A DNA stretch of 51,337 bases. Source: a virus. Under the pieces are notes generated by a model. That model worked only from the letters and a program-made list of their open reading frames with translations. It did no database searches and was not told the DNA's origin. Shown one piece after another: positions 1 to 51,337 of the stretch. Position 1 is the first letter of the stretch. The number at the start of each line of letters is the position of its first letter. The position numbers were made by a program, and so were the translations under genes. The stretch is from IMG/VR virus record IMGVR_UViG_3300036846_000218, positions 1 to 51,337 of that record. One strand, 5' to 3'.

Positions 1-127
1 ACTAACACAGATGGCAACTTGATTCTTTGTCAAGCTTGCTTCAACCACGAATTGCAGTGGAGAGCAAAGCGAAACATTGAAATCGGTCGGGACGTTTTCA
101 AGTTGCCAGTATGGGAAGAATTGAAAG
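1..127. repeat. Terminal direct repeat, copy 1 (assembly overlap; identical to 51211-51337)
   Basis: Bases 1-127 (ACTAACACAGATGGCAACTTGATTC...GGGAAGAATTGAAAG) recur verbatim at 51211-51337. This implies a circular or terminally redundant molecule of 51,210 unique bp. Confidence 0.95.
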
Positions 128-138
128 AGTACAACTAG
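1..138 (+). CDS. 3-prime end of a junction-spanning small Cys-containing protein (same gene as 51139-51337)
   Basis: Frame 1 reads TNTDGNLILCQACFNHELQWRAKRNIEIGRDVFKLPVWEELKEYN, then TAG at 136-138. It joins in frame with the ATG at 51139 across the repeat to give a 69-aa product. Confidence 0.6.
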   Translation, partial: TNTDGNLILCQACFNHELQWRAKRNIEIGRDVFKLPVWEELKEYN

Positions 139-164
139 CAGACCACGAACCCGAACGCTGCACA

Positions 165-192
165 GAATGCCCACTTACAAGAGTGGGCATTC
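165..192 (+). terminator. Perfect 11-bp stem-loop after the last + strand early gene (candidate terminator or protein-binding palindrome)
   Basis: GAATGCCCACT (165-175), loop TACAAG, AGTGGGCATTC (182-192), followed by TTGCGTTAT. It lies 27 nt after the TAG at 136-138. The U-tract is weak. Confidence 0.5.
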
Positions 193-210
193 TTGCGTTA
201 TGGGGTTCCA

Positions 211-297
211 CTGTCCAGCGTCCGCCCGGTACAGCGGTCCTAGCAGCGTCCTAGCAGCGTCCGCCCGGTCCCTGTCCAGCGTCCAGCGTCCAGCGTC
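211..297. repeat. Cluster of six CAGCGTC heptamers with nested longer repeats
   Basis: CAGCGTC at 216, 244, 255, 277, 284 and 291; the last three are perfectly tandem. TAGCAGCGTCC x2 is tandem at 241-262. CAGCGTCCGCCCGGT x2 occurs at 216-230 and 255-269. Confidence 0.9.
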
Positions 298-746
298 TTT
301 ATACTCCCATTCTGAAAACGTCTATTTCTTAATCAATTCCAAACGCTGCTATAAACTCAATTAAATCAATACTTTACGCTTGCTTTTCCGCCCGGTCCCT
401 GCTATGCTTTGCAATTGTGTTAGCACCATTGCAGAATTCGCCACTAGGGACCGCTCACAGTATGGGTAGAAACGCGCCATGCGATACCGGTGACACTCTA
501 CCCTGTCCGAATTTTCGACGCGTCCTTGCGCCTCTCCGCGCCATAATCCGCCTATCCGCTATTGGACGCGCACTGTGGCAAACACTGATTCCATTGGGGT
601 TATGCATCGCGCTGATTCTAAAGGACTTGCCAACTCGTTTGGAATCAGGCGTTTACGGTGTTGCATTGATTCTAAAGGGGTTAGGTCATACCCAGACCTC
701 TATGCCTAGACCACTGAGCTACGGGGGTGATTTTGAACTCGATTTT

Positions 747-788
747 CCAAAAAAGAACCCCCGCCCGGTAGGATTCACGGTACGGGGG
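747..788 (-). terminator. Rho-independent terminator on the - strand with no adjacent gene (orphan)
   Basis: The - strand reads CCCCCGTACCGTGAATCCTACCGGGCGGGGG followed by TTCTTTTTTGG. The GC-rich stem is CCCCCG/CGGGGG (758-763 / 783-788) and the T-run corresponds to 749-754. Confidence 0.6.
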
Positions 789-1047
789 AAGCAGACGAAA
801 GCAACTGCCACTCAGAAGAAAACAACGATGGACTAATACTAGCACACGTTTCGTACTTGTGAGCACAAATCTTCAGAAAAGAGCGGTTGTATACTGAGTT
901 ACTTCCCCGTTGTTTATTGAATTAAATATACCTACACCAACAGGAGAGCAGACCGGCACCAGCGAGTGTTCATTCAGTTGTCATGTAGCCTTCATTCTAA
1001 ATTAAGAATTTCTAGGATTTTGAAAAAGTGTTTTTTCAAACAACCTC

Positions 1048-1075
1048 AAAAAAAGTCATCTGGCGACTTTTTCAA
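1048..1075. terminator. AT-rich hairpin immediately after the stop of 1077..1340 (weak, bidirectional)
   Basis: AAAAAGTC, loop ATCTGGC, GACTTTTT. Only three G/C-containing pairs, so this is a low-stability stem. Confidence 0.35.
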
Positions 1076-1076
1076 T

Positions 1077-1340
1077 TTATTTTGGCTTCGTTTCCAGCTT
1101 TACGAGTCGAACATCGACACCATGAATGGTTGTCAGCAGGGTTGTTACTTGATTGTTGAAGTTCTCTGTTTGATGATCAACTTTGCCGTTAAGAGTCTCG
1201 AAGCGATTGTCAACTTTGGCTTCTAGTCGTTCAACCTTATCGCTTAGGCGATAGAATCCGGCTAAAATGAATCCTGTTTGAGCGATTATCGCTGTGATAA
1301 AGACTCCGGTCATGCTAAAGAAAAGTTGCGTCGTACTCAT
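1077..1340 (-). CDS. Small membrane protein, N-terminal TM helix + coiled coil (paralog family member 1 of 5)
   Basis: 87 aa. The N-terminus MSTTQLFFSMTGVFITAIIAQTGFILAGF is hydrophobic and is followed by heptad-like KVERLEAKVDNRFETLNGKVD. The N-terminal MxTxQxF pattern is shared with 41341..41574 and 41596..41784. Confidence 0.7.
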   Translation of the reverse strand: MSTTQLFFSMTGVFITAIIAQTGFILAGFYRLSDKVERLEAKVDNRFETLNGKVDHQTENFNNQVTTLLTTIHGVDVRLVKLETKPK

Positions 1341-1376
1341 TCATTCCCCCTGCCGCACATCGTATCACACTAGAAT

Positions 1377-1631
1377 TTATTTTGAATCTGGCGATTCACC
1401 TTTTTTAACTTCATCTGGCGGACCGGGATGCAACAGCACTTCAAACACGGTGTTGCTGAACCCACCAACGATAATGGTCAGTGCTCCGATGGCAGCGCCC
1501 AACAACCCGGCCATTTCTTTTGATTCAACTTTCCCCGAATACAGAAACAGCGTACACAGCAATAGCAAAGCGGCTACCAGCACAACTCCGAACCCGAATA
1601 TCAGGATCATACGAAGCTTTCGCATTTCCAT
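1377..1631 (-). CDS. Small two-TM membrane protein (holin-like topology)
   Basis: 84 aa with two hydrophobic stretches (ILIFGFGVVLVAALLLLCTLFLY and LLGAAIGALTIIVGGF) and a charged C-terminal tail. Its ATG lies 2 nt downstream of the PrimPol stop. Confidence 0.6.
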   Translation of the reverse strand: MEMRKLRMILIFGFGVVLVAALLLLCTLFLYSGKVESKEMAGLLGAAIGALTIIVGGFSNTVFEVLLHPGPPDEVKKGESPDSK

Positions 1632-1633
1632 AA

Positions 1634-4027
1634 TTACTCCGGCGACTCCGGTTCTTTCAATTGCTTCTGGCGTTTTCTGCCCCTGCCGCGTACTGGTTCT
1701 TTCAACGCTGCAAAGTCTGTGATGTAGTATGCAGTTCCAAGTCTGCCTGATTCTCTGATCTTTCCCATGTCCACAGCAAACAACGTGCCACAGTCCACCA
1801 TTCCTTTCAAAGTTAAATCAAAATCCCAACGACCATTTCTAGCATTGCGAAACGCGGCGTATGCCATCAAATTGTTCTGTAGGTATCGCCGTGTTACTAA
1901 CTTGGCATCGAACATCTGTTTACTAATTCCAAACTCCTTTTGTAACTTCTCAGACCATCCATTTGTCCAATATCTAAACAAATATTGCCGCATCGTTTTC
2001 TGCTGTTCCAGATATGACGTTTTCATTCCTACCTCGCCTTGCTGGAAACGCCACGTCACATTAGCAATACCACTGACGATGAACTTTCGCGCCCATTCAA
2101 CAGCTTCAGCCGTCACTACCGGGCAATTCGGACTCATACCTACAGACACCAGACCGGCAAGGCGCAAGACTCGCAGATGTGCTCTGGAATAGATTTTTGC
2201 TTCTGCTGAATCCCGGTTCTCATACGTCTTGCGAGTACATTCATCTAAGAATTCCATCTGCGCCTTGTAGGCATCGGGAGTCTGCGATATCTTTACAGTC
2301 TGCAACTCTTTTTCTTTTGAGCCTTGCATGTTGACGATCTTGCGAATGAGTTGACTGATGAACGTTATCAGTCCCGCATCAGGTTCAATAGTTCCGTGCG
2401 CTTCGTTATATACCGGCTGTTCTTCCATGTCGCATTCAACCACACAAAAGCGATTAATAAATCCCTCTTCAACGTTTTCTTCGTCCACCGATTTGTAAAA
2501 CGTATCCGGTGTTGCATCCCCAAATAAGGTAAACGCTGGTGCTCTGACTGCCGCAACATTCTTCGCTTTGTCACTGTATATGGACCCTCGAAACATGGAT
2601 TCAGCCCCGGATTTCATAAACAAATCTAATAAAATCTTACGCATACCTCTTTCATTCGCATGTGCAAATTTGTCCGTTAAATCCTGTAACCACAACCCCA
2701 TTTCTCCCTTGTGCGACAAGAAACACGGTGATACTGTCGATAAGTGTTTGATTAAGGCTTGCGGAGAAGCGATTTCAGCCGGTCCTATGAATTGTTCGAT
2801 TGCCGGTGCCTTTTCCGCTACGTAGGATATCAACCGTGAGATACCGTCCGCCGCGCCCTCTTTGCCGCCCCCGGTTGGTGCCAGCACCACAATGTAATGG
2901 TTCAAGCCGGTGTTGCTGATGTTGAATTCCCGGCCACAGATACCAGACAAAAACGCAATCGCCGCTGCCGTCGCTACTTCCCTAACAGGATGAACTGAAT
3001 TAGCAAATATGAACTGCGCTATCTCTCCAAGAAACCCCGGTGGAGGTTCATAGTCGAATTGCAGTACATCCTTCTGCACGAAGTCTGGAAGCTGAATTAA
3101 CTTTGAATGGTATCCATTGTTACCGTTAGGTGTTGGTTCGATGATCGGAATTGCGATTGCTTTTTTCTGTTCTTCATACACCTTGTCCTTGATCGTCATT
3201 TCAATGTTTGCAAAATAGACCGGTGGTTTTTTCTGATCGAACGAACGGCTTATGATGCCGTACTTAGGGTGATATAGGTAGTCTTTGCGATTAGCTTTGG
3301 CGCGTTTCCCTAGTTCGGACCGGTGAAAGATGCGCCCGACTTGAGTTTTGGAATCGGTGTAGAACGCGATGATATCAACTAGCGCAGAGTCAGCCTCAGA
3401 CTGTGACGCATAGCTCAGTTCGCTCAATTTCCCTTCAAACAGTTTCTTAAATAACTGCCCGTTCAATGCGTCACCGGCAGCTTTAATCACATCGTCATCG
3501 GACAGCGTTTCAGGCACATTATCCGGTACCATCGGGTTGATATTGGTTTGCTTTGCCACAATGTAGTAGTACAGTTCGTTCAATTCTAGCTGCCTGAGAT
3601 TAATCAATTCGTAATTCAACACATCCTTTGTTATGGTCACGTACCCTTGCGTGATCAGTTCGATGTGCTCATTGGGCAGCTTCCGATTTTGTTCTAACTT
3701 CGCTTCGACAAGGATGTGAACTCCCTTGTTTGGGGATAGCTCCGCATAGCTGTTCAGCTTTTCATAAACCGATTGGTGTTTGGCCCATATCACCGGGTCC
3801 GTTGTCTTGTAGGTATCAAGATCAACGGCGCTATACGGAGTGTTAGTTAAAACAAAACCTAGCACCAGTCCCTTGTGCAATTGGACACAGGCGTCCGCCG
3901 ACGCGTAATCCGCCCATGAATACGGGTCATGAATCACATCAGCCCGTTGCATGGTCAAAGGATTGAGCGGTATCTTGTCGTGAAGATAAGCCACGACCCA
4001 ATTGCGGTAGGATTTCAACTGTTCCAT
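1634..4027 (-). CDS. Primase-polymerase (PrimPol) fused to a P-loop helicase-like domain (DUF3987-type architecture)
   Basis: 797 aa. The N-terminal motifs AVDLDTYK and GVHILVEAKL resemble the prim-pol acidic and sGxH motifs. There is a central Walker A motif VLAPTGGGKEG. The gene is divergent from the + strand replication genes. Confidence 0.75.
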   Translation of the reverse strand: MEQLKSYRNWVVAYLHDKIPLNPLTMQRADVIHDPYSWADYASADACVQLHKGLVLGFVLTNTPYSAVDLDTYKTTDPVIWAKHQSVYEKLNSYAELSPNKGVHILVEAKLEQNRKLPNEHIELITQGYVTITKDVLNYELINLRQLELNELYYYIVAKQTNINPMVPDNVPETLSDDDVIKAAGDALNGQLFKKLFEGKLSELSYASQSEADSALVDIIAFYTDSKTQVGRIFHRSELGKRAKANRKDYLYHPKYGIISRSFDQKKPPVYFANIEMTIKDKVYEEQKKAIAIPIIEPTPNGNNGYHSKLIQLPDFVQKDVLQFDYEPPPGFLGEIAQFIFANSVHPVREVATAAAIAFLSGICGREFNISNTGLNHYIVVLAPTGGGKEGAADGISRLISYVAEKAPAIEQFIGPAEIASPQALIKHLSTVSPCFLSHKGEMGLWLQDLTDKFAHANERGMRKILLDLFMKSGAESMFRGSIYSDKAKNVAAVRAPAFTLFGDATPDTFYKSVDEENVEEGFINRFCVVECDMEEQPVYNEAHGTIEPDAGLITFISQLIRKIVNMQGSKEKELQTVKISQTPDAYKAQMEFLDECTRKTYENRDSAEAKIYSRAHLRVLRLAGLVSVGMSPNCPVVTAEAVEWARKFIVSGIANVTWRFQQGEVGMKTSYLEQQKTMRQYLFRYWTNGWSEKLQKEFGISKQMFDAKLVTRRYLQNNLMAYAAFRNARNGRWDFDLTLKGMVDCGTLFAVDMGKIRESGRLGTAYYITDFAALKEPVRGRGRKRQKQLKEPESPE

Positions 4028-4127
4028 CGTAACTGCATTTGTAGACCTACACTTATCGTGGTCGTCCAGCGGAGACGCGGCTACCTTATACCCGCCCCCG
4101 GCTTTTCGGCAAGAATAAAATCTTCTC

Positions 4128-4156
4128 TTGACAAACTGAGACTCGTATCCTAGGGT
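4128..4156 (+). promoter_or_regulatory. Candidate sigma70-like promoter for the + strand replication operon
   Basis: TTGACA (4128-4133), a 17-nt spacer, then TAGGGT (4151-4156), 24 nt upstream of the ATG at 4180. The -10 box matches the consensus at only 3 of 6 positions. Confidence 0.3.
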
Positions 4157-4179
4157 CAGTTATTCTTCGGAGTTGACCA

Positions 4180-4584
4180 ATGCAGTTATCGCCTGAACAA
4201 CTGAATGTTTTGAGAGATTGGAACGAAGCGAAACAGCAAGCGAAGACATGGGTGGAGAAAGAAAGCACTCTTCGTGACGCTCTAGTCAAGCAGCTATTCA
4301 ATGCCGACAAGGATGAAGGCACTGAAACAATCCAAATTGAAAACGGTTGGTCATTGAAGGCATCAAAGAAACTCACCTACTCACTAAACAACGATCAAGG
4401 TGAAGTATCCGCCATCTGCGCTACGCTGCCTGATGCCGTGTCCAGACAATTAGTTCGCTGGAAACCTGAATTGAGTTTAAGCACCTACCGTAAGTTAGAT
4501 GGTGCTACTGCACAAATGTTTCAAAATGTGCTAACCATCAAACCGTCCAAACCTTCGCTTGAGCTATTGCCGCCGCCCGAATGA
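4180..4584 (+). CDS. Hypothetical protein at the head of the recombination module
   Basis: 134-aa ORF whose stop overlaps the next ATG (ATGA at 4581-4584). The N-terminal half is helical and charged. No motif was recognised. Confidence 0.6.
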   Translation: MQLSPEQLNVLRDWNEAKQQAKTWVEKESTLRDALVKQLFNADKDEGTETIQIENGWSLKASKKLTYSLNNDQGEVSAICATLPDAVSRQLVRWKPELSLSTYRKLDGATAQMFQNVLTIKPSKPSLELLPPPE

Positions 4585-5255
4585 CCATCAAAGTCAATTT
4601 CACGTCAGATATTAAATTGGATTATGGAGTAAAGGGTTGCTTATACGGTGAGTCTGGTATTGGCAAGACTCGCTTACTGGCAACTGCCCCTAATCCTTTA
4701 ATCCTGTCGGCTGAAAGCGGCTTACTATCGTTGCGGAAAGAACGTGTTCCGTTCATCGATATCACTACTTACAAGCAATTGGTTGAAGCTTATGACTGGG
4801 TGGTCAACAGCGCGGAGGCAAAAAAGTACACGACCTTTGGACTTGATTCATTGTCGGAGATAGCCGAAGTTGTCTTGGCTGAATCGTTGCGAACCAACAC
4901 GGACGGAAGACGCGCCTATGGCGAAATGCAACAACAGATGTACCGTCTGATTCGCAACTTCAGAGACATACCCGGTAAAAACATCATCATGGTTGCGAAG
5001 CAAATGCAGATAGACGCGGGGATAACAAAAGGCGCTGCCCCCATCATGCCGTCTGAAAAACTGCAAGCGCAATTGCCGTACTTTTTTGATTTGGTTCTCC
5101 ACATGTTTGTTGGCATTGATCCAACTAACGGCAAGAGCTACACCGCGATTCACACGCAATCAGCAGTTGCATGGCAAGCCAAAGATCGATCAGGAACACT
5201 AGATGCAGTTGAGTATCCGCATCTAGGAAACATCTTCAAGAAAGCACTAGCATAG
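4581..5255 (+). CDS. AAA_24 / Sak4-like RecA-family ATPase
   Basis: 224 aa. Walker A motif LYGESGIGKTRL near the N-terminus. It occupies the typical position before a DUF669-like gene. Confidence 0.8.
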   Translation: MTIKVNFTSDIKLDYGVKGCLYGESGIGKTRLLATAPNPLILSAESGLLSLRKERVPFIDITTYKQLVEAYDWVVNSAEAKKYTTFGLDSLSEIAEVVLAESLRTNTDGRRAYGEMQQQMYRLIRNFRDIPGKNIIMVAKQMQIDAGITKGAAPIMPSEKLQAQLPYFFDLVLHMFVGIDPTNGKSYTAIHTQSAVAWQAKDRSGTLDAVEYPHLGNIFKKALA

Positions 5256-5264
5256 GAGAAACAA

Positions 5265-5975
5265 ATGCAACTACCAGTACCATTCAATGCATATGACTAC
5301 GACCCAACGCAAGGTGGGCAGGTATGCTTTCCACTCGCTGATTACAGGGTGGAAATCACCGCTGCCGAACCAGTCGTAGTTAAGAATGATGCTTCTTCTG
5401 GGTACCTTGAACTAACACTGACGGTGACGGACGGTGATGCGAGAGGTTTGACACAGAAGGATCGACTTAACATGTTCAACAAAAGCGAAGTGGCGAAGAA
5501 AATTGCACACCAGCAATTCGCTGCATATTGTCTTGCCATCGGTCGCCCTTACGTTCAAGACACCGCTCAAATACTTGGCGGACGCCTGATTGCAACCATC
5601 GGTCCGCAAGATGACAACCCGAAGTATTCGGAAGTGAAAGTTGTCAAATTGCTGGACGGTTCTCTGCCTACAAAACAAGCGGCACCGGGACAAGCTGCCG
5701 CCGCACCAACAGGACCACCGGCACCCCCGCCCGGTTTCGGACCACCCCCACCCCCAACAGCACCGCCGCAACAGGCACCGCCATTGTCCGGTCAAACGGC
5801 ATTTGCCGCGCCCGTCCAACAACAGCCGTTTGCCGCCCCCGCGCCACCCCCGTTCGCACAACCCGCCCCCGGTCCACCGGTCCCGGCTAGCGCCCCCACA
5901 GCCCCGCAATGGGGGATGCAGCAACCCGGAGCACCACCGGCACCAGTCACTAGACCACCTTGGGCAACTCAGTAG
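5265..5975 (+). CDS. DUF669-like (SSB-type) protein with a ~100-aa Pro/Gln/Ala-rich disordered tail
   Basis: 236 aa. SD AGGAGA lies 8 nt upstream. The N-terminal ~135 aa (FPLADYRVEITAAEP...LELTLTVTDGDARG) fit the DUF669 pattern as I recall it. The C-terminus is low complexity: PPAPPPGFGPPPPPTAPPQQAPP. Confidence 0.65.
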   Translation: MQLPVPFNAYDYDPTQGGQVCFPLADYRVEITAAEPVVVKNDASSGYLELTLTVTDGDARGLTQKDRLNMFNKSEVAKKIAHQQFAAYCLAIGRPYVQDTAQILGGRLIATIGPQDDNPKYSEVKVVKLLDGSLPTKQAAPGQAAAAPTGPPAPPPGFGPPPPPTAPPQQAPPLSGQTAFAAPVQQQPFAAPAPPPFAQPAPGPPVPASAPTAPQWGMQQPGAPPAPVTRPPWATQ

Positions 5976-6100
5976 CGGGATTCACCGTAGCGCAGAAAGG
6001 GGAGTGCTCAGAGTTACCAAAAAACTCACAGCGCAGAGACGGTGAGTGAACGGGGAACCGGACCTAAACCACCCGGTTCCCAACAATGAAAGTTGATTAA

Positions 6101-6313
6101 ATGAGTACAAAAGCAAAAGGCGATTCGTGTTGGGAGAAAGCAGCGCCCGATGAACCGTTGTTCGTTCTTAGAGCGCAAGACGTAACCGCACCGGATGTAA
6201 TTGAGTTTTGGATAAGTCTTAATCCACAAATTCAATTCACACCCAAAGGATACGAAGCGCAAGAGCTAGCAAATGCCATGCGTCAATGGCAAAACAGAAA
6301 GCTTGCGGACTAA
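6101..6313 (+). CDS. Small conserved phage protein, function unknown
   Basis: 70 aa. DEPLFVLRAQDVTAPDVIEFW resembles a recurrent small phage protein pattern. Confidence 0.55.
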   Translation: MSTKAKGDSCWEKAAPDEPLFVLRAQDVTAPDVIEFWISLNPQIQFTPKGYEAQELANAMRQWQNRKLAD

Positions 6314-6315
6314 AC

Positions 6316-7200
6316 ATGGAACCCCTTGATTGGACCAACACCGAACTACTGCGGGAACGTGCGGATAGTATCAGCCGAGCAGTTAACGTTGCTATTGAAG
6401 CGGCTGATGTAGAAGGCTACCGCTCTCACTTAGGCGCGTCTGTGATTGGAAGAGAATGCTTGAGATATCTGTACTATCACTTTCATTGGATGCATCGTGA
6501 AACCTATTCCGGCAGAGAGTTGCGCCTGTTCAATGCCGGTCACGATCTTGAACCCCGCGTCCGATATTGGTTAAGAAAAATCGGCTTTCAGTTCTTGGAT
6601 GGGACAGATGAAAACAATACTCAGTTACTCTTCAGAGCGGTTAACGGTCACTTTGGCGGAAGCGTTGACGGAGTATTTATCGCCCCGGATTGGGGTATCA
6701 CCGAACCGTGTTTACTTGAGTGCAAAACGTCTGGGACCGGTGCCGGGTTCAATAATCTTGACAAGGGTTTGCTTGAAACCAAACCAGAGCACTACGTTCA
6801 AGTCTGCACTTATGGAAAAGGACTGAACCTTACGCAATGCCTCTACGTCGCGGAGAACAAGAACGATTCCGATTGGAAGTTTATCTTAATTAAGTTAAAC
6901 GAACAGATTGCAAACGAAGCCTTGCGCAAAGCTGAATTCATCATTCTTGAAGCGACTGAACCGCCGAAGAAAATCAGCAATCGCAGGAACTTTTTCATTT
7001 GCAATTTATGCAAGATGCAAGGTATCTGCCATGACGGAGCAGCACCAGACGTGAATTGCCGTAGCTGTCGCAACTCGCGCCCGGTTGAAAACGCACAGTG
7101 GTTTTGCAACCACTGGAATTCAATCATCCCGCCCGAAGCAATCATAACCGGCTGTAGTGAACACAACCCAATTCAGAAAGGCAAAGACAATGGACGATAG
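6316..7200 (+). CDS. PD-(D/E)XK exonuclease (Cas4/RecB-like) with a C-terminal Cys cluster
   Basis: The start is taken at MEPLDW (6316), just after the upstream stop. DGVFIAP...CLLECKTSG gives a D...ExK arrangement. The C-terminus has CNLCKMQGIC...CRSCRNS...FCNHW...GCSEH. Confidence 0.7.
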   Translation: MEPLDWTNTELLRERADSISRAVNVAIEAADVEGYRSHLGASVIGRECLRYLYYHFHWMHRETYSGRELRLFNAGHDLEPRVRYWLRKIGFQFLDGTDENNTQLLFRAVNGHFGGSVDGVFIAPDWGITEPCLLECKTSGTGAGFNNLDKGLLETKPEHYVQVCTYGKGLNLTQCLYVAENKNDSDWKFILIKLNEQIANEALRKAEFIILEATEPPKKISNRRNFFICNLCKMQGICHDGAAPDVNCRSCRNSRPVENAQWFCNHWNSIIPPEAIITGCSEHNPIQKGKDNGR

Positions 7201-7435
7201 CAACAACGGGACAGGATTGGACATTCCAACTCCCGTACAGCAAATGAACGCTGCCGTAGTTCAGGCGATTGTCAACATGATCACCGTGAACATGACCATC
7301 GGAGTAACATACGTGCTACTGATCACCGATGGCAAGAACACACTAACTGCAAGTCCGCTGAACAGAGAGAAAATCAATCAAGTTCTCGAATCAATCATGC
7401 AGCAAACAGAATCGGTTGGACCGTCACCAATCTAG
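7190..7435 (+). CDS. Hypothetical protein
   Basis: The ATG at 7190 overlaps the end of the nuclease gene. About 81 aa with no recognisable motif. Confidence 0.5.
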   Translation: MDDSNNGTGLDIPTPVQQMNAAVVQAIVNMITVNMTIGVTYVLLITDGKNTLTASPLNREKINQVLESIMQQTESVGPSPI

Positions 7436-7437
7436 CC

Positions 7438-7674
7438 ATGAAACTCACCATCCAAGAAACGATGTGCTACAACATCGCACACGCTGCCGCAACCAGTCGG
7501 GAAGTGCAGTATTGCGGTGTTGTATGCCACGTTTGCAACGGGTCCGGATTACTACACCACCCTTCGGAGTATCTTAACGTTGCACCATGTTACATGTGCA
7601 ACACTAGGGGATACTTAACTGAAAAAGTTGTGGGACGATTGAAAAAGGATAGTTGTGGATGCGCTAGTTCCTAG
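7438..7674 (+). CDS. Small zinc-finger protein (CxxCxGxG-like pairs)
   Basis: 78 aa. CHVCNGSG ... CYMCNTRG resembles a DnaJ-type zinc finger. Confidence 0.55.
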   Translation: MKLTIQETMCYNIAHAAATSREVQYCGVVCHVCNGSGLLHHPSEYLNVAPCYMCNTRGYLTEKVVGRLKKDSCGCASS

Positions 7675-9247
7675 ACCGTATCAAACCGAAGCGGAGAATG
7701 CTATATGGCAATACTTCGGAACGAAGACGGGAAATCCATTAATATGCCTTCCCACCGGCACCGGGAAATCCTTGGTTATTGGTTGGTTCATACAACATGT
7801 GATGGAAAGGTATCCGTCATCTCGCATCCTAGCACTTACCCATGTGAAGGAATTGATCAAACAGAACTCGACCAAATTAGAGCAGATTTGGCCCTCTGCC
7901 CCGTTCGGCATCTATTCTGCTGGTTTACGTAAGAAAGAACACAATTGGCCTATCATCTTCGGCGGCATTGGAACCGTTGCAAACAGCGTTGAAGTGTTAG
8001 GCAGATTCGATTTAATGCTGGTGGACGAAGCGCACCTAATGAGCGGCAAGGACGATTCGATGTACGGTGCTGTCGTCGCCGCTCTAAAGAATAAGAACCC
8101 TTGCTTAAAAGTGATTGGATTCACCGCTACGCCATACCGCACCGGGCAAGGGTTACTAACTGAAAGCGGTTTGTTCACTGATGTATGTTACGACTGCACT
8201 ACGATGCGAGCGTTTAACCGGCTGATCGATGACGGTTACATGTGCATGTTGATCCCGAAGCGAACGAACCTCACCTTTGATTTAAGTAAGGTTCCAATAC
8301 GAAACGGCGACTATGCAACCGGTGAATTGGAAGAGAGAATTGACCACCACGATGTGACTTACACGGCTTGCAAAGAGGCATTAACCGTTGCTTCAAATCG
8401 CAATTGCTGGTTAACCTTTGCCGCTGGAATCAAACACGCCGAACACATCGCGGGAATGCTGAACAACTTCGGGATTCCATCAAAGGCAATTCATTCTAAG
8501 ATACCGGAGAGTGACAGGGACCAATACATCAGTGACTTTCGCACCGGCAAGTTACGTTGTGCTGTCACCAATAACATCTTGACGACTGGGTTTGATCATC
8601 CTCCAATCGATTTAATTCTGATGATGCGCCCAACGCTGTCCACTGGTTTGTGGGTACAGATGTTGGGCAGAGGTACACGTCCTAGCATCGAAACAGCGAA
8701 AGAGGACTGCTTGTGTTTAGATTTTGCCGGAAACACCCCTAGATTGGGACCAATCAACGACCCTGTTCTACCCCGTAAAAAGGGTCAAGGACAACCCGGT
8801 GTTGCCCCAATTAGGATTTGTGATCAGTGCGGCACTTACAATCATGCCAGCGCAACAGTTTGCTACGTTTGCGGCTATGTGTTCCCTCATCAAGTAAAGA
8901 TCAGTGCAACGGCGGGAACCGATGAACTAATTAGAACTGACGTGCCGATGGTTCATCAGTTCAGAGTTGATCGAGTGTTGTACAACGGTTTTCAATCAAA
9001 TGGTTTCAACATTCTCAGAGTGAATTACATATGCGGTCTGCGGGACTTTTCTGAAATCGTTTGTTTGGAGCACCCCGGCAAAGCTGGTGGAATGGCTGTT
9101 CAATGGTGGAAGCATCGCATGGGCAGCGAGAAAGCGCCGCCCACAGTCAACGAAGCATTGAACTGGTGTAGGGAGTTATCAGTTCCAAAACAAGTTTGGG
9201 TGGATGTGAACCGCAAGTATCCGAAAATCATCAAAGCGGAGTTTTGA
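7655..9247 (+). CDS. Superfamily-2 DEAD/DEAH-box DNA helicase with a C-terminal zinc ribbon
   Basis: GTG start with AAGGA 6 nt upstream. Motif I CLPTGTGKS, motif II LVDEAHLM, motif III FTATPYR, motif VI QMLGRGTR. The zinc ribbon is CDQCGTYNHASATVCYVCGY. Confidence 0.85.
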   Translation: MDALVPRPYQTEAENAIWQYFGTKTGNPLICLPTGTGKSLVIGWFIQHVMERYPSSRILALTHVKELIKQNSTKLEQIWPSAPFGIYSAGLRKKEHNWPIIFGGIGTVANSVEVLGRFDLMLVDEAHLMSGKDDSMYGAVVAALKNKNPCLKVIGFTATPYRTGQGLLTESGLFTDVCYDCTTMRAFNRLIDDGYMCMLIPKRTNLTFDLSKVPIRNGDYATGELEERIDHHDVTYTACKEALTVASNRNCWLTFAAGIKHAEHIAGMLNNFGIPSKAIHSKIPESDRDQYISDFRTGKLRCAVTNNILTTGFDHPPIDLILMMRPTLSTGLWVQMLGRGTRPSIETAKEDCLCLDFAGNTPRLGPINDPVLPRKKGQGQPGVAPIRICDQCGTYNHASATVCYVCGYVFPHQVKISATAGTDELIRTDVPMVHQFRVDRVLYNGFQSNGFNILRVNYICGLRDFSEIVCLEHPGKAGGMAVQWWKHRMGSEKAPPTVNEALNWCRELSVPKQVWVDVNRKYPKIIKAEF

Positions 9248-9260
9248 AAGGACATTGGGA

Positions 9261-9728
9261 ATGTACTTTTCTGATGCAGTTTGGTATGACGGACACCTAT
9301 TCCAATCAACGCTAGAGGCACAATACGCTAGATTTTTTGAACTATTGGGGTATCCGTACATACCTCATCCACGTCCGTTACCGGGATGGGGCCCGGACTT
9401 TGAAATACATGTGCGCTGCCCATTTACACTACCTTGCAACCGAATTCACAAACTCCTTGTTGAATGCAAGTTTTTTAAATTGACAACCCTATTTAAGGAT
9501 ACAAACGTTGCTAGATATGCCGATTCATTAAACTCGCCCGAATGCACTCTAAATGGTTGTGACGGAATACTTCTGCTTGGGCATCACCCATTTGTATCAT
9601 GGATTGGATGGCGTGATTATCATGTTGGTGAACAGCGTGACGGTCTTTGTTCGTGGTTTCCGAAGCATGATTTAGCAAAACACTTTGCTAAGGCAGTTGA
9701 AGACATTGATAACTTGCCAAGGTTTTAA
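9261..9728 (+). CDS. Putative restriction-endonuclease-fold (PD-(D/E)XK, Hjc/TnsA-like) nuclease
   Basis: STLEAQYARFFELLGYPY ... GPDFEIH ... KLLVECKF gives an E...D...ExK spacing. SD AAAGGA lies upstream of the ATG at 9261. Confidence 0.5.
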   Translation: MYFSDAVWYDGHLFQSTLEAQYARFFELLGYPYIPHPRPLPGWGPDFEIHVRCPFTLPCNRIHKLLVECKFFKLTTLFKDTNVARYADSLNSPECTLNGCDGILLLGHHPFVSWIGWRDYHVGEQRDGLCSWFPKHDLAKHFAKAVEDIDNLPRF

Positions 9729-9767
9729 TTGACTTCGATTCTCTCGCAAGTTCAGGATGGATCAATC

Positions 9768-10367
9768 ATGGCGACTACTGACTATCTCCCCGTAGCAACT
9801 GCTGGTGGTGCCAACGTTGACACTCAAGCCAACTTCGCCGGTTCAGGCTATCAGACGAATGGTTTTCAAACTGGTGTCGCGCAATCCAAGCAGTTGAATA
9901 AGGTTTGGCGGCAAGCGTCAATGATGGCATCCGCATGGGCGCAAGTCATCCTTCAGACGCTTACACAGAGCGTTCCCGATGACGGCAATCAAGCAAGCCT
10001 TGTTACTCAACTTAAACAGACCATCGCTGCCATCATTACCGGGCAAGTCAAGCCTCAAATTATATCCGTTGCATTCAGTGCAACCCCGGCATTTAATTGC
10101 GCTCTAGGCAACACGTCCCGCCCGGTGTTTTCAATCACGCTTACAGGCAACGTCACGTCTTCATCGTTCACCAATCTGGTACCCGGCCAACAAATCACCA
10201 TGCACATCCTGCAAGATGCTACCGGTGGACATACCTTTGCTTGGCCCTCTGGTACTGTAGGCACTGGTGTAATCGATACGACACCTAATCAATTCAACGC
10301 TCAAGTCTTCAGTGTGAGCCTCACTAACAGTGTAGTTTCTGTTTCGCCGCTCACATTGCAGCTATAG
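9768..10367 (+). CDS. Tail fibre protein (short)
   Basis: The ATG at 9768 is preceded by AGGA. The N-terminus ATTDYLPVATAGGANVDTQANFAGSGYQTNGFQTGVAQSKQLNKVWRQASMMASAWAQVI matches the conserved fibre N-terminal pattern. Confidence 0.6.
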   Translation: MATTDYLPVATAGGANVDTQANFAGSGYQTNGFQTGVAQSKQLNKVWRQASMMASAWAQVILQTLTQSVPDDGNQASLVTQLKQTIAAIITGQVKPQIISVAFSATPAFNCALGNTSRPVFSITLTGNVTSSSFTNLVPGQQITMHILQDATGGHTFAWPSGTVGTGVIDTTPNQFNAQVFSVSLTNSVVSVSPLTLQL

Positions 10368-10376
10368 GAGAAACCC

Positions 10377-10535
10377 ATGATTATTGTGTTGCCGTTACTG
10401 ATTAGCATTGTTGGCTTAGTTGTTTATGCACTCAGTAACAAACCCAAAGTTGAAGCAATCGCCCTTCATATGTTTTGGGTTGGATTGCTTGTCTTTCTCG
10501 CACACTTCAACGGAATGTTCAAAATAACCAACTGA
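10377..10535 (+). CDS. 52-aa two-TM membrane protein (below the ORF-track cutoff)
   Basis: SD AGGAGAAACCC precedes the ATG. Product is MIIVLPLLISIVGLVVYALSNKPKVEAIALHMFWVGLLVFLAHFNGMFKITN. Confidence 0.5.
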   Translation: MIIVLPLLISIVGLVVYALSNKPKVEAIALHMFWVGLLVFLAHFNGMFKITN

Positions 10536-10548
10536 AAGGAAACTTCCG

Positions 10549-10782
10549 ATGGCAGGAGAGCGTTCAGTCTACACCTACATTGCTCCGGCTGATAAGAACG
10601 GACCGGGAACACAAACAACATACACTTTCAGCTTCGATATCATGGGACCGGACAAAGTGTCTCAGATGAAAACAATCCATGATGAACTGTTCGCGCTAGC
10701 TGATAGTGTTACTTCCACAGCGCAAGCCGTGCTCAAAGCACCGGAACCGCCCCCGGAACCCCCGCAAGTGATGCCAGCTTAA
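10549..10782 (+). CDS. Hypothetical protein
   Basis: 77 aa. AAAGGAAA lies upstream of the ATG. The C-terminus is PEPPPEPPQVMPA. Confidence 0.5.
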   Translation: MAGERSVYTYIAPADKNGPGTQTTYTFSFDIMGPDKVSQMKTIHDELFALADSVTSTAQAVLKAPEPPPEPPQVMPA

Positions 10783-10829
10783 TTTTGCCTACACCACCAG
10801 ACCGCGAATGCTGATCAGGAGAAACTTGA

Positions 10830-13154
10830 ATGAATTACGATAACGCTTCCCCGATTCCTAACAAGTGGTTGCAACCTGATGGCAGCATTACCACCTTTGA
10901 CGGCACCATTGTTATCCAAGCGGCAAATCAACCGGGAGTTAATTACTATAACGCGCAATCACCGATTCCAAACAAGACACTGAATCCGAACAATTCAGTC
11001 ACCACGTTCCCGCAAGCCGGTGCCGGGGTGACAACTCCTGCCGGTCCTCAAGGTGCGGTGCAATTCAATGACACAGGCGGATTCAACGGCACCGGTGCCT
11101 TGACTGCCGATGCATCCGGCAACCTAAAGATGGCTGGTGGAACATTGACTTTGAGCGGTGCTAGCAGCATCGCTATCACTGGCACCGGTACCCTCACCGC
11201 ACCCGTTTTCTGGTATGGAACTAATTTAGGTTTCTCAGCGTCAGCAAACGGGCAGATGTTATACTTTTGGCCCGGAATAGCTGGGCGAAGAATAGGCTTC
11301 AGTGGTCAAGGAACTGGAAGCGGAATTATATTTAGTGCCGCTTGTGCTGTTAGTTGGAGTCCAGATTCTCCCAATTTGAATGATCCTCCCACCGCACCCG
11401 ATACGTTTCTTTATAGGGGAGGACCGGGGCAACTTCGTATATACGGAACTAGTTTCTCACCGGGTTCGCTTGCCCTTATTCCGTGGCAAGCCGCAACTGC
11501 TGCTACAAACTACAGTCCTGGCGCATTCATTGCCGGTGGTACCTATTGGAACGGTACAGCATCAGCAAACGATGCTTGGAGTATTCAACAGGTATTTGGC
11601 ACCGGTACCAATCCCACTAGTCAATTGCAAATCCTCCACACCGGTACAACCGGTGCAACGCAAACCTTCATCGGTAGCAATATTGCAATCGATGTTGCCG
11701 GTACAATTCCAGTTCCGTCTGCTGCTTCGTTTTCTGTCAGCAACAATGGAACCTCTTTGTTTCAAATAGCACCGCCCCCCGGTGGAAGCTATCTCGTAGG
11801 AGGAACCAATTTACTATATATGCCGCGAGGGTCTGGTGGAGGAGGTTATTTAACCATTCCTGCCGGTGGGATGATTGGAATAACCGGTGCGAGTGCATTC
11901 GGCTTAGGTTACTGCGGTGGTCCTCCTAGCCTCAACACATTAATCATAAATACTGCATTAAACGTAAATCAATTTTCGATGAGTGGCGGTACAGCAGGGA
12001 TTTCTCCAAAACTCGTTGTTCAAGGCAGCGATGCAAACATCGGTATGATCTTTGGAACCAAAGGTACCGGGACCATTAACCTTGGCGATATCACAGCGCG
12101 AAACAGCATCATCATCGCACCGTCAGCAACCGGAACAGGACCGGTTATTAGCAGTGCTGGAGTAGACACCAACATCGATATCAACATTGACCCGGCAGGT
12201 ACAGGCAACGTTAATCTCGTTGGTCCGACCAACATCAATGGCAATTTGATGGTCACTGGAATATCAACACTTACCGGTGATGCCAATATCAGCGGCAACG
12301 TGACAGCACTCGGAGCACTCGGTATTAACACAACTCCCGGTTATCAATTTAATTTGAAGAATGCTGCCGCCGTAAATTCACCCTGTTTTATGATTACAAA
12401 AAGCACCGGTCTCACTCCAGGCGCAGTTTCAATTACATTCAATGAACCTTCCAACTACGTGACCCTCAGTCTTGGAGGAGCATCAATTCAAGGATTTGGA
12501 GGCAGTCTTGCCATGCCTTCCATGAGTACAACAGGCGGATCAGTTGTAAGTTTCGCACCACAAATAGGTAGCGTTGTTCCACTTTCACTTACAAATCAGG
12601 CGGCAACCGTCACTGCCCACTATTTCAACGTTACACAAAGCGGTCAAACAGCCGGTAATCTCTTCAATATCGATCAGGCGGGTAATACAAACGTTGGTGG
12701 TGTGTTCACAGCCGGTGTTGGCGGCACCGCTGCTTTTCAAGTAATTGCTTCTGCCGGAACGTTCACACAAGGTTTTACAATAAGACCGGCAGGTACAAGT
12801 GGCATAGCAGCACTTCAAGTCACTAATGGTTTTCTGCTTGGATGTGGTCCGGGAGGAGTAATTCAATTAGGTTACGGGGGCACTGGTGCTTCTGTCACGT
12901 TAGTCGTTCAAGCAGCCGCATACGTCAATCAATTTTCGATGAGTGGCGGTACAGCAGGGATTTCTCCAAAACTCATTGTTCAAGGCAACGACACCAACAT
13001 AAATTTGTCCCTGCAACCAAAAGGCACCGGTGCATTAAACGTGTCTGGAGTACAAGCGTTTACTAACAATGCCGCTGCCATCGCTGGTGGTTTAATCGCC
13101 GGATCAATTTACCGCACTGGTGCTGATCCAGATGTACTCTGCATCGTTCACTAA
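10830..13154 (+). CDS. Large Gly/Thr/Ala-rich tail fibre or receptor-binding protein with internal repeats
   Basis: 774 aa with SD CAGGAGAAA. The N-terminal SPIPNK(W/T)L(Q/N)P...(I/V)TTF motif is duplicated. The composition is beta-rich with G/T/S/A/N. The segment NQFSMSGGTAGISPKL(V/I)VQG occurs twice. Confidence 0.65.
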   Translation: MNYDNASPIPNKWLQPDGSITTFDGTIVIQAANQPGVNYYNAQSPIPNKTLNPNNSVTTFPQAGAGVTTPAGPQGAVQFNDTGGFNGTGALTADASGNLKMAGGTLTLSGASSIAITGTGTLTAPVFWYGTNLGFSASANGQMLYFWPGIAGRRIGFSGQGTGSGIIFSAACAVSWSPDSPNLNDPPTAPDTFLYRGGPGQLRIYGTSFSPGSLALIPWQAATAATNYSPGAFIAGGTYWNGTASANDAWSIQQVFGTGTNPTSQLQILHTGTTGATQTFIGSNIAIDVAGTIPVPSAASFSVSNNGTSLFQIAPPPGGSYLVGGTNLLYMPRGSGGGGYLTIPAGGMIGITGASAFGLGYCGGPPSLNTLIINTALNVNQFSMSGGTAGISPKLVVQGSDANIGMIFGTKGTGTINLGDITARNSIIIAPSATGTGPVISSAGVDTNIDINIDPAGTGNVNLVGPTNINGNLMVTGISTLTGDANISGNVTALGALGINTTPGYQFNLKNAAAVNSPCFMITKSTGLTPGAVSITFNEPSNYVTLSLGGASIQGFGGSLAMPSMSTTGGSVVSFAPQIGSVVPLSLTNQAATVTAHYFNVTQSGQTAGNLFNIDQAGNTNVGGVFTAGVGGTAAFQVIASAGTFTQGFTIRPAGTSGIAALQVTNGFLLGCGPGGVIQLGYGGTGASVTLVVQAAAYVNQFSMSGGTAGISPKLIVQGNDTNINLSLQPKGTGALNVSGVQAFTNNAAAIAGGLIAGSIYRTGADPDVLCIVH
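11962..12030 (+). repeat. Intragenic direct repeat, copy 1
   Basis: 11967-12014 is identical to 12927-12974 (48 bp). About 66 bp match with 3 mismatches. The offset is exactly 960 bp (320 codons). Confidence 0.9.
12922..12990 (+). repeat. Intragenic direct repeat, copy 2
   Basis: See copy 1. The shared string is AATCAATTTTCGATGAGTGGCGGTACAGCAGGGATTTCTCCAAAACTC. Confidence 0.9.
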
Positions 13155-13167
13155 GGTTGAATACCAA

Positions 13168-13446
13168 ATGCCTAATTCAGTCACCGTTGCGAACTTGAAA
13201 TTATCCCCGCGCCTGATTCACACGAATCCGGTAAATGGACGTGTAGCTGTACAGTTGCCGACTGAATTCGTGATTGTTCTATCTCAGCTTCTAAACACAA
13301 TGGGCAAGCGGTCCGATTACTTCGCTACCTGCATTAGCTGTGAGCACTGGAAAAACCAATGCACAAAATTCAACTGTATGCCGCCCCCAGAAGTGATTGC
13401 TAACGGTTGCGAGTCTTACGAGGACAAGGATTTTGTTCCTTTTTGA
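13168..13446 (+). CDS. Small Cys-rich protein ending in an SSB-tip-like DFVPF
   Basis: 92 aa starting at MPNSVTV. Contains CISCEHWKNQCTKFNC...NGC and the C-terminus YEDKDFVPF. Confidence 0.55.
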   Translation: MPNSVTVANLKLSPRLIHTNPVNGRVAVQLPTEFVIVLSQLLNTMGKRSDYFATCISCEHWKNQCTKFNCMPPPEVIANGCESYEDKDFVPF

Positions 13447-13455
13447 AAGGACACA

Positions 13456-14214
13456 ATGACTACTAAGATCACCAGCACTGCCATTGTAAATTCAACCGTT
13501 GACAGCACCGTCATTGGCGCAATAACACCCGCGAATGCTACCGTCAACGCTTTAATTGTCAATGGCTTTTTAACCGGTCCGGTTGGCAGTGTTCTAACCA
13601 TTCGTCCCGGCGGTGCCGGTAATGCAAACATCGTAGACATTCAAAACTTTGCCGGAACTGTCAATTATTTTTTGGTGGACATAAACGGTGTTATCACCAT
13701 CGGACCGGGACCGGTTAACTTAAACGGCACTCTCAATGCATCGGCAATAAGTGTAAGCGGCGGAATCACCACTGCCGGGTTGACCGTAAACATATCAGCG
13801 TCAATTGCTGCACTAACTGTATCCGGCAACACAACCACTGCCTCACTAATAGCCAACATACAAGCACAAGCCCCAACCGTAGCAGCGGCAGACAGTAGCA
13901 CCAATGTTGCCACTACAGCATGGGTTCGACTTGGCTTCGCGGCATCATTTGCAGCAAACGGATACTTCAAGTTCCCAACTTGGCTAGGTGGTCTGATTCT
14001 GCAATGGGGTTATAACAATGCCGCTGCTTCAAGCATGTCTGTATCATTTCCCACTGCCTTTACTAATTGCTATCACGTTCACTGTATGCCCACGAACTAC
14101 GGACCGAATGCCGGTAGAGACAGTCAATATCTGACTGCGGTAAGTGCTACCGCATTCACTGTAGGTTGCGGCGGATCAACCATCGCGGCATTGTGGTTTG
14201 CAATCGGGAATTAA
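13456..14214 (+). CDS. Tail fibre protein with a gp53-like C-terminal domain
   Basis: 252 aa with SD AAAGGA. The N-terminal part is repetitive and T/N/V/G-rich. The C-terminus STNVATTAWVRLGFAAS...GYFKFPTWLGGLILQWGY...SVSFPTAFTN matches the common fibre-tip pattern. Confidence 0.65.
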   Translation: MTTKITSTAIVNSTVDSTVIGAITPANATVNALIVNGFLTGPVGSVLTIRPGGAGNANIVDIQNFAGTVNYFLVDINGVITIGPGPVNLNGTLNASAISVSGGITTAGLTVNISASIAALTVSGNTTTASLIANIQAQAPTVAAADSSTNVATTAWVRLGFAASFAANGYFKFPTWLGGLILQWGYNNAAASSMSVSFPTAFTNCYHVHCMPTNYGPNAGRDSQYLTAVSATAFTVGCGGSTIAALWFAIGN

Positions 14215-14218
14215 AATT

Positions 14219-14458
14219 ATGGATATGAAAACAGAACTAACCGATGAACAAGTACAGCAATTCTCAAATGCGATCATTCCCACTGTCTACGATCACATTT
14301 GTCCAACCTGCCAAGCTGCCCCAACCGTACAATGTTTAACTCGAAAGAAAGACGGTTGGACTCAATTAAAAGCACCGCACATGTCGCGCATCATCAAAGC
14401 ATCTAAGGCGTTTCTAGTGGAACTGCACAATGCCAAGAAAGAAACAGAGCAGCAATGA
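14219..14458 (+). CDS. Small Cys-containing protein
   Basis: 79 aa starting at MDMKTEL. Contains CPTCQAAPTVQC. Confidence 0.5.
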   Translation: MDMKTELTDEQVQQFSNAIIPTVYDHICPTCQAAPTVQCLTRKKDGWTQLKAPHMSRIIKASKAFLVELHNAKKETEQQ

Positions 14459-15446
14459 TGCCCCACCAAAGAAACAGGAGAACACCCTTCTCACTGCTTT
14501 GCAGTTTGTCGCAAGGGTACAACCTAAGCGGAGCACTGTCGCTGCTTTTAGCCATGTTAGGTTGTTTGGCGGCAGGGTATCTGCTACTGGTCCTATACTA
14601 TCAGCTTCAATAGCAATTCAAGAGGACATTGAGTGTTGCCCCGACACTCAGAAATTCATTCAAGCGTTGAAGCAATGTCCAGATGCGGTGAGCCTCACCC
14701 TTCTACCTACAAAGGAACTCTCAATTAAATCTGGCAACTTTCAAGCTGCCGTTCCCTGCATCGATCAAGCCAACATCCCGGCCATTGCGCCCGACCAAAG
14801 ACAAGCGGACGTGGAAGTTTACTTTCAGCAAGCACTAGAGCGGGTAGGGGAAATTTCAAACGAACGTTCTAAATTAATTATCTATTCAAGCGTTGTCATG
14901 CTCTCCGGGTCCGTCATCGCAACCAACGGCGAAGTCATCATGGAGTGTTGGCACGGCTGCACAACCCCAAAAGATTTGATCGTGCCTAAGCTGTTCATCT
15001 CAGCCCTCAAACGGACGCGAGGTAAAACGCTTTACTCGCTCGGATGGTCCCTCGATACCCTTACGGCCTACTACCCCGATGGATCATGGCTTAAAACCCG
15101 TCTGCCGATTGATCCCGACATACCGAAATTGCAGGAATTTCTAGGCATCCCGTCCACCCCCACACCCGCCCCCTTGGGGTTGTGGGCAGCGGTAGACCGG
15201 CTTGCGCCCTTCTCTCAAGACGGACGCATTTACTTTAGAGAAGAGGGCGTCTGTACGGACCAATACAAAACGGATGGTGCAATCAACTTGTGCGAAGGAT
15301 TACCAACCGGTCTATCCTTCCCCATTGCCGCTCTCCAACTCATTGCACAATTCACCGATACACTCGCGTTCAACGTCACGGAGAAAATGACGTTCTTCTT
15401 TGGTCCAAACATTCGTGGTGCTATCGCACAGAGGTTGGAATCATGA
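14430..15446 (+). CDS. DNA polymerase sliding clamp (beta-clamp, DnaN-like)
   Basis: 338 aa. By-eye alignment to E. coli DnaN landmarks: LSIKSGNFQAAVPCIDQANIPAI vs LVRSGRSRFSLSTLPAADFPNL; VIATNGEVIMEC vs TVATDGHRLAVC; LIVPKLFISALKR vs VIVPRKGVIELMR. Confidence 0.65.
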   Translation: MPRKKQSSNDAPPKKQENTLLTALQFVARVQPKRSTVAAFSHVRLFGGRVSATGPILSASIAIQEDIECCPDTQKFIQALKQCPDAVSLTLLPTKELSIKSGNFQAAVPCIDQANIPAIAPDQRQADVEVYFQQALERVGEISNERSKLIIYSSVVMLSGSVIATNGEVIMECWHGCTTPKDLIVPKLFISALKRTRGKTLYSLGWSLDTLTAYYPDGSWLKTRLPIDPDIPKLQEFLGIPSTPTPAPLGLWAAVDRLAPFSQDGRIYFREEGVCTDQYKTDGAINLCEGLPTGLSFPIAALQLIAQFTDTLAFNVTEKMTFFFGPNIRGAIAQRLES

Positions 15447-17476
15447 GTCTATTTCAAAACAACTTTCTGACCCCACAAACATCCGAATTCCTGTTTAAGC
15501 TACCCCCGCCTGAAAAGTATGTTCCTGAAGACATTTTTCAAATTAACTATACGACCAAACAGCGGAGCTATCTCACTGATCAGGAACTAGCATCTCTGGT
15601 GCCGGGTTCTGTCATGATCCTCGATACGGAAACCTACATCAATTATCACCTTGTTTGTATCAAGCATTGCGACACCGGCAAGTACCTAACATTTGAATGG
15701 CCGTTCGGTCGTGAAGGAAAGCTGATGTGGATTCTTCAGCGTTTCCTGATCATTGGTTTCAATTTACGTGGATACGATATCCCGATGTTGACAATGGCCC
15801 ATGCCACTTTCAAATACAGCATTGAGGATTTGAAAGAACTGTCCAACAAAATCATCATCGGCAAAATGTTCCCATATCAAATTGAACAGATGTACAAGTT
15901 CAAATTCATTCAGTGCAACTCTATCGACTTACTTGAAGTATGCCCACTCGGTTACACGTCTCTCAAGCTGTACTCAGGACGGCTGCACTGCAAACGAATG
16001 CAGGATATGCCCATTCCAGATGATCAGACTCTAACCTCAGACCAAAAGTTAATTGTCAAAGACTACTGCCTGAACGATGTGGACAACACGGAACTCTTGT
16101 TTAACTTTCTCAAGCCTCAACTTGAACTGCGCTATTCAATGTCCAACGTCTACAACATCGATTTGCGCTCCAAGTCCGATGCTCAACTAGCCGAAGCTGT
16201 TGTAGGCAAAGAACTGGAACGGCGCACCGGAGTCAGACCCGCTCGTTCGTTGGATCACAAAACATGGTTCTACTACCAGTGGCCCGACAACTTAAAATTT
16301 CATTCTCCAATATTGCAAGAACTAGGCGAAACCATCGCTAACACATCCTTCTACATTGACGATGATGGAAAGGTCAAAATCCCAGATGCCATCAGCAAGA
16401 AACAAATTGAATTTGGAAACAATGTGTACAGAATTGGAATCGGCGGATTGCACAGTTCAGAAAAGCGCAAGGGACTCAAAACTGAAGGTGGCATGTTGTT
16501 GTTTGATCGTGACGTTGCCAGTTATTACCCTTCTATTATTCTTAATCAAAGACTATTCCCGCGACACTTGGGAACGTCGTTTCTTGAAGTCTACAACGAT
16601 CTGGTTCAGCGAAGACTAACAGCCAAAAGGACCGGCGACAAAGTAACAAGCAATGCTCTAAAGATTTGCGTCAACGGAATCTTTGGCAAGTTAGGTAGTC
16701 AGTGGTCGTTTCTTTACTCGCCAGAACTCTTGATTCAAGTTACGATCAGCGGTCAATTATTCCTCTTGCAACTGATCGACATGCTGAACACATACGGTGA
16801 CAACTTCGTGCGTGTGAAGTCAGCCAACACCGATGGAGTCTTGATTTACTGCGAGTGCGAACACGTCACACTCATGCACCAAATCATCGAATATTGGGAA
16901 AAGGAAACAGGGTTTGCCACAGAAGAAACACAGTATCAAGCGGTGTATGCGCGTGACGTGAACAACTACGTTGGCGTGAAGATGGATGGTGAAGTAAAAG
17001 TCAAAGGTGCCTACAGTGAACGAGGATCAGCCGGGGATTCCCCGCTTGCGCGAAACCCGGAAGCGTTTATTTGCGGAGACGCGGCAAAGGCTTTCTTAAC
17101 TAAGAAAACACCACTGAAAGACACCATCTATGGGTGCAACGATATTCGCCGCTTCGTGTTCGTTCGCAACGTCAAGGGTGGTGGTGTCAAGAGCGGTGTC
17201 CCTCTTGGCAAAACAATTCGCTGGTATTATTCCACAAAAGCGAAGGGGGAAATCAATTACCTCACCAGTGGAAACAGAGTTGCGAACACAATCGGCGCAA
17301 TGCCGCTGATGGAGCTACCCGAAACGTTTCCTGATGATCTTGATTACGCTCGTTACATAAACATTGCGGAAAGTATTCTATACGATATCGGTGCTACCGA
17401 AAAACCACCTTTAGATTTTGATGACAAGTTCACCAACAACTTTGCCACTCGCATTATGGCTTTCTCAGAGCTATAG
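15443..17476 (+). CDS. DNA polymerase, family-B-like, with 3-prime to 5-prime exonuclease motifs
   Basis: The ATG at 15443 overlaps the clamp stop (ATGA). Exo I is ILDTETY and Exo II is YCLNDVDNTELLF. Motif A is DVASYYPSII, motif B is KICVNGIFGKLG and motif C is SANTDGV. Confidence 0.8.
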   Translation: MSLFQNNFLTPQTSEFLFKLPPPEKYVPEDIFQINYTTKQRSYLTDQELASLVPGSVMILDTETYINYHLVCIKHCDTGKYLTFEWPFGREGKLMWILQRFLIIGFNLRGYDIPMLTMAHATFKYSIEDLKELSNKIIIGKMFPYQIEQMYKFKFIQCNSIDLLEVCPLGYTSLKLYSGRLHCKRMQDMPIPDDQTLTSDQKLIVKDYCLNDVDNTELLFNFLKPQLELRYSMSNVYNIDLRSKSDAQLAEAVVGKELERRTGVRPARSLDHKTWFYYQWPDNLKFHSPILQELGETIANTSFYIDDDGKVKIPDAISKKQIEFGNNVYRIGIGGLHSSEKRKGLKTEGGMLLFDRDVASYYPSIILNQRLFPRHLGTSFLEVYNDLVQRRLTAKRTGDKVTSNALKICVNGIFGKLGSQWSFLYSPELLIQVTISGQLFLLQLIDMLNTYGDNFVRVKSANTDGVLIYCECEHVTLMHQIIEYWEKETGFATEETQYQAVYARDVNNYVGVKMDGEVKVKGAYSERGSAGDSPLARNPEAFICGDAAKAFLTKKTPLKDTIYGCNDIRRFVFVRNVKGGGVKSGVPLGKTIRWYYSTKAKGEINYLTSGNRVANTIGAMPLMELPETFPDDLDYARYINIAESILYDIGATEKPPLDFDDKFTNNFATRIMAFSEL

Positions 17477-18695
17477 CAACCATCGGCGCATTAGCAACAG
17501 CAGCATTGAACGTTGCCCCCACCGTGAGCGCCCCGGCATTCACTTGAACACCATAGCCAAGAGTTATGGCACCAGCACCGTTTGCTTGCGAAGCTAGCAC
17601 TCCACCAATTGTCGTAAACGTGGTAGTTGCAGTTGTAGTTGAGTTAGCATAGACCAACACTGCTGGTGCCGCCGAAGTAATCGAAACAGATATGCTGCTT
17701 TGAGCAGTAGCACTGGCTACAACTTGTGCCGTACCAACAAGGGTAGTTGAAAGATTGGAAAACTCAGCAATAGAGACACTGCGGGTTCCACCACTATACC
17801 CATTTACAGTAACCGTATTCGCACCCGATGCTGCCGCTGTGCCAGTGTATATCCAGATAGTATTTAACGAACTACCCGTTGATTGTGAGGCAATGGTATA
17901 GACAGTTCCAACTGTATCAGTGATCGATGTTGGAGCGGTGGCACTAATACTGCTGAATGCCACGACTAGGATGTTTCCTTTGGTGACGTTGCTATTAAAT
18001 GCAAGTGTCGGAACAGTGGCAGTTGAAAACGACTTCGCTTGCAGCATCAAAGGTGCCGGTACACTTGAATTTGCCGCCGCCCAATTTCCAGTATCAAATC
18101 CGCTTACATTAACGTTGTTTTCATCAAAGCCAAACAACGGTCCAACCTGCCCGGTCTGATAGTTGTATTGCACCCCTTCTGGACGGGGAACGATCATGCC
18201 GTTATTAATTAAATCAGTGATGATGGAGCTAAGGGTTCCGGTTGTCGTGACCGATGCGGTCATGTTCTGATTGTCAGTAAGTATGATTGAGCCTGTTTGA
18301 AAAATGCCTTGCATCGTCGAATAGATCGATGACAGTTTGCCATCCCAATTATCATTAGCTCTAGTCGCGTACAGCAAGACTCTGTAGGTAGCATCATCGA
18401 GTATTGGTGATACACCATTGGACGGTTGAAACGGCACATGTCTGGACACACCCAACAATTGGCCCAGTACGTCAAGCTGAATGCCAACCGCACAATCAAT
18501 ATCGTAGTTACCGTTGAATCCCTGAATGCAGGTAGCCAAGTCATCAATCGGCTGCATTAACGCTTGCTGCCATGCCTTCAAGTTTGGCGACATTTGATAT
18601 TGCGATGCGAACAAGGCAAGGTAATACTGCATGTTCTGCTTCATTTGCAGTATCGGGACCGGGCAAGCTACCGGTGTGAGTCGCGTCTTCATCAA
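17454..18695 (-). CDS. Baseplate-distal tail protein: DUF2313 (Mu gp48 / XkdU-like) N-terminus + Ser/Thr/Ala-rich C-terminal domain
   Basis: 413 aa. YYLALFASQYQMSPNLKAWQQALMQPIDD...GIQLDVLGQLLGVSR fits the gp48-like pattern. The C-terminal 200 aa are T/S/A/V-rich. It is the last gene of the baseplate operon. Confidence 0.6.
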   Translation of the reverse strand: MMKTRLTPVACPVPILQMKQNMQYYLALFASQYQMSPNLKAWQQALMQPIDDLATCIQGFNGNYDIDCAVGIQLDVLGQLLGVSRHVPFQPSNGVSPILDDATYRVLLYATRANDNWDGKLSSIYSTMQGIFQTGSIILTDNQNMTASVTTTGTLSSIITDLINNGMIVPRPEGVQYNYQTGQVGPLFGFDENNVNVSGFDTGNWAAANSSVPAPLMLQAKSFSTATVPTLAFNSNVTKGNILVVAFSSISATAPTSITDTVGTVYTIASQSTGSSLNTIWIYTGTAAASGANTVTVNGYSGGTRSVSIAEFSNLSTTLVGTAQVVASATAQSSISVSITSAAPAVLVYANSTTTATTTFTTIGGVLASQANGAGAITLGYGVQVNAGALTVGATFNAAVANAPMVAIALRKP

Positions 18696-19870
18696 CTCAC
18701 CGTCACATTTGCCGCAATGCCTTGACAGACTTGATTGAATAGAATCGGAATGTCCGTTGTACCTTGACTGCCACTTGCCGTACCAGCTTTCATGCTTGTA
18801 ATTGAAAACATCGGTTGAGTTAAATCAGGCATAACGGATAACGCGGCACCGTACAGAGCAGAAATAGTTAGAAGTTCTCCTATCTGCAATTTGTTTAAGT
18901 AACTTACCATCGCGGCTTGAATTGCTGTGGTCGTCGCAGTGGTGTACCCGGCAAGGTGGGTCGTAACGCATGTCACGAATATTGGCACATAGGTAGGACG
19001 GAAGAAACTAATGTTCATGATCTGCCCGGTATTGGGGTCCGTCACCGGTACCGTGGTTGTTCCGTTGGTCAAGCAACCGGGAGTCTTATTTAAGTAAATA
19101 GCGTTGGCTACAGCGGCATCCAAACCACCTTCGACAACCATGCTAATCGAGTGCGGAGGATTGCCGTAGCTGTCCGTTACACCGGTAGGATTCTCGACCC
19201 CCACAGTTCCATAGCGTGTGACGCCCGGAACGGCTGCTATCCCTGCTATGGTGCCATTCACAAGCGTCTGCGATGGAAGGACCACGCTAAGTGTCTGTCT
19301 CTGCCTGAAAGCCGAATCAGCTTCAACAGGCGTACCGGGCGCGGCAGCGGCGGGGTTCGTGACCGTCGTCCACCCCTGAATAGGATTCTGCCTGACTGTG
19401 ATCGTGTTGATACCTGCCGTGATCTGCCCCGGTGTTTCACATGTTGCTCCAACGTTGATTGTTCCACCAGCGGGGATTTGAAATGAAGCAAGTAAATCCC
19501 AGAGATTACCGTTAGCATCTTGAGCTATCCTGTTGTTCATTTGAGTGTTTGGAGCACCCGTAACTGTCAAAGTCACAGTTGAAAACGTAGCGCCTAGTCG
19601 CGCAATACCATTTAATTTATAGAGCGAGTCTTGCTGCACACCAATTGCCGTCATCGGACTCATGCCATTGAACACGGCTTGTGCAAGTTGCATTAGATCG
19701 TTTGCCATCAAAGCGAAGACGGCAATGCTTTGAATGTCCGTAGTGCTGATGTTTTGTGTAACAGATTGCCCGTATATGCCGGTGTACTGAGTGACAAGAT
19801 AGTCCCTTATGTCCTGATACAAGGGAGTGTGCAACCCGGTTGCATCGACATATGGAGCAAAGTAAGACAT
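18692..19870 (-). CDS. Baseplate J-like protein (Mu gp47 / P2 gpJ family)
   Basis: 392 aa. It sits between a gpW-like gene and a gp48-like gene, with an ATGA overlap to the downstream gene. Confidence 0.65.
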   Translation of the reverse strand: MSYFAPYVDATGLHTPLYQDIRDYLVTQYTGIYGQSVTQNISTTDIQSIAVFALMANDLMQLAQAVFNGMSPMTAIGVQQDSLYKLNGIARLGATFSTVTLTVTGAPNTQMNNRIAQDANGNLWDLLASFQIPAGGTINVGATCETPGQITAGINTITVRQNPIQGWTTVTNPAAAAPGTPVEADSAFRQRQTLSVVLPSQTLVNGTIAGIAAVPGVTRYGTVGVENPTGVTDSYGNPPHSISMVVEGGLDAAVANAIYLNKTPGCLTNGTTTVPVTDPNTGQIMNISFFRPTYVPIFVTCVTTHLAGYTTATTTAIQAAMVSYLNKLQIGELLTISALYGAALSVMPDLTQPMFSITSMKAGTASGSQGTTDIPILFNQVCQGIAANVTVS

Positions 19871-19874
19871 TCAA

Positions 19875-20294
19875 TCACCTTGTTTGAACGGGTATCGTTG
19901 CCGAATCTCCCGGTACGAATTGAGTCTGCAATGTCCCAAATTGCGTGTAGGTAGTACACACATATGTGAACGTTCTTGATTTTGAGTCATAACCAATAGC
20001 AACGTTTCCGATCCCGGTCACATACGGAACTGACATTATCACTTGCTGAATTAGCAATCCAGCAATTTGAGGGTTATTGCCTACACCAGCAACACCAACG
20101 ATCTGTTGAAACAGCGGCAACCCGGCATCTAGGTTCTCCCACCACTCGCCTTGCAACAACAGCAACGATGTGTCAATCAATTGAGCAACAGCGTACAAAT
20201 CAGTGTAAAAATCCTGTAGACCATTCCCGTATATCGGGTCATGGTGCGCGTCCAGCTTGCGAACTGAAATCGTTGGTGTGACTGCTGTACTCAT
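19875..20294 (-). CDS. Baseplate wedge protein (gpW / Mu gp46-like)
   Basis: 139 aa. The call rests on position between the spike and J-like genes. Confidence 0.5.
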   Translation of the reverse strand: MSTAVTPTISVRKLDAHHDPIYGNGLQDFYTDLYAVAQLIDTSLLLLQGEWWENLDAGLPLFQQIVGVAGVGNNPQIAGLLIQQVIMSVPYVTGIGNVAIGYDSKSRTFTYVCTTYTQFGTLQTQFVPGDSATIPVQTR

Positions 20295-21019
20295 ACCAAA
20301 GGTCCGGTGTTACTGCCGCCCGACTGCACACCGCTATGCACATGGGCAGCGAAGGACTTACCGTTAATTGTTGCATTGCCGGTTGTGGTCAAGGTTCCAT
20401 TTACCGTTAAGTTACCCTGCACAACGATACCACTTGGACTAATAGTGATCGACTGACCTTGCATGTTAATTTGAATCTGGGTAGCGGTCATCGATATAGC
20501 AACGTTACCTGCCATGTTTCTTAGCTGCACAGCGGACGTGGAAAAGCTAGGAATTGTGAGCGGTTGACTTCGCGGAGCAAGAATTGCAAACCCATCTGAT
20601 AGATCGTGTCGGTGTTCTAGTTCCTGTTTACGGCCAATTGTCTTACCATTAGCATCAGTTGCAAAGCCATATGTTGACCATGCGTTCACGCACATGTCAG
20701 CAAAGCATACGTAGCACTCGCATCCGATTAAATTAGGAAATGTCAAACACCAATCGTGATCACCGGGAAACAGCACTAACACATCATGAAGCAGCGGCAA
20801 TTCAACCGGTAGTTTAGTTCCGTCCGGTAAGTGAACATGCTCCATGATTGCCAGTTGCACACTTGCATACTGCTTCACTGGGTCAAACGATTTGATGATT
20901 CCTGGCAACCCGCAACGTGTGTTTTGAGCAATACGCTTTATCAGAGTCTTGTAAATGAGACTCTGCATATGAACACGTTCAGCGAGTGTCGAAGTTCCGG
21001 TATAGACGTTTGTGCTCAT
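20291..21019 (-). CDS. Baseplate spike / assembly protein V (Mu gp45-like)
   Basis: 242 aa. An N-terminal OB-like segment CGLPGIIKSFDPVKQYASVQL is followed by the C-terminal beta-helix repeats ISMTATQIQINMQGQSITISPSGIVVQGNLTVNGTLTTTGNATINGKSF and then AHVHSGVQSGGSNTGP. Confidence 0.65.
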   Translation of the reverse strand: MSTNVYTGTSTLAERVHMQSLIYKTLIKRIAQNTRCGLPGIIKSFDPVKQYASVQLAIMEHVHLPDGTKLPVELPLLHDVLVLFPGDHDWCLTFPNLIGCECYVCFADMCVNAWSTYGFATDANGKTIGRKQELEHRHDLSDGFAILAPRSQPLTIPSFSTSAVQLRNMAGNVAISMTATQIQINMQGQSITISPSGIVVQGNLTVNGTLTTTGNATINGKSFAAHVHSGVQSGGSNTGPLV

Positions 21020-22041
21020 ATCTGCATTATCAAACCCAACAGGTTAGCGTTCTTGATCATCCCAGTCATTTCCGTATACCAGTCGTTCCCTCTGGTATCC
21101 CCGACATGAGTAACCTTAGCGATTGTGTACTCTCCACCAATGTCTAACATGGTGGGGTAATCTTTTTGATCGGAGTCAAGATTAGGAGTGAATTGCTGTT
21201 GCCGAATAACAACGCTTGGCGCAAGCTTTAGTTGCATCAATAACTTTGCCCTTGAATCAAGCAACACTCTGACAGTAACACCGTTTTCCATCATCTCTGG
21301 TACATCTATCAATCCGTTGTTTTCGTCGTATTCAAGTTCTTCTACCAATGTGCTTGACTGCAAACTTTTCATAACCAATTCTTCATTCTTCCACCACATC
21401 AAGCTATTGGTTGTCGAAGCCATATACCGCGCCATCTCATCCGGTTGCCCGAAGAATGCCGTAGCTCTGGTAATAGGATCAGCGTTTGCATAAACTTCAG
21501 GGTCCATCGTGACCTTGAATGTGTACTTGCTGCCAGCAGCCATTGCAGCAACAATGTTCCGAATTGAGTTATAGCCTGAAACAGTTGTCCACGCATAGTT
21601 AAAATCACCGGCCACCAGATGCCCGGTTAGACACCGCAACGTCAATTTTAGATTGATTCCACCTTCTCTTTCCCATATCGGCTGAAAGATCGTTCCTTCG
21701 TAAATTTGCCCCGGCTGTTGATCGGATTGATACCCGGCGAATAGCTTGACGGTCATACCGTACTTAATCATCTTTTGCAGTGTTGGACGATTTAGATTGT
21801 AAATGACGATATTAGCAAACCACAAAGAAGTTATCGCCACTGTATTAACTTCAAACTGAACGTGCAATTGCTCCGGTTGCCACGCGTTCACGCCTTCAGA
21901 ACCAAATGTGATTACTTGTTCTTGAACAACTTCAGCGTTCGGTTGCTTCACAGCCGTGTTGATTTCAACTCTCCACGTGCGCCCGAAGCGTTTAGTTTGC
22001 GAGAGCGATTGCACAGTTTGCGGTGTGCTAGACATTATCAC
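21016..22041 (-). CDS. Baseplate hub protein (gpD / Mu gp44 / XkdQ-like)
   Basis: 341 aa. Size and position upstream of the spike gene. Confidence 0.5.
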   Translation of the reverse strand: MIMSSTPQTVQSLSQTKRFGRTWRVEINTAVKQPNAEVVQEQVITFGSEGVNAWQPEQLHVQFEVNTVAITSLWFANIVIYNLNRPTLQKMIKYGMTVKLFAGYQSDQQPGQIYEGTIFQPIWEREGGINLKLTLRCLTGHLVAGDFNYAWTTVSGYNSIRNIVAAMAAGSKYTFKVTMDPEVYANADPITRATAFFGQPDEMARYMASTTNSLMWWKNEELVMKSLQSSTLVEELEYDENNGLIDVPEMMENGVTVRVLLDSRAKLLMQLKLAPSVVIRQQQFTPNLDSDQKDYPTMLDIGGEYTIAKVTHVGDTRGNDWYTEMTGMIKNANLLGLIMQI

Positions 22042-22366
22042 CCCACAGCAATATGAATTGTGTTCCTAACTCAAATGCATTTGGGTAGTCAGCATCGACA
22101 ACGCTTCCAACATTGAGCACATAGGCATCTCCAATTTCCATGTACCCGTATTGATTAAGAATGTTCGCTGCCGGATAAGCACCGGTCAACAGCGGAATAT
22201 CAGTTAGAAGAACATTGCGGTTCTGATCAGCAATCAGCATTACCCAATATCCGGCCATCTCATTGAACGAAAGAGACAGATACAAGGTTAATTGCGCCCC
22301 GTTGATAGCCAAGTTCACCGGGAACGTCTGATTCGGTGCTGTAGTTAGCGGTACGATCTGATCCAT
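22028..22366 (-). CDS. Small tail/baseplate protein
   Basis: 112 aa ORF inside the baseplate operon, overlapping both neighbouring genes. Confidence 0.5.
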   Translation of the reverse strand: MDQIVPLTTAPNQTFPVNLAINGAQLTLYLSLSFNEMAGYWVMLIADQNRNVLLTDIPLLTGAYPAANILNQYGYMEIGDAYVLNVGSVVDADYPNAFELGTQFILLWGDNV

Positions 22367-23190
22367 GACTTTTTCTTAAACGGAAGCGGTAAGGTTGGAA
22401 ACACACCCGATAAACCATCCTCAATGCCTATGCGTACTGAATCCCACAATCCGGCAGCGGGAATACCTGTAATAGCTTGAATCGGGTCTATCTTGTGTTG
22501 ATCGATAGTTGTTTGATCTGGTGTCTGAGTTTGCACATCTCCTAATTGAGTTTCACCGTATGACTGCAATCTAACTGCATTGGTAGTTGTCGCAACATCA
22601 GCTACAAAGATTTCCTGAAACTGCAACGTCATAAACAAACCACCGAAATACGTTCTCGCTGAATCCTCCGATGCGATATCAACCAAAATCATGTTGTTGT
22701 AGACATTCAAGCGAGTGTTTACGGTCATGACAATTCGTTTTGCCATGAGTATTTTCATGCGCTGATAAGCCGCAACACTTTTTGATCGATCATCGGACCA
22801 CATCTTTTTGAATCCAGCCATCGCATACATTGCCAGTGCATCCGTCATCAGCACTTCAAGTTGAAGCGTTGACGGCTGCAAGATCACATGATCAGTGATG
22901 TTGTATCCAGCTTGAACAGGATGCGTTGTAGGTGTCGCGGTCTGCCGGTGATGTGCTCTCCTAATGCCATCAAACACAAACATGTAAGTGTCAGTCTGAT
23001 TGTTGTATCCCGGTCCATCGATGATACTGGGACGATCTTGCGACTGTGCACCACCTTGATACGTTATGGCATACAACGCCTTCTGATCAGTCCAATTCGG
23101 AGGATAGTACTTCTGAACCAAATCAAGAGGATTTGGAAGATTTGCACCAAACACCGTTGGAAGATTAGTTATGAATCCGCCCATTACCAC
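22345..23190 (-). CDS. Tail protein after the tape measure (Mu gp43 / XkdP position)
   Basis: 281 aa. It lies immediately downstream of the tape measure and overlaps it. Confidence 0.45.
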   Translation of the reverse strand: MVMGGFITNLPTVFGANLPNPLDLVQKYYPPNWTDQKALYAITYQGGAQSQDRPSIIDGPGYNNQTDTYMFVFDGIRRAHHRQTATPTTHPVQAGYNITDHVILQPSTLQLEVLMTDALAMYAMAGFKKMWSDDRSKSVAAYQRMKILMAKRIVMTVNTRLNVYNNMILVDIASEDSARTYFGGLFMTLQFQEIFVADVATTTNAVRLQSYGETQLGDVQTQTPDQTTIDQHKIDPIQAITGIPAAGLWDSVRIGIEDGLSGVFPTLPLPFKKKSWIRSYR

Positions 23191-24866
23191 CCCCGCATTT
23201 CAGCAAGATTCATGTGCAACTTCATCGCATCATCTTGAGCGGTTGCATCTTTAATTTTCTTTAGAACGGTCTGCAAATCTGCACTCGGTTGCATAACATT
23301 CACTTGCGCGATATTAATTGTCGGACCGCTGCCTACACCAGCAGCTTTGCTATACCCGGCAGAACGTCTCATCGTGTCGGCTTCGTACTTAGCTAAGTTG
23401 TCTTCAAAATACTGTCCACCGGAACCCTGTTTCAAATCGGTAAGGTATTCGTGAAGACTCTTTGCTCCAACCGCTGCCGGAAACTTTCGAGCAATGTACT
23501 TAACCCAATAATCCTCGTAGGCTTGAGCGTTTGGAAACACGCGATAGCTCTTTAGATCAGGCGTTTTCAAACCACCGAAGTTCTGCCGCGCAATCGCTGG
23601 ACCGTAGGTAAAATCGTTCGTTTCGTGCGCCCATTGCCCATAAACCCACTCGGCAGGGATACCCAATCTCTTCCCTGCATCAGCCGCTAGCAACGCCATT
23701 TGATGCTTGTCAACAGCCCCGGTTGCTGTAGGTTTAGTTGGCGTTCCTCTGAACGGATTTTGAAACGTGAATCTAGGCTTCGTCGCCAATTCTTTTAAGG
23801 CATCCGCGCCCGTAGGACCACCCTTGGACGCGTTCTCCACCATCGAACCAACCCCGACACCCAAACCCGCGCCACCCACCACACCAATCGTTGTGCCTAT
23901 AGCACCACCAACAGCCGCACCGGGTACGCCACCAATCGCGCCACCTATGGCCGTACCTAGCGCCCCGCCACCCGCGCCACCAGCTACACCACCGGCGAGA
24001 GCACCAAAAATCCTTGGATGTGAGACGATCTTCTGGATCACCCAATCAATAGTTTCAAGCAATAACGCCAACCAATGAACAACCTGCTTGACGGCTTCGG
24101 CAAACTTATGAAAATCAAGTGTCGTACTCTCCAAAGCATTGTTACCGGAAAGCAATCCAATTAAGTTTGTGAAATCCAGAGCTAGACCTTTGAAGATATC
24201 CCAAACGCTGCCTAACACAGCTTCAGTGTCTTTTAGAATTGGTGTAATGTAGGTTGTGAACATGTCCGACCACAACGGAATGTGAGCGACTATGTAATCG
24301 TTGAACGTTTTTAATTTAGCTGCAAGGTTCTGCCCACCTAGCGCCTTGAACACTTTGGCAACAACATTCATCAGAAAATATTGACCCTCTAGTCCTAATC
24401 TCTGAATCTCAAGACGCACGTCTCTTATTTGCACCATCGTGCGCTCAAAGCCAATTGTTTTTAGTTGCTTCTCCATGATACCAAAGCTGCCAAGCAACTC
24501 TCTGCCACGATCACGTAATTCAGGATCATGCATAATCTCGCCAAGAGTTGCGCCTAGAGTTTCCGTCATAAGTTTCAGTTCACGGGCATGTTGTACGTCC
24601 ATGAACATGTGTTCGCCCCAAAGACGGTACTTCTGATCAGCCATCGCTACTTTGTCCGCTGCCGTAATCGCTGCTGTACCAATAGCAGCAAACACACCTA
24701 CACCAGCGGCATAGGCTTTAGCGAACTTACCTATCCACTTGTTTGTGTGGTCCTCAACTGATGTTGAGGCAGATTTCATTGCGTTATTGAATTGCTGGAG
24801 TTGGGAGTTGTTTACTGCGAAGCCTAAAGATATGAGGTAGCTCTTGAGGGACTTGGTATCGGCCAT
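23184..24866 (-). CDS. Tape measure protein with a C-terminal glucosaminidase (FlgJ-like) peptidoglycan-hydrolase domain
   Basis: 560 aa. Helical N-terminal half. Gly-rich hydrophobic core GALAGGVAGGAGGGALGTAIGGAIGGVPGAAVGGAIG. The C-terminus QWAHETNDFTYG...QNFGGLKTPD...YRVFPNAQAYEDYW resembles the ESGWG...NNLFGIK glucosaminidase pattern. Confidence 0.8.
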   Translation of the reverse strand: MADTKSLKSYLISLGFAVNNSQLQQFNNAMKSASTSVEDHTNKWIGKFAKAYAAGVGVFAAIGTAAITAADKVAMADQKYRLWGEHMFMDVQHARELKLMTETLGATLGEIMHDPELRDRGRELLGSFGIMEKQLKTIGFERTMVQIRDVRLEIQRLGLEGQYFLMNVVAKVFKALGGQNLAAKLKTFNDYIVAHIPLWSDMFTTYITPILKDTEAVLGSVWDIFKGLALDFTNLIGLLSGNNALESTTLDFHKFAEAVKQVVHWLALLLETIDWVIQKIVSHPRIFGALAGGVAGGAGGGALGTAIGGAIGGVPGAAVGGAIGTTIGVVGGAGLGVGVGSMVENASKGGPTGADALKELATKPRFTFQNPFRGTPTKPTATGAVDKHQMALLAADAGKRLGIPAEWVYGQWAHETNDFTYGPAIARQNFGGLKTPDLKSYRVFPNAQAYEDYWVKYIARKFPAAVGAKSLHEYLTDLKQGSGGQYFEDNLAKYEADTMRRSAGYSKAAGVGSGPTINIAQVNVMQPSADLQTVLKKIKDATAQDDAMKLHMNLAEMRGW

Positions 24867-24870
24867 AACG

Positions 24871-25523
24871 CTACTCCCGCCGTTTCTTTAGCCATTCGCT
24901 AACCACATTCTTATTGACTTGTGTAACATCCAATATCTCATGTGCAACCAGCAAATCATGGAAGTTGTACGTACCGTCCGTTGCCTCTTTCTGTTTCCAC
25001 ATCCCTTCAATCACCGGACGATAGAGAAAAACATCGATGCTTGGAAACGGAATTAATTCGCAGCTTCCAGTGTCAGAATGTTGTCGAATCCTCCGGTTAA
25101 GAAAAAAGGGGAGAGATTGAAGTACAACGAATGTGATGTAAGCATGACAACGGTCACAATGTCACTTTTCAATGCAGGAGTTGCAAAGTTGCCATTGGGC
25201 ATCATAACCGGCAAAACAACCTCTTTCTCTCCGACCATCGCATACTGTCCAACGACCTTGAGTGCTTCGCGCTGCACTTGTTCAAACAAGTCCCGGTCAA
25301 GAGTCATTAGCATCCCTTGAATCAAGGCGCGTGTAGCACCTTCCCTCTTTGTTAAATCACTTTCCTCTTCAACCTTCACATCCGGTTCGGTTGAGTTTTG
25401 CGAAAACAACTTGCGGAGAGAATCAATTAACTTAAACAACAGCCATGATCCAACCGCCGCATCCATTCGTTTGATTTGATATCGGCTACCACCGACAACA
25501 ATGTCCCTCGTATCACCGTCCAT
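24871..25523 (-). CDS. Tail assembly chaperone -1 frameshift fusion (GT-like)
   Basis: After T_TTT_TTC the -1 frame stays open (FFLNRRIRQHSDTGSCELIPFPSIDVFLYRPVIEGMWKQKEATDGTYNFHDLLVAHEILDVTQVNKNVVSEWLKKRRE). It ends at TAG 24871-24873, 4 nt before the tape-measure ATG. Confidence 0.6.
25053..25523 (-). CDS. Tail assembly chaperone (G-like, zero-frame product)
   Basis: 156 aa. It lies between the tube and tape-measure genes and carries the slippery site near its 3-prime end. Confidence 0.7.
   Translation of the reverse strand: MDGDTRDIVVGGSRYQIKRMDAAVGSWLLFKLIDSLRKLFSQNSTEPDVKVEEESDLTKREGATRALIQGMLMTLDRDLFEQVQREALKVVGQYAMVGEKEVVLPVMMPNGNFATPALKSDIVTVVMLTSHSLYFNLSPFFLTGGFDNILTLEAAN
25101..25107 (-). 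promoter_or_regulatory. Programmed -1 ribosomal frameshift slippery heptamer T_TTT_TTC
   Basis: The - strand reads CC T TTT TTC TTA in the zero frame (P F F L). The phasing is the correct X_XXY_YYZ pattern. Confidence 0.6.
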
Positions 25524-25541
25524 GCAATCACCTTCAATTGT

Positions 25542-26045
25542 TTACAGGGTTTTCAAATGACAAGCTAGCAGCGTCCATGTGATCATCGTTGGTTGCGCTG
25601 CATATGCCTTATCGGGAATCTTTGTAGGAAAGACGCCCAATGCTTCGTGAGACGTGCCGTCCAGCGTATTGCGTAACAGAAGGGCAGATGATGCCCACTG
25701 ACTAATATCAGCGGCATTGCACTTTTGCTCATGCAAGTTATGCCAGAACACAAGGAATTTATGCAAAATGCTGGTTTGCAAACACTCAATCGTGAGGCGT
25801 CCTGATCTGCCAGCAACAAAAACAGGCAACACAGTGCCGTCAGCAGCCGTTTCAGACGCACCGTGTTCAGTGATGTATTCGACCGTGACCTTGCCTTCAC
25901 CAATCGTTCCGGCAAATACCATGACACCGGCAAGCGGTGAAGTCATGGCACCGGTCAAATCCTTGAAGCTGTAAGTTGTGGCAACACCTTTGAAAACACC
26001 GGAAAACTGACTAATAGGATTCAAATTCGCAAGCGAAGTTGCCAT
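25542..26045 (-). CDS. Tail tube protein
   Basis: 167 aa, directly downstream of the sheath gene. Confidence 0.7.
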   Translation of the reverse strand: MATSLANLNPISQFSGVFKGVATTYSFKDLTGAMTSPLAGVMVFAGTIGEGKVTVEYITEHGASETAADGTVLPVFVAGRSGRLTIECLQTSILHKFLVFWHNLHEQKCNAADISQWASSALLLRNTLDGTSHEALGVFPTKIPDKAYAAQPTMITWTLLACHLKTL

Positions 26046-26048
26046 GTT

Positions 26049-27176
26049 TTACTCCTGAACGTAGACGCCAATCAAAACAGATTGAACTCCTGCCGTCAGA
26101 ATCACGGCACAATAGATTGGTACCGCTGCCCGGTTTGCAGGTTTAGCAACTGATGCATAGGTTGGCGATTGATTCAAATAACCCGGCACCACCATTCCCG
26201 CTGCTAATTTAAGAATGGTTTGACCGCTCCAAACGCCCGAAGACAACCAACCACGATTCACGGACTGACTGCAAGCAACGTTCGCGCCATGAAGCAAAAT
26301 CGACTGCCCTTCATCGGTTTGTGGTACCGCTGGAAACTGATAGAGAATGTTAGTCAAGCCGTACTGCAAATCAGAGCAGAGCATGTCTATGCCCAAAATC
26401 TGATCGAAGTATTCACCGGTCCCTGTCTTACCCGGCGAAAGACTGTTGTAGGTATTGGCGTAACTCGCGTACACGTTGCCATTGTTGCCAGAAATAATGC
26501 TGAACTGGGATGCAGTAACCGGTTCAACAGTCATGCCAATAAGGTTCTTGAACGGAAGAATGAAATAACTTCCGGCAAGCCCGGTGTTGCGTCCCATCGC
26601 AACACCCATCAAAGCGGCAGAGAGATACGCGTTACTAGGTGCGGCACCAGTTTGCGTTGTGGTGTAAACACCAATATACCGATTAAGAGTCAATGCTTTT
26701 AGCGCACTGAAAATATCGCCGGTTCCGGTTAATACCGCTGGAGTAGCAGTCTGAAAGAAAAGATAGGTTCGCGGGGATGCAGTTTGCGCCCATGATGCTA
26801 TCGCCTGATTGTCGGAATCTGCGGCAGCGGGTACGGTAACTGCATACCATGCCGGTGAAGCAACACGACATGCCTGTACAGCTTGCAAAAGTGTTTCACC
26901 GGTTGCCGCTTTGACTCCCATCCACAAATAGTACGGAGTCGGTATCTGACTAAAATAAGCTTGCGCTGCCAGATAATCAGGAGAACTAATTAAGAAACCG
27001 TCCGTGACCATCTGCGCCAATGCCGACAAACCACCGGAATACAAACGGCAACGTTCAGTAGTTGGGATAACACTACTGCTGCCAACAATCAAAGCTTGAT
27101 TGAATTGCGGTCCTTGAACCGCTGCCGGTGAGACTTGAACTGTTACCTGTACGATGCTATCTAAAGCAAGAGTCAT
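26049..27176 (-). CDS. Contractile tail sheath protein (short, DUF3383-like size class)
   Basis: 375 aa. Position before the tube, chaperone and TMP genes. The call rests on order and size. Confidence 0.65.
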   Translation of the reverse strand: MTLALDSIVQVTVQVSPAAVQGPQFNQALIVGSSSVIPTTERCRLYSGGLSALAQMVTDGFLISSPDYLAAQAYFSQIPTPYYLWMGVKAATGETLLQAVQACRVASPAWYAVTVPAAADSDNQAIASWAQTASPRTYLFFQTATPAVLTGTGDIFSALKALTLNRYIGVYTTTQTGAAPSNAYLSAALMGVAMGRNTGLAGSYFILPFKNLIGMTVEPVTASQFSIISGNNGNVYASYANTYNSLSPGKTGTGEYFDQILGIDMLCSDLQYGLTNILYQFPAVPQTDEGQSILLHGANVACSQSVNRGWLSSGVWSGQTILKLAAGMVVPGYLNQSPTYASVAKPANRAAVPIYCAVILTAGVQSVLIGVYVQE

Positions 27177-27180
27177 AGTC

Positions 27181-27795
27181 TTAACTCCCGGTCACTTTTA
27201 CGTCGAATGATTCGCCTGTATCCGTCTGCCCGATGACTTCAACAGAGGCTACGTTTCCTGCGGTGAGCGTTTCATCAATTTGCTCTAAAAAGTCAGCATT
27301 GAAATCGACTTGTTCCCACCAACGACCCTCATACAGTTCCGGCGCTCTTACCGGTGTTCCCATAACTGTAATCATGTACAACTTAGACTGTGCCAAGCTA
27401 TCATGCGTCCAATCTTCCAATAACATTGACTTAATCAGTCGAATCGTGTCAAAGGAATTCGGACCCCTTGCGCGAAAGAACACGTTCCACATGCGCGAGT
27501 AAGTTCTAGTTCGGTTGTGACTACCGTCACCGTTGTCAGTTCGTACTTCATCGCGCACTTCACTGTAAGGTGTGCTTTCTTCCCGGCAACGAATGAACAA
27601 CACATCGTCATCAATCGTGTACGCTGGTGCTCCGCTTGTTTGCCACGACAATCTTACTTTGGTATTCGCTAGTGGATCAGTGCTAGCAAGTCCAAGCATC
27701 AACGTTGTTAGTGCCTGAAACGTAGTATCCATCTGACCCGGCGATAATGCCGAACTGGTGTAAATATCGCCGTTTGGAAACGTGACACTGCTCAT
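27181..27795 (-). CDS. Neck / tail-completion protein
   Basis: The start is taken at the ATGA overlap (27795). About 204 aa. Positional call only. Confidence 0.4.
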   Translation of the reverse strand: MSSVTFPNGDIYTSSALSPGQMDTTFQALTTLMLGLASTDPLANTKVRLSWQTSGAPAYTIDDDVLFIRCREESTPYSEVRDEVRTDNGDGSHNRTRTYSRMWNVFFRARGPNSFDTIRLIKSMLLEDWTHDSLAQSKLYMITVMGTPVRAPELYEGRWWEQVDFNADFLEQIDETLTAGNVASVEVIGQTDTGESFDVKVTGS

Positions 27796-28157
27796 TGTCC
27801 ACTCATCCGGCAAGCCAACGCTTTCCAATAGCCGTAGTCATTCCACGGAAACACTTTTATCACCCGGTACTTTTCGCCGTGCCACAACACTATGTCACTG
27901 ATGCCGTGACTGTGATCAACGTTCGTTTCGTAAATCTGTTGTGTGCAGTGAATAGCAATGATAGCCGTTACTCTGTCACCTTCGGGAACCTGATCCAATT
28001 CTTCTGGTGTAGGTGGTTGAAGTGAACCCCACATGCCTACAGTCACAATTGAATCAACCCATGCACCCAATACCCAATTCCCGCCTTGACTTCGCGTGAT
28101 CGTGAACGATTGGGCGAAATCAGGATCATCAACGATTTCTGCAATTGAGAATGGCAC
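27792..28157 (-). CDS. Head-tail connector protein
   Basis: 121 aa with a GTG start overlapping the upstream TAG. DIVLWHGEKYRVIKVFPWNDYGYWKA resembles a head-closure or adaptor pattern. Confidence 0.45.
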   Translation of the reverse strand: MPFSIAEIVDDPDFAQSFTITRSQGGNWVLGAWVDSIVTVGMWGSLQPPTPEELDQVPEGDRVTAIIAIHCTQQIYETNVDHSHGISDIVLWHGEKYRVIKVFPWNDYGYWKALACRMSGQ

Positions 28158-28900
28158 TACGGCACCTTCGGCACAACATTAACGCCACCAAACATTCCAC
28201 CACTAGTAGCTGGTGGAATAGGCACGCCAACTGTTGTGATAGGTGGTTGCTGAGGCGTTTTAATAGGCTGAATTTCCTCGATCACGTAAGTAATCGACCG
28301 GCGCAACTCACCGGTATCGATAAGCGGAGTATTAATTGTGTCTAGCGGTGTCAGACCGTACTTAGGACGAAACTTATTCACGCTTTGCAACACAGCTTGA
28401 GCGGCTATGAATTCTCTGTTCGCTGCCGGTCCTGCACTAACCCTTACACCTTTCTTGTTCTTGCGGAACTTTTGCAGCTTGGCGATTTTCCTAGCAATAG
28501 TCGAAGGCGCGTCTTGCGCCCAACCGTTTCGCCGGTCAAAGAACCATTCTTTTGCCCGATTCGCCGCATACTGTCCGCACAATCTTAATTGAGAATTAGC
28601 AGCAACCGTTTTGCCGTCCAGTGCCAACGATGCCGCACTGTTCAAGTACTGCTGTATCTTTTCCTGATGTGCTTCTATGGACGGTTCAATCACCGGGCGC
28701 GGCGGAAAATTCCACTTCACACTACCGTTGGTGTGGATGTACATTAAACCGGCGTTTGTGACCGGTGCATACTTTGTTGGCGGACGGTTCGTTTCCTTTT
28801 CAGGAACCCCGACATACACCTTGCCTTCAGCGAGTCCTTTGACCGCTTCCCGCATGAACGAAAGATCACCGGTACTTGAAACTGACAGCGTTGGATTCAT
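28157..28900 (-). CDS. HK97 gp10-like tail-completion protein
   Basis: The start is at MNPTLSV (ATGA overlap at 28897-28900), not at the far-upstream ORF start. PLIDTGELRRSITYVIEE resembles the gp10-family TG.L..Si motif. Confidence 0.55.
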   Translation of the reverse strand: MNPTLSVSSTGDLSFMREAVKGLAEGKVYVGVPEKETNRPPTKYAPVTNAGLMYIHTNGSVKWNFPPRPVIEPSIEAHQEKIQQYLNSAASLALDGKTVAANSQLRLCGQYAANRAKEWFFDRRNGWAQDAPSTIARKIAKLQKFRKNKKGVRVSAGPAANREFIAAQAVLQSVNKFRPKYGLTPLDTINTPLIDTGELRRSITYVIEEIQPIKTPQQPPITTVGVPIPPATSGGMFGGVNVVPKVP

Positions 28901-29631
28901 ATGCAGAGCACCCCGCCTGATCCAACCGCTTTGCCAAACGTAATTAACTGTTGTCCGTAAGACGTTAGAGCGTAGCTGCCCCAATCCTCGAAACTCTTGA
29001 GTGGTTGTGAACCTACCGATACATCCCCGACTGATTTGGCAATCTGAATCCCCATTGCCAACCCTGCCGCCGCTACCTGCCCCGGTGTGGACCCCACACC
29101 ACCAGCTACCAACCGCAAGTACAGCGTTAGGTAATGCGCGATGTAGAGCGCCATGACAAAGGACCACATCTCGCAATACCGAACCTGCAAGATTGAATTC
29201 GTAGCAAGATAGATATAAGAATTCAGGACCGGCAACGGCACCAGCGGAGCAACGTAGACGGTGAGCGGAGCAACCCCGGTGTAGGTAGCCGGATTGGATA
29301 AAACCAAACTTGTCCCGGCAACGTTCACACTGGCAATGGTCGTTCCGCTAGGAATGCCCGTTCCGGCCACAGCTTGACCCGCTGCAAGCCCCGTCATGCT
29401 CGAAACGGATGTGACACTGGCGGAACCGCTGGTGAGCGTTCCTAGGGGCACAGCGGGGGTTCCCCCGAACTGCGGGAACCATGCGAAGAAATCGGTTGCG
29501 GAGTAGGGGGGATTGGTACCAATGAGAATGTTGGACGCGGAACTTAAATAGGGCCACCAGAACGCAAAGTCAGTTTCGTCATCCCACCCCCAGAGGTTTT
29601 GTAGACTCTGCTCGTAATCGGGATACGCCAT
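28897..29631 (-). CDS. Head-tail adaptor candidate (DUF4054-like position)
   Basis: 244 aa. FFAWFPQFGG near the N-terminus. It lies two genes downstream of the capsid gene. Confidence 0.4.
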   Translation of the reverse strand: MAYPDYEQSLQNLWGWDDETDFAFWWPYLSSASNILIGTNPPYSATDFFAWFPQFGGTPAVPLGTLTSGSASVTSVSSMTGLAAGQAVAGTGIPSGTTIASVNVAGTSLVLSNPATYTGVAPLTVYVAPLVPLPVLNSYIYLATNSILQVRYCEMWSFVMALYIAHYLTLYLRLVAGGVGSTPGQVAAAGLAMGIQIAKSVGDVSVGSQPLKSFEDWGSYALTSYGQQLITFGKAVGSGGVLCI

Positions 29632-29901
29632 CTATTTTTTCCATGCTGCCGGTGCTGCCGCTGGTAGACCTGTACCCGACTTGACGTGTCTCACTCTTGG
29701 ATCAACGGGTGTTTCGCCCTCTTCCTTGACGGGTGGTGCTTCCGTCACCACAATCGATTCCTCTTTCCGCGCCAAATCGAACAACCCGTCATCTTTAATC
29801 CAGTCTGGTACCTCTTCCTGATGCGCTGTTGCCGCTACAGCAAATTGTTCCTGAGTGACCGGATTGATAAACAGAAAACGTCTGTGAGCGATGATCCACA
29901 T
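29632..29901 (-). CDS. Hypothetical head-associated protein
   Basis: 89 aa with AGGAG 7 nt upstream of the ATG. Confidence 0.5.
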   Translation of the reverse strand: MWIIAHRRFLFINPVTQEQFAVAATAHQEEVPDWIKDDGLFDLARKEESIVVTEAPPVKEEGETPVDPRVRHVKSGTGLPAAAPAAWKK

Positions 29902-29978
29902 AAAGAACTCCTAACATTTTGAGGGACCGTTTTTTAATTGGTCCCTCATAAAGTACGACAAGTGATTGGACGATGGAA

Positions 29979-30995
29979 CTACGAGATACCGTCAAGGTAG
30001 TAGAAAGACTGATTCCTTTTGAATTGCGGTTGTCCGATGCAGCCATTGAACAACGTTTCGTAGGAACCGCCATCTTTCACGCTTGGAACGGTAAATACCT
30101 TTTGCGGTGGTTGCGGAGCATGAAGCAAGACGTTGTTCTCATCATTGCGATAGAAACATGCTCTGCCCACACCACCAGTGCCGATGGTGCTGATCCACGG
30201 ATTAGCAACCGGCTTGAACTTGAAGTCAACACCGTTCGCTCTGGCAATGTTGTTCGCTTCGATGTAGCGCCCAACACTCTCAAATCCGCCAACCCCGCCC
30301 AACACCATTGGAGAGAAGAGACTATTGAACGCGCCATAATCAATCAAGCATGTATCGGGGAAAGCATCAGCAGCGTACACGGCTTGTCCGACTGCTTGAG
30401 TCAAAGCGAAATTCACATCAGATTGAATTTCAGATGGTGCCTTACGGGACCAATTGCGCGAAGTGGCGGCAGCATTCATCGGCGCAAGAGAGTTAGTCAC
30501 AACTGGATTGTTCAACAACCCCGGATCACCCATCCAACCGTTGTATGTGACCACTTCCATTGCTTTATTCCAAACCAGCGTCACACCGTCCTCAAGTAGA
30601 GTCTGCAAGCTAAATGGAGCGGGTTGACCGCTTCGTGCCGCTGTTTCGAGTTTCTTCAAATCAATGACTGTAATCAGGAATCCAACTTGCCACAGCCACG
30701 TATGCCAAACACCCTTGACCACGTTCACTTGGATCATTGGCACGTCTGTATTGTTGGTACCTTGTAACCCGTACTGATTCGTGCCGGTGGACGCATAGTC
30801 AGATGCATAGGCAGTCAAGTAATCAGGCATACCCCCGCCAAATTTAACTGAGATATCGCGGGGATGCGTCATGCTTGACAACGGTTTGACAAGCGTTGGC
30901 GTAACAAGTTCAAGTTGAGCACTTAAAAACGCCAAAGATGAAGATGTTGCGGCATCGAAAGCATATGGTCCGTTGGTGCCACTCTTTTTGAACAT
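29979..30995 (-). CDS. Major capsid protein (HK97-fold, DUF2184-like)
   Basis: 338 aa. AFLSAQLELVTPTLVKPL...PRDISVKFGGG fits the DUF2184 pattern as I recall it. It sits after the scaffold gene. Confidence 0.7.
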   Translation of the reverse strand: MFKKSGTNGPYAFDAATSSSLAFLSAQLELVTPTLVKPLSSMTHPRDISVKFGGGMPDYLTAYASDYASTGTNQYGLQGTNNTDVPMIQVNVVKGVWHTWLWQVGFLITVIDLKKLETAARSGQPAPFSLQTLLEDGVTLVWNKAMEVVTYNGWMGDPGLLNNPVVTNSLAPMNAAATSRNWSRKAPSEIQSDVNFALTQAVGQAVYAADAFPDTCLIDYGAFNSLFSPMVLGGVGGFESVGRYIEANNIARANGVDFKFKPVANPWISTIGTGGVGRACFYRNDENNVLLHAPQPPQKVFTVPSVKDGGSYETLFNGCIGQPQFKRNQSFYYLDGIS

Positions 30996-31051
30996 AGCCT
31001 TAATGATCCACCTTTCAAAGAGTAATGTAGCTTTCGATGGTTGCTTGCAAG

Positions 31052-31636
31052 TTACGCGGCTACACGCTGCATTAACGTGACTTCCGCGACACCGTTTGAA
31101 TCAAGAACACCGGTACGAAACACGACATTTGGAATAACAACGGAGTTAGTACCATCAGCAACCGCTTCAAACCCACCCACTACACCGGCAGGAATCGCCC
31201 CGTTAAAAACGGTCCTGATGTACACCGGGTTTTGAGATACCGGTTGACCATTGTTGATTTTCACTGTGATCGAACCACGTTCCAAAACTTCAGCCATTGC
31301 TCCCGGCGTAAAATTTCCGAACTGTGCCGACTGAACATTGCCCCATGCAACAAACTGCAACATGGTTTTCACGTTCCGTACTGCAACCCCGGCGAATCGA
31401 ACAGCCGTAAAAGTACCGGGAGTTGCAATGAAGTCAGCAACAGATTGATATGTTCCACCCAATGAATCGGCAACAATCACAACCGGATCACCGAACTTAA
31501 TCGGGTTTGGTGTTGCTGGTAACACTTGTCGTGCAGCAATAACCCGCTCACCTAGACGCGAAGCATTACCGGGATAGCCAAGATTGAGACTGGTTACAGG
31601 AATCACACCACCGAAGCTTGTAATAGGAGACGCCAT
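31052..31636 (-). CDS. Capsid-associated structural protein (possible decoration protein)
   Basis: 194 aa, between the scaffold/protease and capsid genes. Confidence 0.4.
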   Translation of the reverse strand: MASPITSFGGVIPVTSLNLGYPGNASRLGERVIAARQVLPATPNPIKFGDPVVIVADSLGGTYQSVADFIATPGTFTAVRFAGVAVRNVKTMLQFVAWGNVQSAQFGNFTPGAMAEVLERGSITVKINNGQPVSQNPVYIRTVFNGAIPAGVVGGFEAVADGTNSVVIPNVVFRTGVLDSNGVAEVTLMQRVAA

Positions 31637-31694
31637 CAGGGAATCCTTTCACTTCTAAATTGAGAGGGACGAACCCCCGTAACCCGAATGTCAA

Positions 31695-33095
31695 TTACAG
31701 TTCCGTGTCAACCTTGGCACGTTTGTTGAAACGGTCCTTGTACTGCTTCTCAGCGTCGGCAATGCGCTTCAAATTCTGTTTGTTCACTTCAGACGCTTCT
31801 AACGAATCCTGCGCTGCCCGACTGCGCTTATTTGCAGCAACGGCAACGCTGCCGTACCCACCGCTGGTTTTGCCGGTTGATTTGCCAAGTGCCATCTTGC
31901 TAGCAGTGTCGAATACAGCAATGAGTTTCTTGTCGCGAGAATCAGCGATAATAGGCTTCAAAAGCCTGACAAAATTCCGCACCGCTTGCTTGCGAATCTC
32001 ACGCGCATCTGCTGCATCAACACCGGCACCGGGTTTTTCGGGACGATCAGAAGGTTCGATGGTCAAAGCACCGGCAGTATCGCTGCCTTCGTCGTTGCCT
32101 TCGTCTTCGCCCTCGCCCTCTTTTTTCTCTTCCTCTTCATCTTCAGCATCGGAACCGGACTTGCCCCACTTTTTAACTAAGTTACTCAACTCTTCAGCGT
32201 CGGCATCCTTCGATGCTGCCGCCTCTTCTGCACCATCTAACATCCGGTCTAATGCATCGTGGAAACGCTTGCGAGCATCGGAGGCATCTTTGCTTTCCGG
32301 TTCCTCTTTCTTCTCCGGTGGTTTCTCTTCGTCCTTCGCCGCTGCCTTCACTTCATCAACCATCGTTGGAGTTTTCTTCTCCAACTCAGTTGACATAGTG
32401 TCCAACATTTCCGCAACCTCATCAGGCTTGGCGTCCTTTGCCCATGCTGCAATTTGTGCTTTGCGACTGCGGGTAATCATTCTATCGAAGACGGCGAGAA
32501 CGCTCATTGTGACCCTTTCTGTAAGTGCTGGTTCCTTTGAATCTCCAATTGCTGCTTCGTGCCCCGCTCTACCGCTTTCTACTATCGCTACATGATTGCC
32601 GATGATATCGACTTGTCTAATCAATTCCCCATCTTTGAGGACGTGATAATTGTAGCCACAACTTAATTCGCGGAGTCCAGCTTTTATTTTGTCGATCAAA
32701 GGTTTTGACTTCACGATTAAGTCAGCAAGCAGCGGTAAGTCACCCGATTCAAGCGGTTCCGTACCCCGGCGAACATTCAATACCTGTCCCTGTTCATGGT
32801 TCTTGACGGTATCGACATTCAGTAATTCACTTGGATGCCCGTCCGTGACGGACTTACCTTCAAAGCTTGCAATCGTCTTCGGAGAGAAGACTTCATCAGG
32901 ATCACGGTACAAATTAACATCATCTTCGTCATCAACAACAATGTCTTGAGCCTTCAGTTCATCCGGGTCCAGTTCCCGCCCCTTGTAAGCTTGGAACCCG
33001 GTGCGCCCGATCACCGCATTCTTAAAGATCACGTACTCTTCAGGCGTTTCAACCCAATTCGGGGATAGGCTCACACCGTAATATGCAATTGGCAT
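31695..33095 (-). CDS. Prohead scaffold/protease-like protein (DUF2213-like N-terminus, acidic tail)
   Basis: 466 aa. The N-terminus is VIGRTGFQAYKGRELDPDE. There is an acidic low-complexity stretch DAEDEEEEKKEGEGEDEGNDEGSD. Confidence 0.6.
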   Translation of the reverse strand: MPIAYYGVSLSPNWVETPEEYVIFKNAVIGRTGFQAYKGRELDPDELKAQDIVVDDEDDVNLYRDPDEVFSPKTIASFEGKSVTDGHPSELLNVDTVKNHEQGQVLNVRRGTEPLESGDLPLLADLIVKSKPLIDKIKAGLRELSCGYNYHVLKDGELIRQVDIIGNHVAIVESGRAGHEAAIGDSKEPALTERVTMSVLAVFDRMITRSRKAQIAAWAKDAKPDEVAEMLDTMSTELEKKTPTMVDEVKAAAKDEEKPPEKKEEPESKDASDARKRFHDALDRMLDGAEEAAASKDADAEELSNLVKKWGKSGSDAEDEEEEKKEGEGEDEGNDEGSDTAGALTIEPSDRPEKPGAGVDAADAREIRKQAVRNFVRLLKPIIADSRDKKLIAVFDTASKMALGKSTGKTSGGYGSVAVAANKRSRAAQDSLEASEVNKQNLKRIADAEKQYKDRFNKRAKVDTEL

Positions 33096-33096
33096 T

Positions 33097-33309
33097 TTAA
33101 CTATCCTCCACCTTGCCTACAAGACTTGCGCGAACGAAACAATCCTTTGCTTCTAGCAGCTTCCGCAAACCAGCAGACTTTTCGGGACCATCAGGAATGT
33201 TTGCATCAAACCGATGCGCCAAGTCATGCATGAGTCTGCTCACCGGTTGCAACTCAGTCGATAGGTGCGAATACTCGAAAAACTTCAGAATAGGTGCCGC
33301 CATTTTCAC
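33097..33309 (-). CDS. Hypothetical protein
   Basis: 70 aa, tightly packed between the MuF-like and scaffold genes. Confidence 0.5.
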   Translation of the reverse strand: MKMAAPILKFFEYSHLSTELQPVSRLMHDLAHRFDANIPDGPEKSAGLRKLLEAKDCFVRASLVGKVEDS

Positions 33310-34127
33310 AACCTCATGAATTGCGTCTTTGAAAGCCGAAGAATCCTACCGTTCGTAAAGACTTTACTAGGCCAATCGACATCATCAACAGCAACCACAG
33401 GCAGAGCGATACACCGGCAGTTATAGATATTTCCGGCGTGATAGCTACCTGCGTTCTTCTCATGGACCAATAGTTCTGGAGAGGGCGCATCATTCCAATT
33501 CACCAATACTTCGCTCATATGACGATGCGACTTTCTGACTCGCGCATCGTGTGATGTTGACCACTTGTACCAATTAAGATTTAATTCCTCTGCTCTGGTA
33601 CGCGTGATTGCAGTGTCAGCTTTTGCAACTTCTGTTCTCGCTATCCGGCGAATCTGCCACTTTTTCAACTCGCGCATGTACGGCGCAAGATCGTGCAAGA
33701 TATCTTCCGACCTTCGCCCCGCCATCTGTTCCTGTTGCACATGATGTACAGTTCGTGCGGCAACCTCTTGCGGGATAGTCGAAATGAACTGCGCGTTCGA
33801 TTGAATTAAGAAATACAACCTGTCCCGCATCTTCGGTTGATTCATTTCCGTGCGGAGCAAGTTGTAAATCAAACTCCCTCTACCGGCAGTGTGGGCAGCT
33901 TCCCGCCATGAATTAGCGTTCTGAATACCTACATGGGTAATCATGTTTGAAGCTAGCTTCTGAGCGAACCCAAACAAGTATTTGACTGTCGTAGCGTATT
34001 CATGCACCAACTGCTGTGCTTCGTTCCACGTTTCAAAGGTTGGTATCTTAAAAAAATGTTGAAGCAATCTGGTGATGGCGTTCTCATACGCCACTTCCAA
34101 GCGCAATGGACGTTCAAAGGGTGTCAA
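33306..34127 (-). CDS. Minor head protein, Mu F / SPP1 gp7 family
   Basis: 273 aa. WSTSHDARVRKSHRHM...GNIYNCRCIALPV is the typical C-terminal motif of this family. Confidence 0.75.
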   Translation of the reverse strand: MTPFERPLRLEVAYENAITRLLQHFFKIPTFETWNEAQQLVHEYATTVKYLFGFAQKLASNMITHVGIQNANSWREAAHTAGRGSLIYNLLRTEMNQPKMRDRLYFLIQSNAQFISTIPQEVAARTVHHVQQEQMAGRRSEDILHDLAPYMRELKKWQIRRIARTEVAKADTAITRTRAEELNLNWYKWSTSHDARVRKSHRHMSEVLVNWNDAPSPELLVHEKNAGSYHAGNIYNCRCIALPVVAVDDVDWPSKVFTNGRILRLSKTQFMRL

Positions 34128-34306
34128 GATGCCTTACCACATTCACAATGGTCATCTGATTCTTGTCTAATATCTTTGAAGCATTTGTCACAGATGTACG
34201 GACACGCCAATCCGCTGCCGAAATGCAAGCCATCGCAAAACCTACACCTATCCAATCCCGGTTTTAATCCGCTATTTACAACTACTGTTTGACTCATCAT
34301 TGTCAT
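34124..34306 (-). CDS. Small Cys-rich protein
   Basis: 60 aa containing CRFCDG...CPYICDKC...HCECG. It overlaps both neighbouring genes. Confidence 0.5.
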   Translation of the reverse strand: MTMMSQTVVVNSGLKPGLDRCRFCDGLHFGSGLACPYICDKCFKDIRQESDDHCECGKAS

Positions 34307-35856
34307 CCGTTTCCACGTTCCCTAGCTCCGGGGTCTTTAATTCCTTCAGCTTTTCCTTCGACTCCCTCGCCTATTTCCAAATCCTGCCATTCACCGGTAT
34401 CAGGATCAAGAACCTTACCGGAACGTGCAGCCATCGTTTCAACCTCAAGCGGGATACCGATTTCAGGATTAGCAGCATCAACATCATCCTCACTGATGTT
34501 GGTGTAAATTTCCGTCTTGTCAGACAGTGCCTTCAATTCCATGACTGCTGTTCGTTGCGACACCAACCCGGCAGTGAACGGTTTGACAATCGCTTCCGTC
34601 CCTGTTTCCGCAAGTTCAGCTTTCTCTTTCTCGCCCAAAACGCGAATGCTTGGAAAGACGTAATCAAGATCATCCGGCACCTTGCCGAATTCAGACATGC
34701 AAATAAGCGGATAGAGCACATCCAACTGCGGTTTCATCTGATCGTTTTGGTACTGTGCAATTGTTTCCTCGTAGTTACGTTCATCAGCTTCGTTCGTCTG
34801 CCCCAAAGCAGACACATTGCGTCCAAACATCTTTGAATAAGGAATTCCAAAGCTACCAGAGACAGACACTTCAAACCTGTCAAGAACTTCGGATATACCC
34901 CCAAAGGCGTATTGGTGGGTTTCAAGTTTCCCATCCTTCGGAAGAATCAGCATCGAATTGATATTCAACAACTGATTCTGCGCTTCCATGATTTGATAGT
35001 ATTTTTGCGCTGCCTGTTGACTCGCGCCCAACCCGCTTACGATCTGCGCTAACTCCGGGTTGACTTGAGTAAGTATCTGCGCTCTGAACATCAATTGAAG
35101 AATGCTCCAACTTGCGTTGTCTCTTTTCCGCAACTCTTCAAAAGCCAATTCCAGAACAGAAATGCCCCAATACGAACTAGCTTCGTATTCCGGTGTAGGC
35201 ACTTCGGGACCACAGAAACGAAGAATACGACTAGCATGAACATCAAACAGTGCCTCATACCCGTTGCCAAACACGGTGTAATACTCTGGCAATCCAAACG
35301 TCAACGGGTCGTTGATATCTTTTGCAATCTGATCACGCGGCGTGATACCACTCCAGCGGTCAAAGATGATTAAGCCTTTGTAAGTGCCGGGGTTCACATC
35401 ATCAAGTTCAAGCGGTTCATCCAAACGGTTTTCATGCCCATCAATCACGATCAGAGCACCGGCACCACCGTACAGCCGCGCCCATGTTACCGCTCTCTTG
35501 ATTTTGATTTTAGTTAAGGTTTTGTTCAGGGTGTTCTCAAAGTTACGAATCTCTTGCGGGGTCAAGCTACACTTCAGGCGCGGCCATGCCTTACAAGCAT
35601 CAGCAGCGGGTATCTCCACCCCTTTACGCGCTATCCAGTGATTGCGAAACAACGTCACCATCAACCAATAGTTGAGTGACCACCGGACTAATGTATACTC
35701 TGTAGCTTCGGCAACAGACGGTGTTTCGTATCCCATCCGTGCGGCAGGGTTCGTAAATGCATCTTTGCCTACAGAGTCCTTACCCTCATCAATGGACACC
35801 ACCGGCTTGCGTAGCGCATTGTCGGCAAAGGTGCGGTACCGTGGACCCTTCGGCAT
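34303..35856 (-). CDS. Portal protein (DUF1073-like)
   Basis: 517 aa, directly downstream of the large terminase gene. The C-terminus is acidic. Confidence 0.75.
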   Translation of the reverse strand: MPKGPRYRTFADNALRKPVVSIDEGKDSVGKDAFTNPAARMGYETPSVAEATEYTLVRWSLNYWLMVTLFRNHWIARKGVEIPAADACKAWPRLKCSLTPQEIRNFENTLNKTLTKIKIKRAVTWARLYGGAGALIVIDGHENRLDEPLELDDVNPGTYKGLIIFDRWSGITPRDQIAKDINDPLTFGLPEYYTVFGNGYEALFDVHASRILRFCGPEVPTPEYEASSYWGISVLELAFEELRKRDNASWSILQLMFRAQILTQVNPELAQIVSGLGASQQAAQKYYQIMEAQNQLLNINSMLILPKDGKLETHQYAFGGISEVLDRFEVSVSGSFGIPYSKMFGRNVSALGQTNEADERNYEETIAQYQNDQMKPQLDVLYPLICMSEFGKVPDDLDYVFPSIRVLGEKEKAELAETGTEAIVKPFTAGLVSQRTAVMELKALSDKTEIYTNISEDDVDAANPEIGIPLEVETMAARSGKVLDPDTGEWQDLEIGEGVEGKAEGIKDPGARERGNG

Positions 35857-37119
35857 TTAATTACTTTCCATTGGCAGTGTTATGCGCCAATTTGGAACCT
35901 TCGTGTTGACGAAGTATCTAAGAGCATCGGGCGCGTGATCGTGGACTTTCAAAGGAACGTCTTCGCCCTTTTTCTCCTGCTTAGTGTCCCACGCGTAAGT
36001 CTGCAATTCCAACCTAAGCATCCGGCAGCGTCTATGTATTTTGATTTTGCGCTGTGCCAGCAGACTACTTGTCTTACGGATACCATCTTCAACGTTGTTA
36101 TCAGCATCCGTGTGCCAGATGCCGCGCAACGCCATTTCCGCCTTGAATGATGCCGCCGATGGATCAACGACAACCATTGCCCCCTGCGGAGCTACCTTGT
36201 CGCGGAACTCTATCAAGTCCGAAGCGTATTGTCCATCAGTCTTTTGTGCCGCTTCAACTTTCGAGTCCCAGTAATACTCTCGATCTACCCAATAGATTTG
36301 ACCGTCGTCAATGATATGGAGAAACACCATTGGATTTGTTGTGCCGTAATCAAGCGGAATGCACTGCTCTACAAAACCACCGCTATTGCCAAGACTGATA
36401 GGACGCGAAGCATCATCATAATCATTTAATTCTGGTGAATAGGAATCGCGGTATATCGCGCCTTCAGCAACAACCCATTCGCCAAGAATCATGCGCTTGT
36501 GAAACACGCCCCGGTACATCGATTCATAACGCTTGATCGTATCTGCACTAAGACTTGTGTTGTCATGAATGTTGAATTTAATAACCCTCACCAATCCAGA
36601 TTGAAGCTTGTCCACATCCGTTATGTAATCGACATATAACCAGTGGAAGGGATTATCCGGGTTGGTCGTACCGTACAGCCTAGCGCCCTCTGGTGACATG
36701 CGCCCCAACATCATAGTAAAAAACGACTGTGGGGTTAGTACCAACTCGTCACCGTAAGCTAACCCCACCGTCGCACCCCGAATGAATTTCTCTGATCCTT
36801 CATCCTTCGCGCCAACGACACGCCACTTAACACCATCAAGAAAGAAAGCACCAGTTTGTCTGTTGTAGCTGTAATGTCCTGCTCCAACAAACTCACACAA
36901 ATCGTTCAGCACATTATTCCAAATCGTCTCTTTTGTAACGCCAAAAAAGATGCGCTCTCCTGCTACCGGATAACGATTCAACTCCCCGGCTATCTTTGGA
37001 ATCATCGTCCATGTCTTGCTTGAACGTATCGGTCCCTCAAGGATGTTTATGAATGCATCCTCTGCCGGGTTACGCAATATGAAGTCTGTTGACTTCTTTG
37101 AAAACGGTTTGAAGTTCAA
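35857..37119 (-). CDS. terL: Terminase large subunit (PBSX-type)
   Basis: 420 aa. The N-terminal Walker A variant is ILEGPIRSSKTW. A C-terminal nuclease region contains VVVDPSAASF. Confidence 0.85.
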   Translation of the reverse strand: MNFKPFSKKSTDFILRNPAEDAFINILEGPIRSSKTWTMIPKIAGELNRYPVAGERIFFGVTKETIWNNVLNDLCEFVGAGHYSYNRQTGAFFLDGVKWRVVGAKDEGSEKFIRGATVGLAYGDELVLTPQSFFTMMLGRMSPEGARLYGTTNPDNPFHWLYVDYITDVDKLQSGLVRVIKFNIHDNTSLSADTIKRYESMYRGVFHKRMILGEWVVAEGAIYRDSYSPELNDYDDASRPISLGNSGGFVEQCIPLDYGTTNPMVFLHIIDDGQIYWVDREYYWDSKVEAAQKTDGQYASDLIEFRDKVAPQGAMVVVDPSAASFKAEMALRGIWHTDADNNVEDGIRKTSSLLAQRKIKIHRRCRMLRLELQTYAWDTKQEKKGEDVPLKVHDHAPDALRYFVNTKVPNWRITLPMESN

Positions 37120-37535
37120 GTCTCAACAGGATGCTTCAACGCATCAACCATTTGTTGAAAAGTGTCTAGGTTCTTGTTTGGTGACGATGGTTCATCGCCC
37201 TTCGTCCACCGCATCAGTTCGGCGTACAGACGCTTGGCTTGTATCCGGTCCTTTGGTTCAATGTTCGGATTGGTAGCATCTGACCACGTTTCCAGCAACA
37301 AACGTTCGCGTGTTTTGGGGATAGCGTCTAACCTGTCAACCTCTTCGATGACTTCAGGATCATGCGGCCATTCATCCCCGATTTGTAGTACGTACTGACT
37401 GTATTTAAGTGCGTTTTCTCTTCCAACAACTTGCTTGGCGATCTGATGCGCGTATTGCAAACGTAGCGGTTTGTCGATGCGTTGCAACAGTTTTGCAAAC
37501 ATCATTTTGTAATCGTGTAGGGACACGTCCGCCAT
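37116..37535 (-). CDS. Candidate terminase small subunit
   Basis: 139 aa. It overlaps the terL start and is the first gene of the late operon. No motif was recognised. Confidence 0.45.
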   Translation of the reverse strand: MADVSLHDYKMMFAKLLQRIDKPLRLQYAHQIAKQVVGRENALKYSQYVLQIGDEWPHDPEVIEEVDRLDAIPKTRERLLLETWSDATNPNIEPKDRIQAKRLYAELMRWTKGDEPSSPNKNLDTFQQMVDALKHPVET

Positions 37536-37585
37536 GCCGGATAGGGTACCTTAATTCAATTTCAAAGGGAATTTGTTTGAGCGAA

Positions 37586-37828
37586 CTGCAATAATTGCAG
37601 CGGCGGCAGATGTGCCGCTAAATACGAAAGCCCCCGGTGGACGGAGGCTTTCATAACTGGAGGTACCCCGATGGATAGGCCACCGGAAACCCCGGTGATG
37701 CTTCGGAGAATGGCCGTTCTCCTAAGCATCCTGCGATCTATTGTGAACCTTGCCGTAGCTGTAGTCAAGCTATGGCAAGCACTATAGACCACATCAACCC
37801 CGGTCTGTCAAATCACCGGCAGACCGGG
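37586..37828. other. Array of seven palindromes/stem-loops in the leader upstream of the terminase genes
   Basis: Elements: CTGCAATAATTGCAG (37586-37600); AGCGGC/GCCGCT (37599-37619); AAAGCC/GGCTTT (37627-37651); CACCGG/CCGGTG (37681-37697); GATGCTTcGGAGAA/TTCTCCtAAGCATC (37697-37730); TTGCCGTAGCT/AGCTATGGCAA (37750-37778); CCCGGTCTG/CAGACCGGG (37798-37828). Confidence 0.8.
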
Positions 37829-37829
37829 C

Positions 37830-37867
37830 AAAAAATACCCCTTTGGCAAAATTTCACACCAAAGGGG
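37830..37867 (-). terminator. Rho-independent terminator after 37891..38430
   Basis: The - strand reads CCCCTTTGG, a 12-nt loop, CCAAAGGGG, then TATTTTTTG. Confidence 0.7.
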
Positions 37868-37890
37868 TTTCCCAGTTGCCGTTTACTCTA

Positions 37891-38430
37891 CTACTGAACA
37901 CGATAGACTCGCGCACCAGTGGTTGTTTCCACCGCACCGTTGGGGTACGTGTCGCCAGCAGTAACCCGGCGAAGACGAAACACCTTGCCTTCGTCCTTGT
38001 ACCGGCGAGTTGCACTGGTAACGGTGCTACCAAACGACACCCACGGTTCAGCCTTCTCTTTGGAAGCGGGAATCACGAAACTTTGCCCAACTTCCATGAA
38101 TTTGAATGGGTACTGTTCGCCCTTGACTCCCCGCTTAGTTTGCATCGGGAAATCGTTAAACAACGGATGATTTGCAAGAATTGTTTCTCTCTCAAGCATC
38201 GCTGCCGCTCCATTGGGTTTTGGTGCCGGGTTGTCGTTGAAATGAACAGCGATCATCGTACCTTGCCGTAGTTCTTCGGCAAACTCGATATGATCTGGGT
38301 CATTTTCCTTCAGTGCAATCAAATCAGCATCGGATTCTTCCAACATCAGGTACCGGGGTTCCTCTTGCGCTTCCGATGCTTCTTTGATTCTCGCCAACAA
38401 CGCTTTCTGATTCTTGTTCAACTTTGCCAT
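37891..38430 (-). CDS. Hypothetical protein
   Basis: The start is at MAKLNKNQ, with GGGGAGAG about 8 nt upstream. 179 aa with an acidic N-terminal half. Confidence 0.55.
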   Translation of the reverse strand: MAKLNKNQKALLARIKEASEAQEEPRYLMLEESDADLIALKENDPDHIEFAEELRQGTMIAVHFNDNPAPKPNGAAAMLERETILANHPLFNDFPMQTKRGVKGEQYPFKFMEVGQSFVIPASKEKAEPWVSFGSTVTSATRRYKDEGKVFRLRRVTAGDTYPNGAVETTTGARVYRVQ

Positions 38431-38480
38431 CTTTTGCACTCTCCCCTGTAGGAATTCTAGTCCTGCAAGGAACAACGATA

Positions 38481-38753
38481 CTAATATTTTTTGTGTTCAG
38501 CAAGTAAAAGTTCTCTAATCTTCGCAATCCTGTCTTCACATTGTTGACAATTCGGTTGACAAGAATAAACCGGCTTGATAGAGCGAATGAAACCATTCTT
38601 TTGCGTAACATGAACCTCTAAAACGTTGCCGCAACTAGATTTAAACTTGCGAACAACCATCGTTGTAGAAGCGTTTTCTGTTCCGCGACTACATGAAAAA
38701 GCAGTCACCAACCCTTTAGGTAGAAACGGGATATCGCTCTGGACTGGCATCAT
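38481..38753 (-). CDS. Small Cys-rich protein (start uncertain)
   Basis: The ORF overlaps the 3-prime end of the VRR-NUC gene. It contains CSRG...SCGN...CQPNCQQC. Confidence 0.35.
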   Translation of the reverse strand: MMPVQSDIPFLPKGLVTAFSCSRGTENASTTMVVRKFKSSCGNVLEVHVTQKNGFIRSIKPVYSCQPNCQQCEDRIAKIRELLLAEHKKY

Positions 38754-39162
38754 GGCATGTTTTACATTCATCAGGATCACCCTCAAGATATTGAACGATG
38801 TATTCCCTTGCGGTCTGCCAGTGGTAGCAGACCACAGCCGCGTATCCCATCGTCCTCAATGCTTGAAGCCAATCCTGTTGATTTGCTGTTGGCTTGTTTT
38901 TGCCAATCTTTAATTCAATAAATAGCCCATGCTTGCCCCATCTGGCAACCGGTAGCATTACATCCGGCACACCAGACCGTACCCCGGCAGCTTTCATGAA
39001 TCCAGCTTCAACGCGATTTCTGGTGCCGCCATTCGGAACGGCGAACATGTAATTTAGCTCCGGGTACTGATACGTTGTCAATGCCGCCCATGCAAATAGT
39101 GCCGTCTGGTGTGCCTGTTCCGAACCCGATTTTGCTAAGTCATCCGGTGTAGGACCGCTCAT
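38716..39162 (-). CDS. VRR-NUC domain nuclease
   Basis: 148 aa. GVPDVMLPV...GLFIELKIGKNKPTANQQDWLQAL shows a PD...ExK core followed by the Q..W pattern typical of VRR-NUC. Confidence 0.75.
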   Translation of the reverse strand: MSGPTPDDLAKSGSEQAHQTALFAWAALTTYQYPELNYMFAVPNGGTRNRVEAGFMKAAGVRSGVPDVMLPVARWGKHGLFIELKIGKNKPTANQQDWLQALRTMGYAAVVCYHWQTAREYIVQYLEGDPDECKTCHDASPERYPVST

Positions 39163-39241
39163 GAATTCACCCCAAAAAGAGCATTCCCCGTCGCATTAAA
39201 GCAACGGGGAATGTCTCACCAACGCAAATCTGATTTTGCCA

Positions 39242-39430
39242 TCATTTCCAATGCACTTCTGGTCTTTTGACTATGGTCGTTGTTTCCGTCGTTTGGTTCG
39301 TTGTTTTCTCTAGCAAGTTGTGGTCGTTAACAATAGTGGTAGCATGTGCGGCATCAGTTGCAGTCGCCACCCATTTGCCGTTGTCATCTTGTACGGCAAC
39401 GTTAGAGCAAATGTTAATTACAGCCCACAA
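39242..39430 (-). CDS. Hypothetical protein
   Basis: 62 aa. TTG start with GGAGG 9 nt upstream. Confidence 0.45.
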   Translation of the reverse strand: MWAVINICSNVAVQDDNGKWVATATDAAHATTIVNDHNLLEKTTNQTTETTTIVKRPEVHWK

Positions 39431-39712
39431 GGATTTTTACCTCCATTTCCCCCTTGCGGGAATTATTCAATTGAGAACGAATAGTACGCTCGTAATGCAG
39501 CGAAAGCAAGTTGAATCGTTACAAAAGTTCACAATGTTGTAAACCATTGTTAATTCAACAGTTGCTTAATTTCCTCCCACTTTTCCACAAGCAAGACACC
39601 CATACAGTTGCAAACATGAAATCATGAACAACCCATTGCCTAACGGTTTGACGCCATAATGACGTCATAGTAGAACAACGCCTTTGTGGATGTACTATAG
39701 CCAGTTACCACT

Positions 39713-39748
39713 CTGTACAAGCCTGTACAAGCCTGTACAAGCCTGTAC
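39713..39748. repeat. Tandem decamer array (CTGTACAAGC)x3 plus a partial fourth copy
   Basis: Perfect copies at 39713, 39723 and 39733, with CTGTAC at 39743. TGTACTA also occurs at 39691 and 39744. Each unit contains the palindrome TGTACA. Confidence 0.95.
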
Positions 39749-39758
39749 TAACTTTGTG

Positions 39759-39956
39759 TTAGTTTATCCGGCGAATGGGGATGGTACGTTCATCCAGAAA
39801 CCTATCAATGTCCTTGCGCCTGATCTTGCGAAAGTGACCGATCTTGACGCTAGGAATCTCCCGATTGTAGACCCATCTCCACAGCGAATCCACTTTCATA
39901 CCTAACAACATTGCAGCTTCGGGAACACTATACAATTCCTGTTCGATAGGACACAT
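39759..39956 (-). CDS. xis: Excisionase-family / MerR-type helix-turn-helix DNA-binding protein
   Basis: 65 aa from the ATG at 39956. YSVPEAAMLLGMKVDSLWRWVYNREIPSVKIGHFRKIRRKDIDRFL is the classic Xis-type HTH pattern. Confidence 0.7.
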   Translation of the reverse strand: MCPIEQELYSVPEAAMLLGMKVDSLWRWVYNREIPSVKIGHFRKIRRKDIDRFLDERTIPIRRIN

Positions 39957-40492
39957 TGTTTTCAACCTCGCACTGGCGGAAGCCCCGCCTAGAAAAACGC
40001 AATCCAGACCTTAGCGGTAGTTTGCTTTGGGGTCAAGAAAAAAAAAATCGAAACGGTCCCGATGCCCGAATCACTAGACCACATGTAGACCACGGAGGAA
40101 TCAGAGTCCCGAAAAAGTCCCGAACTCTGCAACTTCAAAACACTCAACTACCGTTTAATCAACGGTTTAACCTACTGGGTTACTCTGATGCCCCATCATA
40201 CTACGCGTGATTTTGTAGTACCCATGTAGTAGGGGTGTAAACACCCGGTAGTGCAGGGTTAAACCACATGCCTTCATACCCTTACAACCTAGTGATCACC
40301 ACTCGTTCACATATATTCTAGCCTTCCAAAAAAGTCAACTCCAAAGTTTTCCAAATCCAAGTCCCAAAAAATTTGGGAGTTTTTGGTTATAGTGATCTTC
40401 GATATAACGATCTTCGATAGAGCGAGCATGAGCGGTACCCCCATAGGGTACGAAAAGCAAATATCGTTGCACGAATGCAACGCTTTGAACAT

Positions 40493-40551
40493 GAAAAACG
40501 GGGTGCTCTCCCAGTGGCAATTAGACAGATTCCCTCTGGAGTAGCACCCCG
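40493..40551 (-). terminator. Rho-independent terminator after 40576..41205
   Basis: The - strand reads CGGGGTGCTACTCCAG, a loop, CTGGGAGAGCACCCCG, then TTTTTCATG. Confidence 0.65.
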
Positions 40552-40575
40552 CTTTCAGCAACACCCGGTGGAGTG

Positions 40576-41205
40576 CTACTGAACTTGTACCGGTCGTGGT
40601 GGTGGTGGCGGCAGCGGCGGCAACTTCGATTCCGGTACACCAGCTTTTCTCGCCACTGATCGAGCAACATAAAATCGCTGCTTTGCTAAATAAGCATCTG
40701 ATTTTTTCTTGCTACCCGGTGTCAATGTTCTCAGCATTGGTTTGCCATTCTTAATTGCAACCTTTGCCCGTTTCTTCATGATTGCCGAACGCTGTTCAGG
40801 AGTGAATTGCATCCAATATTTCTTGCTTGCACTCAATTCAACTTTTGGCGGACGACCTAAGCGTTTTCCGGCAGCGGTTACTTTTCCCTGATATGTTTTC
40901 TCCCTACGCTCCGCATGGTTGCCGGTGCCGCTTCGTGGTGACGCATGGTCGTGTGAATGCTCAACCATTTCCAACGCTGCCACGGCTGTACCCCTGTCGG
41001 TGGTAGCGCCCCGCAAAAGTGGCACTTCACCCTCAGCCCCGCGTGACCCCAAGGGGTAAAGTAGTTCCCCAATCCGCGAGGCGATAAAGCCGAACGGGGT
41101 ACCAGTTGCAAGGCAGATTGACTCGATTTCTCGCTCGATTCGCCCGTAGAGACGGGCAACGTCCGTGTCGCTGATAGTGCCATTCTGAAATCCTCTCTTG
41201 ACCAT
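40576..41205 (-). CDS. Basic protein of unknown function (candidate DNA-binding regulator)
   Basis: The start is at MVKRGF, with AAGGAAA upstream. 209 aa. The C-terminal half is Lys/Arg-rich with GRPPK and a PPLPPPPPRP tail. Confidence 0.55.
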   Translation of the reverse strand: MVKRGFQNGTISDTDVARLYGRIEREIESICLATGTPFGFIASRIGELLYPLGSRGAEGEVPLLRGATTDRGTAVAALEMVEHSHDHASPRSGTGNHAERREKTYQGKVTAAGKRLGRPPKVELSASKKYWMQFTPEQRSAIMKKRAKVAIKNGKPMLRTLTPGSKKKSDAYLAKQRFYVARSVARKAGVPESKLPPLPPPPPRPVQVQ

Positions 41206-41340
41206 CGTTGTTTCCTTCGTGTCTAGGTTAAGGCAAAAACCCCTAGAACAGCCGTCTAGGGGTCGTTTGCCGGGTTGGGTGGGGGTTTTCCACACCCCCG
41301 ATGCCTACAAGAGCTACAGCAGCCCTCTATGGCGCATTGG

Positions 41341-41574
41341 CTACTGCTTTTTTACCTTTACCGGTCCGCCTGTTCTCTCTTCCAAAACGGAAATTCTGCC
41401 TTCATGATCGATCATGTACTGAACCAGCAAATCAACCTGTTTGGAAATTGAATCAAGTCTACCGTTAACACCGTCGATCTTGCCATCAATCTTGGCATTG
41501 ATATACAGAATCAGAATTGCCGTCTGTCCTGTAAACAATCCCGCAATTGCAAAGAACAATTGAGCGTTTGTCAC
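41341..41574 (-). CDS. Small TM + coiled-coil protein (paralog 2 of 5)
   Basis: 77 aa. MTNAQLFFAIAGLFTGQTAILILYI is followed by KIDGKIDGVNGRLDSISKQVD. Confidence 0.7.
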   Translation of the reverse strand: MTNAQLFFAIAGLFTGQTAILILYINAKIDGKIDGVNGRLDSISKQVDLLVQYMIDHEGRISVLEERTGGPVKVKKQ

Positions 41575-41595
41575 TTCGCTTAGTTCCTCCGCTTT

Positions 41596-41784
41596 TCATT
41601 TCTGCTTCAGCGTTGCAATGTCTGCTTCGTGCCGCCCTAGATCGTGGTAGAACCGTCGCAAGTCCGCTTCAATCACAATCAAACGAGAGTTGAGCGAATT
41701 AAAACCGTGCATCATGAATCCCATAACAACAGCGATTTCAGCACTAACCACCCCAAGGATGGTAAACATTTGAGTCGTTGTCAT
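41596..41784 (-). CDS. Small TM + coiled-coil protein (paralog 3 of 5)
   Basis: 62 aa. MTTTQMFTILGVVSAEIAVVMGFMM is followed by a helical, charged tail. Confidence 0.7.
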   Translation of the reverse strand: MTTTQMFTILGVVSAEIAVVMGFMMHGFNSLNSRLIVIEADLRRFYHDLGRHEADIATLKQK

Positions 41785-41933
41785 TCTTTCTCCTTTGTTA
41801 AGCGATCTAGCTTCAAACCCACCGCTTTGATTTCATCGGCCAAACGATCAATGTGATTGGATAAGTACAATAACCTTAACCACTCAGAACCGAAAATTGC
41901 AACGATTAAAACGGTCAGTTGAATATTCGGCAT
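41781..41933 (-). CDS. Small TM + coiled-coil protein (paralog 4 of 5; below the ORF-track cutoff)
   Basis: 50 aa: MPNIQLTVLIVAIFGSEWLRLLYLSNHIDRLADEIKAVGLKLDRLTKEKE. Its stop overlaps the next ATG (ATGA at 41781-41784). Confidence 0.55.
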   Translation of the reverse strand: MPNIQLTVLIVAIFGSEWLRLLYLSNHIDRLADEIKAVGLKLDRLTKEKE

Positions 41934-41954
41934 GTCGTTTTGTTTCCTCCCCAC

Positions 41955-42218
41955 TCATACCTTTTTGTTTTCCTTGACCAAAGACACAGTAATCTCATCT
42001 GTAGCCTCATCAGCTACGGTCAGCATGAAGTCAAGCGCGTTTTCAACATTGTTGCGTTGGTCGGGTGTGAGCTTATCTAAGTACACCCACATTACGCGAA
42101 TGTGATTACCGTTGGTTACGCTAATCCTGATCTTGGCGCTTTCAGTCATGATACGCAGTTTTTCGAATTGTGCGTCGTACCCTTTTTGCGCTTCTTTCAT
42201 ACTTTTCAGGAAATTCAT
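41955..42218 (-). CDS. Hypothetical protein
   Basis: 87 aa, downstream of the integrase in the same orientation. Confidence 0.55.
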   Translation of the reverse strand: MNFLKSMKEAQKGYDAQFEKLRIMTESAKIRISVTNGNHIRVMWVYLDKLTPDQRNNVENALDFMLTVADEATDEITVSLVKENKKV

Positions 42219-42453
42219 TCATTCTCCTATCCATACAGCGTTTTCAAAGTCAACTTTTACAATTGCATTTGTATTCAGGAAACCTGCCCATGAAAATTAT
42301 GATTACCGGTCGTAAAGCAGCGTAAGACATAGCATCAGCCCCGTACAACAGCGTTTGCAAAGTGCTTAAGAAAGTCACCGGGACGTGTAGGCTCACCGTG
42401 CAAGACACCGTACACCCAATCAACAATGTCCGGTGCATCCGTGCTTAGGTTTT

Positions 42454-43596
42454 TCATTGAATCGGTCCCTTAACAGTGTTAAACATTTCTTTCCAGCCTT
42501 CAAACGCTTTCTCAACTACGCGAATACGATCTTCTCTGAATGAGTGCAAATAAACATCCATCATCTTGTCGTTAACGTGACCCATCATCGCCTTGATATC
42601 AGCCTTCGTTGCGTGTTTGCCAATCATGGTGCCAAACGTGTGTCTAAGATCGTGCCAACGACATTCAATGCCAGCAGCTTTCTTTGCGCCCTTCCAAACA
42701 CCAAAACTTTTTGTTGGAATAGTGGGCAGCGTTTTGTAAATGCCATAACCCCCGCCCTTGACGTGACCGTACCGTTGCGATGGAAACACGTAATGATCAG
42801 GCTTCGCTTCGGGAAACTTCGATTTCCATTCCAGCAATACTTCTACCGCATCCAACATTGGAATGAAACGTTCCCCTGCTCTTGTCTTCGTGGTTTTCCG
42901 TTGCACAAGAAACTGACGATTTTCAAAATCAACAGACTTCCACTGCAAGTTGAGCAATTCCTTCCGGCGTACACCGGAGAGCACCGAAACCTGTATAGCG
43001 GTTTGAAACGCTTCTGAACGCGATTCACCGGCAATCTTAAACAACATCAGAAGTTCCCTTTTGGACAACGGCTTACCCATTGTTTCCTCTTCGGAGAACA
43101 TATGAAAGGTGCTGCCTTCTTTCAGCCGGTTCCACAGCTTATGCTCAACAAACAATTGCCGAACGGAAGTCAACTCGATGTTGATTGTGCGATCAGCCGG
43201 GGGTTTACCGAACTGCGTGACTTGCGTCTTGCGGTGATTCTGGTACCGCCGCAAGTCTTTGCCGTTAATATCCGTAATCAGCATCTCACCAAAAAACTCA
43301 ATTAAATGCGGCATTGATGTGCGGTGCATGATATAGGTCTTGCCCTTGTCACCACCCCAACCAGCTTTATTCAATTCAACAAATTCTTCCAACGCAAATC
43401 TAAATAGCTTCGGTGAACGCGAAGCTGGAACCATATCATTGCCGCCCCGAATGAGAGACGTGTAAAGGTTATTTAATACCTCTTGAGCAACATACTTCAC
43501 TTTGGTTTTGGTACTCTGCGCATATCGGATACCCTGAAACTGAAATTCATAGTGCCAGTACCCATTTTTGTGTTGTTTCAACCTAGGCATTGCCAT
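42454..43596 (-). CDS. int: Tyrosine integrase (site-specific recombinase)
   Basis: 380 aa. Catalytic landmarks are LSGVRRKELLNL (Arg), RWHDLRHTFGT (H-x-x-R) and MMDVYLH (Tyr). Confidence 0.85.
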   Translation of the reverse strand: MAMPRLKQHKNGYWHYEFQFQGIRYAQSTKTKVKYVAQEVLNNLYTSLIRGGNDMVPASRSPKLFRFALEEFVELNKAGWGGDKGKTYIMHRTSMPHLIEFFGEMLITDINGKDLRRYQNHRKTQVTQFGKPPADRTINIELTSVRQLFVEHKLWNRLKEGSTFHMFSEEETMGKPLSKRELLMLFKIAGESRSEAFQTAIQVSVLSGVRRKELLNLQWKSVDFENRQFLVQRKTTKTRAGERFIPMLDAVEVLLEWKSKFPEAKPDHYVFPSQRYGHVKGGGYGIYKTLPTIPTKSFGVWKGAKKAAGIECRWHDLRHTFGTMIGKHATKADIKAMMGHVNDKMMDVYLHSFREDRIRVVEKAFEGWKEMFNTVKGPIQ

Positions 43597-43885
43597 CGAT
43601 TAACTCTCTCACTTTCCTCTGAATTACGGTAATCGCATTACAAATTGAATTAGTAGCAGCAATTATGGCGTTAAGTTGAATAGTGCTTTCTGCTGTTAAA
43701 GCCCTAACCTCAAGTTCCTTAACGCCAATATCCTTATACAACAAAGACGTGTAAACCTGATCCAAAATTCGTTGAGCGTCATGCTTCACTTTGGTTCTGG
43801 TGCTTTTGCGGTACGGTACACCTTTGTACTCGAAAGCGTAAAACCAGTATCCGTTTTCATGCTGATGCAACTTCGGCATTGCCAT
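43583..43885 (-). CDS. Stand-alone paralog of the integrase N-terminal domain + coiled-coil tail
   Basis: 100 aa. MAMPKLHQHENGYWFYAFEYKGVPYRKSTRTKVKHDAQRILDQVYTSL vs the integrase MAMPRLKQHKNGYWHYEFQFQGIRYAQSTKTKVKYVAQEVLNNLYTSL gives 28 of 48 identical residues by eye. Its 3-prime end overlaps the int start by 14 nt. Confidence 0.7.
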   Translation of the reverse strand: MAMPKLHQHENGYWFYAFEYKGVPYRKSTRTKVKHDAQRILDQVYTSLLYKDIGVKELEVRALTAESTIQLNAIIAATNSICNAITVIQRKVRELIDGNA

Positions 43886-43891
43886 TTTTGC

Positions 43892-44071
43892 TTAGTATCC
43901 CTTCGGGAATTTTAGTTGAATATTGCAGCTACGGCAGAAACACATTTTCGCGTTCTGCTCACCAATTTCAGTCACCATCCAAAACAACGACCCGCCCGGT
44001 GACGGTATCTCCACACCGCAAACAGGACATTGCAGTTCAACCGATACAATCGTTACCACTGCTGTTTTCAT
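43892..44071 (-). CDS. Small zinc-ribbon protein
   Basis: 59 aa from MKTAVV. Contains CPVCG...CRSC. Confidence 0.5.
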   Translation of the reverse strand: MKTAVVTIVSVELQCPVCGVEIPSPGGSLFWMVTEIGEQNAKMCFCRSCNIQLKFPKGY

Positions 44072-44169
44072 CAATGCCCCGCCCTTCTGCCTACAAAGAC
44101 TACGCGCAAGACTGACCCGGCAATGAAAATCCAAACGAGAATGTTCCCTAGTAGTTCACCCATTTTTGA

Positions 44170-44373
44170 TTACCCTTTAACCAGCGTTATTTTGCTGTCG
44201 ATTTTTGATTCAAGCGTGTCAAAACGTTGATTCATTTGTTTAGCCATTTCATCGAACTGTCGGTTCATTCTCCCTTCAAGACCGTCGATTTTCTTGTCGA
44301 TACCATCAAACTGCCGGTAGAGCATTGCCAAGAATGCCCCGCCTAACAACGCCAAAAGAATGTTAGTTACCAT
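44170..44373 (-). CDS. Small TM + coiled-coil protein (paralog 5 of 5)
   Basis: 67 aa. MVTNILLALLGGAFLAMLY is followed by GIDKKIDGLEGRMNRQFDEMAKQMNQRFDTLESKID. Confidence 0.65.
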   Translation of the reverse strand: MVTNILLALLGGAFLAMLYRQFDGIDKKIDGLEGRMNRQFDEMAKQMNQRFDTLESKIDSKITLVKG

Positions 44374-44442
44374 GTTTCAATCCTTTCCCTCTTTTCTGAC
44401 ATGCTCTGATTATACTCCCGAACAGCGTTATGTACAGCGTTT

Positions 44443-44616
44443 TCAGTTCAATTTTTTAGAAAGTTCCTCCGCTCGTTTGCCTACAGAAACTAGCTTGCAC
44501 TCCCGCTCAAGTATGTCCAGCGTTCTGGCGTAGCCGATTTCTTCAATTAATTCTGCAACAAGGGTTGCCAGCTTCAATTGCAGCTTTAGGTCTGGTGGTT
44601 GACTTAATTTGGTCAT
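44443..44616 (-). CDS. Hypothetical 57-aa protein (below the ORF-track cutoff)
   Basis: ATGA overlap with the upstream gene. Product is MTKLSQPPDLKLQLKLATLVAELIEEIGYARTLDILERECKLVSVGKRAEELSKKLN. Confidence 0.45.
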   Translation of the reverse strand: MTKLSQPPDLKLQLKLATLVAELIEEIGYARTLDILERECKLVSVGKRAEELSKKLN

Positions 44617-44909
44617 TCTTTACCACCCTGCATCTTGCCATCTTTGATTATGTGCATTGGCGGGAAATAGGCGCGATTGCGCTTCTCTGGTCGTTTCTGC
44701 GCTTTCTTAATTAAGGAATCCAACAGTTCAGGCGAGAGATTTTCAGCGTTAGCAATCAGTTGTCCGCCTAACCATTCAGCATCCGGTGTGTACGATATCA
44801 AGACCACACCGTTAGGACTCTTGGCATAGACCCCGGCTTTCAACTCTTCAAGGTTCTCCGGTTCCAAAATGATCATGTGTTGCCCGTCCCTAGTGTTAAA
44901 GTAAATCAT
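44613..44909 (-). CDS. Hypothetical protein
   Basis: 98-aa ORF in a co-oriented small-gene array. Confidence 0.55.
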   Translation of the reverse strand: MIYFNTRDGQHMIILEPENLEELKAGVYAKSPNGVVLISYTPDAEWLGGQLIANAENLSPELLDSLIKKAQKRPEKRNRAYFPPMHIIKDGKMQGGKE

Positions 44910-44921
44910 TGTTCACATCCC

Positions 44922-45056
44922 TCATTTCTTCTTTCGTTTGCCGGGACCATGTTTCAATCCAGCCATCATTTTTGCTTGATTTCCACCTTGTTTCAGCGTT
45001 TTTTCGTTCTTCTTAAGAATTTTTTCTGACCACATCGACGGTCCATTCTTTCTCAT
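44922..45056 (-). CDS. Possible 44-aa basic peptide
   Basis: MRKNGPSMWSEKILKKNEKTLKQGGNQAKMMAGLKHGPGKRKKK fills the gap between two genes. No clear SD. Confidence 0.3.
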   Translation of the reverse strand: MRKNGPSMWSEKILKKNEKTLKQGGNQAKMMAGLKHGPGKRKKK

Positions 45057-45058
45057 CT

Positions 45059-45298
45059 TTATGCCTCTTTGATTCGTGAAAGAGTCAGCACTTTGTCATC
45101 GTCAGACACAGCCATTGCTAGCGCCCCTTTTTCAGCAGCCTTAAATAGATCAGCAACAGAGATTCTAAGAATTCCCCCGGCATCATCGATTAACTTCAAG
45201 AGGGCGGCATTGATCATGACCCGGCACTCTTCTTCGGACCATTGACGGCTAGAGGCATTAACAAACGTGGTCATCTTTTTATCTGGCATTGTTTTCAC
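45059..45298 (-). CDS. Hypothetical protein
   Basis: 79-aa ORF overlapping the upstream stop. Confidence 0.55.
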   Translation of the reverse strand: MKTMPDKKMTTFVNASSRQWSEEECRVMINAALLKLIDDAGGILRISVADLFKAAEKGALAMAVSDDDKVLTLSRIKEA

Positions 45299-45471
45299 CC
45301 CGCATCAAACAGTCGAATATACTTGCCACACTTGGCGCAATGAATGTCACCATCGTGGAAAGTCTCTGAATAGTTGCGCAGTTCAAATTCAGTTGATCCA
45401 CATTCACAGGTAGTGTTGTTGAGAGTGAATGAGGAATCCTTAATTTCGTTTCCGAAAACGTCCGTGTTCAT
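45295..45471 (-). CDS. Small zinc-ribbon protein
   Basis: 58 aa from MNTDVFG, with AAGGATGG upstream. Contains CECGS...CAKCG. Confidence 0.5.
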   Translation of the reverse strand: MNTDVFGNEIKDSSFTLNNTTCECGSTEFELRNYSETFHDGDIHCAKCGKYIRLFDAG

Positions 45472-45556
45472 TTTGTCACCATCCTTGATTTTGTTTCGTG
45501 AAGGCGCTAGACGTGAGTTGCGAAGCAACGAACGTTGATAGCCTGAACTTGTGGAG

Positions 45557-45766
45557 TTACCATCCTTGATCCTCGATTACTTTCTTGATTACAACCTCAT
45601 CGTCAACGATTGAGCAGTTAGCATAGAACTTATCCACGAATTCAAAGAATTGCCGATAGTGATTATTAAACGGCAGAGTGGTGGTGAACGTCCTGTTTTC
45701 GTTGTAGACAAGTATTGGCGGATTGTCTTCAGAAGATGCTAGCGGTTTCTGAAACTTCAGGATCAT
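45557..45766 (-). CDS. Hypothetical protein
   Basis: 69 aa with AGGAGAAA upstream of the ATG. Confidence 0.55.
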   Translation of the reverse strand: MILKFQKPLASSEDNPPILVYNENRTFTTTLPFNNHYRQFFEFVDKFYANCSIVDDEVVIKKVIEDQGW

Positions 45767-46430
45767 GCGCTTTCTCCTGTTGATCTATGGAGTGAAAGGG
45801 TAGCGAAGCACCCGAAGGGGGCGAAGCGGACCTTGAACTGTCTGCATGTGTAATCTGAACTGAGGCAGAGATTCTTAACTTAATCTGCTCTCTGGGATGA
45901 ATTCGGGCGAATTGAGCAGCGGTAAGCTTTAGATGGGAGAGGATACGTTGCAAGGGTTGAGTGATCGAACCTTTGCTGTGGTAGACCTTGCGGGATGTGT
46001 TGCGGTTTCGTGAAGGGGAAGCGTTAAGGGATGCGGAGCATCCCTTATCCGTACCCTGAACTGATGATGATAGCAGCATCTTCACCTTATCTAATTGAGT
46101 CTGAACTAAAGCGGCATTATCAAATTGATTGTTGTCCATGTAGGAAAGCAATTGGTTGTTGAGAGATTGCGCTTGGGCGACAAGAGCTAACTTCTCTTCC
46201 GGATACAGAAGCTTGGCATCGGGACAATACCAAACCCACCAGCCGGTGAGTGAGCGGTGGAATTTGAGATTGGTATTGTAGCGGCGATTGTAGTTGGAAA
46301 CCATGTTGCGAAAGTTGGTTGGATTGAGAGTAGAGGTTACATGTGGTGGGATGATGAAGTAGCCGTTGGGAGAAAGAGTCTCCATCTGCAATTTGATCCA
46401 CGGTGGGTAGCGGCTTGGACGTTTAGTCAT
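45729..46430 (-). CDS. Hypothetical protein
   Basis: 233-aa ORF with a Ser-rich C-terminal half. No motif was recognised. Confidence 0.5.
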   Translation of the reverse strand: MTKRPSRYPPWIKLQMETLSPNGYFIIPPHVTSTLNPTNFRNMVSNYNRRYNTNLKFHRSLTGWWVWYCPDAKLLYPEEKLALVAQAQSLNNQLLSYMDNNQFDNAALVQTQLDKVKMLLSSSVQGTDKGCSASLNASPSRNRNTSRKVYHSKGSITQPLQRILSHLKLTAAQFARIHPREQIKLRISASVQITHADSSRSASPPSGASLPFHSIDQQEKAHDPEVSETASIF

Positions 46431-46507
46431 TTTTAGTGCCTACAAGAATTGAAGTGAAGGGGTAGTGTGTTGAGGACCGAAGGTCCGAAACACCGAACCC
46501 TGAACTA

Positions 46508-46684
46508 TTACCCTGAACTGATTTTTGAAATTGATCCACCCTTGCTTATAACCCACGCTTTGAACTTGTGAAAGGGTGCGCCAATGAATTTGTGAAAGAC
46601 TGGTGCAGCCTCAGTGATCAAATCAGCGTTCGTTACAACGGCAGCAGTGATGTTTTTTAGTTGTATTTGATAAACCGTAGTCAT
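46508..46684 (-). CDS. Hypothetical 58-aa protein (below the ORF-track cutoff)
   Basis: ATGA overlap with 46681..47172. Product is MTTVYQIQLKNITAAVVTNADLITEAAPVFHKFIGAPFHKFKAWVISKGGSISKISSG. Confidence 0.4.
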   Translation of the reverse strand: MTTVYQIQLKNITAAVVTNADLITEAAPVFHKFIGAPFHKFKAWVISKGGSISKISSG

Positions 46685-47172
46685 TTGAACCTTTCAGGCG
46701 GATTGGTCCTGATCCCTTCAACCGTCAATTCATGCCCTTCAACGGCAGCTTGAACAGACGTGTAGCGGCAAACAACAGTGTAGTTAGAATCGGTGGGACC
46801 GAACACCATTGTTTCCCAAAGGAAAGGAATAGGGGAAAATGGGTTAGCGTCGATACCTAGAAACACAGTTGAGACTTCAATCTCGCCAAGTAGTGAAGTA
46901 AGAAACGTTTTCAACACTGTTCGATCAGTTGTGGCGTACCACTCAGCCCAACGAAAAATGTCCCGGCAGGGAACAGGGGTGTTGGTGGATGGGTCTAGGA
47001 TGTAGGTTCCAATCCACGGTAAGAAATTAAGGTTGCCTACAGGGATTCCCTCGAAATCAAGTAAGTGTTCTAAAGACGAATCGTGATCCTCAATTGAAAT
47101 GTTCTCGATGGGTGGAGTAGGAGTATTGTGGTTAGGGTTTTCACAATCATCGTTCCAGTCGTTTTCAGCCAT
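46681..47172 (-). CDS. Hypothetical protein, first gene of the - strand accessory array
   Basis: 163 aa with GGAGGA 7 nt upstream. The N-terminus is acidic. WETMVFG resembles a recurrent phage pattern. Confidence 0.6.
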   Translation of the reverse strand: MAENDWNDDCENPNHNTPTPPIENISIEDHDSSLEHLLDFEGIPVGNLNFLPWIGTYILDPSTNTPVPCRDIFRWAEWYATTDRTVLKTFLTSLLGEIEVSTVFLGIDANPFSPIPFLWETMVFGPTDSNYTVVCRYTSVQAAVEGHELTVEGIRTNPPERFK

Positions 47173-47451
47173 GTTGTGATCCTCCGGGGATTTCGGGGTG
47201 GTCGCGCAGATGGTACCTTTTTTTTATGGTGCTAGGATAGGTTTTTTTTTATGTAGTTGAGAGTAGGGGAGTTATACCGGGGATTTTGTACGTGCCTCCG
47301 CGCGGCGGCGGCTAACCCCCCTATTTTCAATGGGATACGTAAGCATATGAAAACAAAGGACTTGCGCCTCGCATTGAGAACAAAGGACTTAGGTAAACCA
47401 TTGATTCGATTAGGGATAGCGTAAAGTGTTGATTCCATTGGGGAATGGTCA

Positions 47452-47469
47452 TAGTTAATTGAATCTAAA
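47452..47469. repeat. 18-bp direct repeat TAGTTAATTGAATCTAAA, copy 1
   Basis: Identical to 47611-47628. It is flanked by the inverted pair TGATTCCATTGG (47430-47441) and CCAATGGAATCA (47520-47531). Confidence 0.9.
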
Positions 47470-47610
47470 TGGGTTCGGACAGGGGAAACCCGAATAAATC
47501 CCGGTATACATGCATAACTCCAATGGAATCAATAGAGATAATCTGATCACCTAACAGACGTTCGCTTCTCCTTCGTTATTGGTTCGCTTTCTCATCTTCG
47601 GGGCACATTT

Positions 47611-47628
47611 TAGTTAATTGAATCTAAA
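47611..47628. repeat. 18-bp direct repeat TAGTTAATTGAATCTAAA, copy 2
   Basis: Identical to 47452-47469 and 159 bp downstream of it. Confidence 0.9.
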
Positions 47629-47721
47629 GCAACTTGTCCAAATAGCCCCGTCCGCCCGGTATGGTGACAATCCATTCTCCACCATACGCCAAAAAGAAGG
47701 TTAAATCCAATGTAATCAATA

Positions 47722-47760
47722 ATATATATATATATGTAGTAGTAGTATAGTAGATAGATG
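47722..47760. repeat. AT-rich simple-sequence tract (AT)7 followed by GTA/GATA repeats
   Basis: ATATATATATATAT GTAGTAGTAGTATAGTAGATAGATG, with GTATATATAGAATAT 11 nt further on. Confidence 0.9.
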
Positions 47761-47978
47761 GAGAGTCTTTGTATATATAGAATATCGTCATACCTGCCAT
47801 ACATACACTTGTAACCCATAGATTAAAAAAGCGTTCGACTGAAAATGCCGTAGGGTAACAGCCATACGACAGGTCACCCTACGGCTAATGTGCTTTGGAA
47901 AGGGTTCAAGGTACACTTCGTGTCGCTTCGCTCCACTTCGTTTCCCTTTCACTTCATAGGCTAGACTTTGTAGGCAAC

Positions 47979-48054
47979 CAACAACGTCCAGCGCAACAAC
48001 CAACAACGTCCAGAACGTCCGCTCGGTCCGAACCCATAACGCAACAACGTCCAG
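47979..48054. repeat. Three copies of the 13-mer CAACAACGTCCAG (iteron-like)
   Basis: Copies at 47979-47991, 48001-48013 and 48042-48054. GTCCAGCGC follows the first and third copies. Confidence 0.9.
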
Positions 48055-48178
48055 AGTCCAGCGCAAAGTTAATTGAGAATGATCACCCTAGTTTGAAAAC
48101 GTTTTTTGTATGCAATTCAATTGCCAATCTATAGTCACGCTACATCGTCAATTAGTAATCGCCTAATGGTCATACCCT

Positions 48179-48242
48179 AAAATGTAACACGTCAAATTGA
48201 GAAATCGCCAATATCCATGCACCTTTCAGAGTGTTACATTTT
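48179..48242. repeat. 12-bp perfect inverted repeat AAAATGTAACAC / GTGTTACATTTT with a 40-nt spacer
   Basis: Arms at 48179-48190 and 48231-48242. A direct repeat ATCGCCA-N11-GCACCTTT occurs at 48204-48226 and at 48253-48275 (N10 spacing). Confidence 0.9.
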
Positions 48243-48535
48243 GTGATCACGAATCGCCAGTGTTTACGCACCTTTAACGTATACTCTGAAACACTCCGGC
48301 AATCAACAGCTTACACACAAATACAGCTACTTTAGCATATGCCCATTGCTAGCGTTTCTAGACGCGTAGCGCGTTCGATGGGGAAAAGTGGCACCCTACC
48401 CTGTCCAACGTCTATCGAACGCACCTCCAGAGTCCGAAAATAAAGTTGAAACATATCTAACTAGTTGTGCTATGTATGGATTGTAGGCAATTTGACGCAT
48501 TGTTACATTTGCACGTTGAAAACGACCCCAAACGT

Positions 48536-48579
48536 AGCGTAGAAATAGCGAAGTAAAAGCGTAATGAAAGCGAAGTAGT
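48536..48579. repeat. Four 11-bp-phased AGCG(A/T)A repeats
   Basis: AGCGTAGAAAT AGCGAAGTAAA AGCGTAATGAA AGCGAAGTAGT, with AGCG at 48536, 48547, 48558 and 48569. AGCGAAGTA also occurs at 49124. Confidence 0.9.
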
Positions 48580-48634
48580 CCATTGCCCAATTCCCCTATA
48601 TAGATACGCTCTTATATTTAGTTAGAAATCGTTG

Positions 48635-48664
48635 TTGCTTTCCTTAATTGAAAACGTCTATATT
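48635..48664 (+). promoter_or_regulatory. Candidate sigma70-like promoter of the + strand early-type operon
   Basis: TTGCTT (48635-48640), an 18-nt spacer, then TATATT (48659-48664), 20 nt upstream of the ATG at 48685. It overlaps the shared box TGAAAACGTCTAT. Confidence 0.4.
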
Positions 48665-48684
48665 GTGAGTGGGAGAAATACCGA

Positions 48685-48861
48685 ATGAAACAGTTCAAAG
48701 TATGGTTGAACGACAATCGCGGGAATAACAGAGAAATGATTGTCCGTGCATCATCCCGGTCCGCCGCAATGCTGATAGGCGAATCAACTTTTTATACGTG
48801 GTTTGCTGTAGACGCATGGGAAGAAACAGAAACGCCACTATTGGACTCACTGTCCAACTAG
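48685..48861 (+). CDS. Hypothetical 58-aa protein (below the ORF-track cutoff)
   Basis: GGGAGA lies 8 nt upstream. Product is MKQFKVWLNDNRGNNREMIVRASSRSAAMLIGESTFYTWFAVDAWEETETPLLDSLSN. Confidence 0.55.
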   Translation: MKQFKVWLNDNRGNNREMIVRASSRSAAMLIGESTFYTWFAVDAWEETETPLLDSLSN

Positions 48862-48862
48862 G

Positions 48863-48900
48863 CACAACACACAACACACAACACAACACACAACACACAA
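48863..48900. repeat. CA-rich microsatellite (CACACAA/CACAA units) in an intergenic leader
   Basis: CACAACACACAACACACAACACAACACACAACACACAA lies immediately before the SD and ATG of 48910. A related tract CAACCAACAACACACAACACATAACC is at 49133-49158. Confidence 0.9.
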
Positions 48901-48909
48901 GGGAAAACA

Positions 48910-49131
48910 ATGACTCACAAAGAATGCATTGCACTAGCGGACATGATCAAGGCGCAAATTGCAAGGGAAGTAGCGTATCCCGGTAGCGTCCAGCGTCCGT
49001 TTACATATGGACAAATTTGCGATCTAGCAGACTTTTGTAAATCTCAATCCAAAACGTTTCACAGAGCGCATTGGATGAATTACATCGGCGGACGCTGTGA
49101 CGCAAAGGGAAACGCAATCAAAGCGAAGTAA
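48910..49131 (+). CDS. Hypothetical protein
   Basis: 73 aa. It contains the motif GTCCAGCGTCC in its coding sequence and ends in AGCGAAGTAA. Confidence 0.6.
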   Translation: MTHKECIALADMIKAQIAREVAYPGSVQRPFTYGQICDLADFCKSQSKTFHRAHWMNYIGGRCDAKGNAIKAK

Positions 49132-49192
49132 GCAACCAACAACACACAACACATAACCGGACCTAATAGAGTCCAGAATAGGAAACAACGAT

Positions 49193-50290
49193 ATGTCACA
49201 CATGATTGAAGAAAATCAAATAGCTTGGAACCGTGCGAATGGTGCGCCATGGCACGGACTAGGGACCGCTGTAGAGGCAGGGACCACAGCGGAAGTTATG
49301 CTCAAACTTGCTGGACTCAATTTTGAAGTGTCCGCAATGGATATCGAACTAGCAGGATTACCGGGTTCCGCTTTCATGTCCAATTGGAAAGCAATCGGAC
49401 GCATGGACACACGCAAGGTTTTCGGAGTGTCAAGCAAGAAATACCAAATACATCAGAATGCCGATATTCTCAGTGTCTTTGATGAGTACTGCAATGCTGG
49501 ACACGCGCAAATGGACGTTATCGGAGCATTGAAGGGTGGCGCAGTCGTTTGGGCGTTAGCGAAGTTAAATGGGCGTACCACTGTCACAATGAAGGGTGGA
49601 GACACTGTAACCGGATACTTGCTAATGGTAGGTTCGCATGATGGCACATTACCTACACAAGCAATTGCTACACAAGAGAGAGCGGTCTGTAATAACACTC
49701 TCTTCCCTGCTATGCGGTCTGGACGCGTAGGCTTCAAAATGAAGCACAGTAAAGAGTGGACAAACGCGTCCGCCGCTCTCGCCAAAACACAGATGGGAAT
49801 AGCAATCGAAAAGATTGAAGAGTTTAACGCGTTGGGTTCCAAGCTTCAAAACGTCCAGATTGACCGCAAGGGTCAAATTGAGTTTATCTCTCAATTGCTA
49901 GATGGTAAATGCATCCTTGATCAAGTTGCGGACGCAACCAACGAATCACAGCAAGTTGCTTCCGGGTTCGCAAATGATGCGGACTTGCTTGCTAGCATCA
50001 TGGGTTCCGCTCCGTCTGTTTCACTCTCGCCTATAGCGTCCGCCAACCCTGAAGACAAACTCAATCGAGTAGGCAAAGCTATTCTTGAATCAATTCTCAC
50101 TTCTCCGGGTTCGGATTTGGACAGTGCGAAGAATACGCTGTGGGGGGCATTAAATGGTGTTTCTTACTACACTGATCATGTGGCGTCACGGACGCAAGAC
50201 AGTCGTTTGTATAACGCATGGTTTGGTACTAACGTCGAATTGAAGCAATCCGCTGTGGACGTTGCAAAACAAATCGCTGGAATCAAGTAA
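49193..50290 (+). CDS. DUF932 / phage-plasmid-like protein (TIGR03299-type)
   Basis: 365 aa. The N-terminus NRANGAPWHGLGTAVEAGTTAEVMLKLAGLNFEV and GGAVVWALAKL...GYLLMVGSHDGT fit the DUF932 pattern as I recall it. Confidence 0.65.
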   Translation: MSHMIEENQIAWNRANGAPWHGLGTAVEAGTTAEVMLKLAGLNFEVSAMDIELAGLPGSAFMSNWKAIGRMDTRKVFGVSSKKYQIHQNADILSVFDEYCNAGHAQMDVIGALKGGAVVWALAKLNGRTTVTMKGGDTVTGYLLMVGSHDGTLPTQAIATQERAVCNNTLFPAMRSGRVGFKMKHSKEWTNASAALAKTQMGIAIEKIEEFNALGSKLQNVQIDRKGQIEFISQLLDGKCILDQVADATNESQQVASGFANDADLLASIMGSAPSVSLSPIASANPEDKLNRVGKAILESILTSPGSDLDSAKNTLWGALNGVSYYTDHVASRTQDSRLYNAWFGTNVELKQSAVDVAKQIAGIK

Positions 50291-50302
50291 GCTTCCGAAA
50301 CT

Positions 50303-50323
50303 AGGACCGCTCACAGCGGTCCT
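50303..50323 (+). terminator. Intra-operon GC-rich hairpin after the DUF932 gene (attenuator or weak terminator)
   Basis: AGGACCGCT, loop CAC, AGCGGTCCT, followed by ATTCTGC. There is no strong U-tract. Confidence 0.4.
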
Positions 50324-50391
50324 ATTCTGCTATAGGGTGGCACCCTATGCACTGATGATGGAAAGCCAAACACAAGAGAGGAAAAACAACG

Positions 50392-50652
50392 ATGACATAT
50401 CAGGAAACAGCACAGCAAGCATTGGACGTGCAAGATGCTTGCAATCTATCAGGAGTAGTCCATGCGTTCTCACGCGCAATGTCTGTACTGTGGGAAGAGG
50501 CGCATCGAACTGGACAGGGTACAGATTGGGTTAACAAGCATCCTATCGTTACGCTGTTCATTGACAAACTCGCATCGCTCAATCATTACGATTCCACCTT
50601 AAACCATGCATGGGACGAAGTAACTAAACTTGCACACAAGGATGCGATATGA
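50392..50652 (+). CDS. Hypothetical protein
   Basis: 86 aa with GAGAGGAAAAA upstream. It overlaps the next gene (ATGA). Confidence 0.6.
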   Translation: MTYQETAQQALDVQDACNLSGVVHAFSRAMSVLWEEAHRTGQGTDWVNKHPIVTLFIDKLASLNHYDSTLNHAWDEVTKLAHKDAI

Positions 50653-51149
50653 CAACGAATCAACCAATTTGGAAACTAGCAGGGACAGTAGGGGATGTTA
50701 ACCCCATCGATTACAGTGGGGGTTTCATTTACACGGATGAAACCGGTATTTATCCGCCCGAACTTGAGTGGATTGAAAGCGAAGATTCGCACAAGGCGGA
50801 ACCTACCAATTGGACCGTTTACCGCATCCTGTTAGAACGCTGTGCAATGGTCAAGATTGACGGAGCGTTCCGCCTGATCACAGCGAACTACAAACCGGAC
50901 TGGACGCATCCAATTGACCGGTATATTGAATGGTTCGATGAATCAATTAAAAACGTTTCTGATTCGTCCGGTATACCCATTGCAGATTTGGAAACTATGC
51001 TTTGCTCTCCTGATCCAAAGCAACTAGCGCAAGCGTACTTGGAACTTGCACAGTATCATGGTTGGGAGAATTTTGATTCATACCCACTCAAGTTCACGGA
51101 CCGGTCCGAACTGGAAACGCGTTACAAGGGGAAGAACAATGCAAAATAA
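50649..51149 (+). CDS. Hypothetical protein
   Basis: 166-aa ORF with no recognisable motif. Confidence 0.6.
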   Translation: MTTNQPIWKLAGTVGDVNPIDYSGGFIYTDETGIYPPELEWIESEDSHKAEPTNWTVYRILLERCAMVKIDGAFRLITANYKPDWTHPIDRYIEWFDESIKNVSDSSGIPIADLETMLCSPDPKQLAQAYLELAQYHGWENFDSYPLKFTDRSELETRYKGKNNAK

Positions 51150-51337
51150 CAATTGCGATGGTTCGGGACCGCACACAAGCGGAACTGTCAAGTTGCTTCC
51201 GACCGGTACCACTAACACAGATGGCAACTTGATTCTTTGTCAAGCTTGCTTCAACCACGAATTGCAGTGGAGAGCAAAGCGAAACATTGAAATCGGTCGG
51301 GACGTTTTCAAGTTGCCAGTATGGGAAGAATTGAAAG
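51139..51337 (+). CDS. 5-prime part of a junction-spanning 69-aa Cys-containing protein (continues at 128-138)
   Basis: MQNNNCDGSGPHTSGTVKLLPTGTTNTDGNLILCQACFNHELQW... runs off the window end inside the terminal repeat. The stop codon is found at 136-138. Confidence 0.6.
   Translation, partial: MQNNNCDGSGPHTSGTVKLLPTGTTNTDGNLILCQACFNHELQWRAKRNIEIGRDVFKLPVWEELK
51211..51337. repeat. Terminal direct repeat, copy 2 (identical to 1-127)
   Basis: Same 127-bp string as the window start, compared by eye block by block. Confidence 0.95.

Follow-up and report, generated by a model that had tools for sequence, protein, structure and literature searches.

The five small open reading frames (ORFs) described here are encoded within a 51,337-nucleotide stretch of viral DNA, referred to as the window. 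That they are diverged paralogues is well supported, and the family to which they belong, which has no name, consists of single-pass membrane proteins of 50-110 residues. It is equally well supported that this family is common to Acidobacteriota-type chromosomes, which carry single copies, and to uncultured phages, which carry one to five. None of the described families of holins, spanins or defence proteins includes the window proteins. Our best guess, to which we assign a probability of roughly 0.35, is that they are host-derived, membrane-anchored coiled-coil adaptors or mimics which act early at the inner membrane. Since the window, which carries a terminal repeat of 127 bp, represents a complete circular genome, all five copies belong to one phage; the number of family genes is exactly five and a sixth member is absent.

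All five ORFs are encoded on the minus strand, and the positions assigned to them in an earlier sequence-only reading of the window were confirmed. Three of them form a tandem: member A (41341..41574, 77 aa) with a GTG start, member B (41596..41784, 62 aa) and member C (41781..41933, 50 aa), the smallest of the five and the one that diverges most. The start of B overlaps the stop of C in the sequence ATGA, as had been noticed before. Member D (44170..44373, 67 aa) lies upstream of the integrase block and member E (1077..1340, 87 aa) is the last gene of a primase operon. Between the primase gene and E, on the same minus strand, an 84-aa protein with two membrane helices is encoded (1377..1631), which is not a family member. 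The similar N-terminal peptides MSTTQLFF, MTNAQLFF and MTTTQMFT are present as quoted in the earlier reading, and cysteine is absent from each of the five proteins. Ribosome-binding sites of the GGAGG/AAGGAG type are located 5' of A, B and C (GGAGG 9 nt upstream of the start of A), and Shine-Dalgarno sites also precede D and E, with GGGGGA upstream of the ATG of E at 1340. For C, the ATG at 41933, upstream of which GGGGAGGAAA is found, is preferred to the upstream GTG at 41954. The JGI gene call of E begins at Met10, whereby the conserved N-terminus is lost.

For the verification of the family relationship a profile of 49 homologues, all of them from outside the window, was run against 453 window ORFs. 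Members A to E occupied the first five ranks with E-values of 1e-29 (A), 2e-19 (E), 1e-10 (B), 5e-5 (D) and 0.03 (C), the next best ORF reaching 1.2. This ranking bears out the proposal that the five ORFs belong to a single family in which a heptad helix follows an N-terminal membrane helix. Pairwise similarity beyond shuffled controls was found for seven of the ten pairs, which exceeded both shuffle types with z>4, and not for the pairs B-C, B-D and C-E. Chance similarity of the five ORFs was ruled out by the shuffle tests together with the ranking by the external profile. An hhalign comparison aligned the A type with the E type over the full length (probability 91%, E=1e-6); 17 homologues were found for A, with E-values down to 2e-29, and 13 for E. 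Member B matches an external B-type profile with 2e-15, the B-type relatives being P0093, P0096, P0184, P0207, P0212 and P0216, and the protein P0086 links D-type repeats with a B-type tip.

Judged by its sequence, the membership of C is marginal. It is supported by the related phage L010, which possesses a 50-aa orthologue that is 73% identical and overlaps an A-like gene. The dN/dS ratio of A against its L010 orthologue is 0.22. The constraint on C is weak, since the respective ratio is 0.74 over 49 codons. For E the synonymous sites are saturated, while the tip is near-identical between chromosomes with 63% GC and phages whose GC content is 47-59%.

In an exhaustive HMMER scan of 1.84 billion representatives the family comprised 123 clusters at 50% identity, nearly all of them with 55-110 aa and an alignment starting at residue 1. 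The family is defined by a membrane helix beginning with M-[TS]-x-x-Q-L-F-F, a (K/R)hDx heptad stalk and a tip helix; the five window proteins agree with this definition, D without the tip and C marginally. No window member reaches any threshold in Pfam, NCBIfam or PHROG, and the scans of the five against Pfam, PHROGs, NCBIfam and PADLOC yielded nothing beyond coiled-coil noise below the thresholds (Baculo_PEP_C, Apolipoprotein, PspB, phrog_5225). None of the named families was matched by more than three of 54 relatives. A match of all members to a characterised holin or spanin family, which was looked for by HMM, was not found, and the PADLOC-DB defence models matched neither the five proteins nor the neighbor with two membrane helices. 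The family was not found in 50,697 GenBank phages by tblastn of A and E (E<=1), megablast of positions 38000-47000 against GenBank phages retrieved nothing, and neither did searches with the single proteins D and B in an IMG/VR set that does not contain the window contig. From PDB sequences the family profile retrieved weak coiled-coil matches only, and a Foldseek comparison of the predicted structure with BFVD and PDB produced none at all. Neither an Rfam family nor a tRNA was detected in the window. P0181 is labelled “N-acetylmuramoyl-L-alanine amidase” by JGI, but this label was rejected, as the real part of this 155-aa call is only a 67-aa family member, preceded by an N-terminal extension which looks like a wrong frame.

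A hydrophobic segment had been expected in all five proteins, and each contains an N-terminal 19-residue window with a mean Kyte-Doolittle value of 1.7-2.0. The uncharged N-terminus with the consensus M-T-x-x-Q-L-F-F, in which Q5 is nearly invariant across the family, runs directly into the single membrane helix. The helix of C is the weakest of the five because its segment contains E17 and R20. In 53 of 54 members no Lys or Arg precedes the hydrophobic segment, and the 15 residues following it contain 3.1 on average; by the positive-inside rule alone, an N-out/C-in topology is predicted.

The membrane helix is followed by the stalk, a continuous heptad-repeat helix of (K/R)-h-D-x units, and by the tip. 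Member A shows this layout completely: its N-terminus MTNAQLFF and membrane helix are succeeded by five uninterrupted heptads with an unbroken hydrophobic spacing of 4-3-4-3 from I29 to L64, and by the tip motif QVDLLVQYMIDHEGRISVLEERT. The tail of B is RLIVIEADLRRFYHDLGRHEADIATLKQK and the tip of E is ENFNNQVTTLLTTIHGVDVRLVKLE, and D consists of the membrane helix and (K/R)xhD heptad repeats without the HEGRI..LEER tip. A hydrophobic periodicity of 3.5 residues was detected in the tails of A and D (p=0.0005 each) and of E (p=0.013); in B and C, whose tails are short, it was not significant. AlphaFold2 (AF2) monomer models contained two helices only, with a pLDDT of 60 from 15 sequences and 68 from 60 sequences. 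For A the helices cover residues 3-29 and 37-68 (pLDDT 68), these low-confidence models breaking the helix at residues 30-36.

It is well supported that the stalk length differs between members by whole helical turns only. The length was taken as the spacing from the (D/N)AK motif behind the membrane helix to the HEG of the tip, which is measurable in 55 A-type members. This spacing amounts to 19 residues in 24 of the 55, and longer stalks are extended by +4, +7, +11, +14, +15, +18, +21, +22, +26, +29, +33, +36 or +44 residues; additions of +2, +5, +9, +12, +16 and +20 do not occur among them. The tip helix is strongly conserved in most members, with the consensus LLVQYMxxHEGRIxxLEERT in the A type and NFNNQVTTLLTTIHGVDVRxVKLEE in the E type. 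Soluble homologues which comprise only the tip (..SHExRIxRLEG) and no membrane helix are encoded in the same operons (L010_4842, L008_3058) and suggest that the tip may be the functional module.

The tandem of A, B and C is situated about 0.5 kb downstream of a tyrosine integrase gene (42454..43596, minus strand; PF00589, 5.5e-22), on the same strand and within one leftward gene string that reaches the packaging genes. The assignment of the trio to a lysogeny module thus holds for its position next to the integrase, but a discrete cassette is not formed, as the string continues into the packaging genes. A tentative sigma-70-like element, TGTACA-N16-TATAAT (44409..44436, minus strand), lies in the 70-nt gap before D, and a tentative terminator-like hairpin with a 10-bp stem and a T-run (41238..41264, minus strand) follows about 80 nt past the stop of A. 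Within this region terminator-like sites were no more frequent than in shuffles and promoter-like sites were fewer. An operon from D to A is only a suggestion, because the counts of neither type of site exceed those in shuffles. A search for attP in the 610-bp gap at 39966-40575 revealed short repeats only. Domain scans of the window confirmed that no endolysin adjoins any copy; an endolysin was not found among the about 45 ORFs of the genome that were scanned, nor was a holin, endolysin or spanin recognisable in any of the scanned ORFs. The protein with two membrane helices at 1377..1631 has no family match in Pfam, PHROGs, NCBIfam or PADLOC and is a possible candidate for a partner of E; the gene order primase, 77-aa protein with two membrane helices, E-like protein recurs in L005/L014.

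In phages the copies are often arranged in tandem and overlapping, amid early, replication and recombinase genes, and start/stop overlaps with neighboring genes are frequent. The sequence-only reading had considered five copies in one genome unusual. Five is indeed the highest count, but five other contigs of related phages carry two to three copies, and since the arrangement recurs in them it represents a habit of the family and not an oddity of this genome. An E-type member follows the primase gene in the window and in L005, and another member is located behind RusA in L007. The order RHH, family member, AAA_23 was found in L002, L015 and L016, with ParA in the first position in L008. A pair of A-like and B-like genes follows a serine recombinase in L012, and L010 shows the same order as the window: integrase, C-like, A-like, a 193-aa protein, HTH_17 and VRR-NUC. 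No lysin is encoded beside a member in the window or in about 13 related phage contexts. Adjacency to genes of DNA metabolism is weak evidence of function, because phage early regions consist mostly of such genes.

The family is not specific for phages, as single copies occur in ordinary chromosomal neighborhoods. In a Bryobacterales MAG the gene is positioned between one for a protein with NHL repeats and one for a GH20 hexosaminidase (L019/L013), a further copy lies on a 4.0-Mb contig (L027), another one in a non-phage context (L028), and one beside FeoAB and DUF3738 (L032). Mobile elements could have left these chromosomal copies behind, since the 75%-identical orthologues L028 and L032 differ in their neighborhoods. 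The GC content of the phage is 47.5% as compared with 62-64% for the chromosomal loci.

As host-derived adaptors or mimics, the proteins would insert into the cytoplasmic membrane in N-out/C-in orientation and oligomerise by their coiled coils. The stalk would set the distance and the rotational phase of the conserved tip beneath the membrane, where the tip would bind a conserved partner, either the host's own family member or whatever this member binds. Phage copies, presumably co-translated with early, replication/recombination and integrase-proximal genes, could thereby re-programme a process at the host inner membrane early in infection or in the lysogen, and the diverged paralogues may provide differing stalk lengths, differing tips or hetero-oligomers. 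The five proteins may not share one role, since D has no tip and C is a marginal, weakly constrained member. A more specific form of this reading, possible although unlikely, is that the phage copies mimic a conserved inner-membrane micro-protein of Acidobacteriota. They would form a coiled coil with this host protein or with its partner, the stalk fixing how far from the membrane this happens, and would in this way switch a host membrane process. Envelope-stress signalling, division and transport would be candidates for such a process, and several paralogues might cover different host alleles or different stages, i.e., lysogeny and early infection.

Other functions have to be weighed against this reading. 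The sequence-only reading had considered superinfection exclusion or abortive infection, by which prophage-expressed morons would block DNA entry or kill infected cells. This is a serious, though less probable, rival: the trio and D flank the integrase, the pairs in L010 and L012 follow recombinase genes, the TATAAT-containing element and the hairpin frame the genes from D to A, and the diversification of the paralogues together with the dN/dS of C would fit genes in an arms race. However, no PADLOC model matches, the promoter and terminator sites are not above shuffles, E is located at the end of a primase operon, and most relatives are translationally coupled within early or replication operons and not placed in isolated cassettes. 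Typical exclusion genes moreover do not show the unusual degree of conservation that the tip helix has among distant phages and chromosomes. A set of holins and antiholins with a single membrane helix, of the BhlA/TpeE (TatA-like) kind, which would thin or perforate the membrane and time lysis, is a further serious rival of similarly low probability. According to this explanation a short helix with an N-proximal polar Gln would oligomerise, a cytoplasmic amphipathic helix would follow, and the paralogues would represent holin/antiholin pairs. Architecture and size do correspond to BhlA/TpeE and TatA (PMC9527704), Q5 is nearly invariant, the scanned ORFs contain no recognisable lysis gene, E adjoins a protein with two membrane helices, and one of the 54 relatives matches XhlA (2.3e-5). 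The family nevertheless bears little resemblance to a standard lysis gene: PF10960 and all other holin models in Pfam, PHROGs and NCBIfam remain without a match, no lysin accompanies a member in the approximately 13 phage contexts, and the genes are found in early, replication or integrase strings and as single copies in ordinary chromosomal contexts. The most conserved part is in addition the soluble tip, of which soluble tip-only homologues exist.

By analogy to p16.7 of phi29, a membrane protein which organises the replication of this phage (PMC11476376), the proteins might tether phage DNA to the membrane for replication, partition or recombination. Many loci adjoin genes for primase, ParA, RusA, an SbcC-like AAA_23 ATPase or recombinases, but this adjacency is weakly informative within early regions, the tails are entirely coiled coil and leave no room for a DNA-binding domain, the PDB profile search did not return p16.7 entries, and the chromosomal single copies have no DNA-metabolism neighbors. 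We therefore regard a tether as doubtful. Finally, the earlier reading had been reminded of i-spanins, periplasmic rods that join the inner and the outer membrane at lysis, on account of the N-terminal membrane helix and the coiled coil; the presumed host group is diderm and no spanin is annotated in the genome. The tail of lambda Rz comprises about 130 aa. The tails of the window proteins measure 22-57 aa and are predicted by their charge bias to be cytoplasmic, no cysteine is present in the five, no embedded or adjacent lipobox ORF encodes a lipoprotein partner, no match to the Rz family was obtained, and cellular copies exist. The i-spanin interpretation was consequently dropped as very improbable.

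Among phage genes, those for small single-pass membrane proteins are the most poorly annotated. Acidobacteriota are a dominant phylum in soil, and to our knowledge almost nothing is known about their phages. The present family is a coherent one that is named in no library, with a clear signature, a stalk that varies in whole turns and a distribution over hosts and phages. If the proposed host mimicry were true, it would represent a new class of host-derived phage effectors and a natural “molecular ruler” among micro-proteins. Should the function be an ordinary one, e.g., that of a holin, the family would supply a missing lysis component for a group of uncultured phages without recognisable lysis genes.

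Membership in the BhlA, XhlA, PspB and TatA families was rejected, as no window protein scored above the model cut-offs, and the comparison with these and other systems is instructive for the features that are shared. PspB (PF06667) resembles the family in its size of about 70 aa and in an uncharged N-terminal membrane helix that precedes a cytoplasmic leucine-zipper helix. Residues 3-60 of D align to positions 9-66 of the 73 positions of the PspB model, with 21.7 bits against a cut-off of 25.6 in Pfam and 17 against 51.7 in NCBIfam (TIGR02976); the other four proteins do not match, neither pspA nor pspC is found among the neighbors, and the similarity may be purely compositional. With i-spanins of the lambda Rz type the family shares the N-terminal anchor followed by a coiled coil, but it is predicted to be oriented the other way round, its tail is much shorter, its genes are not part of a lysis cassette and there is no o-spanin partner, as the ORF lists contain no lipobox-bearing ORF overlapping or flanking any of the five copies. 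In XhlA (PF10779) the coiled coil comes first and the membrane helix last. This order is opposite to that of the window family, whose membrane helix is N-terminal in all members. XhlA is likewise a small membrane-associated protein with (R/K)-h-D-x-h-E repeats; in PBSX it is the partner of the XhlB holin, and it acts jointly with a holin (PMC5589764). Its model matches none of the five, and no XhlB or amidase gene is found among the neighbors. The phi29 protein p16.7 organises membrane-associated replication; it is expressed early, its gene lies with those for replication, and it too is anchored by an N-terminal membrane helix and contains a coiled coil (PMC11476376). It differs in its C-terminal DNA-binding domain, for which the tails of the window family, built throughout of heptad repeats, have no counterpart, and its PDB entries (1zae, 2bnk, 2c5r) were not retrieved by the profile search of PDB sequences.

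TatA (PF02416), whose oligomers thin the membrane and which has been compared with BhlA/TpeE (PMC9527704), likewise possesses a short membrane helix in N-out orientation, a conserved polar residue close to the N-terminal end of this helix, and a cytoplasmic amphipathic helix. Neither the five proteins nor the 54 relatives match its model; the window family has no FG hinge, and its tail is a canonical coiled coil and not an amphipathic helix lying on the membrane surface. The likeness noted by the sequence-only reading, to the BhlA/UviB/TpeE holin-like family (PF10960, TCDB 1.E.27), was confirmed for the architecture and not for membership: no Pfam, NCBIfam or PHROG threshold was reached, and PF10960 gave no match at E<=1 for the five and none at E<=0.01 for the 54 relatives. 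BhlA/TpeE holins of about 8 kDa combine an N-terminal membrane helix with an amphipathic helix, and the net charge of their N-terminus is zero or minus one (PMC9527704). Hydropathy, charge and the AF2 models show the same plan in the window proteins, a single N-terminal membrane helix without preceding positive charge and a charged amphipathic or coiled C-terminal helix in about 60-90 aa. BhlA-type genes occur together with endolysins or bacteriocins in Firmicutes, a context which was found neither in the window nor in the about 13 related loci, whereas the genes of the window family are placed in early and recombinase strings of phages or stand alone in Acidobacteria-type chromosomes. What sets the family apart from BhlA/UviB/TpeE on the protein level is its long, regular heptad stalk of variable length, which ends in a conserved tip.

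The five ORFs which the sequence-only reading had proposed as one micro-protein family were all located, with unchanged coordinates, on the minus strand: A (41341-41574, 77 aa, GTG start), B (41596-41784, 62 aa), C (41781-41933, 50 aa), D (44170-44373, 67 aa) and E (1077-1340, 87 aa). The ATGA common to the stop of C and the start of B was also verified. Every gene is preceded by a purine-rich ribosome-binding site in suitable spacing, which speaks for ATG 41933 and ATG 1340 as the starts of C and E, respectively; the public gene call for E begins at Met10, by which the conserved N-terminus is lost. All five proteins possess a hydrophobic N-terminal stretch (best 19-residue Kyte-Doolittle mean 1.7-2.0), the least convincing being that of C with E17 and R20 inside. 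A 3.5-residue hydrophobic periodicity is significant in the tails of A (p = 0.0005), D (0.0005) and E (0.013), but not in B and C, whose tails are short.

Pairwise local alignments scored above whole-sequence as well as segment-preserving shuffles (z>4) for seven of the ten pairs; B-C, B-D and C-E did not exceed both. Database searches yielded 13 homologues for E and 16 for A, each metagenomic and 60-90 aa long, and hhalign aligned the A-type with the E-type profile from end to end (probability 91%, E=1e-6). When 1.84 billion representatives were scanned exhaustively by HMMER with a joint profile, 123 clusters scored E<=1e-3, and 30 of these reached E<=1e-10; almost all have 55-110 aa and a match beginning at residue 1. 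These matches include clear B-type relatives (..LIVIEGDLRRFYxLLGEHSGKI..) and bridging sequences, P0071 between B and C and P0086 between B and D. To avoid circularity, an external profile was built from 49 non-window sequences only and searched against the 453 ORFs in the window that have 35 aa or more. The top five were A (1e-29), E (2e-19), B (1e-10), D (5e-5) and C (0.03), followed by a sixth ORF at 1.2, and no sixth family member was found in the window. By sequence the membership of C is marginal; its orthologue in a related phage has 50 aa and 73% identity and overlaps an A-like gene. The family is absent from 50,697 GenBank phage records. These analyses confirm the five-member observation and establish a real family without existing name, which is defined by an N-terminal membrane helix, a coiled-coil stalk of quantised length and, mostly, a conserved C-terminal helix, the tip. 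One member, P0181 (JGI, 155 aa), carries the source label 'N-acetylmuramoyl-L-alanine amidase', for which its sequence gives no support; it is a 67-aa E-type protein after an Arg/Gln-rich stretch which resembles a gene call begun too far upstream.

The N-terminal consensus M-[TS]-x-x-Q-L-F-F, with a nearly invariant Q5, leads directly into the membrane helix. No Lys or Arg precedes this helix in 53 of 54 members, and a mean of 3.1 such residues occurs in the 15 positions after it (54 members); due to this charge bias and the positive-inside rule, an N-out/C-in topology is predicted. The stalk is composed of (K/R)-h-D-x units, and in A the hydrophobic positions follow an unbroken 4-3-4-3 spacing from I29 to L64. 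Stalk length, taken as the distance in residues between the conserved (D/N)AK that follows the membrane helix and the HEG in the tip, was measurable in 55 A-type members. It amounts to 19 residues in 24 of them, and longer stalks exceed this value by +4, +7, +11, +14, +15, +18, +21, +22, +26, +29, +33, +36 or +44; extras of +2, +5, +9, +12, +16 and +20 were found in none of the 55. The extras are whole numbers of helical turns, so that the rotational phase between membrane helix and tip is preserved while the length varies. This pattern is strong structural evidence, to which no formal probability is attached because the sequences are related and the pattern arises in part from duplication of 4-, 7- and 11-residue units.

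Conservation within the family is highest in the tip helix. Between A and its orthologue at locus L010 dN/dS is 0.22, and among E-type genes synonymous sites are saturated with the tip NFNNQVTTLLTTIHGVDVR almost unchanged from phages of 47-59% GC to chromosomes of 63% GC. The evolution of C is almost neutral (dN/dS 0.74 over 49 codons), and D has the repeat stalk only, without a tip. Soluble tip-only proteins without membrane helix are encoded in the same operons of related phages (L010 4842-5192, L008 3058-3261); they comprise about 63-67 aa, start with MT[VN]AELQK.. and end in the ..LLxIAQSHExRIxRLEG helix of the membrane-anchored members. AF2 models show two helices, with low confidence (pLDDT 60 and 68), and Foldseek with predicted structure returned no match.

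The window carries an exact 127-bp terminal direct repeat (1-127 and 51211-51337) and its ends are joined in a second contig (L006); it thus represents one complete circular genome of ~51.2 kb. The genome is that of a myovirus-like temperate phage with genes for primase (1634-4027), helicase (7655-9247), DNA polymerase (15290-17476), baseplate, tube and sheath, major capsid protein (29979-30995), portal, large terminase (35857-37119), VRR-NUC, an HTH_17 excisionase-like protein (39759-39965) and a tyrosine integrase (42454-43596). D, the integrase and the trio A, B and C form one long leftward gene string running on into the packaging genes. A terminator-like hairpin, 41264-41238 (-), lies within the 5' extension of a 239-aa ORF (41205-41295 region), and therefore this gene probably starts at the internal ATG 41205. 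The resulting 209-aa product, for which no family match was obtained, resembles a 193-aa protein at the equivalent position in L010. Directly upstream of the integrase start and overlapping it is a 100-aa ORF, 43583-43885 (-), whose residues 1-49 share 57% identity with the integrase N-terminus (E=9e-20). This ORF encodes a separate copy of the putative arm-binding domain, perhaps as a directionality factor or as the remnant of a duplication. Two regions are poor in ORFs: a 610-bp gap beside the HTH_17 gene (39966-40575), which has three AAGTCCCGAA-like repeats along with several inverted repeats and could be attP or a regulatory region, and a 1.7-kb divergent region (47173-48909) separating leftward and rightward gene blocks. 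Neither contains an Rfam match or a tRNA.

E is the last gene of the leftward primase operon and follows an 84-aa protein with two membrane helices. This protein type (77-84 aa; window 1377-1631 (-), L005 4787-5020) always lies between primase and E-type gene in both related phages and may be a partner of E. The second phage, IMG/VR UViG_3300036791_000069 (L005, L010, L014), repeats both arrangements of the window: primase, two-helix protein and E-like gene on the one hand, and integrase followed by C-like/A-like genes with ATGA-type overlap, the 193-aa protein, HTH_17 and VRR-NUC on the other. Further phage contigs combine an RHH protein, an E-like gene and an AAA_23 SbcC-like ATPase (L002, L015 and L016, the latter with an additional B-like copy in tandem), ParA, an A-like gene, a 78-aa protein and AAA_23 (L008), RusA and an A-like gene (L007), or a serine recombinase with A-like and B-like genes (L012). 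L026, a 33%-GC contig, has two copies with a 59-aa zinc-ribbon ORF between them, and in a phage seen on 23 contigs a B-type copy follows an SSB block (L029-L031). In L007, a second, truncated and frameshifted A-like copy lies on the opposite strand, 4697-4885 (-), and DUF1643 plus 726-aa gene pairs occur in inverted orientation at both contig ends; both may reflect an inverted duplication or an assembly artefact. A domain scan of the neighbours of family copies revealed no lysin domain. Phages often carry several copies that have diverged and are coupled in translation, in neighbourhoods of early, replication or recombinase genes; the multiple copies noted at the outset as an unusual expansion are real, but constitute a recurrent trait of the new family rather than a singular event.

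Single copies also occur in ordinary chromosomal settings: flanked by genes for an NHL-repeat protein and a GH20 hexosaminidase in a Bryobacterales MAG and on a 104-kb contig, beside squalene/phytoene-synthase genes (4.0-Mb contig), in a carotenoid-like cluster (257-kb contig) and beside FeoAB and DUF3738 (225-kb contig). The family is common to Acidobacteriota-type chromosomes and uncultured phages. Directly downstream of one chromosomal E-type gene (L028, about 10330-10520) is a tandem array of ~18-nt units (..GGAATGACGGACGTTTCT..).

Our tentative reading, with a probability of roughly 0.35, is that phages derived these genes from their hosts and that the encoded proteins serve as adaptors or mimics anchored in the membrane. 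Their target would be the homologue of the host or a partner of that homologue, at an early stage of infection or during lysogeny; the proteins presumably oligomerise via the coiled coil, and the tip would be a binding module held at a defined distance from the membrane. That they are exclusion or abortive infection proteins expressed from the prophage is possible but doubtful: the integrase is nearby, and a possible promoter before D and a possible hairpin after A would suit it, whereas defence models were not matched and the majority of copies lie within early operons.

The architecture would also fit a single-helix holin/antiholin set of BhlA/TpeE/TatA-like type, as would the observation that about 45 window ORFs scanned with Pfam or PHROGs contained no lysin, holin or spanin domain, leaving the phage without recognised lysis genes; this reading is unlikely in view of where the genes lie, how conserved the tip is, and the existence of tip-only homologues and of chromosomal copies. 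A class-II-holin-like candidate unrelated to A-E is a conserved protein of 52-66 aa that has two membrane helices (MIIxLPLLxSIxGxxxYALS..KV..IxLHMFWVGLLxFL), encoded at 10377-10535 (+) in the window, adjoining a tail-fibre-like gene, and at L007 16035-16235. We consider it improbable that the proteins tether replication or partition in the manner of phi29 p16.7, and hardly credible that they are i-spanins. In preference to these we retain the adaptor or mimic reading.

Comparison with known families gave no match of any window protein at curated thresholds. D alone matched PspB (21.7 bits vs a cut-off of 25.6), XhlA was matched by one of 54 relatives (2.3e-5), and no Pfam family was matched by more than 3 of the 54; PHROG matches were weak and to families of unknown function, and PADLOC and PDB gave nothing. 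The BhlA-like architecture suggested by the sequence-only reading is a fair description, but the holin/spanin label is without support. A-E resemble BhlA/TpeE, PspB and TatA in architecture, yet are members of none of them. They constitute a new, well defined family of small bitopic phage/host membrane proteins, with an unusual structural signature and a distribution over hosts and phages.

Follow-up and report, generated by a model that had tools for sequence, protein, structure and literature searches.

Directly upstream of int, the integrase gene of a phage genome, lies a 100-codon open reading frame, ORF100, whose product begins with a sequence closely resembling the start of the integrase (Int). 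The locus raises the question of whether the phage encodes a second, free-standing copy of the N-terminal domain of its integrase and, if so, whether that copy is a gene with a role of its own or a by-product of integrase gene exchange.

The window, by which we mean the whole 51,337-nt stretch of DNA that was analyzed, holds a complete, circularly assembled genome of ∼51.2 kb. Its first 127 nt equal its last 127 nt, and a second assembly (L004) reads through the end-to-end junction. Pfam searches on identical contigs return a terminase, a portal, a Mu-F-like protein, a VRR-NUC nuclease, a primase/helicase-like protein, a tyrosine integrase, and an HTH_17 gene, and the genome is that of a temperate phage. 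No tRNA genes were found in the window genome, and blastn against phage GenBank gave no nucleotide relative among the deposited phages. An assembly artifact was rejected as the source of ORF100; it is unlikely because the ORF100 and int sequence is recovered without a single difference across both genes in three further independent assemblies, two of them from SRA runs and one from a JGI metagenome, so that four independent assemblies are concordant. In the three other assemblies, ORF100 is likewise called as a gene. The features discussed below are collected in Table 1.

Table 1. Coordinates of the features around ORF100 and int in the window
Feature	Position	Strand	Description
int	42454..43596	(-)	380-aa complete tyrosine integrase; Pfam PF00589 E 5.5e-22, PHROG 1
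ORF100/int overlap	43583..43596	(-)	14 nt, ATGGCAATGCCTAG
ORF100	43583..43885	(-)	100 aa, ATG start; AB-domain head plus helical tail; from ORF list, AlphaFold mean pLDDT 91.9
ORF100 head, codons 1-49	43739..43885	(-)	AP2-like arm-binding (AB) domain, homologous to the Int N-terminus
ORF100 tail, codons 50-100 and stop	43583..43738	(-)	orphan helical extension; one continuous helix to residue 98 as predicted by AlphaFold
Zipper-like stretch, residues 71-96	43598..43675	(-)	four-heptad Ile/Leu pattern; a/d = L71, I74, T78, I81, I85, I88, V92, L95
Zn-ribbon-like small gene	43892..44134	(-)	upstream of ORF100; CPxCG...CxxC motifs align with L001 4015..4218
Excisionase-type gene (HTH_17)	39759..39965 (39759..39956 also given)	(-)	Pfam PF12728 E 8.2e-13; PHROG 66 'excisionase and transcriptional regulator' E 4.6e-9

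The Integrase-like Head of ORF100

A preliminary description of the locus, made by eye, had reported that the two N-termini resemble each other, and pairwise BLASTP shows that the similarity is significant. Residues 1-49 of ORF100 align with Int ungapped, with 28/49 identical residues and 41/49 positives (E = 9e-20), and BLASTP finds no similarity between the two proteins past residue 49. The nucleotide identity over the corresponding 147 nt is 66%, and the strings that had been described as common to both genes are indeed found in each, ATGGCAATGCC at both starts and AACCAAAGTGAAG internally. Structure prediction of the two N-termini, proposed earlier as a check, leads to the same result. In the AlphaFold models, the strands lie at residues 6-8, 14-20, and 23-28 in both proteins, with identical boundaries, and the head of ORF100 has a pLDDT of 90-97. 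[quoted passage not shown] In the ORF100 model, by contrast, the helix that begins at residue 34 does not end at residue 51 and runs unbroken to residue 98. The stretch common to ORF100 and Int coincides exactly with the arm-binding (AB, AP2-like) domain of the integrase.

Both models were also compared with known structures. Foldseek matches the full-length Int model to lambda Int (1z1b, 376 columns) and Tn1549 Int with E about 1e-10, which makes Int an ordinary arm-binding-domain integrase in the sense of PMC8138268. For the head of ORF100 alone, the top matches in the PDB include lambda Int (1z1b/1kjk/2wcc) and the AP2 domains 6sy0 and 7et4, with E-values of at least 0.2 for so small a domain. 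In BFVD, the head matches phage integrases best (rmsd 1.4 Å over 50 aa, prob 1.0), with an E of 0.025 that is weak for a head of ∼50 aa, and they are accompanied by AP2-domain proteins and AP2-bearing HNH endonucleases, also at E-values weak for a 50-aa head. The three-stranded antiparallel sheet on a C-terminal helix, ∼50 aa in all, that is predicted for the ORF100 head is of the kind seen in lambda Int 1-64 (PDB 1KJK/2WCC), in the N-domain of Tn916 Int, and in the AP2-like clan CL0081. At E <= 1, no Pfam family, the curated AB models of clan CL0081 included, matches residues 1-49 of ORF100 or of full-length Int, which weakens the AB assignment only slightly because AB domains are often missed by Pfam (PMC8138268).

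A further comparison used an AB-domain HMM built from 37 more distant integrase N-termini, with the clade of the window integrase left out. Against this model, the ORF100 head scores 34.1 bits (E 4e-11); the corresponding values for the clade's three real integrases are 43.2, 36.6, and 34.9 bits. A phmmer search likewise matches residues 3-49 to the integrase clade (P0004) with a library-wide E of 1.7e-7. The nearly invariant family residues Y16, F18, A37, and L48 are retained in ORF100. With its gap-free alignment, its conserved columns kept, and an HMM score near those of functional clade integrases, the head shows no decay.

Along the strands of the two heads, positions 14, 16, 18, 20, 23, and 25, whose side chains would be buried in the hydrophobic core, are conserved, whereas positions 15, 17, 19, 24, and 26, which would face the DNA, all differ. 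As far as side-chain orientation can be deduced from the strand pattern, ORF100 keeps the fold and has a changed probable DNA-reading face. Because these putative DNA-facing positions all differ from Int, competition of ORF100 for Int's own arm sites is not assured, and a target for it in the window genome is likewise not guaranteed.

The preliminary description had called ORF100 a duplicate of the integrase N-terminal domain. This holds insofar as ORF100 carries a stand-alone copy with the three-strand-plus-helix AB fold of the lambda/Tn916 type, but the copy is not recent. Over 49 codons, head and int differ with a pS of 0.76, which is saturated, and a pN of 0.24, and the amino acid identity is 57%; together with the nucleotide identity given above, the pS led us to reject a recent tandem duplication of the int 5' end. 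The head is identical to Int at 28/49 positions in the window, at 31/49 in the nearest relative (L001), and at 29/49 in a further relative (L002), whereas the N-termini of the window and L001 integrases share 39/49 positions and are much closer to each other than to ORF100. Because the head is about equidistant from these three integrases, the copy either predates the split between the window and L001 or came from another integrase of the clade. The head may therefore be an old paralogue or, on the simpler view, a module acquired from a different integrase of this clade.

The int Operon and Its Relatives

ORF100 belongs to a tightly packed, co-directional string of genes. The stop codon of the Zn-ribbon gene lies 6 nt before the ATG of ORF100, and the last 14 nt of ORF100 overlap the start of int, as had been described, with the ORF100 stop TAG sitting across int codons 4-5. 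The slot between the Zn-ribbon gene and int is thus filled by ORF100, with no leftover non-coding DNA. Given this spacing, overlap, and common orientation, we infer that ORF100 should be transcribed and translated whenever int is. ORF100 has no clear Shine-Dalgarno sequence at the optimal distance, with a GGGA located 12 nt upstream, and scans for promoters and terminators gave matches no more numerous than in shuffles. A programmed frameshift joining ORF100 to Int was considered and is unlikely, as an int-frame TAA occurs two codons before the ATG and a +1 shift would be needed within 14 nt that hold no slippery motif. The Pfam family Phage_integrase matches the 380-aa Int and not ORF100, in line with the earlier statement that ORF100 lacks the catalytic domain. 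Immediately downstream of int, the neighboring gene is frameshifted in the window phage, which indicates that the region tolerates damage.

The relatives of this phage show the same operon with other contents. In L001, the nearest relative, Int is 87% identical, and both int and the Zn-ribbon gene are conserved; an unrelated 67-aa helical ORF occupies the slot, and high nucleotide similarity to the window sets in again at 43608, 12 nt ahead of the int ATG. The same slot holds a DUF3846 gene in L002 and an unrelated 79-aa ORF in L007, and at the P0006 locus, int stands in divergent orientation beside an HTH_17 gene. The slot is mosaic, or exchangeable. The search for ORFs with only the integrase N-terminus upstream of related integrases, which had been proposed as a test, found none in L001, L002, L007, or P0006. 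Since no relative carries such an ORF, ORF100 cannot be a conserved directionality factor of the integrase clade. The proposed translational coupling fares better in part. The 14-nt overlap is real, but it is not special to ORF100, because in L001, L002, and L007 the unrelated small gene upstream also ends within a few nucleotides of the int start, so that tight coupling is a property of the int operon. Comparison also gives no support for selection on the fused gene, because the sole relative at 87% Int identity lacks ORF100, and the low dN/dS of the head could date entirely from its time inside a full integrase.

Wider searches returned ORF100 as a singleton. In a word-indexed search of 5.8e9 clusters, it matches only itself, and an exhaustive phmmer search of 1.84e9 representatives contains no stand-alone homologue. 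Apart from ORF100 itself, the phmmer matches comprise the integrase clade (P0004); P0081, a broken integrase-like ORF of 180 aa in which two AB-like domains stand in tandem; and the repeat proteins P0079 and P0080, which owe their scores to nine and five matched stretches of their tandem repeats and which we read as spurious. Scans of IMG/VR and two scans of JGI metagenome contigs gave no further relative.

A profile search, in turn, detects at least 519 short ORFs that carry an AB domain of the ORF100 kind. We do not take these as a family of stand-alone AB proteins, because the sampled ones (for example, P0122 and P0090) derive from the 5' part of broken integrase genes whose remainder lies in neighboring ORFs or frames. 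Such fragments resemble ORF100 in being short ORFs that open with an AB domain. They differ from it in that the rest of the integrase follows, whereas the gene after ORF100 encodes a complete integrase that has an AB domain itself. ORF100 was rejected as a disrupted-integrase fragment on the same ground and because its sequence past residue 49 is unlike integrase in every frame. ORF100 is an unusual architecture for a known domain and is confined to one sampled lineage.

The Helical Tail

The statement that ORF100 ends in a helical tail is supported by the AlphaFold model described above, with its helix predicted to residue 98. The tail has no homologue among 1.84e9 protein representatives and no match in Pfam or PHROG. 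It reads as coding sequence nonetheless: it is open in the ORF100 frame only, with the five other frames closed by stops, and its codon-usage score of 0.243 compares with 0.19 ± 0.085 for phage genes in frame and −0.395 ± 0.20 off-frame. This score falls at the 73rd percentile of real in-frame windows, and 0.0% of off-frame windows reach it. The GC3 falls from 0.57 in the head to 0.33 in the tail, a difference that fits two origins for the two parts.

The tail also carries a heptad pattern. Large hydrophobic residues occupy 10 of its 14 a/d positions (p = 0.006 against shuffles), and the pattern is cleanest over the zipper-like stretch listed in Table 1. ORF100 may oligomerize through this predicted zipper.

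Two possible sources of the tail were tried. A derivation from the C-terminal part of the L001 slot gene is not supported, with p = 0.12 in Smith-Waterman comparison with shuffles and a BLASTP match of 7 aa only. A frameshifted integrase remnant was rejected, as blastn and tblastx against the window and the related loci came back empty and stops abound in each of the five other frames.

Possible Roles of the ORF100 Product

The reading that we favor, at a probability of roughly 45%, is that ORF100 is a co-expressed chimeric gene whose product occupies arm-type repeats non-catalytically. ORF100 is, in this reading, a real, lineage-restricted gene in an exchangeable slot of the int operon. Its 5' 147 nt hold an AB module that stems from a diverged member of the integrase clade and is joined in frame, exactly at the end of the domain helix, to an unrelated coding sequence that lengthens the helix by ∼50 residues and supplies a short Ile/Leu zipper. 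The predicted product, a zipper-oligomerized DNA-binding head devoid of core-binding and catalytic domains, can hardly be other than a DNA-binding head on an oligomerizing stalk, judging from the model. The AB domains of lambda Int, which bind at the P and P' arm sites, assemble into a tight tetramer and touch the core-binding domains next to them (PMC1807965). Because the lambda domains do so, a free multimeric AB protein would be expected to occupy arm repeats without catalysis and to attenuate or reshape Int complexes. By this analogy, ORF100 may bind DNA and influence recombination, with its occupation of arm-type repeats damping or reshaping the Int-att complexes.

Such a mode of action can be likened to that of the transposase regulators that consist of a DNA-binding domain only. 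These include IS911 OrfA (HTH plus leucine zipper), IS1 InsA, Tn5 Inh, and the P-element KP repressor. They carry the site-recognition domain without catalysis and are encoded on the 5' side of the enzyme gene, and the zipper of IS911 OrfA multimerizes. They arise from the same gene as the enzyme through frameshifting or an alternative start and have a DNA-binding domain identical to that of the enzyme. ORF100, in contrast, is a separate gene that is 57% identical to Int in the common domain, and the enzyme concerned is a tyrosine recombinase, not a DDE transposase.

The comparison with AB-containing integrases is closer in sequence. Their N-termini are significantly homologous to ORF100, which also adjoins an integrase gene, and AB domains give phage and ICE integrases directionality and regulation. 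Unlike an integrase AB domain, ORF100 is a separate polypeptide without linker, core-binding, and catalytic domains, and its helix is ∼47 residues longer and forms a zipper-like stalk. The literature searched treats AB domains as portions of integrases and does not describe them as free regulatory proteins (background on AB-domain function is given in PMC8138268 and PMC1807965). If ORF100 is functional, an AB-only protein with an oligomerization stalk would be a new class of accessory factor for tyrosine recombinases, parallel to the domain-only transposase inhibitors, and a possible simple handle for tuning integrase tools.

Almost as likely as the regulator reading is that ORF100 is a functionless scar of neutral recombination. 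Exchange of integrase cassettes, or a deletion between tandem integrase genes, would have fused the first 147 nt of an old int by chance and in frame to the 3' part of a neighboring small gene, and the resulting ORF, which may be translated owing to its position, would have no selected function and would eventually be lost. ORF100 is a singleton in all databases searched and is missing from its closest relative, and the slot between the Zn-ribbon gene and int is mosaic, all of which such a scar would account for; the high frequency of 5' integrase fragments, of which the at least 519 short AB ORFs and the broken genes sampled among them give an idea, the unequal GC3 of head and tail, and the frameshifted gene on the other side of int point the same way. 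Signs of purifying selection could have been inherited from both parental genes. A chance fusion is harder to reconcile with a junction placed exactly at the AB-domain boundary, with a predicted helix that continues across it, and with a head whose 34.1 bits are near the scores of the clade integrases. The slot is also filled without non-coding leftover, and phage genomes usually purge useless DNA. The candidate tail donor in L001 did not reach significance (p = 0.12), and no other donor was found. Should ORF100 be only a scar, it would still offer a clean picture of the exchange of integrase modules at domain boundaries and of the way in which the fusion of a DNA-binding module to an unrelated helix can give rise to a new phage gene.

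The remaining readings give ORF100 a more specific task. We consider it unlikely that a recruited donor AB domain and a zipper stalk have together become a free-standing regulator, either a new, non-Xis type of modulator of the phage's own integration and excision or a decoy on the arm sites of competitors with the donor-type integrase, whose lysogeny or escape it would block. The roles named in the preliminary description, a competitor for arm sites, a bridge between them, or a dosage factor, are possible ones. Still less probable than the recruited regulator is a dedicated Xis-like directionality factor, also suggested there, that binds or bridges Int arm sites and thereby decides between integration and excision. 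ORF100 does adjoin int in the same orientation, and lambda-type systems read arm sites through the kind of domain that it carries (PMC8138268). It is also small and mildly basic and lies near int, as do lambda Xis, P2 Cox, and the HTH_17/MerR-type excisionases, but it combines a beta-sheet with a long helix, has no winged-helix or HTH fold, and matches no Pfam or PHROG excisionase family. Moreover, the integrases of the same clade in L001, L002, and L007 work without ORF100, and the residues of its putative specificity face are unlike those of Int. The phage, in addition, already possesses a canonical excisionase gene: the separate Xis-type gene that had been placed at 39759..39956 is confirmed by HTH_17 (E 8e-13) and the excisionase family PHROG 66, and it is the ordinary candidate directionality factor of this phage.

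A DNA-binding protein with another target is, in our estimate, similarly improbable. Such a protein could be a repressor of the int operon or a decoy that sits on the arm sites used by competing phages with a donor-type integrase and keeps them from integrating or excising. An intact head with a surface unlike that of Int, and no nearer to Int than to other integrases of the clade, would suit this role, although no target motif was identified and no donor integrase was found among the sequences sampled. Stand-alone small AP2-like proteins are present in phage structure libraries, and together with AP2-bearing HNH endonucleases of phages (BFVD R9TRZ8, A0A8S5U4P5), they display the same small fold as an independent or accessory module. 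These BFVD proteins differ from ORF100 in having no detectable sequence relationship to it; they are uncharacterized and not known upstream of integrases, and none has the head-plus-long-helix arrangement.

Regarding the sites on which a free AB protein could act, the trial arm-site motif TGTAGWMCC has 2 matches against 0.8 expected, which is not significant. Candidate repeats are present in the genome, and the interval 39400-40620 contains a non-coding region of ∼600 nt together with TACAAGCCTG repeats.

Genome ends and variation between assemblies

An exact direct repeat of 127 nt occupies the two termini of the window (1-127 = 51211-51337), and the terminal junction is read through by L004, a second assembly of the same phage sequence. 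The window is a complete, circularly assembled genome of ∼51.2 kb from a temperate phage. Comparison of the window with L004 over 12.6 kb shows 29 differences, none of which lies in int, the tyrosine integrase gene, or in ORF100, the 100-aa ORF directly upstream of it. Nearly all of the differences (27/29) fall within ∼390 nt (39473-39864), a cluster that takes in the 3′ portion of the excisionase-type gene as well as the tandem TACAAGCCTG repeats and that resembles either a patch exchanged by recombination or a hypervariable site.

Candidate attachment and binding sites

The TACAAGCCTG units could be protein-binding repeats. The best candidate location for attP is the non-coding stretch of ∼600 nt at 39966-40575. 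This stretch contains a poly-A tract whose length differs among assemblies (40036-40047) and an imperfect inverted repeat of 27 nt (40495-40555), and part of it is retained in L001, the nearest relative.

Features around int and an AB-like ORF from another locus
Feature	Position	Strand	Remark
Three head-to-tail copies of the 10-nt unit TACAAGCCTG	39706-39745		just downstream of the HTH_17 (excisionase-type) gene
Non-coding stretch, ∼600 nt	39966-40575		
Small ORF	41341-41574	-	
Small ORF	41596-41784	-	
Small ORF	41781-41954	-	
Small ORF	44170-44373	-	
Split gene	42250-42457	-	directly downstream of int; 1-nt insertion in G run
P0081, 180-aa ORF	L008 3001-3543		GCA_054044085.1; two tandem AB-like domains

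Genes flanking int

The four small ORFs (57-77 aa) are distributed over both sides of int. By eye, every one of them starts with a hydrophobic N-terminal segment, after which comes a helical region rich in charge, and the group may represent paralogous small membrane proteins; an orthologue of one is found in L001 (6027-6263). The gene 3′ of int reads ACGGGGCT in the window at the insertion, versus TCGGGCT in L001, where the counterpart is one ORF of 76 aa. The split may mark either a pseudogene created by the frameshift or a site of slippage.

AB-like domains elsewhere

In P0081, carried by locus L008, the tandem domains, which resemble the integrase arm-binding (AB) domain, precede the apparent start of a core-binding domain, which is cut off by a stop, and the ORF is apparently a disrupted integrase in which the arm-binding domain is duplicated. 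The AB-domain profile also matched the mitoribosomal protein mS109 (PDB 8a22 chain Yc, E 6e-5), which, taken with weak matches of three T. gondii mitoribosome chains (9g6k_LG, 9hqv_Yn, and 9i05_XH) to the ORF100 model, suggests that AP2-like modules are present in mitoribosomal proteins.

Follow-up and report, generated by a model that had tools for sequence, protein, structure and literature searches.

What is the role of a 1.5-kb stretch without genes in a densely packed phage genome? The DNA analysed here, hereafter referred to as the window, comprises 51,337 nucleotides and represents a complete circular genome (127-bp terminal overlap). In an initial annotation, positions 47173-48684 had been described as free of genes, which would be exceptional for a packed phage, and they had been read as a candidate replication origin, a regulatory centre or a large structured RNA.

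Extent, coding status and repeats of the gap

The gene-free status was borne out by an independent gene caller. In the JGI gene calls of contig L052, which is 99.76% identical to the window and covers the circular junction, 47173-48684 is empty and represents the largest intergenic gap. Small protein-coding genes might be hidden in it, as ORFs of 55-92 aa are present and one spurious-looking gene has been called in the equivalent gap of the relative L053. However, none of these ORFs is kept in relatives, the gene caller made no call in the gap, and tblastx comparisons with the relatives revealed no conserved small coding genes there, the conservation being equal across all six frames with stop codons included. 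Hidden small genes were rejected on this six-frame comparison, and we consider their presence extremely improbable. A search for tRNA and tmRNA genes returned none, nor any tRNA-like segment, and no GenBank phage DNA showed similarity to the region as a whole.

The length of the gap is best understood from the relatives, in which a gene for a protein of ~180 aa separates two non-coding regions. In the window, the homolog of this splitting gene, which was identified by tblastn and encodes 233 aa, sits relocated and inverted at 45729-46430 (- strand), and the two intergenic regions have therefore become fused. Judged by sequence comparison, the gap is thus a fusion of two intergenic regions, which the initial annotation had missed, and is made up of separately conserved non-coding modules. 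The tblastn E-values of the 233-aa protein range from 1e-7 to 1e-28 against L001, L039, L041, L042 and L049, with a value of 7e-89 against the closer relative L053. The AlphaFold2 model has an N-terminal domain with the order H-E-H-H-E-E, and the ~180-aa protein of the relatives, which comes after the tandem array described below, has a winged-helix-like predicted topology. The 233-aa protein is a candidate DNA-binding partner, although its model gave no significant structural match. For the ~180-aa protein, no Pfam, PHROG, PDB-sequence or Foldseek match was obtained. The possibility that the tandem units belong to a type III toxin-antitoxin system was rejected, the ~180-aa model being helix-rich and winged-helix-like with no match to a solved structure.

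The phage had also been credited with its own PrimPol-helicase, clamp and polymerase. The first of these was confirmed with Pfam, but no clamp or polymerase was found among the scanned proteins, which included most large ORFs. Only the N-terminal PrimPol domain of the PrimPol-helicase matches solved structures, namely NrS-1, and NrS-1-type PrimPol initiates at specific template sequences (PMC8718748). No CI/Cro-like repressor was found among the flanking genes, and no HU/IHF homolog encoded in the window was detected by tblastn. A search of genomes for the host gave a single, distant match (34% identical) in a Chloroflexi MAG. A cyanobacterial host was rejected by way of HIP1 (0 copies), as was a CcrM/GANTC connection, GANTC being neither depleted nor enriched (216 sites versus 198 expected).

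All repeats listed in the initial annotation are present in the gap, including the 18-bp direct repeat (47452 and 47611), the (AT)7(GTA)n tract (47722-47760), the CACTTCG repeats, the three copies of CAACAACGTCCAG and the four AGCGWA units with their 11-bp period. Some of the details needed correction. The inverted pair of 11/12 bp is in fact a perfect 13-bp inverted repeat (47429-47441 / 47520-47532), the 10-bp stem belongs to a hairpin with 13-nt arms that are 92% complementary, and the 12-bp inverted repeat exists (48179 and 48231) but does not enclose the second ATCGCCA...GCACCTTT box, which lies outside it at 48252-48275. The presumed iterons, CAACAACGTCCAG and AGCGWA, are not the family that is conserved across the wider relatives; the 18-bp direct repeat is a fragment of this family, and so is the 13-bp inverted one. 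The hairpin GCCGTAGGGTAAC/GTCACCCTACGGC at 47847-47885 is followed on the - strand by ATTTTCAG and is terminator-like, but it is not conserved in relatives. To its right, a block at 47914-48066 holds the CACTTCG repeats (47914-47948, + strand), which are present in L053 too, and the CAACGTCC array (47975-48066, + strand). The AGCGWA units lie at 48536-48577 (+ strand), and only two of them are kept in L001 and L039. The sequence TTAATTGA occurs 13 times in the genome versus 2.35 times expected, with four sites in the gap, all on the + strand, and 4 of the 6 exact CAACGTCYA sites fall in the gap as well.

Motif arrays, unstable DNA and the right module

Two conserved blocks precede the motif that dominates the left part of the gap. 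The block GATGGTACCTTTTTT (47209-47223, + strand) is identical at 15 of 15 positions in L001 and L039, where it forms the 3' arm of a hairpin plus a T-run; the hairpin has been lost in the window. A second block, composed of GGGATTTTGTACG, a GC-rich stretch and AACCCCCCT (47280-47330), stands before the first motif unit and can be followed up to the distant relatives L049 and L042. The motif itself, nTTGATTCyAWWGGAsTTAgc, is repeated as five tandem units in a 27-nt register at 47339-47473 (+ strand; array A). With a matrix derived from the relatives only and a threshold of 12 bits, the window yielded 11 matches of at least 12 bits versus 0.9 expected, all of them in two clusters. Those within array A lie at 47373, 47400, 47428 and 47458, and units 3 and 4 carry the IHF-type consensus WATCAANNNNTTR on the - strand. 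Two inverted outliers extend the left cluster to 47339-47720, namely a copy at 47513-47533 (- strand, 26.5 bits), which forms the second arm of the 13-bp inverted repeat, and a copy at 47700-47720 (- strand, 22.6 bits), which abuts the AT tract. Iteron origins have at least three regularly spaced tandem direct repeats of ~17-22 bp; array A has five such units, with a 27-bp period that is atypical when compared to the usual ~22 bp.

The AT tract is an alternating purine-pyrimidine microsatellite, (AT)7(GTA)n, at 47713-47791, and it is a candidate unwinding element of the AT-rich kind found in iteron origins. Its best 40-bp window has a nearest-neighbour free energy of -37.7, versus a genome mean of -55.7 (sd 3.6). 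The tract is the genome-wide minimum of duplex stability, ranking first at 40, 60 and 100 bp and deviating from the mean by ~5 sd. Rank two is held by a minimum at about 994, 300 nt from the second motif cluster. Equivalent tracts were found in L001, L039, L049, L041 and L053, and the counterpart in L042 is a (TG)n tract that is not especially unstable.

The second cluster, array B, is a partner of array A that the initial annotation overlooked. It occupies 584-685, with copies at 584+, 611+, 629- and 665+ that score 19-28 bits, and is located 4.1 kb from array A and ~950 nt past the 3' end of the PrimPol-helicase gene. As a consequence of this placement, the two arrays bracket the rightward early operon, which includes the DUF932 gene. 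The position of array B is kept in L001, L039, L040, L041, L042 and L049, its orientation in the window being inverted relative to these relatives, as is that of the ~180-aa gene. Both arrays are position-conserved in L001, L039, L041, L042 and L049, with L040 showing array B only; every relative that is long enough to show both arrays does so. These positions are kept while protein identity falls to 57% (DUF932) and 45% (PrimPol). Array B adjoins a second gene-poor region (216-577) that contains a CAGCGTCC array (216-298) related to the CAACGTCC array of the gap, a GAAAACGTCTAT box at 313 and a conserved non-coding module (319-577), which is 71-74% identical to L001 and L039 and has stops in all six frames.

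The right part of the gap, 48188-48684, appears to be a separately conserved module of promoter/operator type. Its conserved non-coding portion (48188-48552) is 72-73% identical to L001 and L039 and has unalignable flanks, and it is missing from L053 and L047. It is associated with the only three exact matches of TGTTACATT in the genome (48181-, 48232+ and 48501+), a duplicated 24-nt box (48203 and 48252), an IHF-type consensus AATCAACAGCTTA (48301, + strand) and an almost invariant core of ~60 nt (48310-48361). The promoter-proximal segment (48590-48684, + strand) is 92% identical to positions 1-61 of L053 and partly kept in L039; it holds a conserved ATTCCCCTATATAGATA and the SD sequence GGGAGA, followed by the ATG at 48685. 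A possible promoter is TTGCTT(48635)-18-TATATT(48659), with AACGTCTA in its spacer. It should be noted that the promoters picked by hand are weak candidates with only partial conservation, and that a scan of the region for sigma-70-type consensus promoters gave 0 versus 5.5 expected, with a consensus that may not be that of the host.

The motif in unrelated phages

The array motif is the half-degenerate form of a member of a 25-bp palindrome family, TAAGTCCTT-N7-AAGGACTTA, which is dyad-symmetric with half-sites of ~10 bp and consists of nine-bp inverted arms around a 7-bp variable spacer. This palindrome is strongly over-represented in unrelated phage contigs with GC contents of 29-67%. It occurs as single copies in hundreds of them, beside capsid, terminase, ligase and integrase genes, with a median distance of ~90 nt upstream of the next gene across all gene contexts. 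The attP regions of Burkholderia and Ralstonia podoviruses also contain it: in AMP1 and RS-PII-1 it is found next to the integrase gene and a partial tRNA, and it carries a perfect IHF core. Such a wide distribution speaks against an iteron that is specific for the initiator of one phage.

A potential reader of the motif was looked for among the genes beside it, and none emerged. A conserved neighbour gene was rejected, as the largest neighbour cluster comprised only 4 of 80 loci and the neighbouring Pfam families were diverse. DUF932 was likewise rejected as a general partner (3 of 277 loci), no PrimPol homolog was detected in the 157 motif-bearing IMG/VR loci tested, and no protein of the window recurred in motif-bearing loci. 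A literature search on the motif sequence returned nothing relevant. The IHF core consensus WATCAANNNNTTR has 10 sites in the genome versus 2.6 expected, three of which are in the gap (47394-, 47422- and 48301+) and one in the second non-coding region (364+), and the element TAA-N4-TTGAT is kept upstream in the IMG/VR motif copies. The leading candidate reader is a host IHF-like factor, as the IHF consensus is frequently found within the palindrome. We infer that the arrays serve as loading platforms for one DNA-bending or DNA-binding protein; alternative predicted readers are the conserved protein of 233 aa (~180 aa in relatives) and the PrimPol-helicase, through its C-terminal part. More tentatively, the palindrome, written as CGTAAGTCCTT-N7-AAGGACTTACG with the common form TAAGTnnTTGATTCTAAAGGACTTA, could be an undescribed cis-element of very many phages, to which a conserved DNA-bending or DNA-binding factor, be it host IHF-like or a widespread phage protein, would bind with high affinity. 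Phages would reuse this element in packaging regions and early promoters as well as at attP sites and origins, and in this phage family it has been multiplied into the two arrays around the early operon.

Proposed function of the hub and comparison with known systems

The reading that we favour, at a level of confidence slightly below an even chance, is that the gap acts as DNA rather than as RNA or protein and serves a temperate myovirus-type phage as its early control hub, combining a two-part origin with early control. A protein would wrap array A, whereupon the adjacent (AT)7(GTA)n tract would open and the PrimPol-helicase would load there, making this the origin. A further site acting in cis would be provided by array B, comparable to crr in P4 or to oriR in SPP1. 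For the rightward operon, the promoter/operator region would lie in the right 500 nt (48188-48684), which has repeated boxes of its own, TGTTACATT and AACGTCY. The initial proposal of an origin or regulatory centre is thereby upheld as far as the conserved non-coding hub and the tandem array abutting the least stable DNA are concerned. No DnaA box (TTATCCACA, up to one mismatch) was found in the gap. Also, the suggested GC-skew switch does not fall here: the cumulative minimum is at 45354, ~2.4 kb left of the AT tract and outside the gap, and this minimum is confounded by gene orientation. The cultured, lytic phages KL1 (Burkholderia cenocepacia) and Epa40 (Pseudomonas) encode a homologous primase that is 34-36% identical to relatives of this kind, and in both of them the intergenic gap that follows the primase gene contains the motif, an AT-rich tract and a second half-motif. 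The presence of motif and tract near a homologous primase-helicase gene fits an origin, a regulatory centre or both. Several observations count against an origin: the initiator gene for the motif was not found, the motif is not origin-specific in view of its single copies in hundreds of unrelated phage contigs and its occurrence in podovirus attP regions, no PrimPol homolog was found in the 157 tested loci, the units are spaced by 27 bp rather than ~22 bp, L042 has a (TG)n tract of ordinary stability, the skew minimum is 2.4 kb off and DnaA boxes are missing.

A purely transcriptional or architectural role of the arrays is a serious rival, although we rate it as rather unlikely. A regulator, or a nucleoid protein of the host such as IHF, would bind both arrays and loop out or silence the early rightward operon in an immunity-like switch that has no origin function. 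Because the divergent operons on either side of array A must have promoters in the gap, such a role would explain much of the anatomy, and an unconventional switch is plausible, as no CI-like repressor was found. The same role would suit the dyad symmetry of the site with its ~10-bp half-site, the position of single palindromes at a median of ~90 nt upstream of genes in unrelated phages, and the swapping of the right module as a cassette among relatives, as happens with immunity regions. However, in L049, L042 and L001 array B is located downstream of genes, in a convergent region with no obvious promoter, the lytic KL1 and Epa40 retain motif and AT tract beside the primase module, and the sigma-70-type scan remained below expectation, subject to the caveat on its consensus. 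Participation of the arrays in a recombination or packaging complex, such as attP-type intasome arms, an invertible segment or a genome terminus, seems improbable. The nine-bp inverted arms and 7-bp variable spacer do have the architecture of a tyrosine-recombinase core site, AMP1 and RS-PII-1 place the palindrome next to a partial tRNA and an integrase gene, and the integrase gene of L001 is ~500 nt from array A. Moreover, array B and the ~180-aa gene have the opposite orientation in the window to that in its relatives, and the nanopore contig L041 terminates with an adapter inside the left non-coding region. Against this stands the finding that the integrase gene of the window (42454-43596) is separated from array A by 3.7 kb and from array B by 8 kb, that the region has no tRNA-like sequence as would be expected of an attP, that the motif is invariant although the relatives' integrases share only 37% identity, and that the terminase genes are 10 kb distant.

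Very unlikely, in our estimate, is that the gap encodes one or more non-coding RNAs, either a large structured RNA as initially proposed or a repetitive one such as a type III antitoxin. In favour of an RNA, the predicted fold of 48180-48620 (+ strand) is more stable than that of shuffled sequence (z = -3.4), the palindromic unit can fold as a hairpin of -10 kcal/mol, and a T-run follows the palindrome in some unrelated phages. However, neither L001 nor L039 retains the long-range pairing behind the z-score. The Rfam covariance models gave no match over the whole window at gathering score, only a chance miRNA match (E = 4.5) in 46900-48900 at E≤10, and no family match over 12 motif-bearing loci. 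The RNAalifold consensus of three sequences is weak (-24.7 kcal/mol across 465 columns) with an unfavourable covariation term of +2.2, the arms of the inverted repeat drift independently and uncompensated in L053 (left part 82% identical), and the equal conservation in all six frames adds to this. An RNA-hairpin reading of the motif was tested by the strand bias of the G..T spacer ends and rejected: the asymmetry relative to transcription is 14 versus 12, which is no bias towards the sense strand and favours a double-stranded DNA site.

If the hub indeed combines an origin with early control, it would be a candidate for this function in a whole group of uncultured temperate phages with an NrS-1-type PrimPol-helicase, for which no other origin was found in this work. 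The same element can be located in the cultivable relatives KL1 and Epa40, where it is open to experiment. The locus further illustrates that a seemingly empty stretch of 1.5 kb can arise when one gene relocates and two regulatory regions fuse. Lastly, the motif is a short DNA sequence that is exact across phages of 29% to 67% GC and, if one factor reads it, this factor would offer a shared point of access to replication, integration and early transcription in phages.

Several known systems invite comparison. In lambda (OL/OR), in 186 (FL/FR) and in the Cox and Apl arrays of P2 and 186, respectively, two separated clusters of sites are found, one of them at divergent early promoters, as is the case here. 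In contrast to these systems, no repressor, Cox or Apl homolog was identified beside the present arrays, and neither a promoter nor attP coincides with the second cluster. E. coli IHF sites and RIP/RIB elements share the intergenic location, the independence of GC content, the WATCAANNNNTTR consensus held by many motif copies, and the occurrence at attP as well as close to terminase genes and candidate origins. However, known IHF binding sites are degenerate, whereas the present sites are exact over 17-25 bp, including the NNNN positions (GGAC), and dyad-symmetric. The iteron origins of pSC101, R6K, P1 (incC/incA), lambda (ori) and SPP1 (oriL/oriR) likewise have tandem direct repeats beside an AT-rich unwinding tract; P1, F and SPP1 possess a second repeat cluster, and IHF-type sites are present in several such origins. 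The differences are the 27-bp period, no identifiable adjacent Rep gene or DnaA boxes, and units that represent degenerate halves of a palindrome with a wide distribution, in place of iterons specific to one replicon. Another relevant system is that of the satellite phage P4, whose ori and crr have repeats of the octamer TGTTCACC to which the alpha primase-helicase binds by a DNA-binding domain at its C-terminus. The P4 repeat differs from the array motif in sequence and length, and the array motif also occurs in many phage contigs in which no such enzyme was found; the PrimPol-helicase of the present phage is a putative reader of the motif. Nonetheless, P4 and the window both have two clusters of one short repeat ~4-4.5 kb apart (here 47339-47720 and 584-685), with one cluster downstream of the primase-helicase gene, a position in which KL1 and Epa40 have the motif too, and in both cases replication would be performed by the phage's own primase-helicase.

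Genome context and the gene-free stretch

The window is a complete circular genome with a terminal overlap of 127 bp and 51,210 unique bases, and its junction is crossed by the near-identical contig L052 (99.76% identity), whose JGI sample also contains a related phage. Over the 12 kb compared, 27 of the 28 differences between the two fall within 400 nt (39473-39864), which may mark a patch of recombination or else a site of hypervariability. Pfam searches revealed a myovirus-type structural module, a terminase, a portal, a tyrosine integrase (42454-43596, - strand) and a replication/recombination module that comprises an NrS-1-type PrimPol-helicase (1634-4027, - strand), DUF7173, an AAA_24 protein, a DUF669 SSB, a Cas4-like exonuclease and a helicase. 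The PrimPol-helicase of the initial annotation was thereby recovered, but the clamp and DNA polymerase that it had also assigned to the phage were not found by Pfam in the proteins scanned, a set taking in most large ORFs.

The JGI gene caller places nothing in 47173-48684, in line with the earlier description of this gap as gene-free, and all repeats previously listed there were found in the sequence, several being far more common than chance. When the closest relatives, the contigs L001 and L039, were compared by blastn, only 48188-48552 could be aligned (72-73% identity), the flanks being unalignable. In this segment tblastx scores were equal in all six frames and stop codons occurred throughout, which makes hidden genes a highly improbable explanation. 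An RNA, such as the large structured one that the initial annotation offered as an alternative for the gap, is very unlikely. Single-sequence folding did give a favourable z-score of -3.4, the source of which is a long-range inverted repeat that is not kept in L001 or L039. The RNAalifold consensus of three sequences was weak (-24.7 kcal/mol over 465 columns, covariation term +2.2), and Rfam searches returned nothing at gathering score for the full window and, at E≤10 for the gap region, only a chance miRNA match.

In the relatives L001, L039, L041, L042, L047, L048 and L049, a gene of 170-205 aa on the + strand lies between two stretches of non-coding DNA. The first of these is divergent, lies beside the leftward operon and spans ~650-800 nt (measurable in L039 and L049), and the second, of 300-600 nt, lies upstream of small genes and DUF932. 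Sequence comparison with the relatives located the homolog of this splitting gene in the window as a 233-aa ORF at 45729-46430 (- strand), and the 1.5-kb gap therefore corresponds to two regulatory regions fused. The contigs L053 and L054 share the window's gene arrangement. Throughout 45354-47172 the + strand GC skew is positive despite the - strand genes, unlike in the remaining leftward genes, a pattern to be expected if the segment bearing the 233-aa gene had been inverted recently. The encoded protein family (L001 4286-4846) has no known domain. Most members start with an AT-hook-like (K/R)GRPS, which is missing from the window's copy, and an AlphaFold2 model (pLDDT 70.6) shows an H-E-H-H-E-E N-terminal domain of winged-helix-like topology, for which Foldseek gave no significant match.

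Repeat arrays, low-stability tract and right module

A ~21-bp motif, nTTGATTCyAWWGGAsTTAgc, emerged when short words were compared and a position matrix was applied. When the matrix was derived from the relatives only, 11 matches of at least 12 bits were obtained in the window (0.9 expected), all in two clusters (47373-47720 and 350-685). Array A (47339-47473) consists of five tandem units that keep an exact 27-nt spacing, with inverted copies at 47513 and 47700 detected by the matrix, and the 18-bp direct and 13-bp inverted repeats noted initially are fragments of this motif family. Array B (584-685) lies ~950 nt past the 3' end of the PrimPol-helicase gene, within a JGI-called ORF (462-836) that overlaps sequence conserved in six frames with stops and whose product had no match in a PHROG search. 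Judged from these patterns, this ORF is probably not a gene, in which case the second gene-poor region would span ~1.1 kb. Both arrays occupy matching relative positions in L001, L039, L041, L042 and L049, and array B alone was found in L040, in a set of contigs in which identity drops to 57% for DUF932, 45% for PrimPol and 37% for the integrase. Two arrays of one motif of protein-binding type bracket the early operon. L053, 82% identical in its left module, shows uncompensated changes in the two arms of the 13-bp inverted repeat; the motif copies behave like independent sites rather than a stem. The nanopore contig L041 carries the ONT adapter TACTTCGTTCAGTTACGTATTGCT at its end (1-60), and the left non-coding region, with GGTACC in its start, follows immediately; either an untrimmed read or a physical end of the DNA may explain this.

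No duplex in the genome is less stable than the (AT)7(GTA)n tract next to array A (47713-47791), in 40-, 60- and 100-bp windows alike (~5 sd off the mean), and the second-ranked minimum, at ~994, lies 300 nt from array B. At the same place L001, L039, L049, L041 and L053 have an alternating purine-pyrimidine tract, and L042 has (TG)n. The GC-skew switch sought in the gap lies elsewhere, the cumulative minimum being at 45354, ~2.4 kb left of the AT tract. At the 3' end of the PrimPol operon, a conserved TCATCTGGCGACTTTTT..ATTTATTTT (1050-1085; L001 8860-8890) is terminator-like, though its stem has only 4 bp.

The right module (48188-48552) holds the genome's only three exact copies of TGTTACATT, a duplicated 24-nt box and an almost invariant 60-nt core beginning with AATCAACAGCTTA. 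It is followed by ATTCCCCTATATAGATA and then, just before the first rightward gene, by a promoter-like TTGCTT-18-TATATT whose spacer contains AACGTCTA. In L053 the promoter-proximal segment is 92% identical and the right module is swapped for a different repeat, a cassette-like exchange that matches the pattern seen in immunity/operator regions. Both gene-poor regions contain AACGTCY/CAGCGTCC arrays and a GAAAACGTCTAT box, and the gap is a conserved non-coding hub of several modules. The 9-mer CCGCCCGGT occurs eight times (222, 261, 388, 761, 5727, 10118, 43992 and 47652; 0.28 expected), always on the + strand, in non-coding regions and within ORFs alike, and is absent at the relatives' loci. 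A (CACAA/CACAACA)n microsatellite (48863-48900) separates the 58-aa and 73-aa genes.

The motif in other phages

IMG/VR contains the 17-mer TTGATTCTAAAGGACTT in exact form at least 120 times, against ~9 expected on the basis of a control 16-mer with 37 matches. The 80 retrieved loci (GC 0.29-0.67) have no protein in common with the window, and the motif is mostly intergenic in them, where it makes up the right-hand half of the palindrome TAAGTCCTT-GATTCTA-AAGGACTTA. The arms with any 7-nt spacer occur in 77 IMG/VR and at least 120 metagenome stretches, with variable spacers and the half-site TAAGTCCTTR. The genes next to these sites are of many kinds (capsid, terminase small subunit, ligase, ParB, integrase, GP88 and a few DUF932). 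The motif is widely distributed beyond this phage family. Spacer asymmetry is unbiased relative to transcription (14 versus 12), which points more to a site for a dimer on double-stranded DNA than to an RNA hairpin. The palindrome is covered by no Rfam family and was not found in the searchable literature; it may be an undescribed cis-element common to very many phages, although this is somewhat less likely than not. In L341 (11196-12620), an unrelated metagenome contig, a distant DUF932 gene lies immediately between two TAAGTCCTT-N7-AAGGACTTA palindromes, echoing the window's bracketed DUF932 operon, and L234 (4303-4871, IMG/VR) has eight perfect copies in 570 nt, the spacer mostly being GCTACAT or its complement.

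A 31-nt palindromic probe matched mainly phages of Burkholderia, Ralstonia, Variovorax, Pseudomonas and Stenotrophomonas. Among these are the lytic siphoviruses KL1 and Epa40, which have a primase homologous to the PrimPol-helicase of the window. Both carry the motif in the intergenic gap downstream of the primase module, where it is directly followed by a 30-45-nt AT-rich tract, with a second half-motif, AATCAAGGACTTACGCG, ~170 nt further. Its position is that of array B, and the motif plus AT-tract anatomy is that of array A; the composite formed by array A and the adjoining, exceptionally unstable tract recurs in lytic relatives close to their primase gene. In two podoviruses, AMP1 and RS-PII-1, a partial tRNA and the integrase gene lie next to the palindrome, which places it in the attP region. 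The E. coli IHF core consensus WATCAANNNNTTR lies within the sequence in KL1, Epa40, AMP1 and RS-PII-1 and in array A units 3 and 4. It has 10 sites in the window (2.6 expected), three of them falling in the gap and a further one in the second non-coding region. No HU/IHF homolog encoded by the window phage was found.

Possible functions of the hub

We tentatively favour a reading of the hub as an origin, a second cis site and an early promoter/operator, in which a single factor that bends or binds DNA would be recruited by the arrays. The leading candidate is an IHF-like host protein, the ~180/233-aa protein and the PrimPol-helicase being alternatives. Array A and the microsatellite would form the origin, and the right module would serve as promoter/operator for the early rightward genes. 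Of the features of an iteron origin, the repeat array and the unwinding tract are present, and no DnaA boxes were found in the gap with up to one mismatch allowed; for an initiator encoded beside the array, the winged-helix-like ~180-aa protein, whose gene follows array A in the relatives, may be a candidate. The main competing view, that the arrays serve transcription and chromosome architecture only, seems unlikely on balance, yet single motif sites are widespread and context-free, which makes it a serious possibility. A role of the hub in recombination or packaging is considered quite improbable.

Taking the origin reading further, the repeat array and unwinding tract resemble those of iteron origins, but the window's units are degenerate halves of a widespread palindrome, whereas iterons are replicon-specific. 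Array B may act as the second of two cis sites, comparable to P4 ori/crr or SPP1 oriL/oriR. With P4 ori/crr the window shares the two-part organisation and the primase-helicase, and differs in the repeat itself.
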